Source of the DNA: Mytilus californianus
Lineage: Eukaryota
Direction of reading: 5' to 3'
Assembly: GCF_021869535.1 (NCBI RefSeq)
Contig: NW_026262637.1
Coordinates: forward strand, 30,566,001-30,630,000
Length of the DNA: 64,000 nucleotides
Shown here: positions 1 to 64,000 of the stretch, piece by piece
How the letters are laid out: each line of letters starts with the position of its first letter
Position numbering within the stretch: the stretch's first letter is position 1
Notes under the pieces: generated by a model
Databases searched by the model: none
Told to the model about the DNA's origin: nothing
What the model saw: the letters and a program-made list of their open reading frames with translations, nothing else
Program-made: the position numbers and the translations under genes

Positions 1-32
1 AATATTGTTTCTGAGATACATTATAATATTAC

Positions 33-1636
33 CTGAAACTGTCCTTAAGTCTGCATCTACAGGTACAACTTTATCTATATCTAGGTCATCTATAGAAGGA
101 TTTGGGAATTTATTCACACTAAAAATAAATAATCTGAAAAACAAATAACACCATATAATATTTTCCACGAAATACCTGATGTACATTTTAATCAGGTAAA
201 TACATATCTCAGACTATCATGTGCCATCAATCCATTCCTATTTTTAGAATATTTTTGTTTTTAAATATTGGTAACAGAATAGACTAAACTTTCATATAAC
301 TGCAATAATTCTTAGATGGAGACCAATTAAGTTTGTAATCTTGACCTTTTGAAAAGCTTGAAATCCAAATTGTTCAGTTTATAGACATCTTCTGAGAGTT
401 GTAAACCCTCACAACTATCTGGTTTTGGGAAGAACACATAAATCAATAATCATCAATTAACTCCAAACTAAAGATATACAGGGAACAGGACTTACAACTT
501 TTATATGGTTTTTCATCCAGACTATTAAGCTATAGATTTGGGTTTTTTTTTCAAATTACACCTCATTAGGGTTAAACACTCATACAATCATCCATTCACT
601 CCAAGTGTAATCCCAAAAATGGAAAAGACAGGATTTGTAGATATGGCCATACTTTGAACTAACTTTTATCCATTCATTTCAAGTGTTACCCCAAAAATAG
701 AAAAAACAGGATTTGTAGATATGGCCATACTTTAAAGTAACTTTTATCAATTCATTCCAAGTGTTACTCGAAAAATAGAAAAGACAGGATTTGTAGATAT
801 GGCCATACTTTGAACTAACTTTAAAGCTTTATTTAAATCTGTTCCCCATAAAACCAGCCAATAATGATGAATGAAGACTCTAACCAACTATGAACAATTA
901 ACTCCATGGGATATTTCCTGGATAATCAATTTATTGTAGTGTAAGATTTACTTGATGTTCAAACTTACCATAACCTGTCAACCACAAAAGATGTCCAGCC
1001 CTAATAATTGGTAATTTATAGTAACATGGATTAACACATACTCATCAGTTTGGCTTCAGATTGCCTTATGCTTAATTCAAATAAACATATAAAAAAAACA
1101 ATAAATATAAAGATCAAAACCTTTCAACATGTTATTTTTTCAATGTAATCCTTTTTTGAGATGTAAAAAGATTAGGCATGAGGAAAAATCAAGAAAAGTG
1201 TTAAGATCACTTACCAGTATTTATAACTTTACTTCTAAAATTAATTATTTAAGTGATTTAAAAGAAGTGGTTTCAAATTATGATACCATTTCAATTTTTA
1301 TCCCATAACTTAATAAGTGACACTGAAATCACTTGTAGTAGTTTTACAGTCAAATTGTAAATTTCCTCATTCTGTACAATTTTTTTTTTAAATGCGTATT
1401 TAACTGTTTTTTACATGTACTTGTAAACTGATATGTTACCAAGTGTACCTATAATACATTTTACCTTTAAATGTAAACAAAAACGTCTAGCAACTCATAA
1501 TAATCAACAGCTGGTTTATAATTACTATAGTAAGTGTAGGATAAAAGATCAATACACACAGCATGAAACACTTTGTCATTAAAGACTGCATCGAATCTGA
1601 ATGTCAATTCATAAGACATAACATCAGTTTTCCAAT
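33..1636 (-). pseudogene. Unidentified multi-exon gene or pseudogene (3' part; continues left of the window)
   Basis: AG/GT-bounded minus-strand segments at 1636-1526, 1234-1215, 1000-969, 917-809, 418-346, 237-204 and 89-33. The first five join in phase to give DWKTDVMSYELTFRFDAVFNDKVFHAVCIDLLSYTY-KVKL*IL-GWTSFVVDRLW-KYPMELIVHSWLESS...GTDLNKALKLVQ-NSCEGLQLSEDVYKLNNLDFKLFK, but only with one TAA and one 1-nt frameshift. The last two segments do not join in phase. No family recognised. Confidence 0.35.
601..822. repeat. Tandem repeat, 78-bp unit x3
   Basis: GGATTTGTAGATATGGCCATACTTT recurs with GGCCAT at 645, 723 and 801. Confidence 0.9.
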
Positions 1637-1640
1637 CTTA

Positions 1641-2021
1641 TAACCTTGACCAGATAAACCAGAAAATCACAGAAATTTCTTATAACCTTGACCAGATAAA
1701 CCAGAAAATCATAGAAATCTCTTATAAACTTGACCAGTTAAACCAGAAAATCATAGAAATTTCTTATAACCATGACCAGTTAAACTAGAAAATCATATAA
1801 ATTTCTTACAATCATGACCAGTTAAACTAAATGTACAAAATCATATAAATTTCTTATATAACCTTGACCAGTTATACAAGAAAATCATATAAATTCTTAT
1901 TACCTTGACCAGTTAAACCAGTAAATCATATAAATTTCTTATATAACCTTGACCATTTAAACCATAAAATCATATAAATTTCTAATAACCTTGACCAGTT
2001 AAACCAGAAAATCATATAAAT
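1641..2021. repeat. Minisatellite, about 40-bp unit x9
   Basis: Unit TAACCTTGACCAG(A/T)TAAACCAGAAAATCATA(G/T)AAATTTCT repeated with small indels. Confidence 0.9.
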
Positions 2022-2769
2022 CTAGCTCCACTATTACAACTGATGTGGTATAAAGTTACTTTTGAATTATATTTAAAATTTCATATCTCTAATCATCTCC
2101 ATCATCATACATGTACATATCCAGGATAAATTTTTCTTTCGTCTTTCGGTTATTTGTGTCATTGGGTTGATATCTCATTGACATATAGCCCATATCTCCT
2201 TATTATTACTTTTCGGAGAAAATAGACAAACATGATACATGTACAAACAAAGACAAACAACAACCATTATAACATGGTACAGATAGCCTGACATGGTACA
2301 TATATATAATGTGTTGTGTGTAAAAAAGATTAATCAGAGCACAAGCCTCAAATGTTGCCTATCTTGATCATATTGCCATGAAAGTAAAACACACAATGAA
2401 AAACCTGCACTGTCCTCCTACATGTACACACAGAATGAAAAATAATCAAGTAAACATAAAACAGAACATAATTTGGAAAGCCAGGTCAACAAGTGCTTGC
2501 TACTACAGAAGACTAACAATGGTTAATAATAATAACAGTTATCTTTATTTCAAGAGAGTGAGTTCAATTAATACAATAACTATTCTTCCTTGACACTCTC
2601 ACAATTCATTAACTATGTACCACACAAAATTCTACATCACCAAAACAACATTATAAATAATACATAAAATAAAAGAAGAAAGTGTGTAGGGACAAAAATA
2701 CCCCTGCAAAAGCTTGCTTATAATACTTGAAAATACTCTTTGAGAGCATATGATGCCACTGCTAGTTAG

Positions 2770-3245
2770 AGTGTGGAAACAAAAACAATTGCCATTTTCC
2801 AAGTTATAAAGGGGGATAACTCTAGAGTAGAACAGTAAAATGACTCGCTGACCAAAATTGAACTCTGTCTGCGAGTTTTGGTTCATAGCATTGTGTATGA
2901 GTTTCATAAAATTTGCATGAGGCAGACTTAAATTAGTGCAGAATCAAAAAAATTTGCAATTTTTAAAATTATAAAGAACTCTAGAACAGTAAGTGACTCA
3001 CTGCCGAAATTCAGACTTTGTGATTCTTAGCATTGTGTAAGAGTTTCATAAAATTTGCATGAGGCAAACTTAAGTAAGGGTGAGGAAACGATAAAATATG
3101 CAATTTTCTGAGTTATATAGGGGCATTACTCTAGAATGATAAGTGACTCACAGCCCAAGTTCAGACTTTGACTGCGAGTATTGGTTCTTAGCATTTAGTA
3201 TGAGTTTCATAAAATTTGGATGACTAGCGAGGCAGCATAAAAATT
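2770..3245 (+). mobile_element. HINE/pearl-like non-autonomous element core (about 3 degenerate 150-190-bp units)
   Basis: Repeated units GGGGATAACTCTAGA...GTGACTC...CCAAAATTGAACT...AGCATTGTGTATGAGTTTCATAAAATTTGCATGAGGCA. The same core occurs once at 26060-26200. Confidence 0.6.
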
Positions 3246-4099
3246 TGCAATATTTATGTACATGTGATACTGTGAATAAACAGAACTATGCATATATGTT
3301 GCTATACAGTTATGAAAACATGTGGTCCTACATCCTGTAGATACTATATATGTACTTATATTTTGGCATTGCACAAGAGCTTACTTTTTCACACTGTTTA
3401 TAAGGTCTTTACACTTAGATACTTTAGTCTGGGAGAATTTTTTACATCACTGTCCTAGGTAATTGGAGGGTTGAGTGATCACAAATGTGCTATCCCCCCT
3501 GCCCCTCATATTCTATTATAGATACAAGGAAATTGGCTGTACTTAAAGTTGTAGAATTCTTATTACAAAAGGGATGTTATGTCTAAAATTTAAGGGTGAT
3601 GTTGTTAATAGAGCCCATAAATTTAGAAAAGATCCATGTAAACTCTTTGACCCTTTGAATAAACTTCTTTTTAAATGTTATCTATTATAAACACTGTCAT
3701 AAAATTTTTCAAAATAGTTTTAATTGGTATTTACATTCATTTTGTTTCTGTTAAATTTAAATATACCGTAACTAAATATGTATTGCTATAGTTACATGTA
3801 TGAAAATTTATGATCCTACATCTTGTCAACACTTTATGTACATACTAATAGTATGACATTGCACAAGGTCATTTTTTTCTCAAGACTGTTTATGACAGTC
3901 GGATGTTTCCTGATTGATACTTTTATAGCTGACTATACCAAACTAGAGGCTCTCAAGAGCCTGTGTCCCTCACCTGACTCTACTTTGGTTTTAGAAATCA
4001 TGTAAAGATAGATAAAAATCATAACAGATACCCAAATAATGATTGAGGCCAAATTTGGATTAATATTGGTCCCGTTATTTAATAAAATATCCTGGTGGC

Positions 4100-4929
4100 C
4101 ATCTTGAACAGTAAATCGGCAACAAAGTAGCAACACTTGGTCAGCACCTCATAAGGAACATTCATGCCATGTTTGGTTTCATTCCATTCAGTGGTACTCT
4201 AAAAGAAGACATTTGTATGTATTTCCAATAGGGTCCTATGTTAGACTAAGCCCCCCCCCCCCTAGCGGCCATCTTGGATGATGGATCCACTGCAAAGTAA
4301 CAACACTTGGTCAGCACCTCATAAGGAACATTCATGCCATGTTTGGTTCCATTCCATTCAGTGGTTCTCTAAAAGAAGACATTTGTATGTATTTCCCGTA
4401 GGGTCCTATGTTAAACTAAGTCCCCGCTGTCGGCCATCTTGGATGATGGACCGACTACAAAGTAACAACACTTGGTCAGCACCTCATTAGGAACATTCAT
4501 GCCATGTTTGGTTTCATTCAATTCAGTGGTTCTCTAAAAGAAGACATTTGTATGTATTTCCCGTAGGGTCCTATGTTAAACTAAGTCCCCCACTGGCAGC
4601 CATCTTGGATGATGGATCGGCTGAAAAGAAACAACACTTGGTCAACACCTCATAAGGAACATTCATGCCATGTTTGGTTCCATTTCATTCAGTGGTTCTC
4701 TAAAAGAAGACATTTTGTATGTATTTCCCGTAGGGTCCTATGTTAAACTAAGTCCCCCACTGGTGGCCATCTTGGATGATGGATCGGCTGCAAAGTAACA
4801 ACACTTGGTCAGCACCTTATAAGGAACATTCATGCCATGTTTGGTTTCATTCTATTCACTGGTTCTCTAAGAGAAGACATTTGTATGTATTTCCCATAGG
4901 GTCCTATGTTAAACTAAGTCCCCCGTTGG
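4100..4929. repeat. Satellite-like tandem array, about 166-bp unit x5 (left part)
   Basis: CAACACTTGGTC at 4131, 4301, 4466, 4632 and 4799; units are near-identical. Confidence 0.95.
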
Positions 4930-7679
4930 TTTTACTTAAACATCTGCAAAAAGAAGGATCCGCAACAGCGAAAATACTTGAGCGAGACCTTTATGTTGAT
5001 AACATTTTATCAAGCGTTACTGATGAAAAAGAAGCCATCAATTACTTCACAGAAGCAAGACAACTGATGCTAAAAGCTGGATTTAACCTTCGATCATGGA
5101 CTTCGAATAATGGACAACTTTGTCAGCAAGCCGCCAAAGAGGATGTATTAGACACCGACAAACAGACAAAGATCCTAGGAATGCGCTGGAACGTTGAAAA
5201 TGATGAACTTACGTATTCAAAACGGACAGTCGTACCAGCACAAGGAGATGAAAAAAGTATTACAAAACGTGAAATTTTGAAGGAATCATCTAAAATATAC
5301 GACCCGCTTGGATTATTGAGTCCAGTAAGCATTAGAGCTAAGATACTTATACAAGACTTATGGAAAGGAGGTTACGACTGGGACGAGATTTTACCACATG
5401 CGTTACTATCAGAATGGACCCGTTTAGCTCAAGACATAGAAACCGCTACAGAAACCACTTTTTCTAGGCACTATTTTGATGAGAGTAGCGAGTCATCGCA
5501 AAAAGTACTGCATGTATTTGTGGACGCAAGTATGAAAGCTTACGGAGCAGTTGCGTATTTAAACAACGAAAAGGACACTTCACTGGTAATGGCAAAAACA
5601 AGAGTGGCGCCTCTTAAAAAACTTACTTTACCACAACTAGAGTTAATGGCTGCAGTAATAGGAGCCCGTTTAGCATGTCATCTTCAAACTACATTAAAAT
5701 GTTCAAATATTACACTATGGTCAGATAGTCAAATCGTATTACAGTGGATAAAGACTACCAAAACATTAAAACGTTTCGTTTCAAATAGAATCAATGAAAT
5801 TAAGAAATTAACAGACAACTGTGAATGGAAGTATTGCCCGACAAATTACAACCCTGCTGATTTACTATCACGTGGTATGACTACGAAACAGTTCAAGGAA
5901 AGCACGTTATGGAGAAAAGGACCGATTTGGATAGGTGATAAATCAAAACACCCGAAAACATTTATAGAGATAAATACAGCTTTATCCGTATTTACCGACG
6001 ACGACAAAGAACCATTAGACGATGAAGAGAGCAAAACTTGCGAAAATGATATTCAGTATGGAATAGACAGAATTATAGATATTAACAATTATGGATCATA
6101 CAAGAAACTTTTGCGAGTGTCAGCCTTTGTCCATCGATTTATTCACAATTGTAGAACAGTCAAATCTTTTAGAAACGTTGAAGCAATGACACCAGATGAA
6201 CTACAGCAATCAACAATATTATGGATACGATGTTGTCAAGCGATAGCATACCAAGATGAAGTTCGCGCACTAAAGCTAAAACAGATACAGAAAACTAAAT
6301 TGCCACGACTTCAACAACTTCAGTTATATTTAGATAACAACGATTTAATGAGATGCAAAGGAAGAATTCATAATGCGCCAATACCCGAATCGGCAAAACA
6401 CCCTTACCTTTTACCGCCAAATCACCGATTATCGGAACTTATTGTATTAAACTCACACGAACTAGTTTTACATTCTGGAGTTAATGCCACGGTTACACAA
6501 GTTCGTCAAACATTTTGGATTCCGTCGTTGCGTCAATTTACGCGCAAATTACTATATAGATGTACAACATGTAAAAGAGTTATAGGAAAACCATACAGGG
6601 CACCAGACCCTCCTCCGTTACATAAAATACGACTTCAAGAAGCCCCACCGTTTACCGTCACTGGTGTAGATTTTTCTGGAGCTCTTCATATTAAGGAAAA
6701 GAACGGAACATTCATTAAAGCATACATATGTTTATTTACCTGTGCATCGACAAGAGCCGTTCATTTAGAGGTTGTACCCGACATGACAGAAGAATCATTT
6801 TTGTTAGGATTCAGAAGATTTACTTGTAAAAAATCCTTACCACATGTTATGATGTCAGACAACGCTACATCTTTTATTTCAGCATCACAAGAGATTAAAC
6901 AACTGTGTGAATCCCAGAAGATCAAAGAGACATTATCTACGCATGGAGTCGAGTGGAGATTTATCCCTAGCCGAGCCCCGTGGTTCGGAGGATGGTGGGA
7001 GAGACTTATTGCATTAACTAAAACGAATTTAAAGAAAATACTTGGACGTGCATTGATTAACATGGAGACACTGCAAACGTTAATTGCCGAAATTGAAAAG
7101 ATTTTAAATGATCGACCATTGACTTATGTATCTACAGACATTGATGACAGTGAACAATTAACACCGGCCCACCTACTATATGGTCGTCGTATTACATCTG
7201 TACCATATCCGAGAATTGAGATAGATAATATTGATGAAACTTACGTAATGAACACGTCTGATGCTTCAAAGCGTGCACAAAGACTTTCGTTTATAATTGA
7301 ACAATTTTGGAACCGTTGGAAGTCCGAATATTTAACAGCACTTAGAGAGTTTCATAAAAAGAGTGGAGACAACAAAATCAACATCCGGGTCGGAGATATT
7401 GTACAAGTTCATGACGACAAACCTCGAAATCGGTGAAAAATAGCAATTGTTGAAGAATTAGTTGTTGGAAATGATGGTTTAATCAGATCTGCAACTATCA
7501 GAACAAACAGTGGCCGTACGACTCGCCCAATCGTCAAACTTTATCCACTAGAGATCAACGAAGAGGAACTACCAAATAAAGCAGATGAGACGAATGAAGT
7601 TGATACCAGAAGAACAGTGCCTATGCGAAAGGCAGCTATGCGTGCAAAGGAGAACATTAAAACTTGGACAATATCTTAG
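4930..7679 (+). pseudogene. BEL/Pao pol remnant with one premature stop
   Basis: Open from the junction to TGA at 7434-7436 (CGG TGA AAA, where R-W-K is expected). The frame continues KIAIVEELVVGNDGLIRSATIRT...RPIVKLYPLEI to TAG at 7677-7679. Confidence 0.85.
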
Positions 7680-7863
7680 ACATTAATTTTGTGTCCGATT
7701 TTAAAATCGTTATAGAGACTGCTAATTTTTCATTTTATCATAGTGATTTCTAGAGACAGTAATTGCCCATCATATTTTAAAACATATTTTTTCGTTTCAT
7801 ATATGGACAGTTCAAGAAATATTTCAATTTTATACAAAGATATACTTTTGCGGCCCCCCAGTA

Positions 7864-8012
7864 TGTTGAGAATGTTAACTTTATGTTTCCCGTATTTACG
7901 TCTTATGTTTATGATGTTAATTTGTACCTTTGTATGGGGCCTTCGATATAGATTTTGATCATAAAAGTAACACAACGCAAAGTATAGAGTTTTATTCGTT
8001 TATTACAATACA
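7864..8012 (+). repeat. Putative 3' LTR of the BEL/Pao element (149 bp, TG...CA)
   Basis: Starts TGTTGAGAA just after GCGGCCCCCCAGTA and ends ...TTACAATACA exactly where the satellite resumes (ACTTGGTCAGC). No second LTR is available to confirm it. Confidence 0.6.
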
Positions 8013-8410
8013 ACTTGGTCAGCACCTCATAAGGAACATTCATGCCATGTTTGGTTTCATTCCATTCACTGGTTCACTAAAAGAAGACATTTGTATGTAT
8101 TTCCCGTAGGGTCCTATGTTAAACTAAGTTCCCCGCTGGTGGCCATCTTGGATGATGGATCGGCTACAAAGTAACAACACATGGTCAGCACCTCATAAGG
8201 AACATTCATGCCATGTTTGGTTTCATTCCATTCAGTGGTTCTCTGAAAGAAGTCATTTGTATGCATTTCCCATAGGGTCCTATGTTAAACTAAGTCCCCC
8301 GCTGGCGGCCATCTTGGATGATGGATCGGCTACAAAGTAACAACACTTGGTCAGCACCTCATAAGGAACATTCATGCCATGTTTGGTTTCATTCCATTCA
8401 GTGGTTCTCT
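8013..8410. repeat. Satellite-like tandem array, right part (about 2.4 units of 166 bp)
   Basis: Same unit as 4100-4929; unit marker near 8013, 8175 and 8341. Confidence 0.95.
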
Positions 8411-10566
8411 AGAAGAAGTTCAAAATGTAAAAAGTTAACGACGACGACAGACGACGCCGGACGCCAAGTGATGAGAAAAGCTCACTTGGCCCTTTGGGCC
8501 AGGTGAGCTAAAAAGAATTTTGCTCATTATTGAAGGCTGTACACTGCGTACAGTGAACTTCAGTTGCTTACATCTTTAAAGATATATTTTGTTCTCTGGT
8601 GCAGTTCTACTATTGGCAATCATACCACATCTAATTCTAATACTTGCCCTTTGGACCAACTTACCTGATTATATTCATATTCATGCATGAATTACCTTCA
8701 TATCATGCATATAGCATTAAAAAACTTGGTATTACTTACCCATGATCATCTTGTCTTGCTACAAGTGCTATGTACAACTGGACAGGCGCATGTGAAAAGG
8801 TATCTAACATCTTTCCATTGATGCAGTATTGAAGTTAAGGAATATAAATGTTAAATGTATAGTACTATGTTGATTCCCACATCACCAATATTGATTACAT
8901 AATTGTAGCCATACATGTATATTTTAAAACATGCATTAAACCATCTTAAAAAAAATCTTTAACATTAACAAGATAAATCTTCCATAAAGCAATATTTAAT
9001 TAAGATAAGTATCTATTCTTCTGCATGTTCAGTAATAGGGAAAACACAATTTATTGGCAATGGATCAGGGGTTCTACTATAACACCCCTTATACATGTAG
9101 TTATAGGGCCCTAAAAAGATGGATGAAGACATCAGTTGAAGAAAACTAACAATCATATTCAAACAAGTATTTTAAGTATCAATTGGGTTACTGTAATATT
9201 TATTTAAAATATTGATAGTATCATCAAAGTGAGAATTTTTTTTTCTATTGGTTCTGCTATGGGTTGCTATGCTCAATATGAACTTCATAAAAAAGAATAA
9301 TGATGACTTATAACTGTAAAGAATTAAGATCTCTGTCATAGTTGGTGCATGTCCGATCAATGGTTTTTATAAATATTTCATTGGTGGACAAAGAAATATT
9401 TTACAAAAATAAACAATGTTTGACAAGCCATTTGGTAAGGAATATAACTTTTTCAATGCAATACTAGATGGATGAAACATGAACACTAGGAAATGTTCAT
9501 CTCATTCAAATGAATTAACAAACTTATTTGCTGAAAAACCAAAATGTTTTGATGTACAGTTGACTGTAAACTCTCAAGTAACAAGAACCGGAAAAGTAAA
9601 TGAAAATATTTCTTAAAAAGTTGTTTCTTTTACATAACATACGACCAATCTTTCACCACATTTTTAACAATATTTAAAAAGTAAATTGTTTATGTCTCTG
9701 GGTTTCTTTACTTATAAATGCAGACTTGCTGGTTTATCAACCTGGAAAAAATGGAAAATCGCCATCAAAAGCAACTGTTGTAACCACCCAGCCCCAGGTG
9801 ATTAGATGTCGACAGACAGATCCGAAAGTGACTTCTTTACCCTAGTCGCCCAATTCGGCAATAGCTTGTGCACTGAAAAAAAAGGGCCAAAATTCTATGA
9901 CACACCCCACAAAAACCTCCTAAAAGAAACACTAAATTTAAGAGTTTTAGAGATTTTGGGTAATTCCACGTGCTGTTTAAGGTTTATTTTTAAGGATATT
10001 ATTATGCATTTCTCCTCTTTTGACAGGAACTTTTCCTCAATTTGCTTGGTGCTCATCGACATCTTTCTTGTACCAAACTTTCATCCATAACATATATTTG
10101 CTTCACTTTTTGTATGAGTATACCATAGACAAATATATATGTATTAACTGCTACGTTGTTGTCAAGAACTTCATAATATTGTCTCAAACGTTTGAAGCTT
10201 AGCTAATAAAATCGTCTGTTAAAACTAAAATTTTCTGTATAAACCTTGATGTGTCAATATATATCAACAGCTCTATTTCTTCAGTTGAAGCTTTGAATAG
10301 TCTTCTAGGAAAAATATTCAAAATTCTAATATTTTTAGCTTCAAAAGCAAAACCGTCTGCCAAATTTTGAAAACGGAAGTGACTTTGAGGATTTTGCCAG
10401 AATTAGTTTCGAACTTATAATGTGAATTAATAAACTACAACCAAACCGATTAAGTTGAAATATTTTCATTCTAATATAATTTTTTCATTCAACAAAATAT
10501 TGTCTTAGGTGGAACAAAGTGATACGAAAATATATAAATGTGCAACTCTGCTTGTATTTGTGTAAG

Positions 10567-10580
10567 GCTGCCAAGGAAAC
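10567..10580 (+). promoter_or_regulatory. RFX X-box-like motif, possibly upstream of a non-coding first exon of the D/D-domain gene
   Basis: GCTGCCAAGGAAAC resembles GTTNCCATGGNAAC. A donor-like AA|GTAAGA lies at 10725. The link to the acceptor at 14598 is inferred only. Confidence 0.3.
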
Positions 10581-11085
10581 AGACTACTTTAATCTTTCAC
10601 AAAAATATGTGAAAATACTTATTTCATATGGATTGACGACATATATAACGGTAAAATATTGATTTTGAAAACAATTGATTTCAACATTTCGACAAAATAA
10701 CCTGTAACAAGTGACATTGTCCAAGTAAGAATTTAAAAAATCAAAGCCGACAAAGGAACAAAACAATGATCTTTGTCCAGTTGTCATTTCTTCAGGAACA
10801 AAGAGACAAAGCAGTTTCATTTATTCCATCATTCAATGTATTTTACCACGTTATAGTTGTTTCTTTTTAGATAACATGTAAATCAGCCCTGTCAAAAACT
10901 TCTGTCAAGTTTTTGTTATAAGAATATTATGCATCTGGCCATTCTGGGTTTGTTCATCCTAATGCACGAGATTCCAATTCTTGTTTTATGAATAAACTGC
11001 GTCATAGGACATTGTGACGTAAAGATATTTGCTTTCCAACGTCAATTTTTTCCGGCAAAGAGACCTAATGGAAGATCATGTATAC

Positions 11086-11188
11086 TTATTCGCCAAGGCC
11101 AGACCGCTAATTTCCACATTCTAAAAGGTTCTTCCCCCTTATCATTATTTTGAACTGATTGCATATACGCTGCATCTATTGGCCTTTC
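11086..11188 (-). other. Candidate isolated coding exon (ERPIDAAYMQSVQNNDKGEEPFRMWKLAVWPWRI)
   Basis: Good acceptor TTTTGTTGTAG, 103-nt open frame, weak donor GTATAC. Could belong to the minus-strand gene at 33-1636, but I could not join it in phase to neighbouring candidates (8740-8810, 9710-9739, 11490-11638). Confidence 0.3.
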
Positions 11189-11849
11189 CTACAACAAAAC
11201 ATTACAAGTCATGTTTAATTTCCAAGTAAAATTTCTGACTTCAAAGTTGTTGTACATGTAATTATCATTAGTAAAAAAGACATCTGACAGCCACTATAAA
11301 GTGTTAGTCTGACAGAAAAATAGAGTTTGATTGCATATTTCCATTAAAATTAAATTATATAATCAAGTACATTGATATATATTGAACTGATGATTTGTAT
11401 AGTTTTATTAGTACTATACAAATCCTCGATTGAACTGATTATCAATTGCAGTTTTCATTTTACTGAAAGCTAATTACATAAAGATTATTGTATCTTTACC
11501 TTTAATTCCCTTCTCCATCATTTTGAATTCTGTCTACACCTCCAGAGTCCTATTTTTTCGATTCACTTGGAACGTGTTCAGAATGCAGTTCTGTTTTCTT
11601 TTATTGAACTTCTGATTGATTCTGTGGATTCTGAATATCTGGAACATGATTAATGGTGCTTTAGTCTTAGGTTGATTGTTGTCTCATTGGCTGTCTGCCT
11701 TGTTACATTAAATGCAGCATTGCTTTCTTGTTTAACAATTCCTACCTCCACTGGTATTTGGCAAGCCTGCAACTTTTGTTGCAGAAAACTCGACATAGGG
11801 ATAGTGATAGAGATTTTTTGTAATGTTAATTTCTCTCTTATTATGAGTA

Positions 11850-13126
11850 ATAAGATAACTATATTTGGTATGTACGTACCTTGCAAGGTTCTCATGCCTG
11901 TCAGACAGTTTTCACTTGACCTCGACCTCATTTCATGGATCAGTGAACAAGGTTAAGTTTTCGTGGTCAAGTCCATATCTCAGATACTATAAGCAATAGG
12001 TCTACTATATTTGGTGTATGTAATGATTGTAAGGTGTACATGTCCAACTGGCAGGTGTCATCTGATCTTGACCTCATTTTCATGGTTCATTGCTCAATGT
12101 TAAGTTTTTGTGTTTTGGTCTCTTTTTCTAATACTGTATGCAATAAGTTAAATATATTTGGTGTATGGAAATATTTTACGATGTTTATCTTTCTTGGTAC
12201 ATTAATTTGATCATCAACATACATGGCAGTCTGGCAGGTTTTATTTGACCTTGACCTCATTTTCACGGTTCATTGCTCAATGTTAAGTTTTTGTGTTTTT
12301 GTCTGTTTTTCTAATACTGTATGCAGTAGGTCAACTATATTTGGTATATGGAAATATTTTACGATGTACATGTCAGTCTGGCAGGTTTTATTTGACCTTG
12401 ACCTCATCATGGTTCATTGCTCAATGTTAAGTTTTTATGTTTTGGTGTGTTTTTCTAATACTGTATGCAATACAATGTAGGTCAACTATATTTGGTGTAT
12501 GGAAATATTTTACGATGTACATGTCAGTTTGGCAGGTTTTATTTGACCTGAACCGCATTTTCACTTATCATTGCTTATGTTAAGTTTTTGTGTTTTTGTC
12601 TGTTTTTCTTAAACTCTAAGCAATAGGTCAACTATATTTGGTGTATGGAATGATTGTAAGGTGTATATGTCTGTCTGGCAGGTATCATCTGACCTTCACC
12701 TCATTTTCATGGTTCATTGGTCAATGTTCAGTTTTCCTGGTTAACTTTGTTTCTTAGATACTATAAACAATAGGTCAACTATATTTGATGCATGGAATGA
12801 TTTTAGGGTGTACATGTCTGTCTGTGGCAGGGTACATCTGACCTTGACATCATTTTCATGGTTCATTGGTCAATATAGATTTTCCATGGTTTGGTCTGTT
12901 TCTTTTATACTGTAAGCAATAGGTTATCTATATTCTGTGTATCGAATGATTATATTAAAGGTGTACATGTATTTCTATCTTGGTTTATCTGACCTTGACC
13001 TCATTTTATTGGATCATAAATATTAATGTGATACTTGTAGTAAAACTTTATATACATGTAGGACTATCATCATAAAATCAATGGTCAGTATAGTAGGCGA
13101 GACATTTCAGCATGTGCACTCTTGTT
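11850..13126 (-). mobile_element. HINE-like element with 8 tandem units of about 148 bp
   Basis: GAC(C/A)TCATTTTCATGGTTCATTG-type unit near 11925, 12071, 12254, 12401, 12552, 12698, 12847 and 12998. Terminus AGGCGAGACATTTCAGCATGTGCACTCTTGTT at 13095-13126; the other end looks truncated. Confidence 0.7.
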
Positions 13127-13147
13127 CTAATTCCATGCTTACTATAA

Positions 13148-13340
13148 AAATAAGGAGATGTGGTATGATTGCCAATGAGACAACTATCCACCAAAGTTCA
13201 AATGAAGTGGATGTAAGCAGTTATAGGCAACTGTATGGCCTTCAACAATGAGAAAACCCCATGCCGTATAGTTGGCTATAAAAGGCCCTGACATGAAAAA
13301 TATGAAACAATGCAATTGAGAAAACCAACGGCCTAATTTT
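13148..13340 (+). repeat. Dispersed repeat family (AGATGTGGTATGATTGCCAATGAGACAACT...)
   Basis: Second copy at 17655-17780; reverse fragments at about 2170-2205 and 8605-8635; degenerate fragments near 57600 and 59035. Confidence 0.75.
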
Positions 13341-13586
13341 TAAGTTTTACTTTAAAGTTTTCAAAGTGTTTACTATATAATCATCAAACCACCAAAGCTA
13401 GTAATTAAAACAATCATGGGGACCATTGTAATATTGTTTGAATAGATTTCTAAATATCAAATCAACAGTTATTAAAATTTATTCTCATTGAATACCAATC
13501 TACATGTATTAATGAAGTCTCATAGCATATACTAATCACCAAATATAAAAAATATTAACTTTTTTCCATAAACATGATAGACTTAA

Positions 13587-14177
13587 GGTAGATCATAAGT
13601 ATATACTTTTTGAGATAGAATTTTCTTATACTTTGCCAAAAGGAAGATTTTACTATGCTTTTTTCAAAAATATAATAAAAAGTATGGGTCACCGTGCTAT
13701 TTTCCAAGCTATGAGTCGTTGAAAATTGCCTAAATTTGGTTAGATTGTTCATGAAAAAACACATTTGTGTGCATAAAAAAAATTCTATGAGATAGAATTT
13801 TAAAATAAATTGTAAGAAGATAGGTTTTATAATATGTTTTAAAAAAATAAAAAGAAAATATGGTGTCACCGAACTTGTTTTCTTGCTACAAGTAAAAATA
13901 AAAAAATTCCCTATCAGTCCAGTATATATTTTTTACTAAAAGATTTATCTCCCCTTAAATGGCTTATTTGAAAAAAATGATTCTAAAAACACAAAATTTG
14001 ATATTTGTTTAAATATTTTGAATAATACAATAAATCACCAAGTTTTCTTTATATAAATAAACAATCTAACCATTGAACTGCAAATCTGTCTCCAAATTTG
14101 CAGATTTGGGCAAATAACTAGACCAATTTTGTACTGAGATTGTACAATCCAAGATGGCGGTATACCATGAATCTACC
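13587..14177. mobile_element. Non-autonomous DNA transposon with TTAA target duplication (Kolobok-like MITE, 591 bp)
   Basis: TTAA|GGTAGATCATAAGTATATAC ... GTATACCATGAATCTACC|TTAA. Imperfect TIRs, GG...CC termini, TTAA at 13583-13586 and 14178-14181, no transposase. Confidence 0.75.
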
Positions 14178-14677
14178 TTAAAGGAAACAAAAACATAAAT
14201 TTATAAAATCCAAAATTGGTTCTGTGCCAATCTTTTTAAAATACAGATCCTTATTAATTATTTTTAGTTAATGTTTTGCAAATGATATATACATGTTCTG
14301 TTCTGTATACATGTATGTATGATCCTCTGTTTTATATGGGAGAGCTCCCAATTTAGATACAGTTTTTACACTTACATGTGACTTACAAGTTAACATATAT
14401 TAACAAGGATTTTTACATAGTGTGAAGATATGCTAAAATTAAAAATACAATGTACATGTATATATATAATATGTGTGCTTTAACAAATCAAAACTGCTAT
14501 TTAAAATCAAATATCTATAATATTGAGCTTTTAATAAGATTCAATAATTCAAAACCGTTTGATAGCATTGATGATAATATCTTTACTTTACTTTGTAGAA
14601 TAGAAAGAAATAGAAAAACAAAAAATAGCAACAACAAAATTGTACCAGTGCCAAAAACAATTAAAAACATAGTAAAA

Positions 14678-15034
14678 ATGTCTGCAAGTACAAGAGAACA
14701 GGCTAAGCAATACTTAGCGGCACACAAAATACCACAGATGTTTGAAAGTCTACTTAGCTGTCTTATGATTGAGAGACCAGATGATCCGGTCAATTATATA
14801 GAGAAAAAAATGTCTGAAATCAAACAAATTGGACTAGATAAAGTAAACTGGGAAACTTTTGTTTTCCATCTACATCCATACAGATATCCTGTACGCTTAG
14901 CAAATATTCATGATGGCAGTAAGTATGACAAAGAGAGAGAGCAAGAAGAGGAAACACTCGCAGAGATGCAACGTGAAAAGAGTATGGGAGAAAACTACAA
15001 ATCAGATGTGTTTAAACTTACTGAAGCTCAATAA
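14678..15034 (+). CDS. 118-aa protein with an AK5-type RIIa/Dpy-30-like dimerisation/docking (D/D) domain and a charged C-terminus
   Basis: AKQYLAAHKIPQMFESLLSCLMIERPDDPVNYIEKKM...DKVNWETFV matches my recollection of the adenylate kinase 5 N-terminal D/D module. The acceptor CTTTACTTTGTAG at 14597-14598 makes the ORF-track start (14450) intronic. The upstream 26 codons are open, so an N-terminal extension from an upstream exon is possible. Confidence 0.8.
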   Translation: MSASTREQAKQYLAAHKIPQMFESLLSCLMIERPDDPVNYIEKKMSEIKQIGLDKVNWETFVFHLHPYRYPVRLANIHDGSKYDKEREQEEETLAEMQREKSMGENYKSDVFKLTEAQ

Positions 15035-17654
15035 TGACACATTCATTCTAGTTTATTAGCATTTATAAAATGAAAATCATGTAATGAATATTCAGGGACA
15101 CTGTCTGTCATTTACTGTACTTAATTACTAGTCTTTTTTTCTTTTGTTGTAAGCCTTTTTTCATTGCCTGTATTAAGTTTTGTTCAGTAGCTGATTTTCA
15201 AGTGTAGTACTCAGCATAATTTATAAGTATTAAATGGAGGAGGTATGTTAAGATCTTTTATTTGGCCACTGAAGTTGCTAAAGTACTAGTTATTTAATCC
15301 TCTCAAATTTTATAAATGAAAATAACATAATTTCGACTAGAAGTGCAGAAATGTCAGTAGTGATGTAACTTTTATAACAAAAACACATAAAAAATATTTG
15401 ACCTGAAATGACCATGCTGATCATTTTTAAAGATAAGATAAGATAACATCTGGAAATGAGGCCTTTTTTGGCCGTGGAAGTTCTACATTAAAAAACATAC
15501 AAGCAGTTTGAAAACATTCAAGCAAATATGTAAGAAGAAATTTGAAAATTCAAACTAGTAATTTCAGCCAGTGTTAGTGTATTGTGAATAACTTGATAGT
15601 TTAATGATACTTTTATTATCAAATTTGAGGGGCTTAAAAAGTGGTCTTATTATACCTTCTCCATAACATTTATAAAGCAGTTATGATAAGTTGTGTGCCT
15701 TATAGAAATAAAATTGAAAATAATTGAGGGCATTGAAAAATTTAGAGGAATTTTTTTAGCCTCTTAATAAATGTATGTATGTAAAAGTTGATAATGGTAA
15801 GAGAAACTATGCTAATGGAATATTTTGTAAATCAATAAGTTGTACATTTTTTTTTGTTATATATTGTTTGGGCTAGTTAACTTCTTATATTAATGGAATA
15901 ATTCTGTGTGCATGTTATAGACAAAAATTGGCAAGGTGCTTTAGACATGTTAGAAAAATATTGTCAAATCAAATCATGATAATAAAACTAATAAATTGTA
16001 TTTAATTTAGTTTTATATAAAAAAATTAAATCTTTATTGAGTTGCCATAGTATAGAAAATATTTATTTATGCAATATTTCTAAGAGGCAATATAGGAAAA
16101 TAGTTTCAAGTACAAACATGTACATGTATGAGTATTTATATATTTTTGGACCAGATACCATGTAATTAGCAGTAGATTAGTTTATTTTACTTAAAATAGC
16201 TCAAAATAAGTGCCATTTACTTTGAGAATATAAGAACAAGATTTTTTTGGTATCTTTATTACTAGCACAAAGGACAACTTTTAGTTTCATAATTTTAGAA
16301 CAAGTGTATTTTGTAAATTAATGTTGACAATTTCAGTTGAAAACAATCTCCTTAATATATATTTGTTAACAAGTAAGGACGATGTTGAACTTTTTTTTAT
16401 CTAGGATCAAGTACATGTATGTTTGTGGAATTGTTTTATAACTTACTATTGTTATAAGTACTTTTAAATTAAACATTGTTTTGCTTAATTTTAACAAACA
16501 GCAAATAATTTTCATTACGAAATGTTTGTCTTAAGAGGATATCAATCATTTTGTACATGAATAACGTCTTTGTTTAGTATTATTATATTTTTTTTAACTA
16601 TATCTATCAGTATTTTGTTTTTTCTTTTTAAGCAGTTATCCATAAATTATTCAAGCTTTGTAGATTGTCATAACTACACATAGTAATATTTTAAGCACAT
16701 TTAACTAAAAATTGTGTCTATTGCTTAGTGCTTCTCATTTTTGATGATTTTTCTAATTGATCTTTCATACAGCTCATTTTTGCAAAAAATTTAAGTACAA
16801 ATTACTTTTACTTTATAATAATGCATAATTCTTTAGTTTTGCTTTATGTAAAAACGATTTATCTGACTGTTTTTATTTTGATAATCAAAGATAACACAAT
16901 TGATTGCATTCTGAATAATTAATCAACATTGTTTTACAACTCAATCTCTATTCCATGATTCTCGTAAACCCTGTATAGAATTAATATTTTTACTTGACCT
17001 TCTATAATCTAGAGGTACGTTATTTTTTTAATTCATTTGAAAATTTTTACCTTCACCTCATTAATCTGTTTCTCTTTGTGCAATCATGTTTAATAGAGAG
17101 TTTTTATCATTAACTATTTTTGATATGTTTGTTTTTTTGTTTGATAACATTTTTAAGTATCACATTGTTGAATCAGTGGACCAAGCCTTTTATATTTGTT
17201 ATAGATAATGATTTTTACTCTGGTCTAGATTAAGATGTGATGCTTTGACGTACATTTTTTATAATCTTTTCAAGATACATACATGAAATGGTTGAAGTAT
17301 GTATTTTGCAATATTATTTTCATTACAAGTTTTATTTGAATTATTCATATGATATAAACTATAAAAGTACATATTACAGTGATATTATGTTGTTTTTGTA
17401 TGGGTTGTGACAATTGACATAGAAGTGACATAGATGTTATTTTTTTGGTCACATGTGACATTAAGTTAACTTTAACAATTAAGCAGTTGCTTAGCATATT
17501 TTTTTGCATTCAAATCATCGTCAATATTTGACGCCCTGCCCCTCTCAATCATGCATAAGTGACTTTGAAAGGTTATTGATTTGGTGTTGAGTTTACGATT
17601 ATGTATCTTTGTAATACAAGCAATAGTTCCTGGCATATATCCCATTTAAAATAT

Positions 17655-17780
17655 TAAGAAAGATGTGGTATGATTGATAATGAGACTACTCTCCAACAGA
17701 GACCAAATGACGTAGAAGTTAACAACTATATACATCACCATATGGCTTTCAACAATGAGGAAAACCCATACTGCATAGTA
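17655..17780 (+). repeat. Copy of the dispersed repeat family seen at 13148
   Basis: AGATGTGGTATGATTGATAATGAGACTACTCTCCAACAGAGACCAAATGAC...GGCTTTCAACAATGAG. Confidence 0.75.
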
Positions 17781-18089
17781 ATGCTTCTTGAACAAATACA
17801 TTCTGATATTTTAGTGGTGAAGCTTCCATCACTTAATTTATGACCAAGAAATCAGAGAGTAAGAAAGATAAAATGTTATTTGTTTGTACATGATGTATGA
17901 TATAGTAAAGGGTGAAGATTGTTCTTTACATTTGACCTCTCTTCCCATTCAATACACAAATATTTCTCATTCTAGGCTTAGACAGATTGAAAGCATTTGT
18001 CATTTTTTATTTTTTTTTATTCAAATCCCAACAAAGTTATAGATATATTATTTCAGGAAATGGCATGAACAAAAATTCTTGGTTCAAAC

Positions 18090-18480
18090 AAGCAGTTCTG
18101 TGAAACTGACACAAAGATGCTCAATTTTGTTATTGACATCACATTTGTTTCAGGGGGCCTCGGTGGCTGAGTGGTCTAAGTAGTTACTACTGTAATCACT
18201 AGCCAGTCAACACTGAGGTTGTGAGTTGCGGGTGCACTCGACTCCAATCTTAATTGACTAGGATTGTCAGTTTTCCTATCGAAGGTCAGTGGTTTTCTCC
18301 GGGCACTCCGGCTTCCTCCATCAATAAAAACTGGCCGCCACGAAATAGCCCATAAGTGGTGCTTAAAAGTGGCGTAAAAAACACAAAAAAATCAAAAACA
18401 AAATCATTTGGTGGGTGTGTTTTTCAACAGAAATTTGGCATTCCTATGAGAACCAATCGTTCTCCTTTTCACCCGTAGTT
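18090..18480 (+). mobile_element. Degenerate Penelope-like RT fragment, split by a SINE
   Basis: The SINE flanks read approximately ETD..KML.FVIDITFVSFGGCVFQQKFGIPMRTN.SP, matching the PLE RT motif Q..G.PMG...SP. Confidence 0.55.
18152..18405 (+). mobile_element. tRNA-derived SINE with a V-domain-type core; B box deleted
   Basis: A box GGTGGCTGAGTGGTCTAAG; the B-box region is collapsed (GAGTT/GCGGGTGCACTCG); core GGTTTTCTCCGGGCACTCCGGCTTCCTCCA...AAAACTGGCCGCCACG; A-rich tail. Confidence 0.8.
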
Positions 18481-18489
18481 GTTCCTTTA

Positions 18490-19075
18490 TTAGCTCACCT
18501 GGCCCACAGGGTCAAGTGAGCTTTTCTCATCACTTGGCGCCATTCGTCCGTCGTCATCGTCTGTTAACTTTTACAAAAATCTTCTCCTCTGAAACTAATG
18601 GGCCAAATTTAACCAAACTTTGCCACAATCATCATTGGAGTATGTAGTTTAAATTATGTGTCTGAAGACACGGCCTGCCAACCAAGATGGCCGACATTGC
18701 TTGAAATAGAACATTGGGGTAAAATGCAAGTTTTGTCTATTATTTTGAAAACCGTTATAAATAGACAAAATCTGACTGGAGCAAAAATGTTCACAATGTT
18801 GAGCTCTACCAATTGTCCATATACGTCAAAATGTCTTCTTATAGGAGTTATTGCCCTTAAATGACAAATTTTACCTTTTTTTTCATTTTCACCTATTATC
18901 TTGAAAACTATAATAGATAGAGAGAAACTTTATATTGCAAACATCATCAGGAAGACAAGTTCTACAAATAAGTCTGCATGGTCGAAATCATCAGTTGACT
19001 CCTTATTAGAGTTATTGCCCTTTGATGACGATTTTTATCAATTTTTTGCGTTTTTGCCTTATAATATATACCGGG
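18490..19075 (-). mobile_element. HINE-like element, truncated
   Basis: Terminal hairpin TAGCTCACCTGGCCC-ACA-GGGTCAAGTGAGCT and a GTC-rich microsatellite, reverse-complementary to 8440-8512, followed by GAGTTATTGCCCT-containing units. Confidence 0.75.
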
Positions 19076-19379
19076 GCTTATATCTTAAAAATTGTAATAG
19101 ATTTGACATTTTGGCAATTTTGGATTTTCTATATTTTTTTTTAGAACAAAAAGCATATTATTTCAACTTCATTGTTATAAATGATTGAAAAAATACATAT
19201 CTAAGAATTTTGAAAAGAAAAAATTGATATTAGATGTACAAATTTTTGGTAAAATCATTTCTTTGTACCCCTCATCCATTTTCTCAACATTTTGGCAGAT
19301 GCCAATTTTATACCCAAAAACTACTTATTGCAAGTACACAATTTGTTCACAGAGTTTAGTTTGATTGTAATATTTTTTG

Positions 19380-19760
19380 AATTCATTGATATTTTCCACT
19401 TGTAACACATGTTTTGGAAATAATTCCTGAACGAGATTTCAACAAGACTAAAACATTAGAAGAATGCATCCTGAAGTATTGTTTTCTGGACTTTGAATCT
19501 AATAGAGGAAGTTTTGTTTGAGAACTGATATTAGCAACAAATGAGATGATTTTAATTTTCCCGTTGTCAAATTTTCCTTTAAATGAAGTTCCATTTCTGC
19601 TCCCCTTAATAGAGAGTTGCTGTTGACAAGGAAACTACTGAACCAAGGGTTTGTAATTGAAAAGCTGAAGAAGTCCTTTGAAAATTATTTACACAATTTA
19701 GATTCAGTTTAATATTTGTGTCAAAGATGGCCAAGGCTATGTTCAAATTAATCCTTTCTT
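19380..19760 (+). mobile_element. Degenerate Penelope-like RT fragment
   Basis: Reads approximately ...DDFNFPVVKF...RELLLTRKLLNQGFVIEKLKKSF; same family as 22000-22340 and 27060-27600. Confidence 0.55.
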
Positions 19761-19908
19761 CCTTTCATAGTTAATGGCATCAAGGTATATGCAACTTATA
19801 ACCTGATTTTATTTTTTTACTGGGATTTATTGTTGTTTAATCATTATTGTTGTTGATAGTGTATTGTGAACTTGTTCTTATGGTTTTTGATTACCTACTA
19901 GGTATCAT

Positions 19909-20161
19909 TTAGGGAGCTACCATTTGATTTTTATGGGGGGGCTAGGATGAAAAATTTTGTACTGCTTTTTTTTTTAGTTGTAATCTCTGTCCTGCCTTTT
20001 TATTTTTTACTCTATTCGATCCTGCCTTTTTTTTTACTAGTTTATCATGAATTTTTTTACACAAATTGTCATCCTGCCTTTTTTTTTTTACAAGTTGCTC
20101 ATCCTGCCTTTTTTTTTACTCAAAACTCCTGTCCTGCCTATTTTTTTCAAATTTCATCCTA
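19909..20161 (+). mobile_element. MITE with internal (TCCTGCCTTTTTTT)n repeats; right TIR truncated
   Basis: Left end TTAGGGAGCTACCATTTGATTTTTATGGGGGGGCTAGGATGAAA. The right side keeps only TTTCATCCTAG, complementary to CTAGGATGAAA. About 6 internal repeats. Confidence 0.55.
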
Positions 20162-20714
20162 GGTAGATTAGGGTATAGAAATATGGTCATCTGAACCACT
20201 TCCATCCATCAATAACCCCCTCCCTATAGAGACCATGTTCAGTTTCGTATGAAGTATATAAGTATAATGGCACAGACTAGTCCAGACAGAAGGGTTGATG
20301 GTCTTAAATTCGGTGCCTCTTATAAGCAGTTTGTCAAGTTTTCTGTCCATTAATGAATCATTGCAATAAATCTTTCAGAGGTTCACATGTGGCCTGTTAT
20401 AGGCAGCATTGCTGTCCCTTTCCAACATATCTTCTCTTTCCAATGTCAGTCCAAATTTCTCATCCTTCATCATTATCAATTCATTTTGCAGAACCTGCAT
20501 ACTGGATTTATAAACTCATCCGGCTCTATGCTACATGAGCTATTATTGCTATCTATGTCTGTCATATGTACAGAATGTTCATCTCTGAAACCGCTGAGCG
20601 AATTTCAACAAAACTTGGCCTGAATGAGCCTAATGATATCTAGTATAACGTTTGTCCTGTTTGTCCTCACCTTATATAGATCAGAGATAATTATCTAATA
20701 AGATCTAATAAGAG

Positions 20715-20935
20715 ATGAGCCTCCTCATTGGGTTTTTGATTAAGTGATTACGTGGATGTTTTTACAGTGATTATTTGATTACCAGACCAAATATTTCATG
20801 ATTATTTGATTATCTAGGACTGTATTTTTGATTATTTGATTATCTTGTTTAAAAAAATAATTAATAATTATGTGATTATATTGGCAAAAAAATTCTGATT
20901 ATATGTGATTACTTGGACACCCCCTTGAGGGCCTC
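20715..20935. repeat. Probable MITE relic with (GATTATTTGATTA)n internal repeats
   Basis: About 6 GATTA(T/C)-rich units ending GTGATTACTTGGACACCCCCTTGAGGGCCTC. Confidence 0.4.
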
Positions 20936-20939
20936 AGAG

Positions 20940-21905
20940 ATATTGCCCCAGCCTCAAATGACGATTTTTTCCCATAGCAATTTTGCAATTATCTTGAAGT
21001 AGTAAATAGAGAGTAATGGTCAGCAAAATAATCAGCAAATAAATATCTACAAATAAGTCACACATAACCGAAGTTGTCCATCGCTTCCTTCAATGAGTTA
21101 TTGCCCTTGAATGACAAGTTTTGACAATTTTAGGTTTTTTTTGTTATCTTCTTAAAAACTATTATAAATAGAAAAAAAGCAAATAGCAAAAACAATCAAC
21201 CACATAAGATTTAATTCACGTCATCAAATGCCACTTGACTCCTTTTGAGAATTACTGTTCTTAAATGATGATTTTGAATTCTAATCAAAGAATAAAACCG
21301 TCACCAGCAGCGTAGCACAGTGGCGGATAGAGAACTTTTCATAAGGAGGGGGGCTCCAGTCATGCTTCAGTGATTCCCTATATAATCAACCAAATTTTTC
21401 AAACAAAAGGGGGGCCCAGGCCCCCCCTGGATCCGCCTATGTAGCACCAGTATAGCATTGTAAGCATGTGATTATAAATAATTTTATAAAACATTTTTTT
21501 TTAATATGAATTTTACCATAATCGTTCAGACCCCCTGATTACAATCTATTTTCAAGTGGCTACGCAACTGGACACGGTGAACTACATATCAGTAAGATGT
21601 GATCTATAAAAAAAAATCATCTATAGGTGATTGCTTATATTGCTTTTAATAGGTGATTTTTTTACACTAATTTGCTTTTTTTTGGCAATAATCTTTAACA
21701 CAACAATTATTTGTCAGATCTAAAAAAAGATAAAAATGACCAACTAACTCTTGAAAGCTATTCTAGATAGATATCTGATTGAAAACCTCGAAAATTAACA
21801 GTCGGATTTGATCTACAAATAATCAAATATTACAATTGCAATGAAGGTAAAATTAAAGTGATATATGTAATGCCAGGTGAGCGCCAGGGTCTTATAAGCC
21901 TCTTG
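20940..21905 (-). mobile_element. Older HINE-like copy, interrupted by a MITE
   Basis: GAGTTATTGCCCTTGAATGAC units as in 18840-19060, and terminus CCAGGTGAGCGCCAGGGTCTTATAAGCCTCTTG at about 21875-21905. Confidence 0.45.
21318..21441. mobile_element. Short MITE (CAGTGGCGGAT...GGATCCGCCTATG)
   Basis: Imperfect 11-bp TIRs with G/C-tract subtermini, flanked by the direct repeat TAGCA at 21313-21317 and 21442-21446. Confidence 0.65.
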
Positions 21906-21989
21906 CTGTTGATTTGTTTATGCATGAAATATTTGCCACTGGACAATTAGCGAACTATAAATGTGGATTACTCTTTTGTGTCCTGTTAG

Positions 21990-22340
21990 ATGTCCTTAAT
22001 AGAAGGTTACTGCTGTTGCATCAAGAGTTCCAAATGATAAAGTCATTAGTTGAAGTCATCTCTTCATAAGTTTTACAGACGCAGCCATTATTTGGCCGAT
22101 TGTTATGGAATATCTGTGTCACAGACCATGGATATCTACCACTTGTAGTAGCCACAATTCCTTATTCTTTTCCTCGATTATGACATTACCTATTGAGACT
22201 GGTCGCCTGATTTCTACTTACGTGAGCAATACAGCTGTTGAGCAGGAACTGAATGTGATAATCTTTCAGGAACACCTGAGTTCAACCCAAATTTTGGTGG
22301 GGTTCGTGTTGCTGAAATATTTGTTTTCGGTGTAATGTGT
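21990..22340 (+). mobile_element. Penelope-like element 3' fragment
   Basis: Shares GGAACACCTGAGTTCA.CCCAAATT.TTGGT.GGGTT with 27465-27510. Confidence 0.55.
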
Positions 22341-23812
22341 TGTTATTGTTATTTGTTTTTTTCGTCGTTTTTCTATTGGTGATAGTCTGTTTTTATTGGA
22401 CTTATAGTTTTTGTTGTCTTCTCTCTTCCTTTTTTTTCTGAATTAATATGTACATGACATTGGTCGGATCTTACCTTAATCAAATGATTCGGTAATTCTG
22501 GTTATTGACTTGACCCGGTTACCCTAAGTAATACTAGTAATAGTCTAATAGATATAACATTAATGGGAAGGTGTACTTGGCTGTTTAGCAAGTGCAATGT
22601 GACTTTGACCTCAATTATATATGTGGCTTTGTGATTACTTGATCCTTTTAGATTATTTGCTGATGTTTTTTGAGTAAGTAGGTCGGATGTGCCTATTTTG
22701 TGTGTTTGTTTTGTTAATCTTATTTTCATTTCATATTTCAAGAACCCAACGATGTAGGCTGCTGAATTTCAGGGTCGTCTAAATTTTTGATGAGGTGTAC
22801 TTTTTTGCTGTTTTTGGTTTATTTAAAGTTCGCCTGTAGTGTAATGAATAATTGAAATCGAGACAAAGGTGTGCAAAACATCCAGTAACGGTGTAAACTA
22901 AAAGTACCAAGCTCAAATTTTCAGAAAGTTGATTTGCTAAAAAAAAATAAGTTGATAACAGCAGTAAAAGCTCTGTTCCTTTGCTATGAGTTTTGAAATT
23001 TTTTTTTGTCACGAGTCAACACTCGTGTGATCTTTTCCATTACATTGTAAGATAGAAATATCCATGCGACAGAACGGATCAAAGGACCTTCAACACATTT
23101 TGACATTTTATTGATCAACATTAAATTTATGATCAGGTCTGATTCTCAGTTGTATAGTAGTGTTGCAATGTTTCCTGCATGTGTCTTTATGTTTATTTGA
23201 ATGACGAACATCAAGTGTTTTTATGTCGAAAAGTTTCTCTGTTACTGTGATCTCGTTTTTGGTAGTGTGTGTCGGTTGGTTCCTGTTTCGTTGACGTATA
23301 TACCGAACTTATCTTTTTCATTCATATTTATATTCTAAGAGAATTTCATTCGAAAATATTAACACTGAATTCTTCACGTAAAAAACTGTGCTCATATTCA
23401 GTTAAATGTCATGAAAATGCAACAGAACGGATTCATGGCATTCAACCAACAAACGGTAAAAATCAGATTAAACGTATGGTAATTGAATCAATGTCCTGTG
23501 TTTAAAAATAACAACCTATGGATAGTCTTCAGTAAAGATCCGAATTATCAATGCTACATTGCCATTCAAGATGTGCGGTTTATATATTCTAAAAGAACTC
23601 CTACAAACACACCATAGTGTCTTTATTGGATGACGATGAACATTTTCTGGTCCATGGTGATAAAGCAACCGAACGCCATAATCATTAAGGAATGTACTGT
23701 ATGTTTACCCTAAAAGCCCCTAAAACAGAACTTGATAACTTTCTTTTTTTTACAATTCATTCTAAAGCAAATATTTGTAGTTCTCTGAGTGATTATTTTA
23801 ATACTTTAATTT

Positions 23813-25465
23813 TCAAGATATCAAGTTAAGCGTTACTGTAATAATTTCAGTCTTAAGTGGCATCGGAATGGGCAGTTTCAGAACTTTAGCCATCTTCCGC
23901 TTGCAGTTTTTCAATATAAGATATTGGCACTCCTTCTTCAATGTCCAATAATTTAGTATATCTGTCGTGAAGCTTATAATTTTGTTTTTAAATTTCATTT
24001 GTTCGGGTGTGTCTTCAGTTTTATAATCGTTCGTGTTGTCCATTATTTCCTTGACGCATTTATACGACATCATATTTAAAATATTCAAAAAAATATCCAG
24101 ATCTTTAGTAGTGAGTGTTTCTACGGTGTAACAAACAAATTGTTCGAATATCAAGCTAACCGGATAGAGTCCATTGCATTCTATTTCAGGATCTGCACCA
24201 TATTTTAATAATAACACTAGACTCTTTGTGTCTAACCCAATCAAAATGGACATATCACAAAAAGAGTGGAATGCAGTCCCCATCAACGACCCGTCCTCGT
24301 TAACTCGTCCTATTTGCTGCAGATTTGCTCCGTGACGAAGAAGGATCTCCGTACACTGTTGCAACATTCCATAAATCGTTTTGAATTCTATTTCAGCCTC
24401 TAAATGGAGGTTTAAACTACATATATTCGAATAGAAACAATGAAGTCCAGTAGAGTATGCTAATCTCCCAAATGCAGTTTGAACATTTAGATTTTCGTGA
24501 TCAATCTCAAATTCAATTTCGTCGAAATTCGAATTAGCACCAGCGTTCAGCAGCAGTACTATACAAGCAAAAATGTAAGGAAGTTTTTCTGGCATATCAT
24601 AACATTTCACATACAAGCACAACAAACTGTACAAAGGATAAGTTCTGAAAGGTATATTTGAAGCAACACTGTGTCCATGACGTATTAGAACAGTGGTCAC
24701 TGTCGGTAATGCTTCAACCCAGTTCTTGTCAAACAGAAAACTGTAGGAATAAAGGACATGGTAAAGGTTCATTCCTCCGAATAGTGATCTCAAATCTGGA
24801 TGTAAACGTAATAAAATATCCAGACATTCTGGTTTGGCTAATTTTAAAGCTGCTCCGACAGCACTTTTTATATCATCGTCTGTTGGGGACTCTGACAACA
24901 AAAGCCTCAAAGCTGAAGGCGAATCGAGTTGGCATGCCATGTTGATGTGGGCGTCCTTGCCAGAGAACTTACATCTGCCGTGATATCGACCTAAACAATG
25001 ATCAAGTATTAATTTCACACATCTAATATGGCCACCTTTGCCAGCAACATCAAGTGGAGTAACTTCGGTTCGTTCATCGCCGTCTGTTGGTTTCATGTAG
25101 TGTTTTTGGCTAAGCGACTGATACTTGAAGTTAGTAGCTTTATTATCATGAGGTCTGTCCTGTAAAAGGAGTCCAAGTATAGTTCTGTATCCAAGTTTGG
25201 CAGCAAGATGCATGTAAGATATTGAATGATACTCGTGTGGTGGCAGAAAAAATCCTTTAAAAAATAAAACTGTCACAGCTTCAATATTATTGGCGATAAT
25301 GGCATGGTGAAGGACATCCAGATCATTGTCATCGAGGTAAGATTCAATTTCTATTTTCGACAACTTGTCTACTTCTGACTTCACAATTTTTGTATCGGCA
25401 AAAGTTTGAACAAGTTGTATGAGAGATTGAACTGCTCTTGTATTTGAATGTTGGCGTCTGTTCAT
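23813..25465 (-). CDS. Ankyrin repeat and SOCS box protein (ASB-like), 550 aa, single coding exon
   Basis: Ankyrin-like repeats (DVLHHAIIANNIEAVTVLF, YMHLAAKLGYRTILGLLL, TPLDVAGKGGHIRCVKLIL) and a C-terminal SOCS-box pattern WTLKKECQYLILKNC...KLPIPMPLKTEI. Possible 5'-UTR intron 25732-25474 (AAG|GTAATG...TATAG). Confidence 0.88.
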   Translation of the reverse strand: MNRRQHSNTRAVQSLIQLVQTFADTKIVKSEVDKLSKIEIESYLDDNDLDVLHHAIIANNIEAVTVLFFKGFFLPPHEYHSISYMHLAAKLGYRTILGLLLQDRPHDNKATNFKYQSLSQKHYMKPTDGDERTEVTPLDVAGKGGHIRCVKLILDHCLGRYHGRCKFSGKDAHINMACQLDSPSALRLLLSESPTDDDIKSAVGAALKLAKPECLDILLRLHPDLRSLFGGMNLYHVLYSYSFLFDKNWVEALPTVTTVLIRHGHSVASNIPFRTYPLYSLLCLYVKCYDMPEKLPYIFACIVLLLNAGANSNFDEIEFEIDHENLNVQTAFGRLAYSTGLHCFYSNICSLNLHLEAEIEFKTIYGMLQQCTEILLRHGANLQQIGRVNEDGSLMGTAFHSFCDMSILIGLDTKSLVLLLKYGADPEIECNGLYPVSLIFEQFVCYTVETLTTKDLDIFLNILNMMSYKCVKEIMDNTNDYKTEDTPEQMKFKNKIISFTTDILNYWTLKKECQYLILKNCKRKMAKVLKLPIPMPLKTEIITVTLNLIS

Positions 25466-25829
25466 TTTGAAATCTATATAGCGTCACAATGCAATCAAAC
25501 GCTTAATAATACGTCATAATTATATAACATCTCTGCACAAATGTTGACAAATCATGAACAATCCATTCTAAACACAACTCAATCTAAAGAAAAAATAAGC
25601 CATGTTTACACAGGAAGTTGAACAAAATCGACCTTGGTAATGTTCTTGAGATTTAAAAATATAATCTAAATCTATATATATTATATATGTACAAAATGTA
25701 TAAATAAATATAGATTTAAATGTTCGCATTACCTTTTGAAAGGTCGCATCATGGAGAATTAGACAACAAAACGTTACATACAGTATGTTACATATAAACT
25801 CTTCTCAAAACGTTTATGTCTTTGATAAT

Positions 25830-25974
25830 GTGATCCTGGCATTTTGAAAAGGGGGAGTTCCAACCCCTGGAACACTGGTGGCATGAAATGCCGGTTCACA
25901 TAATTAATTAAAAAAAAAAAACCGTAAAAAGGGGGGTTCCAATCCCCGGAACACCCCCTCTGCATCCGCTTATG
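25830..25974. mobile_element. MITE related to 21318-21441
   Basis: AAGGGGGAGTTCCAACCCC...GGGGGGTTCCAATCCCCGGAACACCCCCTCTGCATCCGCTTATG; left TIR eroded. Confidence 0.5.
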
Positions 25975-25990
25975 AACCTGGTGGTTGAAA

Positions 25991-26270
25991 GACAGGAAGT
26001 AAATGGAGAATGTATCCATTGGACACAGATGATGCCCCCCGCTTGCATATAACGTAATAAAGGGGCATAACTCGAGAACAGTAAAAGTGACGCCACCCAA
26101 ATTCGAACTTGGTCTGTTTTTTTGTGGTTATAAGCATTGTGTATAAGTTTCATTACATTTGGTTGAGGTAAACTAAAGTCAGAAAACGGAAACCAATTTC
26201 GGGATGTACGTACGGACGTACGGACAAGAGTAACACTTAATGGCGCCTCTGGAGACGGCTGGGCATAAAA
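25991..26270 (+). mobile_element. Short pearl/HINE-like element (one core unit, GGACGTAC microsatellite, 3' A-tract)
   Basis: Core GGGGCATAACTCGAGAACAGTAAAAGTGACGCCACCCAAATTCGAACTTG as at 2770-3245, then GTACGTACGGACGTACGGAC and ...GGGCATAAAAA. Confidence 0.65.
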
Positions 26271-26379
26271 ATATACGCTATCACTCCCAAAGAAAACCTG
26301 GATAATAACTCATTATATAATATCTCATTAGAAATCGCTGAGTTTGTTACGACTCTTGCATGTGGAATTTCGCATATAA

Positions 26380-26790
26380 CAAAGAGGCGAAAGGTACCAA
26401 GGGAGGATTTAAAGCTCGTAAGTCGATGATAAACAGATATAGGAAAAAAATAAAAAAGAAGAAAAGATAAACAAGTTCACATAACACTACATAGAAAAAC
26501 TAACTAGAGAACGAGCACCACGAACCCCACTCAAAACTTGTGGTAATCTCGTTTGCTCCGGAAATGCTAGCCGATCCTGCTCCACGTGTGGCATCCGTCC
26601 TTGTGGTAAGTACAAATTCGATGATGTCACAACCGAATAGAAGAGGACGTGATTGTAATTACGACATTTGGTACATATCCGGGGTCATCTGTGATACAGT
26701 TCAACCAACTCGTTATGGCGTCCGTAAAACTATTGAAGGGTTGACTTCAGCTTTTTGGTTTAATAGCTTTCTTTTCAGCAACACCCTTTT
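26380..26790 (-). mobile_element. Penelope-like 3' fragment (minus strand)
   Basis: Reverse complement contains TTTTACGGACGCCATAACGAGTTGGTTGA...GTATCACAGATGACC and GAGTGGGGTTCGTGGTGCT, as in the plus-strand copies. Confidence 0.55.
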
Positions 26791-27055
26791 TACATTTTAT
26801 AACTTGAGGGACTTTCCGATTTGATTTTTCCTTGGATTTCGGTATTTTTGTTATTTCACTTTTTTTTGTCAAGGAAATCATCAAAGGAAACGCAAACTCT
26901 AGTATAAATTGGGAGATATATACTCCATGTGCAGGCGCTAGTGAAAATGTTGCTTCATAGAAATGGAAAATTCACAATTCTGAAGCTGAAATTATCTCTT
27001 TTGTTTTAAAGTTTTTTTTCTCAACCGACCCTCATTGTCCATTTCTAGATGTAAG

Positions 27056-27600
27056 TCAAGATACGATATCCATTGTGAACTTTCCATTTCTGTGCAGCAA
27101 TAGTTGCAGTGTCTGCATATGAAATACGTACATGACTCTCTGTTGATACGGTATTTTAGGGCTTGGGATCCCTATCATAAATTCCTTGATAGATATTTTT
27201 ATGTTTACGATGATGCTATTGAACAAAGGGTTCCCAATGGTACAGATAAATCCCTTCCGGCGAAACGTTTTGCGGACGCCATAATAATTTGTTTGACCCT
27301 TATTGAATATTTGTGTAACAGATGACCACAGATATGTTCCATTTGTCACTGCCCTCGTCGTCTTTGACTCGATTGTGAGATATCGAATGCGACTTGTCGT
27401 CAAATTCTATTTACCACGAGCAACGTCACGGGTGCTACTTGTTATGCAGGAACTACAGGCCCTTCCGGAACACCTGAGTTCACCCAAATTATTGGTAGGG
27501 TTTATTATTGATAGGGTTTGTGTTGCTGGCTCAGTTGCTTTTCAATTCACGATAGAGAACGATGGACAAAAAAAAAGAAGAATAGAGAATAACAAGGTGT
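27056..27600 (+). mobile_element. Penelope-like RT C-terminus and 3' region, degenerate
   Basis: Reads approximately ISIVNFPFLCSN...LIRYFRAWDPYHKFLDR...LLNKGF...GRH; frameshifted. Confidence 0.6.
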
Positions 27601-27777
27601 TAATATATAAAGAATAGAAAAATTGGCCTATAAAAAAAAAGAATACAGGAATAAAGATCTCCATCTAGATCCTCGTGTATAAGCCAATTTGTAGCACACA
27701 CAGTGACATAGCACATACTCCTTCGCGAATACAGATTAAGATGTTGGGTAAACAGGAACATATATATATTAGATATT

Positions 27778-28512
27778 AACAAGTCTAAATTGAAAACAAC
27801 GTTCAAACCTATGATTGCGTTGGATAAAAACCGCAATTTTTATACGTGTGCATGCAAAACAAATTTCTTGGTAGAGGGGTCTAAATACAGCACAAACAAC
27901 ATTTTCCAAAAGACCAAATGAGTGAAAAAGTATATTTTAACAAAACGCATTTGACTAGCAGGTCGAACAACTGATGTTCTTAAACCCTGCTGACTGCCAT
28001 TGGCGATTGCCAAATAAACGGATCACAAGATGTAACAAATGGATCTTATTATTAAATTATTACCAAACAGAAAACAATAAACTTGCGGGAAAGATGGTAT
28101 ACCGCAAACATGAGGTGCAAAAATTTGTACACTGGGCATATCCGGATTTCGACAATTAATGTCTCTTCAGTGATGTTAGGAATCGAAACGGTATTTGGAA
28201 GGCCATATAATTTATCTCAATTTAGGATAGACTCTTGAATTTTGAAAGAGTCAAAATAGGATGAACGGATCATATAAACCCGAAGGCAAATATAATACAA
28301 GCCCAAACGAAAAAATATAAACAAGTCTAAATTGAAAACAACGTTCAAACCTATGATTGCGTTGGATAAAAACCGCAATTTTTATACGTGTGCATGCAAA
28401 ACAAATTTCTTGGTAGAGGGGTCTAAATACAGCACAAACAACATTTTCCAAAAGACCAAAATGAGTGAAAAAGTATATTTTAACAAAACGCATTTGACTA
28501 GCAGGTCGAACA
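27778..28512 (-). mobile_element. Retrozyme-like insertion: 542-bp unit plus 192-bp terminal redundancy
   Basis: 27778-27969 and 28320-28512 are identical apart from one base in an A-run. A hammerhead motif lies in the unique part. TATATATTAGATATTA occurs on both flanks. Confidence 0.65.
28128..28177 (-). ncRNA. Minimal type I hammerhead ribozyme motif
   Basis: Minus strand: AACAUCA-CUGAAGA-GACA(UUAAU)UGUC-GAAA-UCCGGA-UA|UGCCCAGUGU. Intact core, 4-bp stem II, palindromic stem III, AUA triplet, predicted cut between 28139 and 28138. Stem I needs a 4-nt bulge. Confidence 0.65.
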
Positions 28513-28949
28513 TATATATATATATTATATATATCTATATATTAGATATTAGATATACTGTTCCCAGGGGTAAACGTTCACTGGAATTATTTCAAAACGT
28601 TCACGACGTCGAAAGTCTAGAAAACGCCGGTAGTTTTGGTATCACAATGAGTTGTGTTAACATACAAGTATACCAAAAAGGAAGTCTCAACATAATCTTG
28701 CTAGCAAAAAAGATAAAGAAGGGTGCCCTATTGGTATCGTGAAGCCGATTCCAAGAGCCAATTAAAACCATAAGTCGTAGAAAAACAGGCAGCATCATCG
28801 CCAAAAGAAGGAAAAAAAAACGAGAAGACAAACAACAGTCTACAAAACATGCTTCTTTTGTCCATTATTCTCTATTCTGTAAATCCCCATCCAGACCCTT
28901 ACACGTGGATTCCGATGAATAGTGCAGCAAAAATTATTGAATAAAGAAA

Positions 28950-29282
28950 ATATATATGGATGGTGTCATAACATTTATTGTTAACTCATTAACGAACATT
29001 TTATGCAAGAGATATGCAAATAAAACACATAAACGAGCATTGCCAGGTGATACTAAGAATTTCAGAATAAGAATATATGCACAACTTGCCGAGTTTTTCC
29101 CCCAGCTTCAGTCCGAGATATATATCCATTCTGGACACACATCTGCATTCAGATTTATACCAGGATTTACCCTCGGATTTCGATGGTCCTTTTTAATAAA
29201 AATATGCTCTTGTGTTCGATATGAAACATATATATGTTGTAGAAATTTTCGGAAACACAGACAAAATTAATGTCATGTGCCT
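28950..29282. mobile_element. Probable DNA transposon fragment ending ...GTCATGTGCCT|TTAA
   Basis: Kolobok-like YY|TTAA terminus directly downstream of the BTB gene stop; no matching left end found. Confidence 0.3.
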
Positions 29283-29348
29283 TTAAAAATCTACCGCGTT
29301 CTGTCCTAAGATATGATAAGTTAACGTTGGATTGGTGCTATTAGAATT

Positions 29349-30884
29349 TTAATCACTTTCTTGGTAGTACCCTGGGGAATCATAAAACTCTTCTTCCAGA
29401 TTTATATATTTGTCTATACTATCATGGTCACTGTAACTATGATCTTCATAACTATCATTACTCCAACTGTCGTGTTCATCTCTGTCATGATATTCCTCTG
29501 GTGATGGTGACCGACTACACATTTTTACTCCTACCCACAGACAATTGGGGTAATTCGTTTTTGTCAATACAGTTCCACAGAAAGAGTAAAAATATCCGCG
29601 CTTACTTCCAGGTTTATTGATTTTTATCCCAGCTGTATCGTCGGCAAAACCCGAGCCATACGGGCCGAATATGTTGCCAAAATTAGAAGTAAATCTCAGA
29701 CCCATTTCTGTTGTATTGTAAAAGCTCTCAACTTTAATAATAACTTCATTCCGTTGTAATATAAATCTCTCTTCTGATAATTCTATATCAGAACATTTCT
29801 TGCTGCATGTCTTTCCCTTGCTGTCTTCGTGTGTGACGCTCAGATCTTTACCACTTCTGCAAGTTACTATAATTTTATTGATCCTTGTTCTAGCTTTTTT
29901 TTTGTCCAATGTACTGCAAAGACATCTCGAGACAAAAATTCTGATTTCCGAAGCACGATCATCCACAAATTCAAAATCCCTTGTCCAATTATGTCCATGA
30001 TAATCATAATGGTATTCCATATTTCTCCAGTATCCTGAAAATTTCCTGACCTCGGACCACTTCTTTGGCAAAAGTTGGTCTATCGATTGATTTCTCGGGT
30101 ACTGTATATAAAGTAGAACAGTTCTGATAGCATCACTATCATATACTGTAGTGTAATTTTCTAATGTTTCAACTACGTCGTGAAACGGAATTTCCGTAAA
30201 TTTGATAGACCATAAAAGAGAATCTACGTTAAGTTTTTCGATCTGATCATCAGCTTTGTTTGAGATATATTCTAGTACAACCTTCAGCAACTCCAGTTCT
30301 ACGTTTTCGGCCGGAATATCAAATATCAAAACCGATAAATTTTCATTTGACAGCAATGTTTTCAACTGATCTACGGAAAGGGAATCGAAAAGTCCTTTCT
30401 TTTTAACATCTTCAAAATTCTTCGTAATAAATGAGCACACTGCTTTCTGTTGTTGCAGTAAACCCAAAGTGCATGTTAAGGTTGAAACTTTTACAAGGTT
30501 GTCAAAATCAACATGCACATGCCTTTTCATGAAATTTACCGTTGCCTTTTTCATGCCATCTACTTTCAGAAGAACGGCAGCTTCATATAAATCCATTGCA
30601 TTGTTCTCTGTTATTTTTATTTCCCCACTGTACGCAAAATGTACGATAGTTTCTAGTATTTCAGAAGAAATATCATCTATTATGAAAAGTTCCTGTGATG
30701 AATGATCTTGAAACAGTGTCTCAAAAAAATCAGAAAAAGATGTCAGAATTAGTTTATGTGCGGTGACCTTTACTACGCCAGACTGCAGAATAACATCACA
30801 ATACTTCCTGGCTTCACGAGCTTCGTTTATTTTAAGGCAGATCTGTCTTTGGTAATGCTTTTCTCTGAATGTACAGTAAGACAT
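29349..30884 (-). CDS. BTB/POZ-BACK protein with a C-terminal jacalin-like (beta-prism lectin) domain and an acidic tail, 511 aa, single coding exon
   Basis: BTB: YCDVILQSG...AHKLILTSFSDFFETLF...ETIVHFAYSGEIKITENNAMDLYEAAVLLKV. BACK: FITKNFEDV...FDSLSVDQLKTLLSNENL...ELELLKVVLEYI. C-terminal RFILQRNEVIIKVES...GLRFTSNFGNIFGPYG...GYFYSFCG fits the jacalin pattern. No Kelch repeats. Acceptor TTTCAG upstream at 30912-30913. Confidence 0.85.
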   Translation of the reverse strand: MSYCTFREKHYQRQICLKINEAREARKYCDVILQSGVVKVTAHKLILTSFSDFFETLFQDHSSQELFIIDDISSEILETIVHFAYSGEIKITENNAMDLYEAAVLLKVDGMKKATVNFMKRHVHVDFDNLVKVSTLTCTLGLLQQQKAVCSFITKNFEDVKKKGLFDSLSVDQLKTLLSNENLSVLIFDIPAENVELELLKVVLEYISNKADDQIEKLNVDSLLWSIKFTEIPFHDVVETLENYTTVYDSDAIRTVLLYIQYPRNQSIDQLLPKKWSEVRKFSGYWRNMEYHYDYHGHNWTRDFEFVDDRASEIRIFVSRCLCSTLDKKKARTRINKIIVTCRSGKDLSVTHEDSKGKTCSKKCSDIELSEERFILQRNEVIIKVESFYNTTEMGLRFTSNFGNIFGPYGSGFADDTAGIKINKPGSKRGYFYSFCGTVLTKTNYPNCLWVGVKMCSRSPSPEEYHDRDEHDSWSNDSYEDHSYSDHDSIDKYINLEEEFYDSPGYYQESD

Positions 30885-31669
30885 TCCAGTTCTGTAAAAT
30901 TAGGCCCGAGCCTGAAATAAAAAAAAACTATAATTTTGTTACTGGTACGTCTGATATATTCGATTTGTTTACATTTAAAAGGCTTTTTGAAGATTGTATT
31001 GACTGTTACGGCAACTTGGGGACTTACAACACTTGGTTTTGTCTTGTCAAAATGTAGTTTTATATTTATATATCATACTATTTAGAAAAAAAACATAAGA
31101 GGAGTGAATGTGTATGTCACAGAGCCTCAGAGGGTTGCAATTAGAAGCGAAATGATATGGATGACCTTCTATAATTGCAACCCTCTGAATCCCCACTTTC
31201 TTTTCAAATCAGCAAGAATATATATCTTGTCAATAAATTATGCATAGAATTTAAGAAAATCGTTCATGTTTAATAGGGCATACATAAAATTCCATGACAA
31301 AAAATATCTTTCTGAATAGTCACATCAGTCCTAAAATATTGAAATTGTATTTTTTATATTTGGTGGGATTAAATCAGCATTAAAATGTCAATGTCTTATT
31401 CTTTTTTGTCATATGTGTGCATGCTTTCTTTCTTTCTCGTGGTTCAATAAAAAAAAATATGAAATATTCCTTTAATGTTTCCTCTGGAGGATAGTTAATA
31501 TGACAATGTGTTTCCTTTAAATTCCCCAATGTATTTTAACATACGGTATTTTTTCAGAATTGGAAACTGTATATTTATCTGTGACTAAAGGAGGATTATA
31601 TCTGTAAGTCATAGAGTTATGACAGTCGTGTAAATGTTCAGGTTTTTTTTTATTTACATCTTAACTTAC

Positions 31670-32071
31670 CTTTCAGATCAAAGTGAAAGTACAACATAAA
31701 ATTTCAGAAAGTGAAAGTAGATTTTAAAATTATGAGAAACGATAAAATATTCTGATCTTATTCTATGTGAATTCTTTCATTTTTTGAATTATTTTAATGA
31801 AACTGAAAAAAATCTACCGGTTTAATCATTATAAAGATTAAAAATATAAAATATGATAATGAATAAGTTAAGGGGAGACAACAACGTTTTAACAGGTGCT
31901 TCATACGGGTACTTTTGGTAACCAACAACAATGATGGCGGCCTACATATGAAAGAAGATCAGCGTTCCATAACATTAGAAACAAACTGCAGAAACCGTAG
32001 ATGGAAAAGCCACTTTTAAATTTGAAATAGTTATATGTTTGAGATAGGTTTGGTTCAATTTTTGCATTAAA
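31670..32071. promoter_or_regulatory. Putative bidirectional promoter region shared by the BTB-jacalin gene (-) and the dynein gene (+)
   Basis: Minus-strand donor GAAAG|GTAAGT at 31669 can pair with the acceptor at 30913. YY1-like ATGGCGGCC near 31935 and a half X-box GGTAAC at about 31917. The dynein ATG is at 32072. Confidence 0.45.
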
Positions 32072-35000
32072 ATGGATGAACGGCATTGGTGGATCGCTGG
32101 AAAGATCCAGGAAAGTTTCAAAATTGGTGGATATGACAACCCTACTCTCCTTGAAGATTTTATGACCGAGCAAAATAATCTTAACAAAATAAACAAATTT
32201 CTAAAAGCAGGGGGGCCATGTAGATTGTTTTTCTACTGTGAAAAATTGCCTGAAGGAGAATTGGCAACCAGTCATTTACATGTGACTGGCACACTTGCGT
32301 CGCTGAAAGATGCCAACTTGGACCAGTTGAATGTGTTGTATTTCTTGAGGAATAGAGTTGACAAAGATGTTGATCCAACAAGGATGGAAAGAGATATTTT
32401 CTGCGGTGAACTTAAGCATAATACCATGGAAACACTTACATCATTATTATCAGAAGTTTACATACCATTAATTAAAGCACAGAAAGAATGGGGAGAATGC
32501 AACAATGAAAGCCAAAATAACTTGACTCATAGTATGGATAAATTCCTTACAGCTTTAAATGAATCAACAGCATCCATGGCTAGTTCAAAACAATTGGTAA
32601 AAATAATTTACATTAAATTATATCATGATTATAAAACTTACATGACTTAAGAATTGACATCTCAAAGTGAATATCTTCACATCACATTAATGTCCTATGA
32701 CATGTAATGATGTTTTCCCTTAAAGACCCCAGGTTAACTGGGGCATTTCATTCATTAAACAGAAACTAGAAACTTGTCTATATAATAGCCTTCGCTATTT
32801 TGGTAACTACGACACTTGAACTATTGCCATCATTTATACAACGATCACTTTTCTTTTGTGGTGTCAAAAATTTTCTCTTGTTTGGTCAAAATTTTACAGG
32901 AATGTATCTGGCTTGTCTGTTGTTGAGTAATGGCTGACAAATAGAGAGAAGGTATATTACCCATTTTCTCTCAATACATTGGTACATTCATATCACTAAA
33001 GAGATTTTGGCCTTCTGTTACTTAGGTGTCATAATTATTGTTATATTTGACTCATACTGTGCATGTACTGATTTCATGTCGTGGATGGATACCAAACCCA
33101 TACCATTTGTTTTTCTATTTGATAATTTTTTTACAGTTACATAATGTAGGTTTTTTTCATTTTTTTAAAGGATTAGGGGCAATAAGGCCCTTATTTGACC
33201 CCAATATACTGGTGTAAATTAAAAAGTAACCATACATGTAAAATTGTTCTTAAATTTGTCCTTAACTATACTAAGGTACAAGGTGTTTAGAAAATAAAAC
33301 AAATTTCACATTTAAAGAGTTACCATGACAACATGCTGAAGTGCAGAGCTCCAAATTGTACATGTATGATTTGAAGTTGATAGCAAATTATTTATAGCAG
33401 TAAACATTAGAATTTATTATACTTCATGTCAAAATGACAGATTTTGATTGGTTATAATACGAGGGAGAGAATTTACTTTATCCCATGGCAAATACTCTTT
33501 TACCCTTCACGGAGACGCTTGCTCAAGTGTGCGCTTTAATAAATACAGATGATTGTTATGTACAAGATGACATAGTTTATTACTTTGAATTTGAAATTTA
33601 ATAGACATTAATAACTGAACATTCAGTATAATAAATTAAATAACACATATCTGAGAGAGTGATAGAGCAGATTGTTACCCCTCGAAAAGACAATGTCAAC
33701 CTTGGCTTCGCCTCAGTTGACAATGTTTTCTCGGGGAAACAATCTGCTCTATCACCCTCTCAGCTATGTGTTATTTATATATTGGTACACAATTATTTCA
33801 AGCTGAACATTGGAATGAGATCTAGTCAACCTTATTTTAATAATTAATATTAGATTAACAGGAACTTTTATGACAGAAATTAACCATGTCTCTATTTTTT
33901 TTTTTTTTTAGATGCTGAAGCAGCCAGAAAATGTGATTTTGAATGACTTTAAGATGCAAAGACAAGCAGCATTAGATACACAGCTGATTGGCCAGTATGA
34001 AGAATTGGTAACTGATTGGATGAACACAATAGAAACTATTTTGAGTGACACATCAGATGAAAGGTACATAATTGTAATTTGGCATTCTTTAAATCATCAC
34101 TTCATCTGGATTTTACACCAATGTTTTAAAGTTTTTTTGCACACAAAAAAGTGAGTTGCCATACATTTATGACCAGTCATGTAACATGCATTTTTATTGG
34201 ACTTTTGATTTACTTATTAATGCAATATTTAAATATTTCTTGGAAAGGGGAGTCTGATGAAAATTGTTTACATCTCACTGTTATTGTTGAACTGGTGAAT
34301 TAAAAATTCATTTCACTGTACTTTGTACAATAAACTTTCATGTAAAGTTCAAAAGTTAAATATTAAACCTTTTAACTGAAAACTAACTGGAAACAATCTG
34401 TTTTCAAATATAACCATTCATTAAAGAGATACTATTTAACAACAGAAGTGTAAATCATTCAAGTTTTGAGACTAATAGACAAGAAAGCTTCTTTAAATGT
34501 AGCATAATCCCCATCTGCTTTAGGGGTACTTTTATATTTACAATGTATGTAAAAAGCTTTGATTTAAAGAATAGCATCATTTTCTTATCTTCTTGCTTGA
34601 AACTGATCTTGACTTTCTCTACTAGGAAAGTGGCTTTCCCTGATGAGCCAGCAAGGTGATTGTTTTTCTAACTTGTAGAAGTAGTTTTCATTCTAATATA
34701 CCATAATTGTGCTATTTGTATAATGTGTAGATTTTACAGCAATATTTTTTCCATTACAAGTCATTGATGAGGGACATGCACCAAATGGTAGAATATTAGT
34801 AATCAGGTTTCTTAATTCATACTTAGCAATAGACAAACAATACCAAGATTGAAAATCAGACATTTTTGGGTAAACTGTATTTATATATAATTGATTATGT
34901 TCAGAAAATGAAGAGCATTCAATGTATCTATTTTGACAGAAGCCGTTCATATAAGTCAAAAATTGTTCAATATTGTATACCGTTTTTATTAGAAATCTTT

Positions 35001-38000
35001 TTCAAAGTCTGTTATCTTTCTTCACAAAGATGACTTCATTTATATTGCACATACAATTATTGATAATTTGAAAGAAAATTATTTGGAAAAATTGATACAA
35101 GATGTAGCAATATATTTTTTTTACAATTTACCGGTTGTCAGAAAAGTATATGAAATCTTTATTTTTTAGATGTGACTAATTTTATTTCTACCATTGGACA
35201 TGAAATCACATCAAAATTAATCTAAAATATTATAAGTTCACATGTAAATTTTGCTTATCTATATATATATATATGCTAAATAAATACATAACCTGATATA
35301 AGTTCATCATATAACATAGAAAATAAGTCATGTTTATTTGAACAACATAAACATTTTTAGTATATGATGGATTTGATGGAGTTTTTGGGTCATTTCTTTA
35401 GAACTCACGTAAAACTCTTTTAAATTCATATATTTAGTGGAAAATGTAGGACCAGAATATATCCACACTGTGATTTAGGAATGTACAACATGTGCTGTAT
35501 AGTTACAGAATTTGTTCCCTCAGGTCAATTGAATGAGGATTAAGGATCCTTGCAACTTGCCTAACTAGATGAGTCCTGGACTCTTCTGTTTCATTTACTG
35601 GTTTGACACACCAAAATTTTCAAAATGTTTTTTATAGTGGCTGATTTTTAAAATATTATCATAAATATCTTCTGGACTAATACTATTTAAGACCATACCT
35701 TGACCCCTTTAGTTTTAGATTTCAGCACTTCCCTCCCTGTAGTAAATAATATATATGTACATGTAATCTGTATTATTTAGTATGTCATTACTTATATGAG
35801 AGAAGTATTGATGAATTATTTCAAACTCTTAAATGAAGTTTATTTTGTGAATCTTTGATTAATATAGATTTGATCCTTTTTCTTTACTCTGATAATAGTA
35901 AAACAAATACGAGAAGTGATGCAAACAGCTGGATCAATTTAAGGTTGGAATGTTTCTGGCACTTGTGATGGGGCGAGTTGCTGTTTTGATGTGATAGACA
36001 AAGATAATATGATAAATTTTTTTGGCTGTATAAAGTGTCTAGTATAGAATATAAAAAAAAAATTCTCCTCCAAAGATTACTGTTTTGAAGTGAAATGACA
36101 ATTAACTTTCAAAATGTTTTCACATAGTCTGTTATGAAGTTTGAAGTAGCATTTTTATACAAGAAAATAGATTCTATTTTATATTTCCAATGCCTCTGAA
36201 TATGAATGATAGAATTTCCGTCAATTATTATCTTAAGATTAATGTTAAATGTAATTAATAAAGGCATACTAATTATTGATATTCCTATAATTATTGTTCG
36301 AAAATAAGTATATGGAACAATAAACTTTGATTGAAGGACTTCTCTGCCAAAGGAAAATTATGTAATTGAAAAATTGTGGACTTTTTCAAAACATTTTTAA
36401 TAATTATTATGTGTGTCTAACCTATGCATTTTTGGTGTTCCTTGATTAACATTATGATTAAGATTGTTATGCTAGGAGCTAGGTTAACCAGTGTTAAGCA
36501 ATGCTTTGTAGTAGATTTTTTTACTTAACTTGATAGGTGTTATATACATGTAGGATACTCTTTTAATTGTTAACATAAGATAATCCTCATTTGGTGAGAT
36601 TTTCATCACATTTACTATTGTTTTTTAAGTGGAGAATCATTATTTCTGGACCTTAGTTATTTTGAAGAGAGGTAAGACCAGGGTGAAGATTTGTAGAATT
36701 ATTTTGATTCCCTTGTAGAATGACACTGACCTAGCCAGATTTATACCATGTTTTAATATCCAGAAATGGTCGATTAAAGTGGGAGTATTGTTATAAAGAA
36801 TAGAAGTTCAAGCTTGTAAAAATATTATCTTTATCATTAGTTTAGGAACACTTATAAACATGTAATATATCTTTGTATGCTGATATTTAGATTAAAATTT
36901 TCTTCACACAAAAAGTATTTATCTGCAAAATATCACTATACATTTACTTCAACAGATGTTCCAATAAAAAAAAAAAATTCATGTAAATAAATTTTGAACA
37001 TTTTATAAATCTGGTCCTAGAGTAAGATTCTGTCATTATTGAGTGGTAGTTTATTTAGACACAAAGATTAGTTTTACCTCAGTTTATCCATGCTACAAGT
37101 ATCTGAAGTAATACCCCTTGGAAACTATTTTGTTTTATTATGAAATGTGGTGCATTTTTAGTCATTTTTGGTTAAATCTCTAGAAGAGACGAAATAAGAT
37201 TTTAGTGTTTTGGTTAAAAAATCATTTGTTTATCTTTGTTTAGATTTTAATTTGACAGTGGAAGGTTGTTTTTTTATTCATCTAATAATCTAATATTATT
37301 TCATTTGATTTCACCAAATGTTTAGTTTCTTGATATTTTGCCTTGATATTTTTGAATTTTGGAGAATATGGCCTGTCAGATATTCTAGATATTACTGGCT
37401 CTTTCATCTACTGTCTAAGGTTTTCTGGATTTTACAAATTTTTACTGTTTTTTTTTGCTCGATTAATCATAGTGCTTTTTAAAAAGGATTTCTGTAGATG
37501 GAAACCAGTCTTCAAAATTAACTGGATGCCCAAGACCCATACCAGCAGTAGATAAGTAATCAGTTGTCATATTATGAATATGTTGACTTTTACAATAGAA
37601 CATGTGCTGTAATGATTTACAACAAATTGCAGATCTATGACTTTTAAAATCTTTTAAAGCATGAGGTGCATTTAAAATTTAAATAATATAGAATTTGAAA
37701 GTTTTGTGATAAATATCAACATACTAACAGTTGATCACACTAAAATTTTGTTCTTAGCAATTACTGGGTTGTAACATTTAGGAATATTTAAGTAAAGTCA
37801 AGTTCCAAAGCTTTAAAATCAAATTTTTTTTCAATCATTATATACTTGATAATATCATAAAACTTACACAAATTTGAAGTAGAATTGAATGGTGAATTTA
37901 GAAAAGGTACATGTAGATAAACCAACAACCAATGCCATCTTCCCTAGGAGAGCTTATAATGAAGCTATTTGATTATATATGTGATTCTGGCCACATGGTT

Positions 38001-41000
38001 TTTATAGCAGTATTTTGCTTAAGTTTTTACAGTCTGATACAAGTGAGGTGCATTTTTTATCATTGTTTTAGAAAAGTAATGCTTTTATTTAACACACATG
38101 TTTTATTGTATCTGGTATCTTAAAGGATTTTATTCATGTGATGTTGAGTCGTTGTGTTGTTTTGGTGAGAAAGCTTTTTAATCCAGAAAAACGTTTGATC
38201 ATGAAGTCTTGGGGTATTTACAAATATATTTTTAGCATTCAAAACATGAAATAGAAATAATCCTGAAGATTGAATATTTTAGATTTATGGACCCCAATGC
38301 TGGACCTCTATCTGAGTTGGAGAGATGGCGTAGACGTCAGAGGTTGTTGACCAGTATTACAGAGCAGTTAAAGAGTAAGGAATGTAAAGCTGTTATTGGT
38401 GTACTCATCACTGCCAAATCTAGACTGCTGAAGAAATGGAAAGTTGTTGATGCTTCGTAAGTATTTGAAAAGGTTTTGTAAAGTTGATCATTCAGGACAT
38501 ATATGACATTTAAAGGTTATTTATGTTGTAGATAAGATAATATGGCATTATTGAGTTGTCAAAAGAACTGAATTTCACCACAATATTTTGACATCAGATT
38601 TTTTTCTGTACGGAATATTTTTCAGTCTCCAAATTTGTTGATAAAGTAAGTTTTAAAGTCTGCAAGCATAGCTTCTAAGCCTTTCAAAATCACTTTGGAA
38701 ATAAAATTAAAAAAAAAAAACAGTGACTCTTTTGAAAAAAAAATGAAATCAATAATTTATTGTATGCTATAATGGTATGTTCATGACTGAAGAATATTTT
38801 AACATAACAGCTCTTTGAATTTGATACATAGTTGGATTATTGAAAATGACCCATATATTAAAAAAAAAAGATCTATTATTGTCAATTAACTCCAATCATG
38901 TGGTAAATCTTATACATATGAATGAAATTTTTGATGTTATCTTTTGTAAGAAAAATTATCTGTTTACATTTTCATTGAATTTTACAGAATTACAGATGCC
39001 ATGAATGATACCAAAGACAAAGTGAAGTATTTGGAATCCCTTAGACGTCATTTTGATCAGCTCTACCATGATGCAACACCTGCTTCAATTATAAACAATG
39101 CTATCCCAGGAATCACAAACAGTGTTCGACAGATGGATTCCATTTCCAGGTACTATGCCAGGACAGGGTTTCTTGGTATAGTATTTACAAAAATAACCAA
39201 TCAGTTAGTATTAGCTTGTAAAGAATATATTAGGAATTTTACCAGTAATGTATATGATGAAGATGAACTTTGGGGGAGGATAGCCGAGGAAATCAAACAC
39301 AGAGAACTTCTATCAACTGTTGATCCACAACAGAGATTACTAAGGAGTCAAGTGGAGTCAAAACTAAAGGTACAGTTTAATACTTTCCTTTTAACAACAG
39401 GAACCTTTTATTTTTTATAAATCTATGTGTATGAGTGAGATTTGTAGATTTCTATAAAGTACTGTTGTAGAAGAAACACGAATAAAGGCCTTTTCTGAAA
39501 GGCAGATTGTTCATTTTTTTGTCATCAAATAATGAAGAAGAAAAAAACGAAAATTAAGAAATATATATCTTAAAAGTTAGACATATTTTAAAAAAATGAG
39601 AGTTAAGATGTTAGTCAATGACTTTATTTGAAATTCCTGTATATATCATATTTGTTCTTTAGGGAGGTATGCAGAGAAGTAAAACCAAAGAAGGAAAAGA
39701 TCTAGGATTACAAGATGATAGTCTGTATGGTCGTCTGAGGGCATGCCTGTCATTACAAGGCTTTTACAGGGACACACTTCGCTCATTAAAAGATGCTCTG
39801 GGACAGTCACAGAACTTGTCACACTTCCCTTCCATCAGTAGTATGGGAGGCTTGGGTTCTGTTAAGTAAGTTATTGTTCAAGTTCACGTTTGATTTTTAG
39901 TTTAAACATATTTTATTTGTTCAAGTACAAATTGGATAAGACACAAGTCAAACAGACTTATGAAGTCTTCTCCATTCAACATTTATAGCAATATAATACA
40001 AAATATATGTATGAGCATGCATGTATAGAATGGTATATCTATTTAATATATATATATATATATATATGGATTTATGTCAAAAGACAGAAAAGTGAAGACA
40101 GAAAGAAAACAATAATACAGAAAAAATAAATAAATGAATATTTAGAAAACAAAAACAAAAAATAAAATACAAATTAAACAAAAAAAAAAAAGAAAAAAAA
40201 AGGAAGACTTTTACTTAGATGATGATGTGTGTGCGATCATGGTTTGCTATCTAGACAATTAGAAATCTTTCCGAACTTTTAATAAACTCGAAGACATTTT
40301 TGAAAATGGTTTGGTTTTGCTCTAGAGAAAGAAGACAACTACCCGAGGTTAGTAGTTCTATGTTAATTTTACAATCTTTTGGAAGCCAGCGCAGACTTTC
40401 AAACATTTTATTTCGTATGTCTGAATATAATATACATTTAAAAAAGAAATGATAGGAATCTTCACGATTAACACCACAGCGGCAAGAAGGGTCAGAAATA
40501 ATATTGACCCTATATAGATCATAGTTTAAGGATGATGCAAAACATCGAAGTTGGGTTAGAATAATATTCAGTTTTCGAATTCCAAACTCATATTGCTTCT
40601 GTACAAATATGTTACTCTGAGGGTAAAGTTTTTTTAGTTCAGTTTTAAATTTATTTATTGATTCCGCATCACGAGTTGAATCATCAAGATTATTCCAAAG
40701 ACGTATGGTTGATGGAATAAATGAATCATTAGTCAATGCTAGTCTGCAGAATGGAATAACGATGTCATTTCCATTGCGTAGAGGATAGACCGTCATACTT
40801 TGGATTTTTGGGGGAATTAAATTTGTCAAATATTCTGGAACATTATTTTTTTGAATATTATAAAACATTTGAATTTTTCTTCTCTCTCTTCTTTCAGCTA
40901 ATGTTTCCCATCCAAGTTCTTCATAAATAACCCTTGAGCTTGTGAATATAGGTAACCCCGTAACTATTCTAGCAGCTTGGAGCTGTAATTGTTCCAGTTT

Positions 41001-44000
41001 ATTGATATAACCTACCCCAATGTTATCCCAAACTTCACTGGCATACTCAAATAAAGGTCTTATAAAAACTAAATATAGTTTTTCTAAATTTTTTCTGCTC
41101 AGTTTATATTTCAACTTCCTTAGCATATTTATATGTTTAGATGTGCTTAAGATAATATTATCAACGTGGACATTCCATTTAGCATCATTGCTAAATGTAA
41201 CCCCTAAATGTTTATGAATATTTGTAATAGGTATATTTTTATCATTGAATATAAAGTTCATTTCTGGGATTTCAACATTAGAAAATAACATAATTTCTGT
41301 TTTATCTGGATTAAAAGACATTAACCATTTTTTGGACCATTCGTTCAGCTTTTCCAGATCATGGTTTATCACAGTTTCTATCTGCAATGCATCACGATCC
41401 GCACAGCTGAACGACGTGTCATCTGCAAAGAGTCTGCACAGAGAAATAAGGCTTTCTGCAATATCATTAATATATATTATAAAAAGTAATGGTCCAAGGA
41501 CCGACCCTTGAGGGACACCAGCTGAAATACTGCAAAGTTTTGAAGAAGATTGCTTGATAACCACTCTTTGTTTTCTATCACTTAGGTAGCTTCTAAACCA
41601 TTTTAACAGATTTCCATTTATACCATAAGCCTTCATTTTATGTAATAAACCATCATGCCAAACTTTATCAAAGGCTTTGGAGAAATCGCAAAAAACAAAA
41701 CAACTTATCTCTTTCTTTTCAAGTGAGTTCAATATGCAATTATATATTTCTAACAGTTGGTGAACCGTTGAACATTTAGGAAGAAAACCCGATTGATACT
41801 CATAAATTAACTTATTTCTTTGTAAGTGGTTGTAAACATATTTATATATAACACGTTCCATGACTTTGCCTATGCAACTAATGAGTGATATAGGTCTATA
41901 ATTGGAAGGTAATGAACTATCCCCCTTTTTAAATAAGGCTATAACATTTGAAATTTTCCAGCTGGATGGATACTTGCACTGCTGCAAGGATTTATTAAAT
42001 ATTATACAACACGTTTGATCTTATGCATATACAATCAACACATAAAAAGGTTTAAGATATATGCTTCCTTTTTAATACAATCTTATAAAGCAAACAAAAT
42101 TTCCTTGTATCAACCTCAATTTGAGGGTGAAGTTTTGAGCCTAGTAGAAAAATAGTATGTTTATGACAAGTGCACAAGAATAAAAATTCAAACAAAACAT
42201 TTTCACTCTTTCAGGATAAAGAAAATTATTCATTGATTGAATTTCATTTTATACTTTTCATTATGAATTTTTTTCAGATCAAAACCAGGCACTAGTGATA
42301 AATCCCGTGGAAGTAGTTTAATGGTATCACCAAAGAAAGGAATATCTGCTCTGGATACCCAAGGTCATGGCGTGTCAATAGCTGATGATGATGCTGTAAT
42401 GTCACATATGGACTCTTTCTGTACACGGATTAAACAGCTGATAGACGTCATCAATACCCTCTCTCAGTACAACAAGTAAGTTATGTAGGAAAACATTTGC
42501 ATACATAAACCAGCTGATAGATGTCATCAATACACTGTCTCAGTACAAGAAGTAAGTTATGCAAGAAATCATTTGCATCCATAAAACAGCTGATAACTCT
42601 CTCAGTACAACAAGTAAGCTATACATGAAATCATTTGCATAGATTAAAAATTTGATAGATGTCATCAATACCCTGTCTGTTAAGTAAATAATGCATTGAA
42701 TGATATTCACACATAAAAGATCTGATTGATGTTAACATGTTTCCTCAGCACAATAGCTTGGTCAAGTAAGTTACACATGGAACAATTTGCACTCATGAAA
42801 TGTCTGATTAGTGTCATCAACACGCTATTTCTGCACAAGTAAGTTTTTACATGGAATCAGTGCATACATAACACATCTGATTGATGTCACTAACATAAAA
42901 TTCATGCAATTAGCAAGGTATGCATAGATTCATTTTATGTTCATGAAATAACATCAATATCAACAACACAATTTCTATGTACAATATTAAAGTAAGTTTA
43001 TATTCAGTTCTCAAAATCAGATGAAGTATGTTTAAAAATTGATAGCTCTCCTCTATATTAATACAAATTGGCGGATATAAAGTTTTCAAATCTGACACAA
43101 GGGGAGGCAGATTGCATGACATTTGTATGAATATAAAAAAGAACTTCTTTTGTTTTGTAATCTGCTTAAACTTTCCCTTGAAATTCATCCTCTGCTTCAT
43201 GAAAATTTAATATTCAAAACCTTGACATGTCACATTTTGTACACAGTTGCTATTTCCTATTCTTATAGATAATGTACACTTACATAAAATTTATATTGTT
43301 TTATTAAGTTTTTATTAATTTTTAAAAAGTTTTGAGACCTTGTTATTTTTCCAGGATGGTTACTTTGACAGCTGGTATGCCTAGACTGAGGAAAGATGAT
43401 TTTGTATTTGAAGATGAAACAGAGAAAGAAGAATACAAGTATAGAAAGCGACAACAAGAAGCCAGAAAGGCATTAGGTTTGATATTTTTTCTGCATTTAT
43501 TTTATGACATTCTCTGATAATTGGTTGTCTCTCTTTAAAACCAGATGATACAGAAATCACAATAATTGAAAACTGATGTATTGAGTCAAAGAAATGTAAT
43601 GTGAACATATATATTTTTGATCATGGTAATTTTTATGTTGCTTTTATCATCTTTAATTGACAATCTCATATAAGTGGAACATTTATACATGAGAATGATC
43701 TTATATTTTTTTTATTATTCATGCATAAGTTGTATTCAAAAATATATGACAAATCTAATTAAAACAAAATATTGGATAACATTAACATTTTTCCCACTGA
43801 AAAAGTTATATAAAATGAAAAGTGAAACTTCATCAATTTACAATTTCACGAAATAAGAATATTCCTTATATTCACACTTGTTCTTTTCTTTGTAAGTAAT
43901 TTATGAAAAAAAGATGATTATAAACATTGGTAACATTTACCTGCATATTTTTTTTCTTGGTGAAGTTAGTATTTTGATTTGAACTGTTTTACAGTAAATT

Positions 44001-47000
44001 GAAATAAAAAGAAGATTTAAAAAAGCTTTGTTTACAAGGGGAATGTAGTATATGGTGTTAGAAACTTTAAAATAAAATATTAGATAGAAAAAATTATTTA
44101 ATGATTGATTTCAGAGAGAGAAGCTGCAGAACAAGAAGAAGCAATGAATGCAGAGAACTCACCTGAGAGGAGTCTAGGGACCATAGCTGAGGATGAAGAT
44201 ACCCCTAACTCTGAAGGATCAAAGACAGATGAAAGGAAAGAAGAAGGAATAACAGCGAGGAATGATGAAGTGTTTGATTCTAAAGATAAAGATAACAATC
44301 AAGGACTTAATGAAGAACAGTTGGCTGTATTAAGTATGTGAACTTATTGCTGTTTCTTGTGGAATACTCCATTATTGACTATTCTGATATGTGCCTACTT
44401 ATGGCACAGTGTTAGCTATTCCTTTTTCTTTAAATCTGTTGTCCTTTTTATAAATTTTCAAAATCTTCTTTCAAACTTCTAGACAGATATCAATGGAATA
44501 TGCCTTGAATTGATTGTTGGTTATTTTTTATTAGTCTATTGTGGCTTCTGATACTGTTAACATTATATAAGTATTGAAATACAAATATTGATATTGTTAT
44601 CTGCAGTAACATGTAACATGAAGAAATGTAAGTGATCTGGTCTTATTGTGGCAACCATTAAAGAAAAGAGTAAGTGGACCAAATACCAACAATAATGACT
44701 GTAGGAGTTTTCGGACAAAATGAGAACTTGAAACTTGAAGGATTAAGTTTTTAGCTGTTTTAACCAAAATGAACTGCATTTTATCTTGTTATAAAAACTA
44801 ATTGAGATATTCTTTTTTTAGGGAAATATTACCCAGAGGATGAGGAGGATGATGGTCCTGGCGTTTCAGCAGTTATTTTAGATCATCTTGATCAGATGAC
44901 TAAAGCTATGTCAGATAATGTAACCACCAAAACCATGTTAGATGTAGAATCAAAGGTGAGAACATGTAGGGAGGTTTGTTTACTGAAAAGGAACATGGAT
45001 TCCTTGAAATTTTTACAATAAAGATTAAAACATGGCTTCATTTGAGATATCTTTATCTTTAATTTTTAAGACCGACATTTCAGATAAATCTTGAACTTTA
45101 AAGGTAAAACACATGAAGAAAAAAAGAAATTATTTTTTATCTTAAAGAAGCAACATTTATTTAATGGGTGCTTTTTGGTAGCATTTCTATGGTGACAGTA
45201 TCACTAAGTTCTTTAAGAAAAGACGACAGAGTAATAACTATGGTGATGACCAGGAGGAAATAGAGGAACATTCGGTATCGATTGATTTATTGTTTTTATA
45301 CAGAATTCAGAGTAATATTTTACAGAATGTTTATGGATTTTCTCTTGAAATCTAAGCTTGTAAGAGGAACAAATCTAGAACTTTGTATGTTTGCTTACTG
45401 AATTGAAATTAAAAAAACTACCAACCAGACATTTTTTTTTTGCATTAAGTTTTTCAAAAAATTTAAGGAAAAATATTTACACAACCAAGGAACTCTTACA
45501 TCTAAGTGAAGATATTTGATATGGCAAACAGGAATATTTTAAGTCTGTTCCTTGTAATATATTACTTTGAATTCAAGAGTTTTTGTATTCTTTATATTTT
45601 TTATGTCAGTTGACTGTTGATTTAAACTTTTGTATTGTTTCTTGTTCTATTTTCTTTTGAATTCTTGTTTTATGATATTTGTTTTCTAGTTATATATCTT
45701 TGAACTGAAAAAAAAGTTTTCATGGTACTTTTTGTTGAACTCATTTTCAACATTTTAAAAGTATTTAACATTATATTAAAAAAACGAAAATGTTTTAGGA
45801 ACTTTTTAATACATTTTAAGGACATTTATTGGTAATTGTATACAATTGGACCATTTCTTTGATTCGATTTCATGGCTTTAGAAAAAAGATGGATATTTTA
45901 TTGTGTGGAAATATTCCTCCAATTTAAATGACTAAATCTTTAAATATTTAAGTAAAGACATCTCTTTGCATTAAATCCATAAAATCAGCTTCTGTCCCAT
46001 AGTTAAAAATGAACTGTACCGTTTTTTCAACAACCTTCCATTGTAGATATATAACAATGACAAATAATATATATTTTCTCAATTAAATCCTGCCAGTTAA
46101 TAGTTAACAAACTGATTGACAATAACAATTAAAAAAAATTGATATATTACAAAACTAGGACCTGTTTTGAAGATTTTGACCTGTTTTAGGAAGAATTAAT
46201 TTTTTATATATATATTTCTTTTACTTTTACAGGATAGAGATAGATTTGATATGTACTACAATAACTTTGCTGAGATAGTTCAGGAACAAGAAAAATTACT
46301 CTCAGCATACCTTAATGTTATCTTCATGAGAAAAATGAAAACACAACAAGGACTTGATATTATTACAAGGTAAGGTTATCAGAGTTAATTTTATAAGTTA
46401 TTTCTTGAAAAAAATACAGCTTTAAAGCGACAGAATAAAACATTGTCAGGTGTTGTTAACAAGAAGAAAAGCATGATGTAACATTCTAATGCAATCTTGA
46501 TGTAACAAGAGTTTTTTTTCATGGCTAGAATTTACTGTTAAATCTACAATTGACATGTAAAGCTGCCATATTGAATTTTCAGAATCCACAAATGTTTCAT
46601 TAATACAACATAATAGAAAATAAAACAATGCCTACCTCAAAAACACCATTTAAATGAGATATTATCCAAATCTGAATCCTACAAGTAACAAAATCACCAT
46701 CAGTTTGTTAATTTTTCATTTGTATGATGGCATGTTTTGCCATGATGTTTATGCTCTAAAATCATTCATGAAGATTCTTTGAATTTTATTTATCTTAAAA
46801 TATATATATTTTTACAAGCTCTAATGTACTATTTCTTTTTGTAATGCATTTAACTAGGAAGAACAGTACTGTAGTTTAAGATTTGATGCAGTCAAATTGC
46901 CAATTGACGAAGACAACTCTTCAACTTCATTACTGTTATTCCTTAATTGGACCCTTCCAATAATTCTGTACAAGTTTTTATATATATCTATTGACAGTAA

Positions 47001-50000
47001 TTCCAGAAACACATGATTTACTAATGATTTAAAAATTGCAGATTTAGTTTCATAAGCCTATTACCAATGTTTTTTTTTTCAGATTTGGACCAGTACAGGG
47101 TAGGCCTGGGATAAGAACCACTATAGCAGAGAAGTTTGTAGAGATATTTAACTGGTATGAAACTGATCTGGAGGAGGTTCAAAGAATTTATGAAACACAC
47201 AAGGTAAAGTTTATATACTTATAGAATAAGAATAAGAATTTTATTATTCTAATCAAGAACCCATAAAGGGCATCATTTTACAACAACAATATATGCACAA
47301 TATGATTGGAAAAAAAAACATAAACAAAAAATAAGAACCTATTATATCATGTTAACTTATGCAGTATAGGTTACAATGATGGAGTGAAAGAAATAAATTT
47401 ATTATAAGCATCTGAACCATTTTTAGAATATCTCCACTATTTATTCACTCTGTAGAAAAAATGACATCACTCTAATTTTTAAAATACTGAAATTACCCAT
47501 AGTAAATAAATTACTGAACTTATGATTTATTATAATTTTGTTCAGGAAAGTCCACAGATGGTAAGGAATGCTCCACCAGCAGCTGGAGCTATCCACTGGT
47601 CCCGTCAACTTTTGAAGAGAATTGAGGATCCAATGAAAGTGTTCCGTGATAACAGAGCAATCAATCAATTAGGAGACTTTAGTAGAATAGTCAAAATATA
47701 CAACAGACTTGCAACTGCTTTAGTGACATTTGAAAGTTTATGGTTTGCTCAGTGGAAGAACAGAATTGAACATGCCAAGGCAGGACTTAGGGCTACATTG
47801 TTTATAAATCATCCAAACACAGGAGAAATCCTTGTTAATACTGATGAAAGGTAGGTAAAAGTACATGAGAAAAGAAAAATCCTTGCCAATAATAACAGGG
47901 GTTTTCTATAGTAAGTTGTACTTCAAAAGTTACAAGAGTCATTTAGAAGTTTGTCTTTTGTTAACACAATCAAATTTGCAAGTGTATTCCAGGATCTCTG
48001 CATAAGTTATCTACCATGTAGCCAACATTGTAACAGAATAAATCTTGAATTGTCTAAAAAAAAAAAATTCTTGTATTTTCACCTGAAAAATGTATATGTT
48101 GAAGATTTATAAAAGAATAAGTCTGTGTATCCCAGTATGTTATAAGCTATTAATAGATTTGATTATTAAATATTTTTCAGAGTACTGGAGCTGATCCATG
48201 AGGCTAAATGGTTAACAAGACTAGGTATTCAGATTCCAGACTCAGCTACTGCCATTATGCAGCAAGAGTCACGCTTCAAAAGTTACAAAAGTCATTTAGA
48301 ACTAGTTTTACATGAATACAAGGAAACATGCAAGTGTATTCCTGAATCTCTCCAGAATTTATTCACTCCACATACTAAGTATGTAGAGGAGCAGTTACAA
48401 CCTGGACTGACAACTCTAGCGTGGAATAGCATGAATATAGGTAAATTTACCTTTATTCTTTGGACATATATTTTACAAACTGAATGTATAAAAATTTCTA
48501 AATAAAAAAATATTATCATAATTAGTTACTGATGAATTTGAACTTTTCTGATATCCTGACTAGTTCATAACAGGAGATAACATTGCATCATGTTAGTGTT
48601 GTGCATATTTTGGAATTACTCTTACACTTTTTTTTTATAGTATCTTGTAGTCGAAATAATTTTATAAGGGACATATATTATCGAAAAGAACAGCTAGTGC
48701 ATCAGTTGTGTTACCATTCAATGTTTTCAATACTAGGAATTTTCTCATAGAATGTGTCATAAGTATTAAATATGTTTACAAAAGACTGAATACATACACT
48801 TATGTTTAAATTTCTGTATTGTTATCTATTTTCAGATGCATTTTTACATCAGATCCATTCTGCTACAAACCGATTGAAGGAGAGAAGTACAAAAGTTCAG
48901 GACATAATGGAGAATGATGTTGCTGGATCACTAGAAGCTATCAAGAATTTCTATCTGTTTGATTATGAGGAAGCTATCACCAGACCATGGGTAAGTCTAT
49001 CTTATTTTTAACTTGACTTTGATATTAAGGTCTGAATGGCTACTGTCAATAATATTTCTATTGAATTAGGGCTTTTTCTATAAATAATTGCAAATTTTGT
49101 GGACCAGCCTTTTTCACAAATGCACTTGTTGAGATTCTATTATTCCTTAAGATATCTTGGCTTTCGGTAAAATTTTATTACTTCTTTTAGATATCTTGAT
49201 TTTAACTAATATTTGAACTATATATTTGGAATTGTTAAAAGTTATTATTTTCTATTATTGTCTATCTCTTAAGATCTATTATTTAGACATCATCTTGTAG
49301 GAGAAGAAAAAAAAACAACTCAAGAACTGAAGTTAAAAATTGTTTCTTCATTTGGTTACAAGAGATAATTTGTACAGAATATTAGGTCTACAATAATTTC
49401 AAGGAACAGGACTTCATATCATATTTGAATAATGATACAATAAATGATCATTGGATGTTTTATTTGTTATAGCCACCACATGAGTTTAGAGATGTAATGT
49501 TAGACAGAGTACAAGAGAAAGTGGAAGAACTACAGAAGCTGGTACAGAGAGTAATGAATGGTTTACTGGCTGTGGCTAATCTACTGGCTACTAGAAAGGT
49601 AGGAATCAGCACTTTTTCCTGTAGTATTGTTTCCACAAGTTTTTGTTGATATATAACACCCATTCATAGCATAAAATATACTCCTTTGTCCAATATTTTG
49701 TTGCATTTACATTAAAGCACATGTCTAATTTCAGTTACCAGCGTTAACACAAAATTTTACATTTTACAGGAATACATATATTCAGCTTCAAAAGGCTTTA
49801 TTTCCATGAAAAATGTATCAGATAAAGCCAAGCTTCAGAAACGTCATAGTGTAGCACATAAGACCTTGTCAGAAATGGTGGGATCATTTTTACTGAAATA
49901 TATCACATATATACACAGTTTTAGTCAAATATATCATCAGTTAGTGTATATATACTTCTCTGTACCTGTAACGCCTCTTTTTAGTTACTAACAATTTGTC

Positions 50001-53000
50001 AATAAATGAATACAAAGTAAATGGCTCTGATAAAATCCTGGACATAGTCTCAATCAAAACTATGTTTGGGACCCCCCTTAAAAATAACCCTGATCGATCC
50101 TTTTATGAAAAAGTTTAAGAGACTTTACATGATATTCATATTTCAGGACCCTGCACTAAGAATAGGACCAAACAAGAGGAAAATTAAATTATGATATTAC
50201 CAAAAAAAAAATCTGGAATTTTTCTTAGTTTAGTTATCTTTGTATGGTTCACATGACATAAAATTTTCAAGATTTCACGTTAAAATCTGTTTCATTAGCA
50301 AAGGACAGATCTATGTCAAAATTAATTGCTCACATCACAGATTATTTTTTTTTTAACAAACCTTATATTCTGTAACATATTTCTTTGTTTTCTGTGTAGC
50401 TGTTCATTTTGAAGGAAAGTCAATGTCATGCACATGTGAGTGTCAAAATTAGTCTGGGCTTAAAACTGAAAGTCAAATAAAATAACATTTTCTACTGAAA
50501 CATACTTATTTCATACAAATTTTTAAGACTTTACTAAATAGTTTAAACTTGGGCATAGAAATAATGATTAACATTCTAGATAGAAATTTTCTGATTTAAA
50601 ATATTAAATTTCAAAAATTGTACCTGGTGTCAACATTAGATTACTAATATCTATACAATATTATAGCATTAAATCAAATTTTGCAGGTGAGACATTTCTA
50701 TGTGTCCACTGGTGTCTTAATGGGTATACTGTATTGAATCATTGTAGATTAGACAATTTCTTTTATAATATTTTAGAATATTCATATTTTTAACATTTTA
50801 TACAGTTGCATGGTGATATGTACTGTTTTTTTTTCTTTGATTTAAGATAAATATAGTGTTGAAAAGTAATTTCTGCATTGTATAAGATAAAATGAAATAA
50901 TACATTCTTCTTTCATCATAACTGACTTTATGGGACGTTATATTGGAGAAAAAACTAGATATTTTTTTTATCCAAGTAAAAATATTGATATGGTTGTTCT
51001 GTCCTCATAACAGCAATATTTATTTACATAGATTGTTATCAGCTGAAATTAATTTATCAATTTCATTTGCATGTTTTAAAGTCAGTTACAGAATTTTTAA
51101 TCTACTTAGACAGCTGCTACATAGTGCAAAAATATGACTTATCAAATGTATCATATTTAAATATACAATAAGTGGTACTGTTAAAAAATAAGTTGTTACT
51201 GTAAATCAATCTGATTTATCTCCCTTGTAGTTGGAACATCATAACCCAAAGGCAAAGAAACTAGCATTAATGGTAGATGACAGTGAAGCCATGAAAGAAA
51301 GACAGAGAGCTGCAGAGGAAGAGAAATACATTTCTAATCTTATATGTATGTTGTAATATTATTGATAGGTTACAGGCTTAACATGTAATTTATTGATGAC
51401 ATAATTTTTTTGACCATGGAATAGCTTAGTAAAGCAGACTATATATATGTACAGGTTTGTCAATTTGATTGTCTTTTAGAATTGTACAAATTGATTTGTT
51501 TCATTTCTTTTATGATAATATATTCCTTCATAGAATTATTTGTGTATACCCATGCTTGTTTTTCATAATAAATAAAAAAAAATGAAGGTCATTAAAGTCA
51601 TGTAACTCAAACTTTTACTTTGACATCGTAATTATTTTCAAAATCAATCAAATAAACGCAGTTTCTGTTAAGACCCATAGATATCATTAAGCAATAATTT
51701 TAATTTGCTATATATTTAAGCCTTTTACAAAGAGCAAGTGTATGAAGCTGTACTCACTGCCACTAAGAGATCTCTGTCAGCTTTAGTGGATTCTACAAGT
51801 TGTTCAGAAGAAGAACTAAGAGCTGCCAGTGTATTGTCTAATCCTACATACTCACCGAATACTAGTCCTCGTCGTACCAGTAGAGCAGCTTCTGCTATGA
51901 GCAGGGTGTCATCTGCTATGACAGAAAGACCGAATACCAGTATGTCAGCATTATCCAATATGACCTGGACTACAGAGAAAACAAATGATCTAACCTATCT
52001 GCAGTAAGTACATTATTTTTGTAGCAGTGGAATTAATGTAAGTTATTGTAACATATAGTAGCTTTTTTGTATTGCATGGTATTGTCGCTCTAAAAATAAT
52101 CCTAAACCAAAGTTTATGATTGACAGCCCTCTGACATGTGTTTTGAACTCACCATGTTTTTCAAGTTCCGGACTGATGTTTTGTGCCTTTTGATATAGAT
52201 GACCAAGATAACATTATAAACAATGACATATGTATAAAAAAAATCTGTGCTATCAATGGTTGACAATGTCTGTTTTAGTAAATTAATGCTACTTTCAATA
52301 TCATGTGCTATAAATTACTACACATCAGCAACAATGAAACAGCTTTCTATCAATTATAATTCCAACATTTTGCTGTGTAACAGGTAATTTTGCCTTAATA
52401 AAACAGAATTTTAAAACACTTGTCTTTTCAGGTTTGAGATAGAAGTTGGTTTTAATATTCCAGTAATAGCAGTACAACCAACACTAGACACTGCACAGAC
52501 AGCCATTAATGATGTGGCCTCAGCTGTAGTAGAATCATGTAGAGGTAACCTATTATAATGAAGCTTGTCACTTAAACCAGACATCAACATTCTGTTTGTA
52601 TTATAACCATGATTGTCACACACCACTGGAAGAATTCTCATAGTTACTGAAAAGAGGTAAAGGTGGTTCACCTGTAGGTATGAAGATGTGTAGAATAAAT
52701 CTTTATGGAAAGTTGTCTCATTTGCAGTCCTATCACATCTTCTTTAAAAAAAATTTGACATTTGCAAGTCTCCTCTTGATCATCAACAATAAACAGGTGC
52801 CCATATATTATATGTAAACCGGAAGAATAACATCTGTGTATTATAATACACATAATGCCATTTATAAATTCTTAAAAAGGTACACATTGATAATTTTAAT
52901 ATTCTATTATAGATGTAACTTGGGTAGAGAAAGACAGAGTTTATGACTTCCATGACAGAATTACTTCAGATGCAGAAGTAAATCAAATGTTGACACAGCT

Positions 53001-56000
53001 CACACATATAGTACATGGTAAGTAAAAGGAGTTAGAAATAAATAAAATGTTTACACAGATCACACATATGGTAGAATGTTGTTAAAAGGAACCAGAATTA
53101 AATCAAATGTTGACACAGCTAACACATATATGTAGAAGGTAGGTAAAAGAACCAGAATTAAATCAATTTTTGACACACATGACACATCTCATAGAAGAAG
53201 TTCAATTTATTACTTAAGTTTCACCTAATTTCATTAAAATTGAGGTAAATGATTAAATAGAATAATCATTTAATTTAATTCATTAAATTTAATTTCAATT
53301 AAACTAAGAAATCCTAATATAATTATAGATCATATAAGAATTTATTTCTTTACAGATGTAGAACCAGTGATCAACAAACATATCTTCCACTTTAGTTACT
53401 ATGATTTTCTCTGGAAAGATGATTTACATGGCAACTTCAAGGAGTTCATGCAATCAGACCCTGGCATGTTTGCCATTAAAAGAGAGGTAGAGAGATACCT
53501 GTACATAGAAAAGAAGGTTCTCGCTATACCTGAAATCCTTCCTGTTGGTCCTATTTGTCTGAAAACAGACCCCATTAAAGATGCCTTACATGGATTTGCC
53601 ATGCAATGGAAGAGTCATTTTGCTTCTGTTTTACATGAAGAAGCCAAGAAAAAACTAGATAGTGCTGTATTGTACAGGTCTAATGTACGTAATAGACTAG
53701 AGTTAGATGTGATTACACTGGACCAATTAAATAGTGCCTTACATTTACTGGAAGAACTCAGAGATATGGAAAACAAAATAGATGGAATTTATTTGCCTAT
53801 AGAAACTATGTATGCCAAACTAAGGTAAGTTACAATTTGTGTATCCTTTAACATCTAAATAACTGTGTACTTACATAAAAGTTTACTATTAGAGTTATTA
53901 ATCACTGTATTGGTCAGTCATACTATTAGTTTTGGGATATTTAACTGTTTTTTTCTGAAGGTTTCAGATTAACAATGTCTCACTTGATTTTCCCAGATTA
54001 AATTCTGAAGGTTTTCTTATTGTTTTACTGGAGAGAACACATATGTAGAGACCGAATTTCTCTGGACTTTTGCTCAAGTTCTAAAAATTTACTTCAAAAG
54101 AGTACATAGTACTAACTATTATTACAGAGAATTTGAGCTGAGGTTACCTCGTAATGAGGTTGAGGAGGTAGATCAGTTACGGGACAAGTGGCAAGAATTG
54201 ATGGAATTAGCAGAGGAAGTACGACATAAATTGTTGATAGAGAAGAGAGGAACATTTGAACAAGAACTGGATAAACAAGTCAAGGTAAATTCAATATATC
54301 CTGCATCATAATAAGGACTCGGAACATAAATGTCTTCTTTCATTATTGAAGACTTGTTATAAGTTGCTGTACTGAGTACATTGATTGATGTTTGCTTTAT
54401 GTTGTAGCATTTTTTTTTCTTTTTTATTGAAACCGATTTGAAGGTATTTATGTTTCTGATTTTATTGTCGTTCACATTTCTCAATTTGTTATAAGGCAGC
54501 CGTGTAAGATCTTGGACATGAAAATAACTATTTTACAGTGAAACTTTCATAAGCATTATCAAATAAATTGAATATTGAAACATGTAATTGAAAATAATAT
54601 TCCTAGCATTATTGGAGAGTAGCAGTTATGGTTTTATTCACAACATGTCTAGCCTTGTGGCGATTTAGTATGTTCATATTGTATGGACCCTTGTCTGTAG
54701 TTGAAGATTAATAATAACCTTTAGTTTTATTTTTGGTTGTTGTCTAGTAACTGTCTCATTGAATATACCCAAAAATTGCTTTGATTCTTATTTATGAAAT
54801 ATTTTAATTATTTATTTTCAGTCTTTCAATGTAGAAGTGTTACGGTTCAGAAATGACTTTGATGGACAAGGTCCGATGGTTCCAGGAATACCCCCATCAG
54901 AGGCTGTTTCTCGTCTTGATTTCTTCCAACAGAGTTATGTATTATTTGACCTGAAGAGAAAGACTCTGGACTCTGTGTCTAAACTATTTGGTATTATATG
55001 TAAACCTTTTATTGAACTTGATAAGACAGGAGAAGAATTACATCTGTTGAACCAGTTATATGGACTGTTTCAGAAGTTCATTAGATTTGACAATAGGTTT
55101 AAAGATACATTATGGGCTGATGTGGATCTGGAAGCTGCTCATATTGAGGTAAGAATATAGTATGAAGTTTATTAGTTTTACTTAGTTTTAATATGAATTA
55201 GTATTTTCTTGAAGCTGCTAATATGAAGGCGCTACTATACAGTTTTACTCAAAGGTTTTTAAACAAGGTTTTTAAACTAAAATTAAATTAATTATTAGGA
55301 AAATTGTTTCATTGTGCACAATGTAGCCATGGGGTTTCGTTCTAACCCCCATGAAAACAAAAAATACAATAAAAGACTTAAAGTTGAGCTTCAGATTGAA
55401 GTTTGACTATTAAATTTATAGCATCATGACTTCTAATATCCCTCCTCAGAGACATCCTGGCTACAGGCCTGCTATGATGTCAAATAAAAATTGTATGTTT
55501 TAGGTGGAAGGATACTGGGATGAATGTCTGGCTTTACCCAGTAAACTGAAGGATAAAGATGCCTATAATGACCTGAAGACATCTCTACAGACTTACTTAG
55601 AAGTATTCCCTCTTCTCAAGGCACTTAATTCTAAGGTAAAATAAATAAATCATCATTTGTTCATCAAACATACATACATTTCAAATGTTTACACATTGTG
55701 AAAAGTGTCACATAATACATCTTAACATATTCACTTTTTTAATTTGCCAGTTCTGAATTTAATACAGAAATGATTATTAATACATTTTATGGTAAATGAA
55801 ATAACATAGACTTCATATGCACACACATTTTGCAGTTGTGATAGTTTTTGCTTATACCACTATATTTATATGCACCATCTTAAAATATGTGTACCTTAAA
55901 CAGAGAGATGAGAAATATGATATAGCTGTAAGTATGGGTGTGTTTGATTGGTTTGTTGTAACTATGGGTCTACTTGATTTTTGATCTTCAATTGCTTCAA

Positions 56001-59000
56001 ACAGTTCTAAAATTATCTGCTTCATTATCATAAAATGATTAGTATGTGAAAGGGGAAGAGAGTGATGCATTTTGACAAATAGGAGGAATACAAAAAAACA
56101 GAAGGATAAGTAAAGAAGTCTACAGGCAACTACGTTCATGATTATTTAGGACAAGCAGCAATAAAAAAGAATTGAATGGAAGACTAGCAGAGGTGCACAA
56201 AAAATTTAGACATTCATCATACACTGATATTTCAATTTGAAACTTAACATGGAATTGACCAATGAATCATAACTAAAAATGTTTCATCGATGTTAAAACA
56301 TGATATTGTAATTATCGTCTGCTTAATATACGTTTTACAAGTTAAGCTGAAAATTAAGAATGTTTTGTTTTGATTTATGTTGAAATAACAGATATTGTGG
56401 ACTTGTCAAGTTGTTTAAAAGTTCTGTGTAGAGTGTTTATGTTCAACTTACTTAGCTGTTAGAATCCTTAATCTTAATGTTTGCAGTGGTAGGATAAAAT
56501 GTAGGGATTTCTGTTACTAGTATTAAAACCACTACTATCTTGTACATATTATGGTTTTTTTTATCAAATACAAAATACTGAAAGTTAAGTAATGGAAAAT
56601 AGAATTTGACAACTTTTTGGTTGTTGTGATAAGTAATTTGATTCAACCAATTGTTGGAGGAATGAAAATTTATATTGTGTCCTTTGTGAAGTTACTATAT
56701 GATGTATCTTGATAATGAAAAAAAAACAACAATGGAATAATACAAAAGAACATTCTCATCATTTAACATGTATATCGAACTGAATGAAAAAATTATTTTG
56801 ACTCCCTGAAATTAGAATGTTGGATTGGATCCTTATTTGGGCCTCTTTACAATGGAATTATATTTTAATTTAAACGATATGCAATAATGTGAATTTAAGC
56901 AGTGTTCATAGATCCAATGAACAATTGTAAAAAAAACATTTTTGAATTCAAAATTTGAAGCATGTTGGGCTTATTTACTCCTTTTAATTGTTAGTTATAA
57001 ATTATGTTAGGTTAAACTATACTCAGGTCAAAATGTAATTTTGACTTATATGACATACTAGGGTTCGTAGTAAAGAACAGTTTTTTTTGTACTTTCAGGA
57101 AATAAGGAATCGTCATTGGTCCAGAGTTATGTTTGTCACACACAGTTCATTCCCATTAGAAGCCAATGTTTTCAAATTAAAACATCTTTTAGAGATAGAA
57201 TTAATCAAGTAAGTTTTGAAAATTAAGAGGTTTATTTTTATGTATTTGGGGTGTAAAGTATTAACCATCCTACAATTATAAGCCTGGTATCTTTGATTTA
57301 AGTGGAAGCACTTCATACTAAATTGTACGCACTTTTACAACTCAATAAAATTGCAAAAAGAAGCATTCAATTCTTATAATTACATTTATATGCTACAACT
57401 ATGCCATAAAGTGTAGTCATGAATGTTGAATTTTATTGAGAAATACAATTTGATTTTGGAATGTATCGTGATTGCTTTCAGCCAATCAATAGTACAGATT
57501 CTTATGAAATAACATGTAATTAAGAGTTGATTCATTCTGAAAATGTACATTCAGTTAAGAAACTTGTGTGTTAATGCAAACACAAAACATCCTCTATGAA
57601 TAAATGGAGATGTAAGGTATATGCCAAGCAGACGGCAACCCTACAACTTGAAAAAAAAACAAACATATCTAGAGATCAGTTTATGCTGTAATTGCATCTC
57701 ATGTTTTGGAAACAGAAAAATTATGAATTAAAATGAATATTTTTCTTACAATATCTCACCTGTGATTGAAGGAAAATCTGTAACTTTTTTTTCATCATCC
57801 CCATTGGCATTGTCTTCCTCTTAGGATAAGAATAAATACAATAAGATATAGCATGAAATCAATATAATTAATGATGTCTTTGAATATTTTGTTTGTTATA
57901 ATATGATTTGATTGAAATTTTCCAGACACAAAACAGAAATAGAAGAAATCTGTCATGGTGCAGCCAGAGAATTGGAATTAGAGATCAAAATGAAAGTAAC
58001 AGAGGAAGAATGGACCGAACAAGTGTTAGCATTTGAACATTACAAGAAACGTGGACCCATGTACTTAGACAAAGCCTTTACTGAGAGACTATTAGAACAG
58101 TTAGAAGACTCTCAGGCTTTACTAGCTAACATGTTAACATCTAAATATATAGCTCCACTGAGAACAGAAACAGCATCTCTGGCAGTCAAACTAAAGGAAG
58201 TGGCTGAAGTCTTAGAATTGTGGTTAGAAGTACAAGATTTATGGCAGTATTTGGAAGCTGTCTTCACCAATGTTGCTGCTGCCAGGGTTTGTTTACTTTA
58301 TTGATGAATTAAATACCTGTTTTGATTAGTATGAATGTTTACATCAATACCTCTATAACTTGATTAAAGTAAAATTCTTTACATGTTATGGTAAAATATC
58401 ACAAGAAAAAAAATCTATGTACATCTTGTTGTCTTTGGATGTGATGTTAAAGTAGCATTTAGTAATTTAGACAATAAGTTCAATCCATACTATTAGTAAA
58501 TCTTTACTGCTTTACAGAAATTAACAAATATTTGTGATTTTTTTCTTGAATTTCATAAGGTTTGCCTTATTTTGTTGCACGTTATGGTAAATTGGCTATT
58601 GTTGTAAGTTTTCATAAATTAAAATTTTCCATTATTTCAAATCAGAAATTGTGATGAAAAGGAAAAACTAATGAACTATTATAAATAAATCTAAATTGCA
58701 GTACATTGTTGACAAGCAGTGTTATAGACAGTTTTCTCTTTTTGTTTAGGAACTGCCTCAGGAAGCTAAAAGGTTTACCAGAGTAGATAAAACTTGGATG
58801 AAACTGATGAAGAAGGCATTTGATACAAGGAATGTTCTTCAGGTATGAATGATAAGTTGAACTCGGTTTAAATGTCTAAATTCTCTTCAAGTAACCTAGC
58901 TTAAACATAGATTTGTTAACCTGATCTGATGAAATAGTGTTACTAGGATGTTTTAAAACATTCAGGTCGTTGTCAACAGTTATTTAAGGATGCTTATACA

Positions 59001-62000
59001 AAAAAGATAAAACTAACATGAAATGTTTGTTAAATCAATGAGACAGCAACCTAACAACACAATTAACTAAAAAAGCATTTAGAGGTCATCATACAGTGTT
59101 CAAAAATAGACAGGCATCTATACAATATGTCAAGCTGTAAATCATTGCTAAGTAAAAAAAAAGTTGTGAATAGATTAGATTCACAATTGATAATAATTTT
59201 CAGTAGAAATACAGTAAAGAATTTTAGAAAGCCTGTAAAACACATTAGTAGATTTGTAAAAATTGTATTTTTTTACAGTGTTGCCATGGTGGAGGAGAAG
59301 GATCCAAGGTTCTCCATTATAAAATTATCTATGATGAATTAGAGATATGTTTTAAATCACTGATGGTATATCTAGACAACAAGAGGAGGGCATTCCCTAG
59401 ATTTTACTTTGTCTCTGATCCTATTCTATTGTCAATCCTCAGTCGTCCAGCAGACATGGAATCAGTCAGACCACACCTTAGGTAAGTTCATAATCCATCC
59501 AAATAATCAGAAGAGAGCTTTTCCTAGATGACATTATCTGATACTTGTCAAGCCAATATTCAGGCAATCAAACCTCATGTTAACTACTACTTGAGGCAAC
59601 TTAAATATTTTAAATATTAAATTAGAACTTCGTATTCAAGTTTTGAGTTGCATAGAAATGCACAATTGCTATAAATTCATGAAGGAATGTACTGATTTGT
59701 TAGAAAATTTAATTATATTTTGAAAATTTATGCATCTTCAACAGATCACTGTTCAGTTCAATATCAGATGTCAAATTAGAGGAAGCAAACCCACCTGAGG
59801 ATGAGCTTCCAACTGATGAAATAGGATTTGGCAAAGCAGCTGATGGACACAGGACCAGTGCAAGCTCTCGAGCTGGTGGTAAATCCATGTTGTCTCCTAG
59901 TCTTAGGAGCACCACACCACCAAAGATAGATAAGAGACTAACAGAACATTATGTAAGTTTGTTCATTTTTTAAAGAAATGAACAAGTAAAAGTAGAATGT
60001 TATTTCTGATTTCAAGGAGAAATGAAATGAGGACTTCATAGTGATTTTTTATATTGACATGTAGTATTAATGTTAAGGCTATTATTTTTATACTAATATA
60101 TAACAAAAAGACTTCTGTCTGTCATGCCTGAAGTAGGTTCTGTCTTAATTATGGTAGCAGAATAAAAGTATAATGGATTATATGAGCCTTAGTTGTCCTC
60201 ATTTCTTGTTCTCCTTTGTAGAAAACTTGACTTACTTTATAATGTTAGCAGTAAACTTGTTATTTTCTTCATCAAATGTTAGAAACAAAATAATTTTAGG
60301 ATGTGGCATTCTTTAGCTTTTTTGGACAATTTCGTCATGGTTTGTTTTTGTTGAATGAAAGAGCTTGTTTGTGATATTTGGCTAAAAAAGTCATTTTACC
60401 ATTACGGTTTTGAAAATTTATTGATAGTATTTTGCATTCTTCAAAGTAGAAGAAAGCTATTTGAATATTGTGAGAGATAAACAAAAATTCATTACTTTAT
60501 TTTAATAATGTTTATGATTAGAGCAAGGATGAAGTTTCGGCTCCAACCACATCAGAAACTAAGAAGGTATAGAGATGTTGTATTCAATTTTATTATTTTT
60601 TTGTTTACAGTTTGTATTGATGATATATGGAACTTTATGCACATGTGATAAAATGAATGTTTGTTGTCAAAAGGGTTTATGCTGGTTATACCAAAATTAT
60701 ACATGTGAATGTTGTATTTGAAAAAGCATGATTTCACAAAATTGCAGTCGTGATTCACACAGGTTTCAAGGTTGAAAATGAATTATTGCACAATTAAATG
60801 ATATTTTATTTTATTGTTTTCAGGGATTAAGGGTAGATAAACAGTGTTAAAATAACAAAATGCATGCACATGGTTTGATTGCTGTGTCAGAAAAAAGAAA
60901 GATTAGATGCTAGCACATTAATGAATTGGCCAAAACCTACAAAATTGTAACTTGTTTTTTGGCATTCTTTTAATGAATAACTTGATAATTATAGATCTTG
61001 TTTCATCCCTCTTTGAAGAGTTTTGGAGAGTACTATATCATAGTGTATTGATGTAAATTAAACAACAGGAGCTTTTCTTTTATGTTATTTCATAAAATTA
61101 TTACATGGTTTCACAATAACAAGAATATTCCTTTTATATTTTTAAAGGTCAGAGTACCGTCAGACCTCTGGAATCAATGCAACAATATCACAATATAAAA
61201 AAGATTAAAGGCACAAAAAACTTTGTAGATTGCATCCAGTCTTTATCAAAATTACTGCAATTCTTATGGCATGTGGGGAGGTCATAACCCCTTTTGAATT
61301 TCATTTTCAAGGTCATAGGATGTTATGGTAGACATAAGCTTTTTAGGAAAAAGAGCTTTAGATTTGCATCCATTTTACCTTCATTTTAGATGGTACAATG
61401 CTTAGTTAGTATGAACAAAAACTTGTTCAGTGCAAGAGGTCAAATTCTGGTCATAGTATACATAAGAGAAAAACAGGACAGTGAAATAGATGAGATTGCA
61501 AGAATGTATTTCCCTTTTGTGACTTGCAATATGTTTTTTTAAATATCAACCCATAATATTTTTCAAAGAGAAACTAATAAACTTGTATAATTAATATGTT
61601 CAGTTTTACAAGTAATATTCTTCAGCTTTTATACATACTTTTTTGTATTCTCTGCTTAAAATTTTGTTCTGAATTGATGTTTTGAATTGATGGCTTTTGC
61701 TTTTTTGCTAAATGAAAAAGCAATAATTAGCTGAAGGATCTGAAAATCAAATTGAGTTAGAAATGTTTCTATATTCTTAAAGTTACTTGATTAAAAGCTG
61801 CATTCACAATAAATATGGACCAAGAATACATTGAATGTAAATACAGTTTATATTAATGGTCTAGATAGTACACTGTTTAAAGAAATGGGTGCTTGATTGT
61901 TGAATGTTCAATGTCAAGTGAGAAATATTTCATGCATTTTTAGTAGAATTTAAAGGTTATGATGAGATTTGATGAATATTACAAGGAAAATAAGTACCAT

Positions 62001-64000
62001 CACGTAATAATACAACATCTTGAACATAGATTTGTTCAGAAATATTGATATCTGTGAATGGCTTGATTAAGAAAGATACATATGGAAAACTTGTAGAAAG
62101 TAAAAATTGCTTCATTTGAATGTTTATAAGAACAGTAAAAACATTTTTTTTTGTTGCAAAATTGAGTTTTGAAAGTTTGTTAGAAAGACCCTGATTGAAT
62201 AAAATATAACAAAGTATATAAATAGTAATCCCGATTGGGAAACATATTCGATTGTGCATTTGAGTATAGATGTTACAATTTTAAACTTTTATTTAATTTT
62301 TTAAGCAGAGTAAGAATAAGAAATCAAGAAACAGCAAAGTTTATAATCTTGGAAGTTCTAGTACGACTTCTAAGAAAAGTATTTGGAATGTCACGGTATT
62401 ATACTACACAATTCTCCAAAGTTTTTGTTACTAGTTTTCTTTGTTGTTGATTGCAAAGTTTTTGTGCAATGTGTTTTCTTTTATTTTTTCTCTGTTTCAT
62501 GCAAGGAAATAATTTTTATTTTCCCTGCCATCAAAGATTAATTGGACTGTTGTCCAAAAAAATAAAAGTATGTTTTTGGGACAGAAATGTACCATTTTTT
62601 ACTCCTATCTTGTTTAAGACAAAAACAATTATTTCCTTTCCAGTTATGAATATAATATTTTAAAATGCATGTTTGTTTCCTAATGCAAGTTTTTGTGTTG
62701 AGAATTATAGCATTCCCTTACTGTTTGTAATTTCAAATTGGATATTAAGACTACATTATCATTTATAGTACCTGTATAAGCCTGGGTAATCTATGAGTTA
62801 GACAGCTTTCAATTTTTCTAATGTTTGCATTAAATGGCAAACATTATAACGTTGATTTTAAATGAATAATCATGATGTATTGTCAGTAAGACCACAACAA
62901 AGGAGAGTTTTTATGTCAGTGTGAATCTTTGAATTCTTATAAAAACAAATAGTATTTCCAGTTCAAGTTTTCAAATTTAGCAGCATGCTGACATATTGAA
63001 CAAATGTCAAGTTTGTGGATATCCCTTACTTTTATACAGGATGAAGTAACTGGTTTATTATTGATTTCTTATAATACTATACAAATGTTAAACTATAAAA
63101 ATAAAATGAAATATAATCATAATGTGAAACTCTGTCAAATAATGTAATAAAAGTAAAAATTTTAATTTTAGAAATAGATTTTGAAAATTGTTCAAACAAT
63201 TGAATCTACATAAATAGTGAGTATAATGATGTATTCATTAAATTTTTCAGAGTTTGAATCCAAGTGTGATGCAGCATGGTCCATCCTATCTACCATCAGA
63301 AGGTATTATAGAAGACGTTATACTATATGAGGCTACAGCTATATCAAGTTCTGAGGGAGAAACTATTGCACTGAAAGATAAGGTTTGTATCTTGTTCTTG
63401 CAAGTCCCAAAGTTGGATTTCCAATGAAAAGCAGGGCAATCTTTCCCAGACCCATTTTGCTCCATTTCAGTTTTTTAAGTTCAATTTCTAGTTCACAATG
63501 CACCTTTAATCTGCAAAACAGTACAATAATTCGTTCTAAGTTGAAAGAAAATGCTTGAATAATTGAATTTCTATCATTAAGTTAACCTGTCAAAGTATGG
63601 TATATAAATTGAACAAAAATGTGGATTTGTGGAATAAGCTGTAATTTTGTGGCCCTCACCCTGCAAAAAGTTATGTAAAGAGCGATATCTTCAAAACAAC
63701 GAATAGAAAGATTTTTTTTTTGCATACTTTGATTTGATTTGATAATTACTTTTTTTGTGATATTAGTGGAAGAGTTGATATCAAATTTTAAGAGGGTGTT
63801 TTCAACATTGTTCCTGTTAACAGTAAGAAAATGGAAACAAAATATCTTTTTTTTTTTGTTTAATTGGCAGTTTGCCTCTATCCAGGAAGTCAATAACCTC
63901 CAATAATATATCCTTACTAATTTCAAATTAAAATTGTAATAATTATTTGAATTTTAGGTGAAATTAGCTGATGGTGTAGAAGTCTGGCTTCTGGGATTAA
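32072..64000 (+). CDS. Axonemal dynein heavy chain, DNAH5/DNAH8 (outer-arm gamma type)-like; tail and linker encoded here, motor domain beyond the window
   Basis: Phase-consistent GT-AG exons: 32072-32596, 33912-34063, 38283-38456, 38988-39369, 39663-39865, 42278-42475, 43355-43476, 44115-44333, 44822-44955, 45182-45274, 46233-46369, 47083-47203, 47546-47850, 48181-48440, 48836-48990, 49473-49598, 49770-49877, 51231-51345, 51721-52003, 52432-52544, 52913-53017, 53356-53824, 54128-54284, 54822-55148, 55504-55635, 57099-57208, 57926-58286, 58750-58842, 59279-59481, 59745-59952, 63251-63382, 63958->64000. Tail motifs: GPLSELERWRR, ITDAMNDTKDKVKYL, NAPPAAGAIHWSRQL. Linker motifs: GPMVPGIPPSEAVSRL, EIRNRHW, WLEVQDLWQYLEAVF, LPQEAKRF, KRRAFPRFYFVSD, GVEVWL. 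The exact ortholog cannot be assigned by eye. Confidence 0.93.
33319..33332 (+). promoter_or_regulatory. RFX X-box-like motif in dynein intron 1
   Basis: GTTACCATGACAAC closely matches the X-box consensus. It may lie within a repeat relic (33170-33350). Confidence 0.35.
33637..33777. repeat. 141-bp fold-back palindrome (probable non-autonomous transposon relic)
   Basis: Arms TAAATAACACATATCTGAGAGAGTGATAGAGCAGATTGTTACCCC...TGTCAAC and GTTGACA...GGGGAAACAATCTGCTCTATCACCCTCTCAGCTATGTGTTATTTA around a central GGCTTCGCC mini-hairpin. Confidence 0.85.
39895..42009 (-). mobile_element. 5'-truncated CR1/L2-group LINE with a 10-bp target-site duplication, in a dynein intron
   Basis: TSD CACGTTTGAT at 39885-39894 and 42010-42019; 3' end ...AATAAAATATGTTTAAACTAAAA; RT ORF inside. 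Confidence 0.9.
40251..41987 (-). CDS. LINE ORF2 remnant: uninterrupted reverse transcriptase domain and C-terminus (578 aa, no endonuclease)
   Basis: NYRPISLISCIGKVMER, QSGF, FCDFSKAFDKVWH, GVPQGSVLGPLLF, LFADD, KHLGV, C-terminal CRCG...HFFFKC. Confidence 0.9.
   Translation of the reverse strand: MQQCKYPSSWKISNVIALFKKGDSSLPSNYRPISLISCIGKVMERVIYKYVYNHLQRNKLIYEYQSGFLPKCSTVHQLLEIYNCILNSLEKKEISCFVFCDFSKAFDKVWHDGLLHKMKAYGINGNLLKWFRSYLSDRKQRVVIKQSSSKLCSISAGVPQGSVLGPLLFIIYINDIAESLISLCRLFADDTSFSCADRDALQIETVINHDLEKLNEWSKKWLMSFNPDKTEIMLFSNVEIPEMNFIFNDKNIPITNIHKHLGVTFSNDAKWNVHVDNIILSTSKHINMLRKLKYKLSRKNLEKLYLVFIRPLFEYASEVWDNIGVGYINKLEQLQLQAARIVTGLPIFTSSRVIYEELGWETLAERRERRKIQMFYNIQKNNVPEYLTNLIPPKIQSMTVYPLRNGNDIVIPFCRLALTNDSFIPSTIRLWNNLDDSTRDAESINKFKTELKKLYPQSNIFVQKQYEFGIRKLNIILTQLRCFASSLNYDLYRVNIISDPSCRCGVNREDSYHFFFKCILYSDIRNKMFESLRWLPKDCKINIELLTSGSCLLSLEQNQTIFKNVFEFIKSSERFLIV
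42432..42900 (+). repeat. Degenerate tandem repeat, about 70-75-bp unit x6-7, copied from a dynein exon end plus donor
   Basis: Unit AAACAGCTGATAGACGTCATCAATACCCTCTCTCAGTACAACAA|GTAAGTTA...ATTTGCATACAT. Confidence 0.85.
52981..53200 (+). repeat. Tandem repeat, 60-bp unit x3.5, copied from a dynein exon end plus donor
   Basis: AATCAAATGTTGACACAGCTCACACAT-type units start at 52981, 53041, 53101 and 53161. Confidence 0.9.
55319..55470. mobile_element. Probable MITE relic
   Basis: Left TGTAGCCATGGGG, right CCTGGCTACAGGCCTG; only the core TGTAGCCA of the inverted repeat survives. Confidence 0.35.

Follow-up and report, generated by a model that had tools for sequence, protein, structure and literature searches.

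A Mytilus BTB-BACK protein with a predicted, degenerate jacalin-like beta-prism in place of Kelch repeats

What might a BTB-BACK protein recognise when the C-terminal Kelch repeats are replaced by something that resembles a jacalin lectin? The question is raised by a gene of Mytilus californianus that lies within a 64,000-nucleotide stretch of DNA (the window) and that a first-pass annotation had read as a candidate sugar-sensing adaptor for the ubiquitin ligase scaffold CUL3. The gene is a single-exon open reading frame on the reverse strand, starting at an ATG and free of internal stops over its 511 codons in the ORF list. The features of the gene and its transcript are as follows.

29349-30884, reverse strand: complete coding sequence, 511 aa and a stop codon at 29349-29351 (ORF list; architecture and length of the orthologues)
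28996-30905, reverse strand: transcribed block of about 1.9 kb (stranded RNA-seq and RNA-derived contigs)
30912-30927, reverse strand: polypyrimidine tract with an AG at 30912-30913, about 27 nt upstream of the ATG (sequence)
28974-28979, reverse strand: AATAAA polyadenylation signal, about 370 nt past the stop codon (sequence)

Reads of the stranded RNA-seq run X21 cover 29036-30875 with first mates on the forward strand only, as expected for a gene on the reverse strand, and in the same run a dynein exon on the forward strand (32164-32715) has the opposite read orientation. Coverage in runs X1 and X2 is confined to transcribed blocks; run X15, with its even coverage of about 50x, looks like DNA. 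The RNA-seq depth is zero between 30876 and 32163 and the RNA-derived contigs end at 30905. The polypyrimidine tract beyond this point may be the 3' splice site of an intron in the 5'-UTR, or the transcript may start nearby; no splice joint for the 5'-UTR was found in the reads within 28300-33800. At the other end a transcript contig from run X1 extends down to 28996. A high-copy repeat at 28852-29035 obscures the exact 3' end.

Orthologues of 511-516 aa with 86-93% identity are found in M. coruscus, M. trossulus, M. galloprovincialis and M. edulis; the reading frame is undamaged and the architecture identical in at least five Mytilus species. In three other Mytilus genomes the gene models also have a single exon, and the arrangement of dynein, BTB gene and ankyrin is kept in three other species of the genus. 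Comparisons within Mytilus give a dN/dS of about 0.3 for the whole gene (0.28-0.40), with values of 0.33-0.41 for the prism domain described below and 0.04-0.21 for the acidic tail that follows it. A tblastn search of the 64-kb window gave no second copy or fragment. With orthologues this similar and a transcribed gene, the reading frame and its architecture are far beyond chance, and the intact 511-aa frame with BTB and BACK domains that had been noted at the outset is confirmed by the ORF list, Pfam, the orthologues and transcription.

It could still be supposed that the gene is decaying, a fusion specific to its lineage and on the way to becoming a pseudogene, or that it is an artefact of annotation. 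Its sugar-binding motifs are gone, as discussed below, its expression is low, with a depth of 1-5 reads in a sample of about 6% of run X21, and sequence searching returned just a handful of homologues. A word-index search with the full-length protein gave only the Mytilus orthologues, a result that reflects the limited sensitivity of the tool, since distant full-length relatives surfaced later through their genomic context. Against decay stand the intact frame in at least five species, the conserved synteny, the strand-specific transcription in two studies and the dN/dS values, both overall and in the tail. Expression and dN/dS together effectively refute this explanation, which can scarcely be credited.

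The protein itself divides into five segments.

30522-30827, reverse strand: BTB/POZ domain, aa 20-121 (PF00651, E 1.2e-21, 77.3 bits; PDB matches KLHL3, KEAP1 and KLHL22)
30177-30464, reverse strand: BACK domain and 3-box region, aa 141-236 (PF07707, 22.9 bits with a cut-off of 20.9)
30009-30176, reverse strand: linker between BACK and prism, aa 237-292 (Trp276 and Arg280 invariant across three family lineages in the full-length alignment)
29517-30008, reverse strand: predicted degenerate jacalin-like beta-prism I, about aa 293-456 (Pfam, profile matches and fold matches; net charge +8)
29352-29516, reverse strand: acidic tail of 55 aa rich in Ser, Asp, Glu, Tyr and His, aa 457-511 (composition; net charge -15)

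Homology to the BTB-BACK structures of KLHL proteins extends to about aa 255-266, with the KLHL3 structure 4hxi aligning over aa 18-255. A profile of the family matches KLHL22 over profile positions 18-266 (E 8e-32) and KLHL3 over positions 28-285 (E 2e-29), and also matches KBTBD2, KEAP1, KLHL11, gigaxonin and KBTBD4. The best matches that span the BTB and BACK/3-box regions in full (KLHL22, KBTBD2, KLHL3, KEAP1 and KLHL11) are all CUL3 adaptors, and to these the N-terminal half is homologous throughout. The mussel protein also shares their logic and size, an N-terminal scaffold followed by a beta-rich C-terminal recognition domain in around 500-600 aa. The recognition domains known on BTB-BACK adaptors are Kelch, PHR and a few more; here, in contrast to the Kelch proteins, the propeller is absent, with no Kelch match in the whole protein in Pfam even at E<=10, and its place is taken by the putative beta-prism I of about 165 aa and the acidic tail.

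By homology to KLHL22, KLHL3 and KEAP1, CUL3 binding is plausible: the BTB domain would dimerise and, with the 3-box/BACK region, dock on the N-terminus of CUL3, leaving the beta-prism, from its position in the architecture, as the likely substrate-recognition module. In contrast to KLHL and KBTBD proteins, however, the alpha3-beta4 loop, which carries the phi-x-E contact with CUL3 (M-S-E in KLHL3, L-K-E in KLHL22), is shorter by four residues in the Mytilus proteins. The motif cannot be recognised there: it reads S-Q-E or F-Q-D depending on where the gap is placed, with L-Q-E found only in M. trossulus. The earlier proposal, that of a CUL3-type adaptor whose recognition domain is out of the ordinary, is supported at the level of BTB-BACK homology. 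Oligomerisation scaffolds that do not bind CUL3 are common among BTB proteins, and the mussel protein might likewise be no E3 adaptor, with its BTB-BACK half displaying multivalent beta-prisms in a structural, sequestering or signalling role. The altered loop would fit such a role, as would the BACK domain barely exceeding the Pfam cut-off and the good scores that BTB-zinc-finger proteins, mostly not CUL3 adaptors, also achieve against the BTB part. We consider it rather unlikely, given that the best full-span matches are without exception CUL3 adaptors, that such adaptors typically have a BACK domain after the BTB, and that the more distant relatives P0097 and L002 have a clearer BACK domain (49 bits in P0097).

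By Pfam alone the jacalin-like domain is weak, scoring 21.0 bits with the whole protein and 23.3 bits with the C-terminal half on its own for a cut-off of 22; the matched core is aa 330-438 (window 29571-29897). The assignment rests on more than this because of a reciprocal profile match, profiles rich in PF01419, matches of fold and two distant full-length relatives. An exhaustive search of 1.8e9 representative sequences with a profile of the prism returned its own cluster, P0004 (E 6e-5) and P0005 only. P0004 is a protein with two jacalin domains (Pfam Jacalin, 78 bits) and the match to it is reciprocal. P0005, a 1526-aa repeat protein, was discarded as spurious: it has no Jacalin match and aligned at profile positions 6-51 only (E 7e-4). 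Among the matches to mixed profiles PF01419 was carried by 11 of 11 and then by 88 of 90, and the top matches by ESM features are Jacalin clusters. The prism profile found no match among PDB sequences even at E<=10; therefore sequence alone does not reach the jacalins of solved structure.

The fold was examined in an AlphaFold2 model of the prism with a mean pLDDT of 58.9, in which the core lies at 70-90 and both ends of the domain, holding the GG loop and the last GxxxD strand, are below 50, so that the motif assignments given below rest on sequence alignment. A model of the full protein made without an alignment had a mean pLDDT of 35.4 and was not used. In VIA-align jacalin-type prisms occupy every place from rank 1 to rank 17 (Z 6.6-9.2). 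Lamprey LIP is among them, and Z lies at 8.2-9.2 for Parkia lectin, ZG16, WGA16, Calsepa, Heltuba and the bivalve lectin PPL3A; other beta-prisms score 4.9-6.2 and unrelated folds less than 4. Nearly all of the top 50 Foldseek matches are jacalin-related lectins, and the structure matches in the ESM Atlas are all jacalin or beta-prism clusters. The alignment guiding the model was made up of jacalin proteins, so the evidence from fold and that from sequence do not count as independent. Taken with this proviso the evidence supports a C-terminal jacalin-like beta-prism I replacing the Kelch repeats. The jacalin-like region that the first-pass annotation had put at about 29550-29990 is accordingly where it was said to be, the peptides quoted for it falling at aa 373-437 (window 29574-29768). 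Of the two properties by which it had proposed to recognise a lectin, a beta-prism I fold is predicted by VIA-align, Foldseek and the Atlas, but the GG loop and the binding-loop aspartate are not intact.

The predicted fold is common to the jacalin-related lectins (PF01419), among them ZG16p/ZG16b, WGA16, PPL2-4 of Pteria penguin, the plant mJRLs and griffithsin, and these share with the mussel family the framework motif L-x-F-T-[ST]-N-x-G-x-x-F-G-P-Y-G. Whereas those proteins are secreted or free-standing with the GG loop and GxxxD motifs intact, the mussel prism is fused to BTB-BACK, is apparently cytosolic, has lost all three GxxxD aspartates and most of the GG glycines and has five loop insertions. 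Jacalin prisms occur as mobile targeting modules in fusions from other kingdoms and in toxins, with Kelch in the Arabidopsis nitrile-specifier proteins, with dirigent in rice JAC1 and with aerolysin in natterin-like proteins, Dln1 and LIP, and fusion structures of this kind (5gqt, 7ywg, 4znq and 5zu4) occur among the fold matches. None of these named fusions pairs the prism with BTB-BACK, and their sugar sites are generally functional.

The architecture is not confined to Mytilus. The top match in the ESM Atlas, at 0.96 with 201 shared features (0.95 in another query), is a cluster of 67 proteins, mostly from Mollusca, in which BTB is present in 100%, BACK in 88% and Jacalin in 87%; this may be the cluster to which the protein itself belongs. 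Two distant full-length relatives were found through genomic context. P0097 (486 aa) is collinear with the mussel protein, with 23% identity over 450 aa (BLASTP, E 4e-22) and a Jacalin match of 33.7 bits, and L002 carries a family member of 505 aa with collinear BTB, BACK and jacalin-like domains. The mussel protein, like the family, has these three domains in the same order in around 490-510 aa, and besides Trp276 and Arg280 of the linker, His296 at the start of the prism is invariant in the full-length alignment. In the literature searched, on jacalin, BTB and cullin and on bivalves and molluscs, no paper describes a BTB-BACK-jacalin architecture. The first-pass annotation had known of no characterised animal protein with this architecture, and no characterised member was found here, but the protein is not a one-off, belonging with at least 67 mostly molluscan proteins. 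The term 'BTB' in PMC8878817 is a typographical error for BPBT lectins and does not refer to this architecture.

At the sites where jacalin-related lectins hold sugar, the Mytilus prism is heavily altered. The GG loop has the consensus YGGxGG, each glycine occurring in 54-58 of about 62 aligned sequences; in the Mytilus protein it is YHGHNW with a three-residue insertion, TRD, leaving one of the four conserved glycines. The binding-loop GxxxD has become Gly437-Thr-Val-Leu-Thr441 and is followed by an insertion of eight residues; the position of the primary-site aspartate (key 3), a residue that 64 of 74 relatives keep, is thus taken by Thr441. In the two pseudo-symmetric GxxxD motifs the aspartates are replaced by Asn336 (key 1; aspartate in 59 of 71 relatives) and Met394 (key 2; 67 of 74). 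None of the three is found in any of the four Mytilus orthologues, whereas all three are present in 51 of the 78 aligned sequences. Five insertions (aa 301-303, 321-333, 350-360, 413/418-419 and 443-450), lineage-specific, placed in the GG and GxxxD loops and in several cases rich in Lys or Cys, complete the change, and the beta7-beta8 loop is different in every Mytilus species. Highly divergent bivalve PPL lectins keep both the GG-loop glycines and the binding-loop aspartate, which contact the sugar (PMC6769917), yet the mussel prism has lost the aspartate and nearly all of the glycines, and it is therefore unlikely to be a canonical mannose- or galactose-binding lectin.

These losses weaken the original reading, in which the jacalin domain of a cytosolic E3 adaptor binds glycans from ruptured endomembranes or microbes and presents them to CUL3. 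FBXO2/Fbs1, FBXO6, FBXO27 and the plant F-box-Nictaba proteins are E3 substrate adaptors with a lectin-type recognition module, and the mussel protein shares this concept as a functional analogy. There are also differences: those proteins act in SCF (CUL1) complexes through an F-box, the mussel protein by homology is of the BTB/CUL3 type with no F-box or FBA match in Pfam at E<=10, and their FBA or Nictaba folds are unrelated to beta-prism I. As the residues with which the jacalin fold binds sugar are absent, the ligand may fall outside this analogy. A glycan-presenting adaptor would be in keeping with the jacalin homology and predicted fold, the BTB-BACK homology to CUL3 adaptors and the seeming lack of a signal peptide, and in P0097 and L002 a GPYGGxGG loop and one GxxxD motif out of three are still present. 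The primary-site aspartate is nonetheless missing in these two as well as in P0006 and P0004, and with the Mytilus replacements described above we regard a sugar-presenting adaptor as decidedly doubtful; the mussel protein probably represents an adaptor of a new type that does not sense sugars. Since non-canonical sites serve for ligand binding in some beta-prism proteins, the missing motifs are no proof that glycan binding has gone altogether. ZG16p and WGA16 are reported to bind sulfated or acidic glycans and the basic mussel prism (+8) could do the same.

The tail had been described as acidic, which its net charge bears out. It is the most constrained segment of the protein, nearly invariant in four species, and the pairing of a basic prism (+5 to +8) with an acidic tail (-14 to -17) is seen only in the Mytilus proteins. 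This pairing suggests a regulatory or partner-binding role, and, more speculatively, the tail might mask the prism intramolecularly. A possible LC3-interacting motif in the tail (Y-I-N-L with acidic flanks) was dropped, because P0006, P0014 and L002 do not match it at the corresponding positions. At the opposite end the N-terminus, as read from the sequence, is polar and charged and lacks any hydrophobic segment ahead of the BTB domain, in agreement with the earlier remark that no signal peptide was apparent and with an apparently cytosolic protein.

On balance it seems reasonably likely that this is a functional, expressed member of a little-known, mostly molluscan family, in which a BTB-BACK scaffold of the CUL3-adaptor type carries a rebuilt jacalin-type prism for a non-canonical ligand. 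In the Mytilus lineage the canonical sugar-binding face would have been rebuilt and not merely have decayed. Because the aspartates and glycines are replaced, the loops carry insertions and purifying selection persists, the ligand is more probably a protein, or something non-canonical and possibly anionic, than mannose or galactose. A bolder extension of this reading, which we think improbable, is that the rebuilt face provides a new intracellular surface for polyanionic or glycan-like danger or non-self ligands, or for a fast-evolving pathogen protein, gated by the acidic tail as an intramolecular pseudo-ligand, so that the family would be one of diversifying, CUL3-coupled cytosolic immune sensors. 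Exposed lumenal sulfated glycans and microbial surface polymers are examples of such ligands. Bivalve innate immunity relies on lineage-specific expansions, and the family would bear on it if its ligands were danger or non-self molecules.

A beta-prism I recognition module of the jacalin type on BTB-BACK is new to the literature searched and yet defines this whole family, which would widen the repertoire of putative CUL3 substrate receptors. A lectin fold recruited to the cytosolic ubiquitin system, with its sugar site stripped and selection kept, would also provide a tractable case of a lectin turned protein binder. Orthologues of the mussel protein bear the database names 'KLHL1_4_5' and 'kelch-like protein 7', which rest on the BTB-BACK part only. 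These names are misleading for proteins without Kelch repeats and are corrected here: with a predicted beta-prism as its C-terminal domain, the mussel protein is not a member of the KLHL family.

The Mytilus protein is a member of an uncharacterised molluscan family in which a probable BTB-BACK adaptor carries a beta-prism as its putative recognition module. Its open reading frame, at 29349-30884 on the minus strand of the window, is unbroken over 511 residues and contains the following, confirming the BTB and BACK domains and the acidic tail claimed in the first-pass annotation.

Domains of the Mytilus protein
aa 20-121: BTB domain (Pfam, E 1.2e-21)
aa 141-236: BACK domain (Pfam, 22.9 bits against a cut-off of 20.9)
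aa 330-438: borderline Jacalin domain (Pfam, 21.0 bits for the whole protein and 23.3 bits for the C-terminal half alone; cut-off 22)
aa 457-511: tail, the final 55 residues, rich in Ser, Asp, Glu, Tyr and His (net charge -15)

As had also been claimed, Kelch is missing from the protein, with no Pfam match even at E ≤ 10. The N-terminus, judged by eye, is polar and agrees with the remark that no signal peptide is apparent. The peptide strings quoted in that annotation map to aa 373-437 (29574-29768).

Six lines of evidence agree that the C-terminal domain is of the jacalin type, as had been proposed. One is the Pfam match at the threshold, and another is that distant full-length relatives (described below) score more clearly as Jacalin. 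In an exhaustive profile search of aa 275-460 against 1.8 billion representatives, the tandem-jacalin protein P0004 (Pfam, 78 bits) was found at E 6e-5, apart from the domain's own cluster; the alignment covers about 70 residues, with the common motif L-x-F-T-S-N-x-G-x-x-F-G-P-Y-G. Profiles seeded with the Mytilus domain and P0004 gathered 11 and then 90 proteins, of which 11 and 88, respectively, carry PF01419. In an ESM feature search with aa 280-458, taken as a lead only, the leading clusters were those of Jacalin (0.86, 181 shared features). The AF2 model, built from a 78-sequence alignment, has a pTM of 0.60 and a mean pLDDT of 58.9, with the core (aa 308-415) at 70-90 and both ends below 50. 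When this model was compared with 48,161 chains by VIA-align, ranks 1-17 were all jacalin-type beta-prism I structures (Z 6.6-9.2), including Parkia lectin, WGA16, ZG16, Calsepa, champedak lectin, Heltuba, the bivalve PPL3A, lamprey LIP and Arabidopsis NSP. They were followed at Z 4.9-6.2 by other beta-prisms (Cry toxin domain II, VMO-I and Vibrio cytolysin), with unrelated folds only at Z below 4. Foldseek and an Atlas shape search agree with this, though since jacalin sequences made up the alignment behind the model, the fold result is not independent of the Pfam, P0004 and profile evidence.

Canonical jacalin-related lectins hold sugar through the GG loop, the beta7-beta8 loop and the GxxxD binding loop. 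These motifs were compared between the Mytilus protein and the 74 non-Mytilus sequences of the jacalin-domain alignment.

Sugar-binding motifs in non-Mytilus relatives and in the Mytilus protein
GG loop: relatives Y-G-G-x-G-G, Gly in 54-58 sequences; Mytilus Y-H-G-H-N-W with a TRD insertion
Key-1 Asp: relatives Asp in 59/71; Mytilus N336
Key-2 Gly and Asp: relatives Gly in 57, Asp in 67/74; Mytilus N390 and M394
Beta7-beta8 loop: relatives G-P-Y-G-G-x-G-G; Mytilus G-P-Y-G-S-G-F-A-D-D
Key-3 binding loop: relatives Asp in 64/74; Mytilus G437-T-V-L-T441 with an 8-residue insertion

An intact GG loop and binding-loop Asp, which the first-pass annotation had named as the support to look for, are thus lacking, the Asp being replaced by T441. 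None of the three aspartates survives in any of the four Mytilus orthologues; all three are present in 51 of the 78 aligned sequences. The primary-site Asp is also absent from P0004 and from three further relatives, P0097, P0006 and the protein of locus L002, and in these four the last strand follows a pattern of its own, G-[TA]-[VI]-V-x-T-Q. Five insertions are specific to Mytilus (aa 301-303, 321-333, 350-360, 413/418-419 and 443-450); all lie in the former GG and GxxxD loops, with Lys or Cys abundant in several of them. In the beta7-beta8 loop, aa 412-415 (29640-29651) differ in each of four Mytilus species (GFAD, GFAE, EFGG and DFPK) between flanking residues that are invariant in the species compared. 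Because purifying selection persists on the prism, its binding face looks rebuilt rather than decayed. The sugar-sensing Cullin-3 adaptor first proposed is supported in part: its architecture stands and a role as adaptor is probable, but canonical sugar sensing is not upheld.

The same architecture is found in other lineages. P0006 is a fragment, and the 23-kb ENA contig that holds it (L001) carries an intronless 486-residue gene, P0097. Its product scores 84 bits for BTB, 49 bits for BACK and 33.7 bits for Jacalin, and aligns collinearly to the Mytilus protein along 450 residues (23% identity, E 4e-22). The gene is followed by another copy in tandem, at 5228-6420 on the plus strand, which is split into three overlapping reading frames, reflecting either a pseudogene or frameshift errors of the 2.9x-coverage assembly. 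L002, which comes from another sample and was detected by a metagenome scan, encodes a 505-residue single-ORF member. Linker residues W276 and R280, together with H296, are invariant in the three lineages, and this shared linker argues for descent of the family from one ancestral fusion. The ESM Atlas groups 67 proteins, about 501 residues in length (BTB in 100%, BACK in 88%, Jacalin in 87%), into one cluster in which Mollusca is the commonest phylum; this cluster ranks first for the Mytilus protein (0.96, 201 features) and likewise for P0097 (0.95). No paper was found describing a BTB-BACK-Jacalin architecture, the bivalve jacalin papers concerning the secreted Pteria shell lectins PPL2-4.

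Orthologues of 511-516 residues are present in M. coruscus (93% identity), M. trossulus (87%), and M. galloprovincialis and M. edulis (about 86-87%). Gene models from three other genomes give a single exon flanked on one side by a dynein heavy chain gene in divergent orientation and on the other by a 550-residue ankyrin-repeat gene, the arrangement seen in the window. The ankyrin-repeat neighbour, at 23813-25465 on the minus strand, is a single reading frame (Ank_2, 37.7 bits); in both M. coruscus and M. galloprovincialis it is likewise the syntenic neighbour. Pairwise dN/dS is 0.28-0.40 for the whole gene, 0.25-0.58 for the BTB domain, 0.16-0.34 for BACK and linker, and 0.33-0.41 for the prism, rising to 0.84 in the closest pair, where substitutions are few. 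The gene of the window is closest to that of M. coruscus (dS 0.078). The tail, at 0.04-0.21, is the most constrained part of the protein. Orthologues of the M. edulis complex reach 516 residues through a five-residue acidic insertion, HDRDD, after aa 470 (about 29475), and both forms occur among M. edulis and Logan records.

In the Mytilus proteins a basic prism (+5 to +8) is paired with a long acidic tail (-14 to -17), unlike P0097 and the L002 protein, whose prisms carry -3 or -4 and whose short tails carry -4. The strong constraint on the tail makes an intramolecular or partner-binding role attractive, if speculative. Two jacalin-like ENA metagenome fragments from the Asp-less subfamily, P0014 and P0006, likewise have acidic C-termini rich in aromatic residues, so an acidic tail may be ancient in the family.

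The BTB-BACK family profile best matches KLHL22 (E 8e-32, across both domains), followed by KBTBD2, KLHL3, KEAP1, KLHL11, gigaxonin and KBTBD4, all of them CUL3 adaptors. The alpha3-beta4 loop of the Mytilus protein is, however, four residues shorter than in KLHL3 and KLHL22, and the phi-x-E contact, M-S-E in KLHL3 and L-K-E in KLHL22, has no confident equivalent in it. Given these matches and a motif that cannot be confidently assigned, we infer rather than observe that CUL3 is engaged, and consider it reasonably likely.

In X21, a stranded RNA-seq run sampled at about 6%, the reads over 29036-30875 have a single orientation, opposite to those on the plus-strand dynein exon at 32164-32715, with zero depth over 30876-32163. 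In runs X1 and X2, from another study, coverage is confined to transcribed blocks; X15 looks like DNA, with flat coverage of about 50x. No splice joint was seen in reads across 28300-33800.

Sequence signals flanking the BTB gene
30912-30927: polypyrimidine tract and AG, about 27 nt ahead of the start codon
28974-28979: AATAAA, read from the sequence

The untranscribed spacer of about 1.2 kb between the BTB and dynein genes (30906-32163) is a possible bidirectional promoter region common to the two. Dynein heavy chain exons extend over 32072-58304 on the plus strand, with DHC_N1 at 39001-39420 and DHC_N2 at 57912-58304. Just past the 3' end of the BTB gene lie high-copy repeats (28300-28667 and 28852-29035), whose summed depth exceeds that of the flanks by a factor of hundreds to thousands in DNA and RNA runs alike, with both-strand reads and many loose ends and internal joints. 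Two long reading frames, 4776-7436 on the plus strand (886 residues) and 40251-41987 on the minus strand (578 residues), the latter within the dynein gene, resemble retroelement pol or reverse transcriptase by eye.
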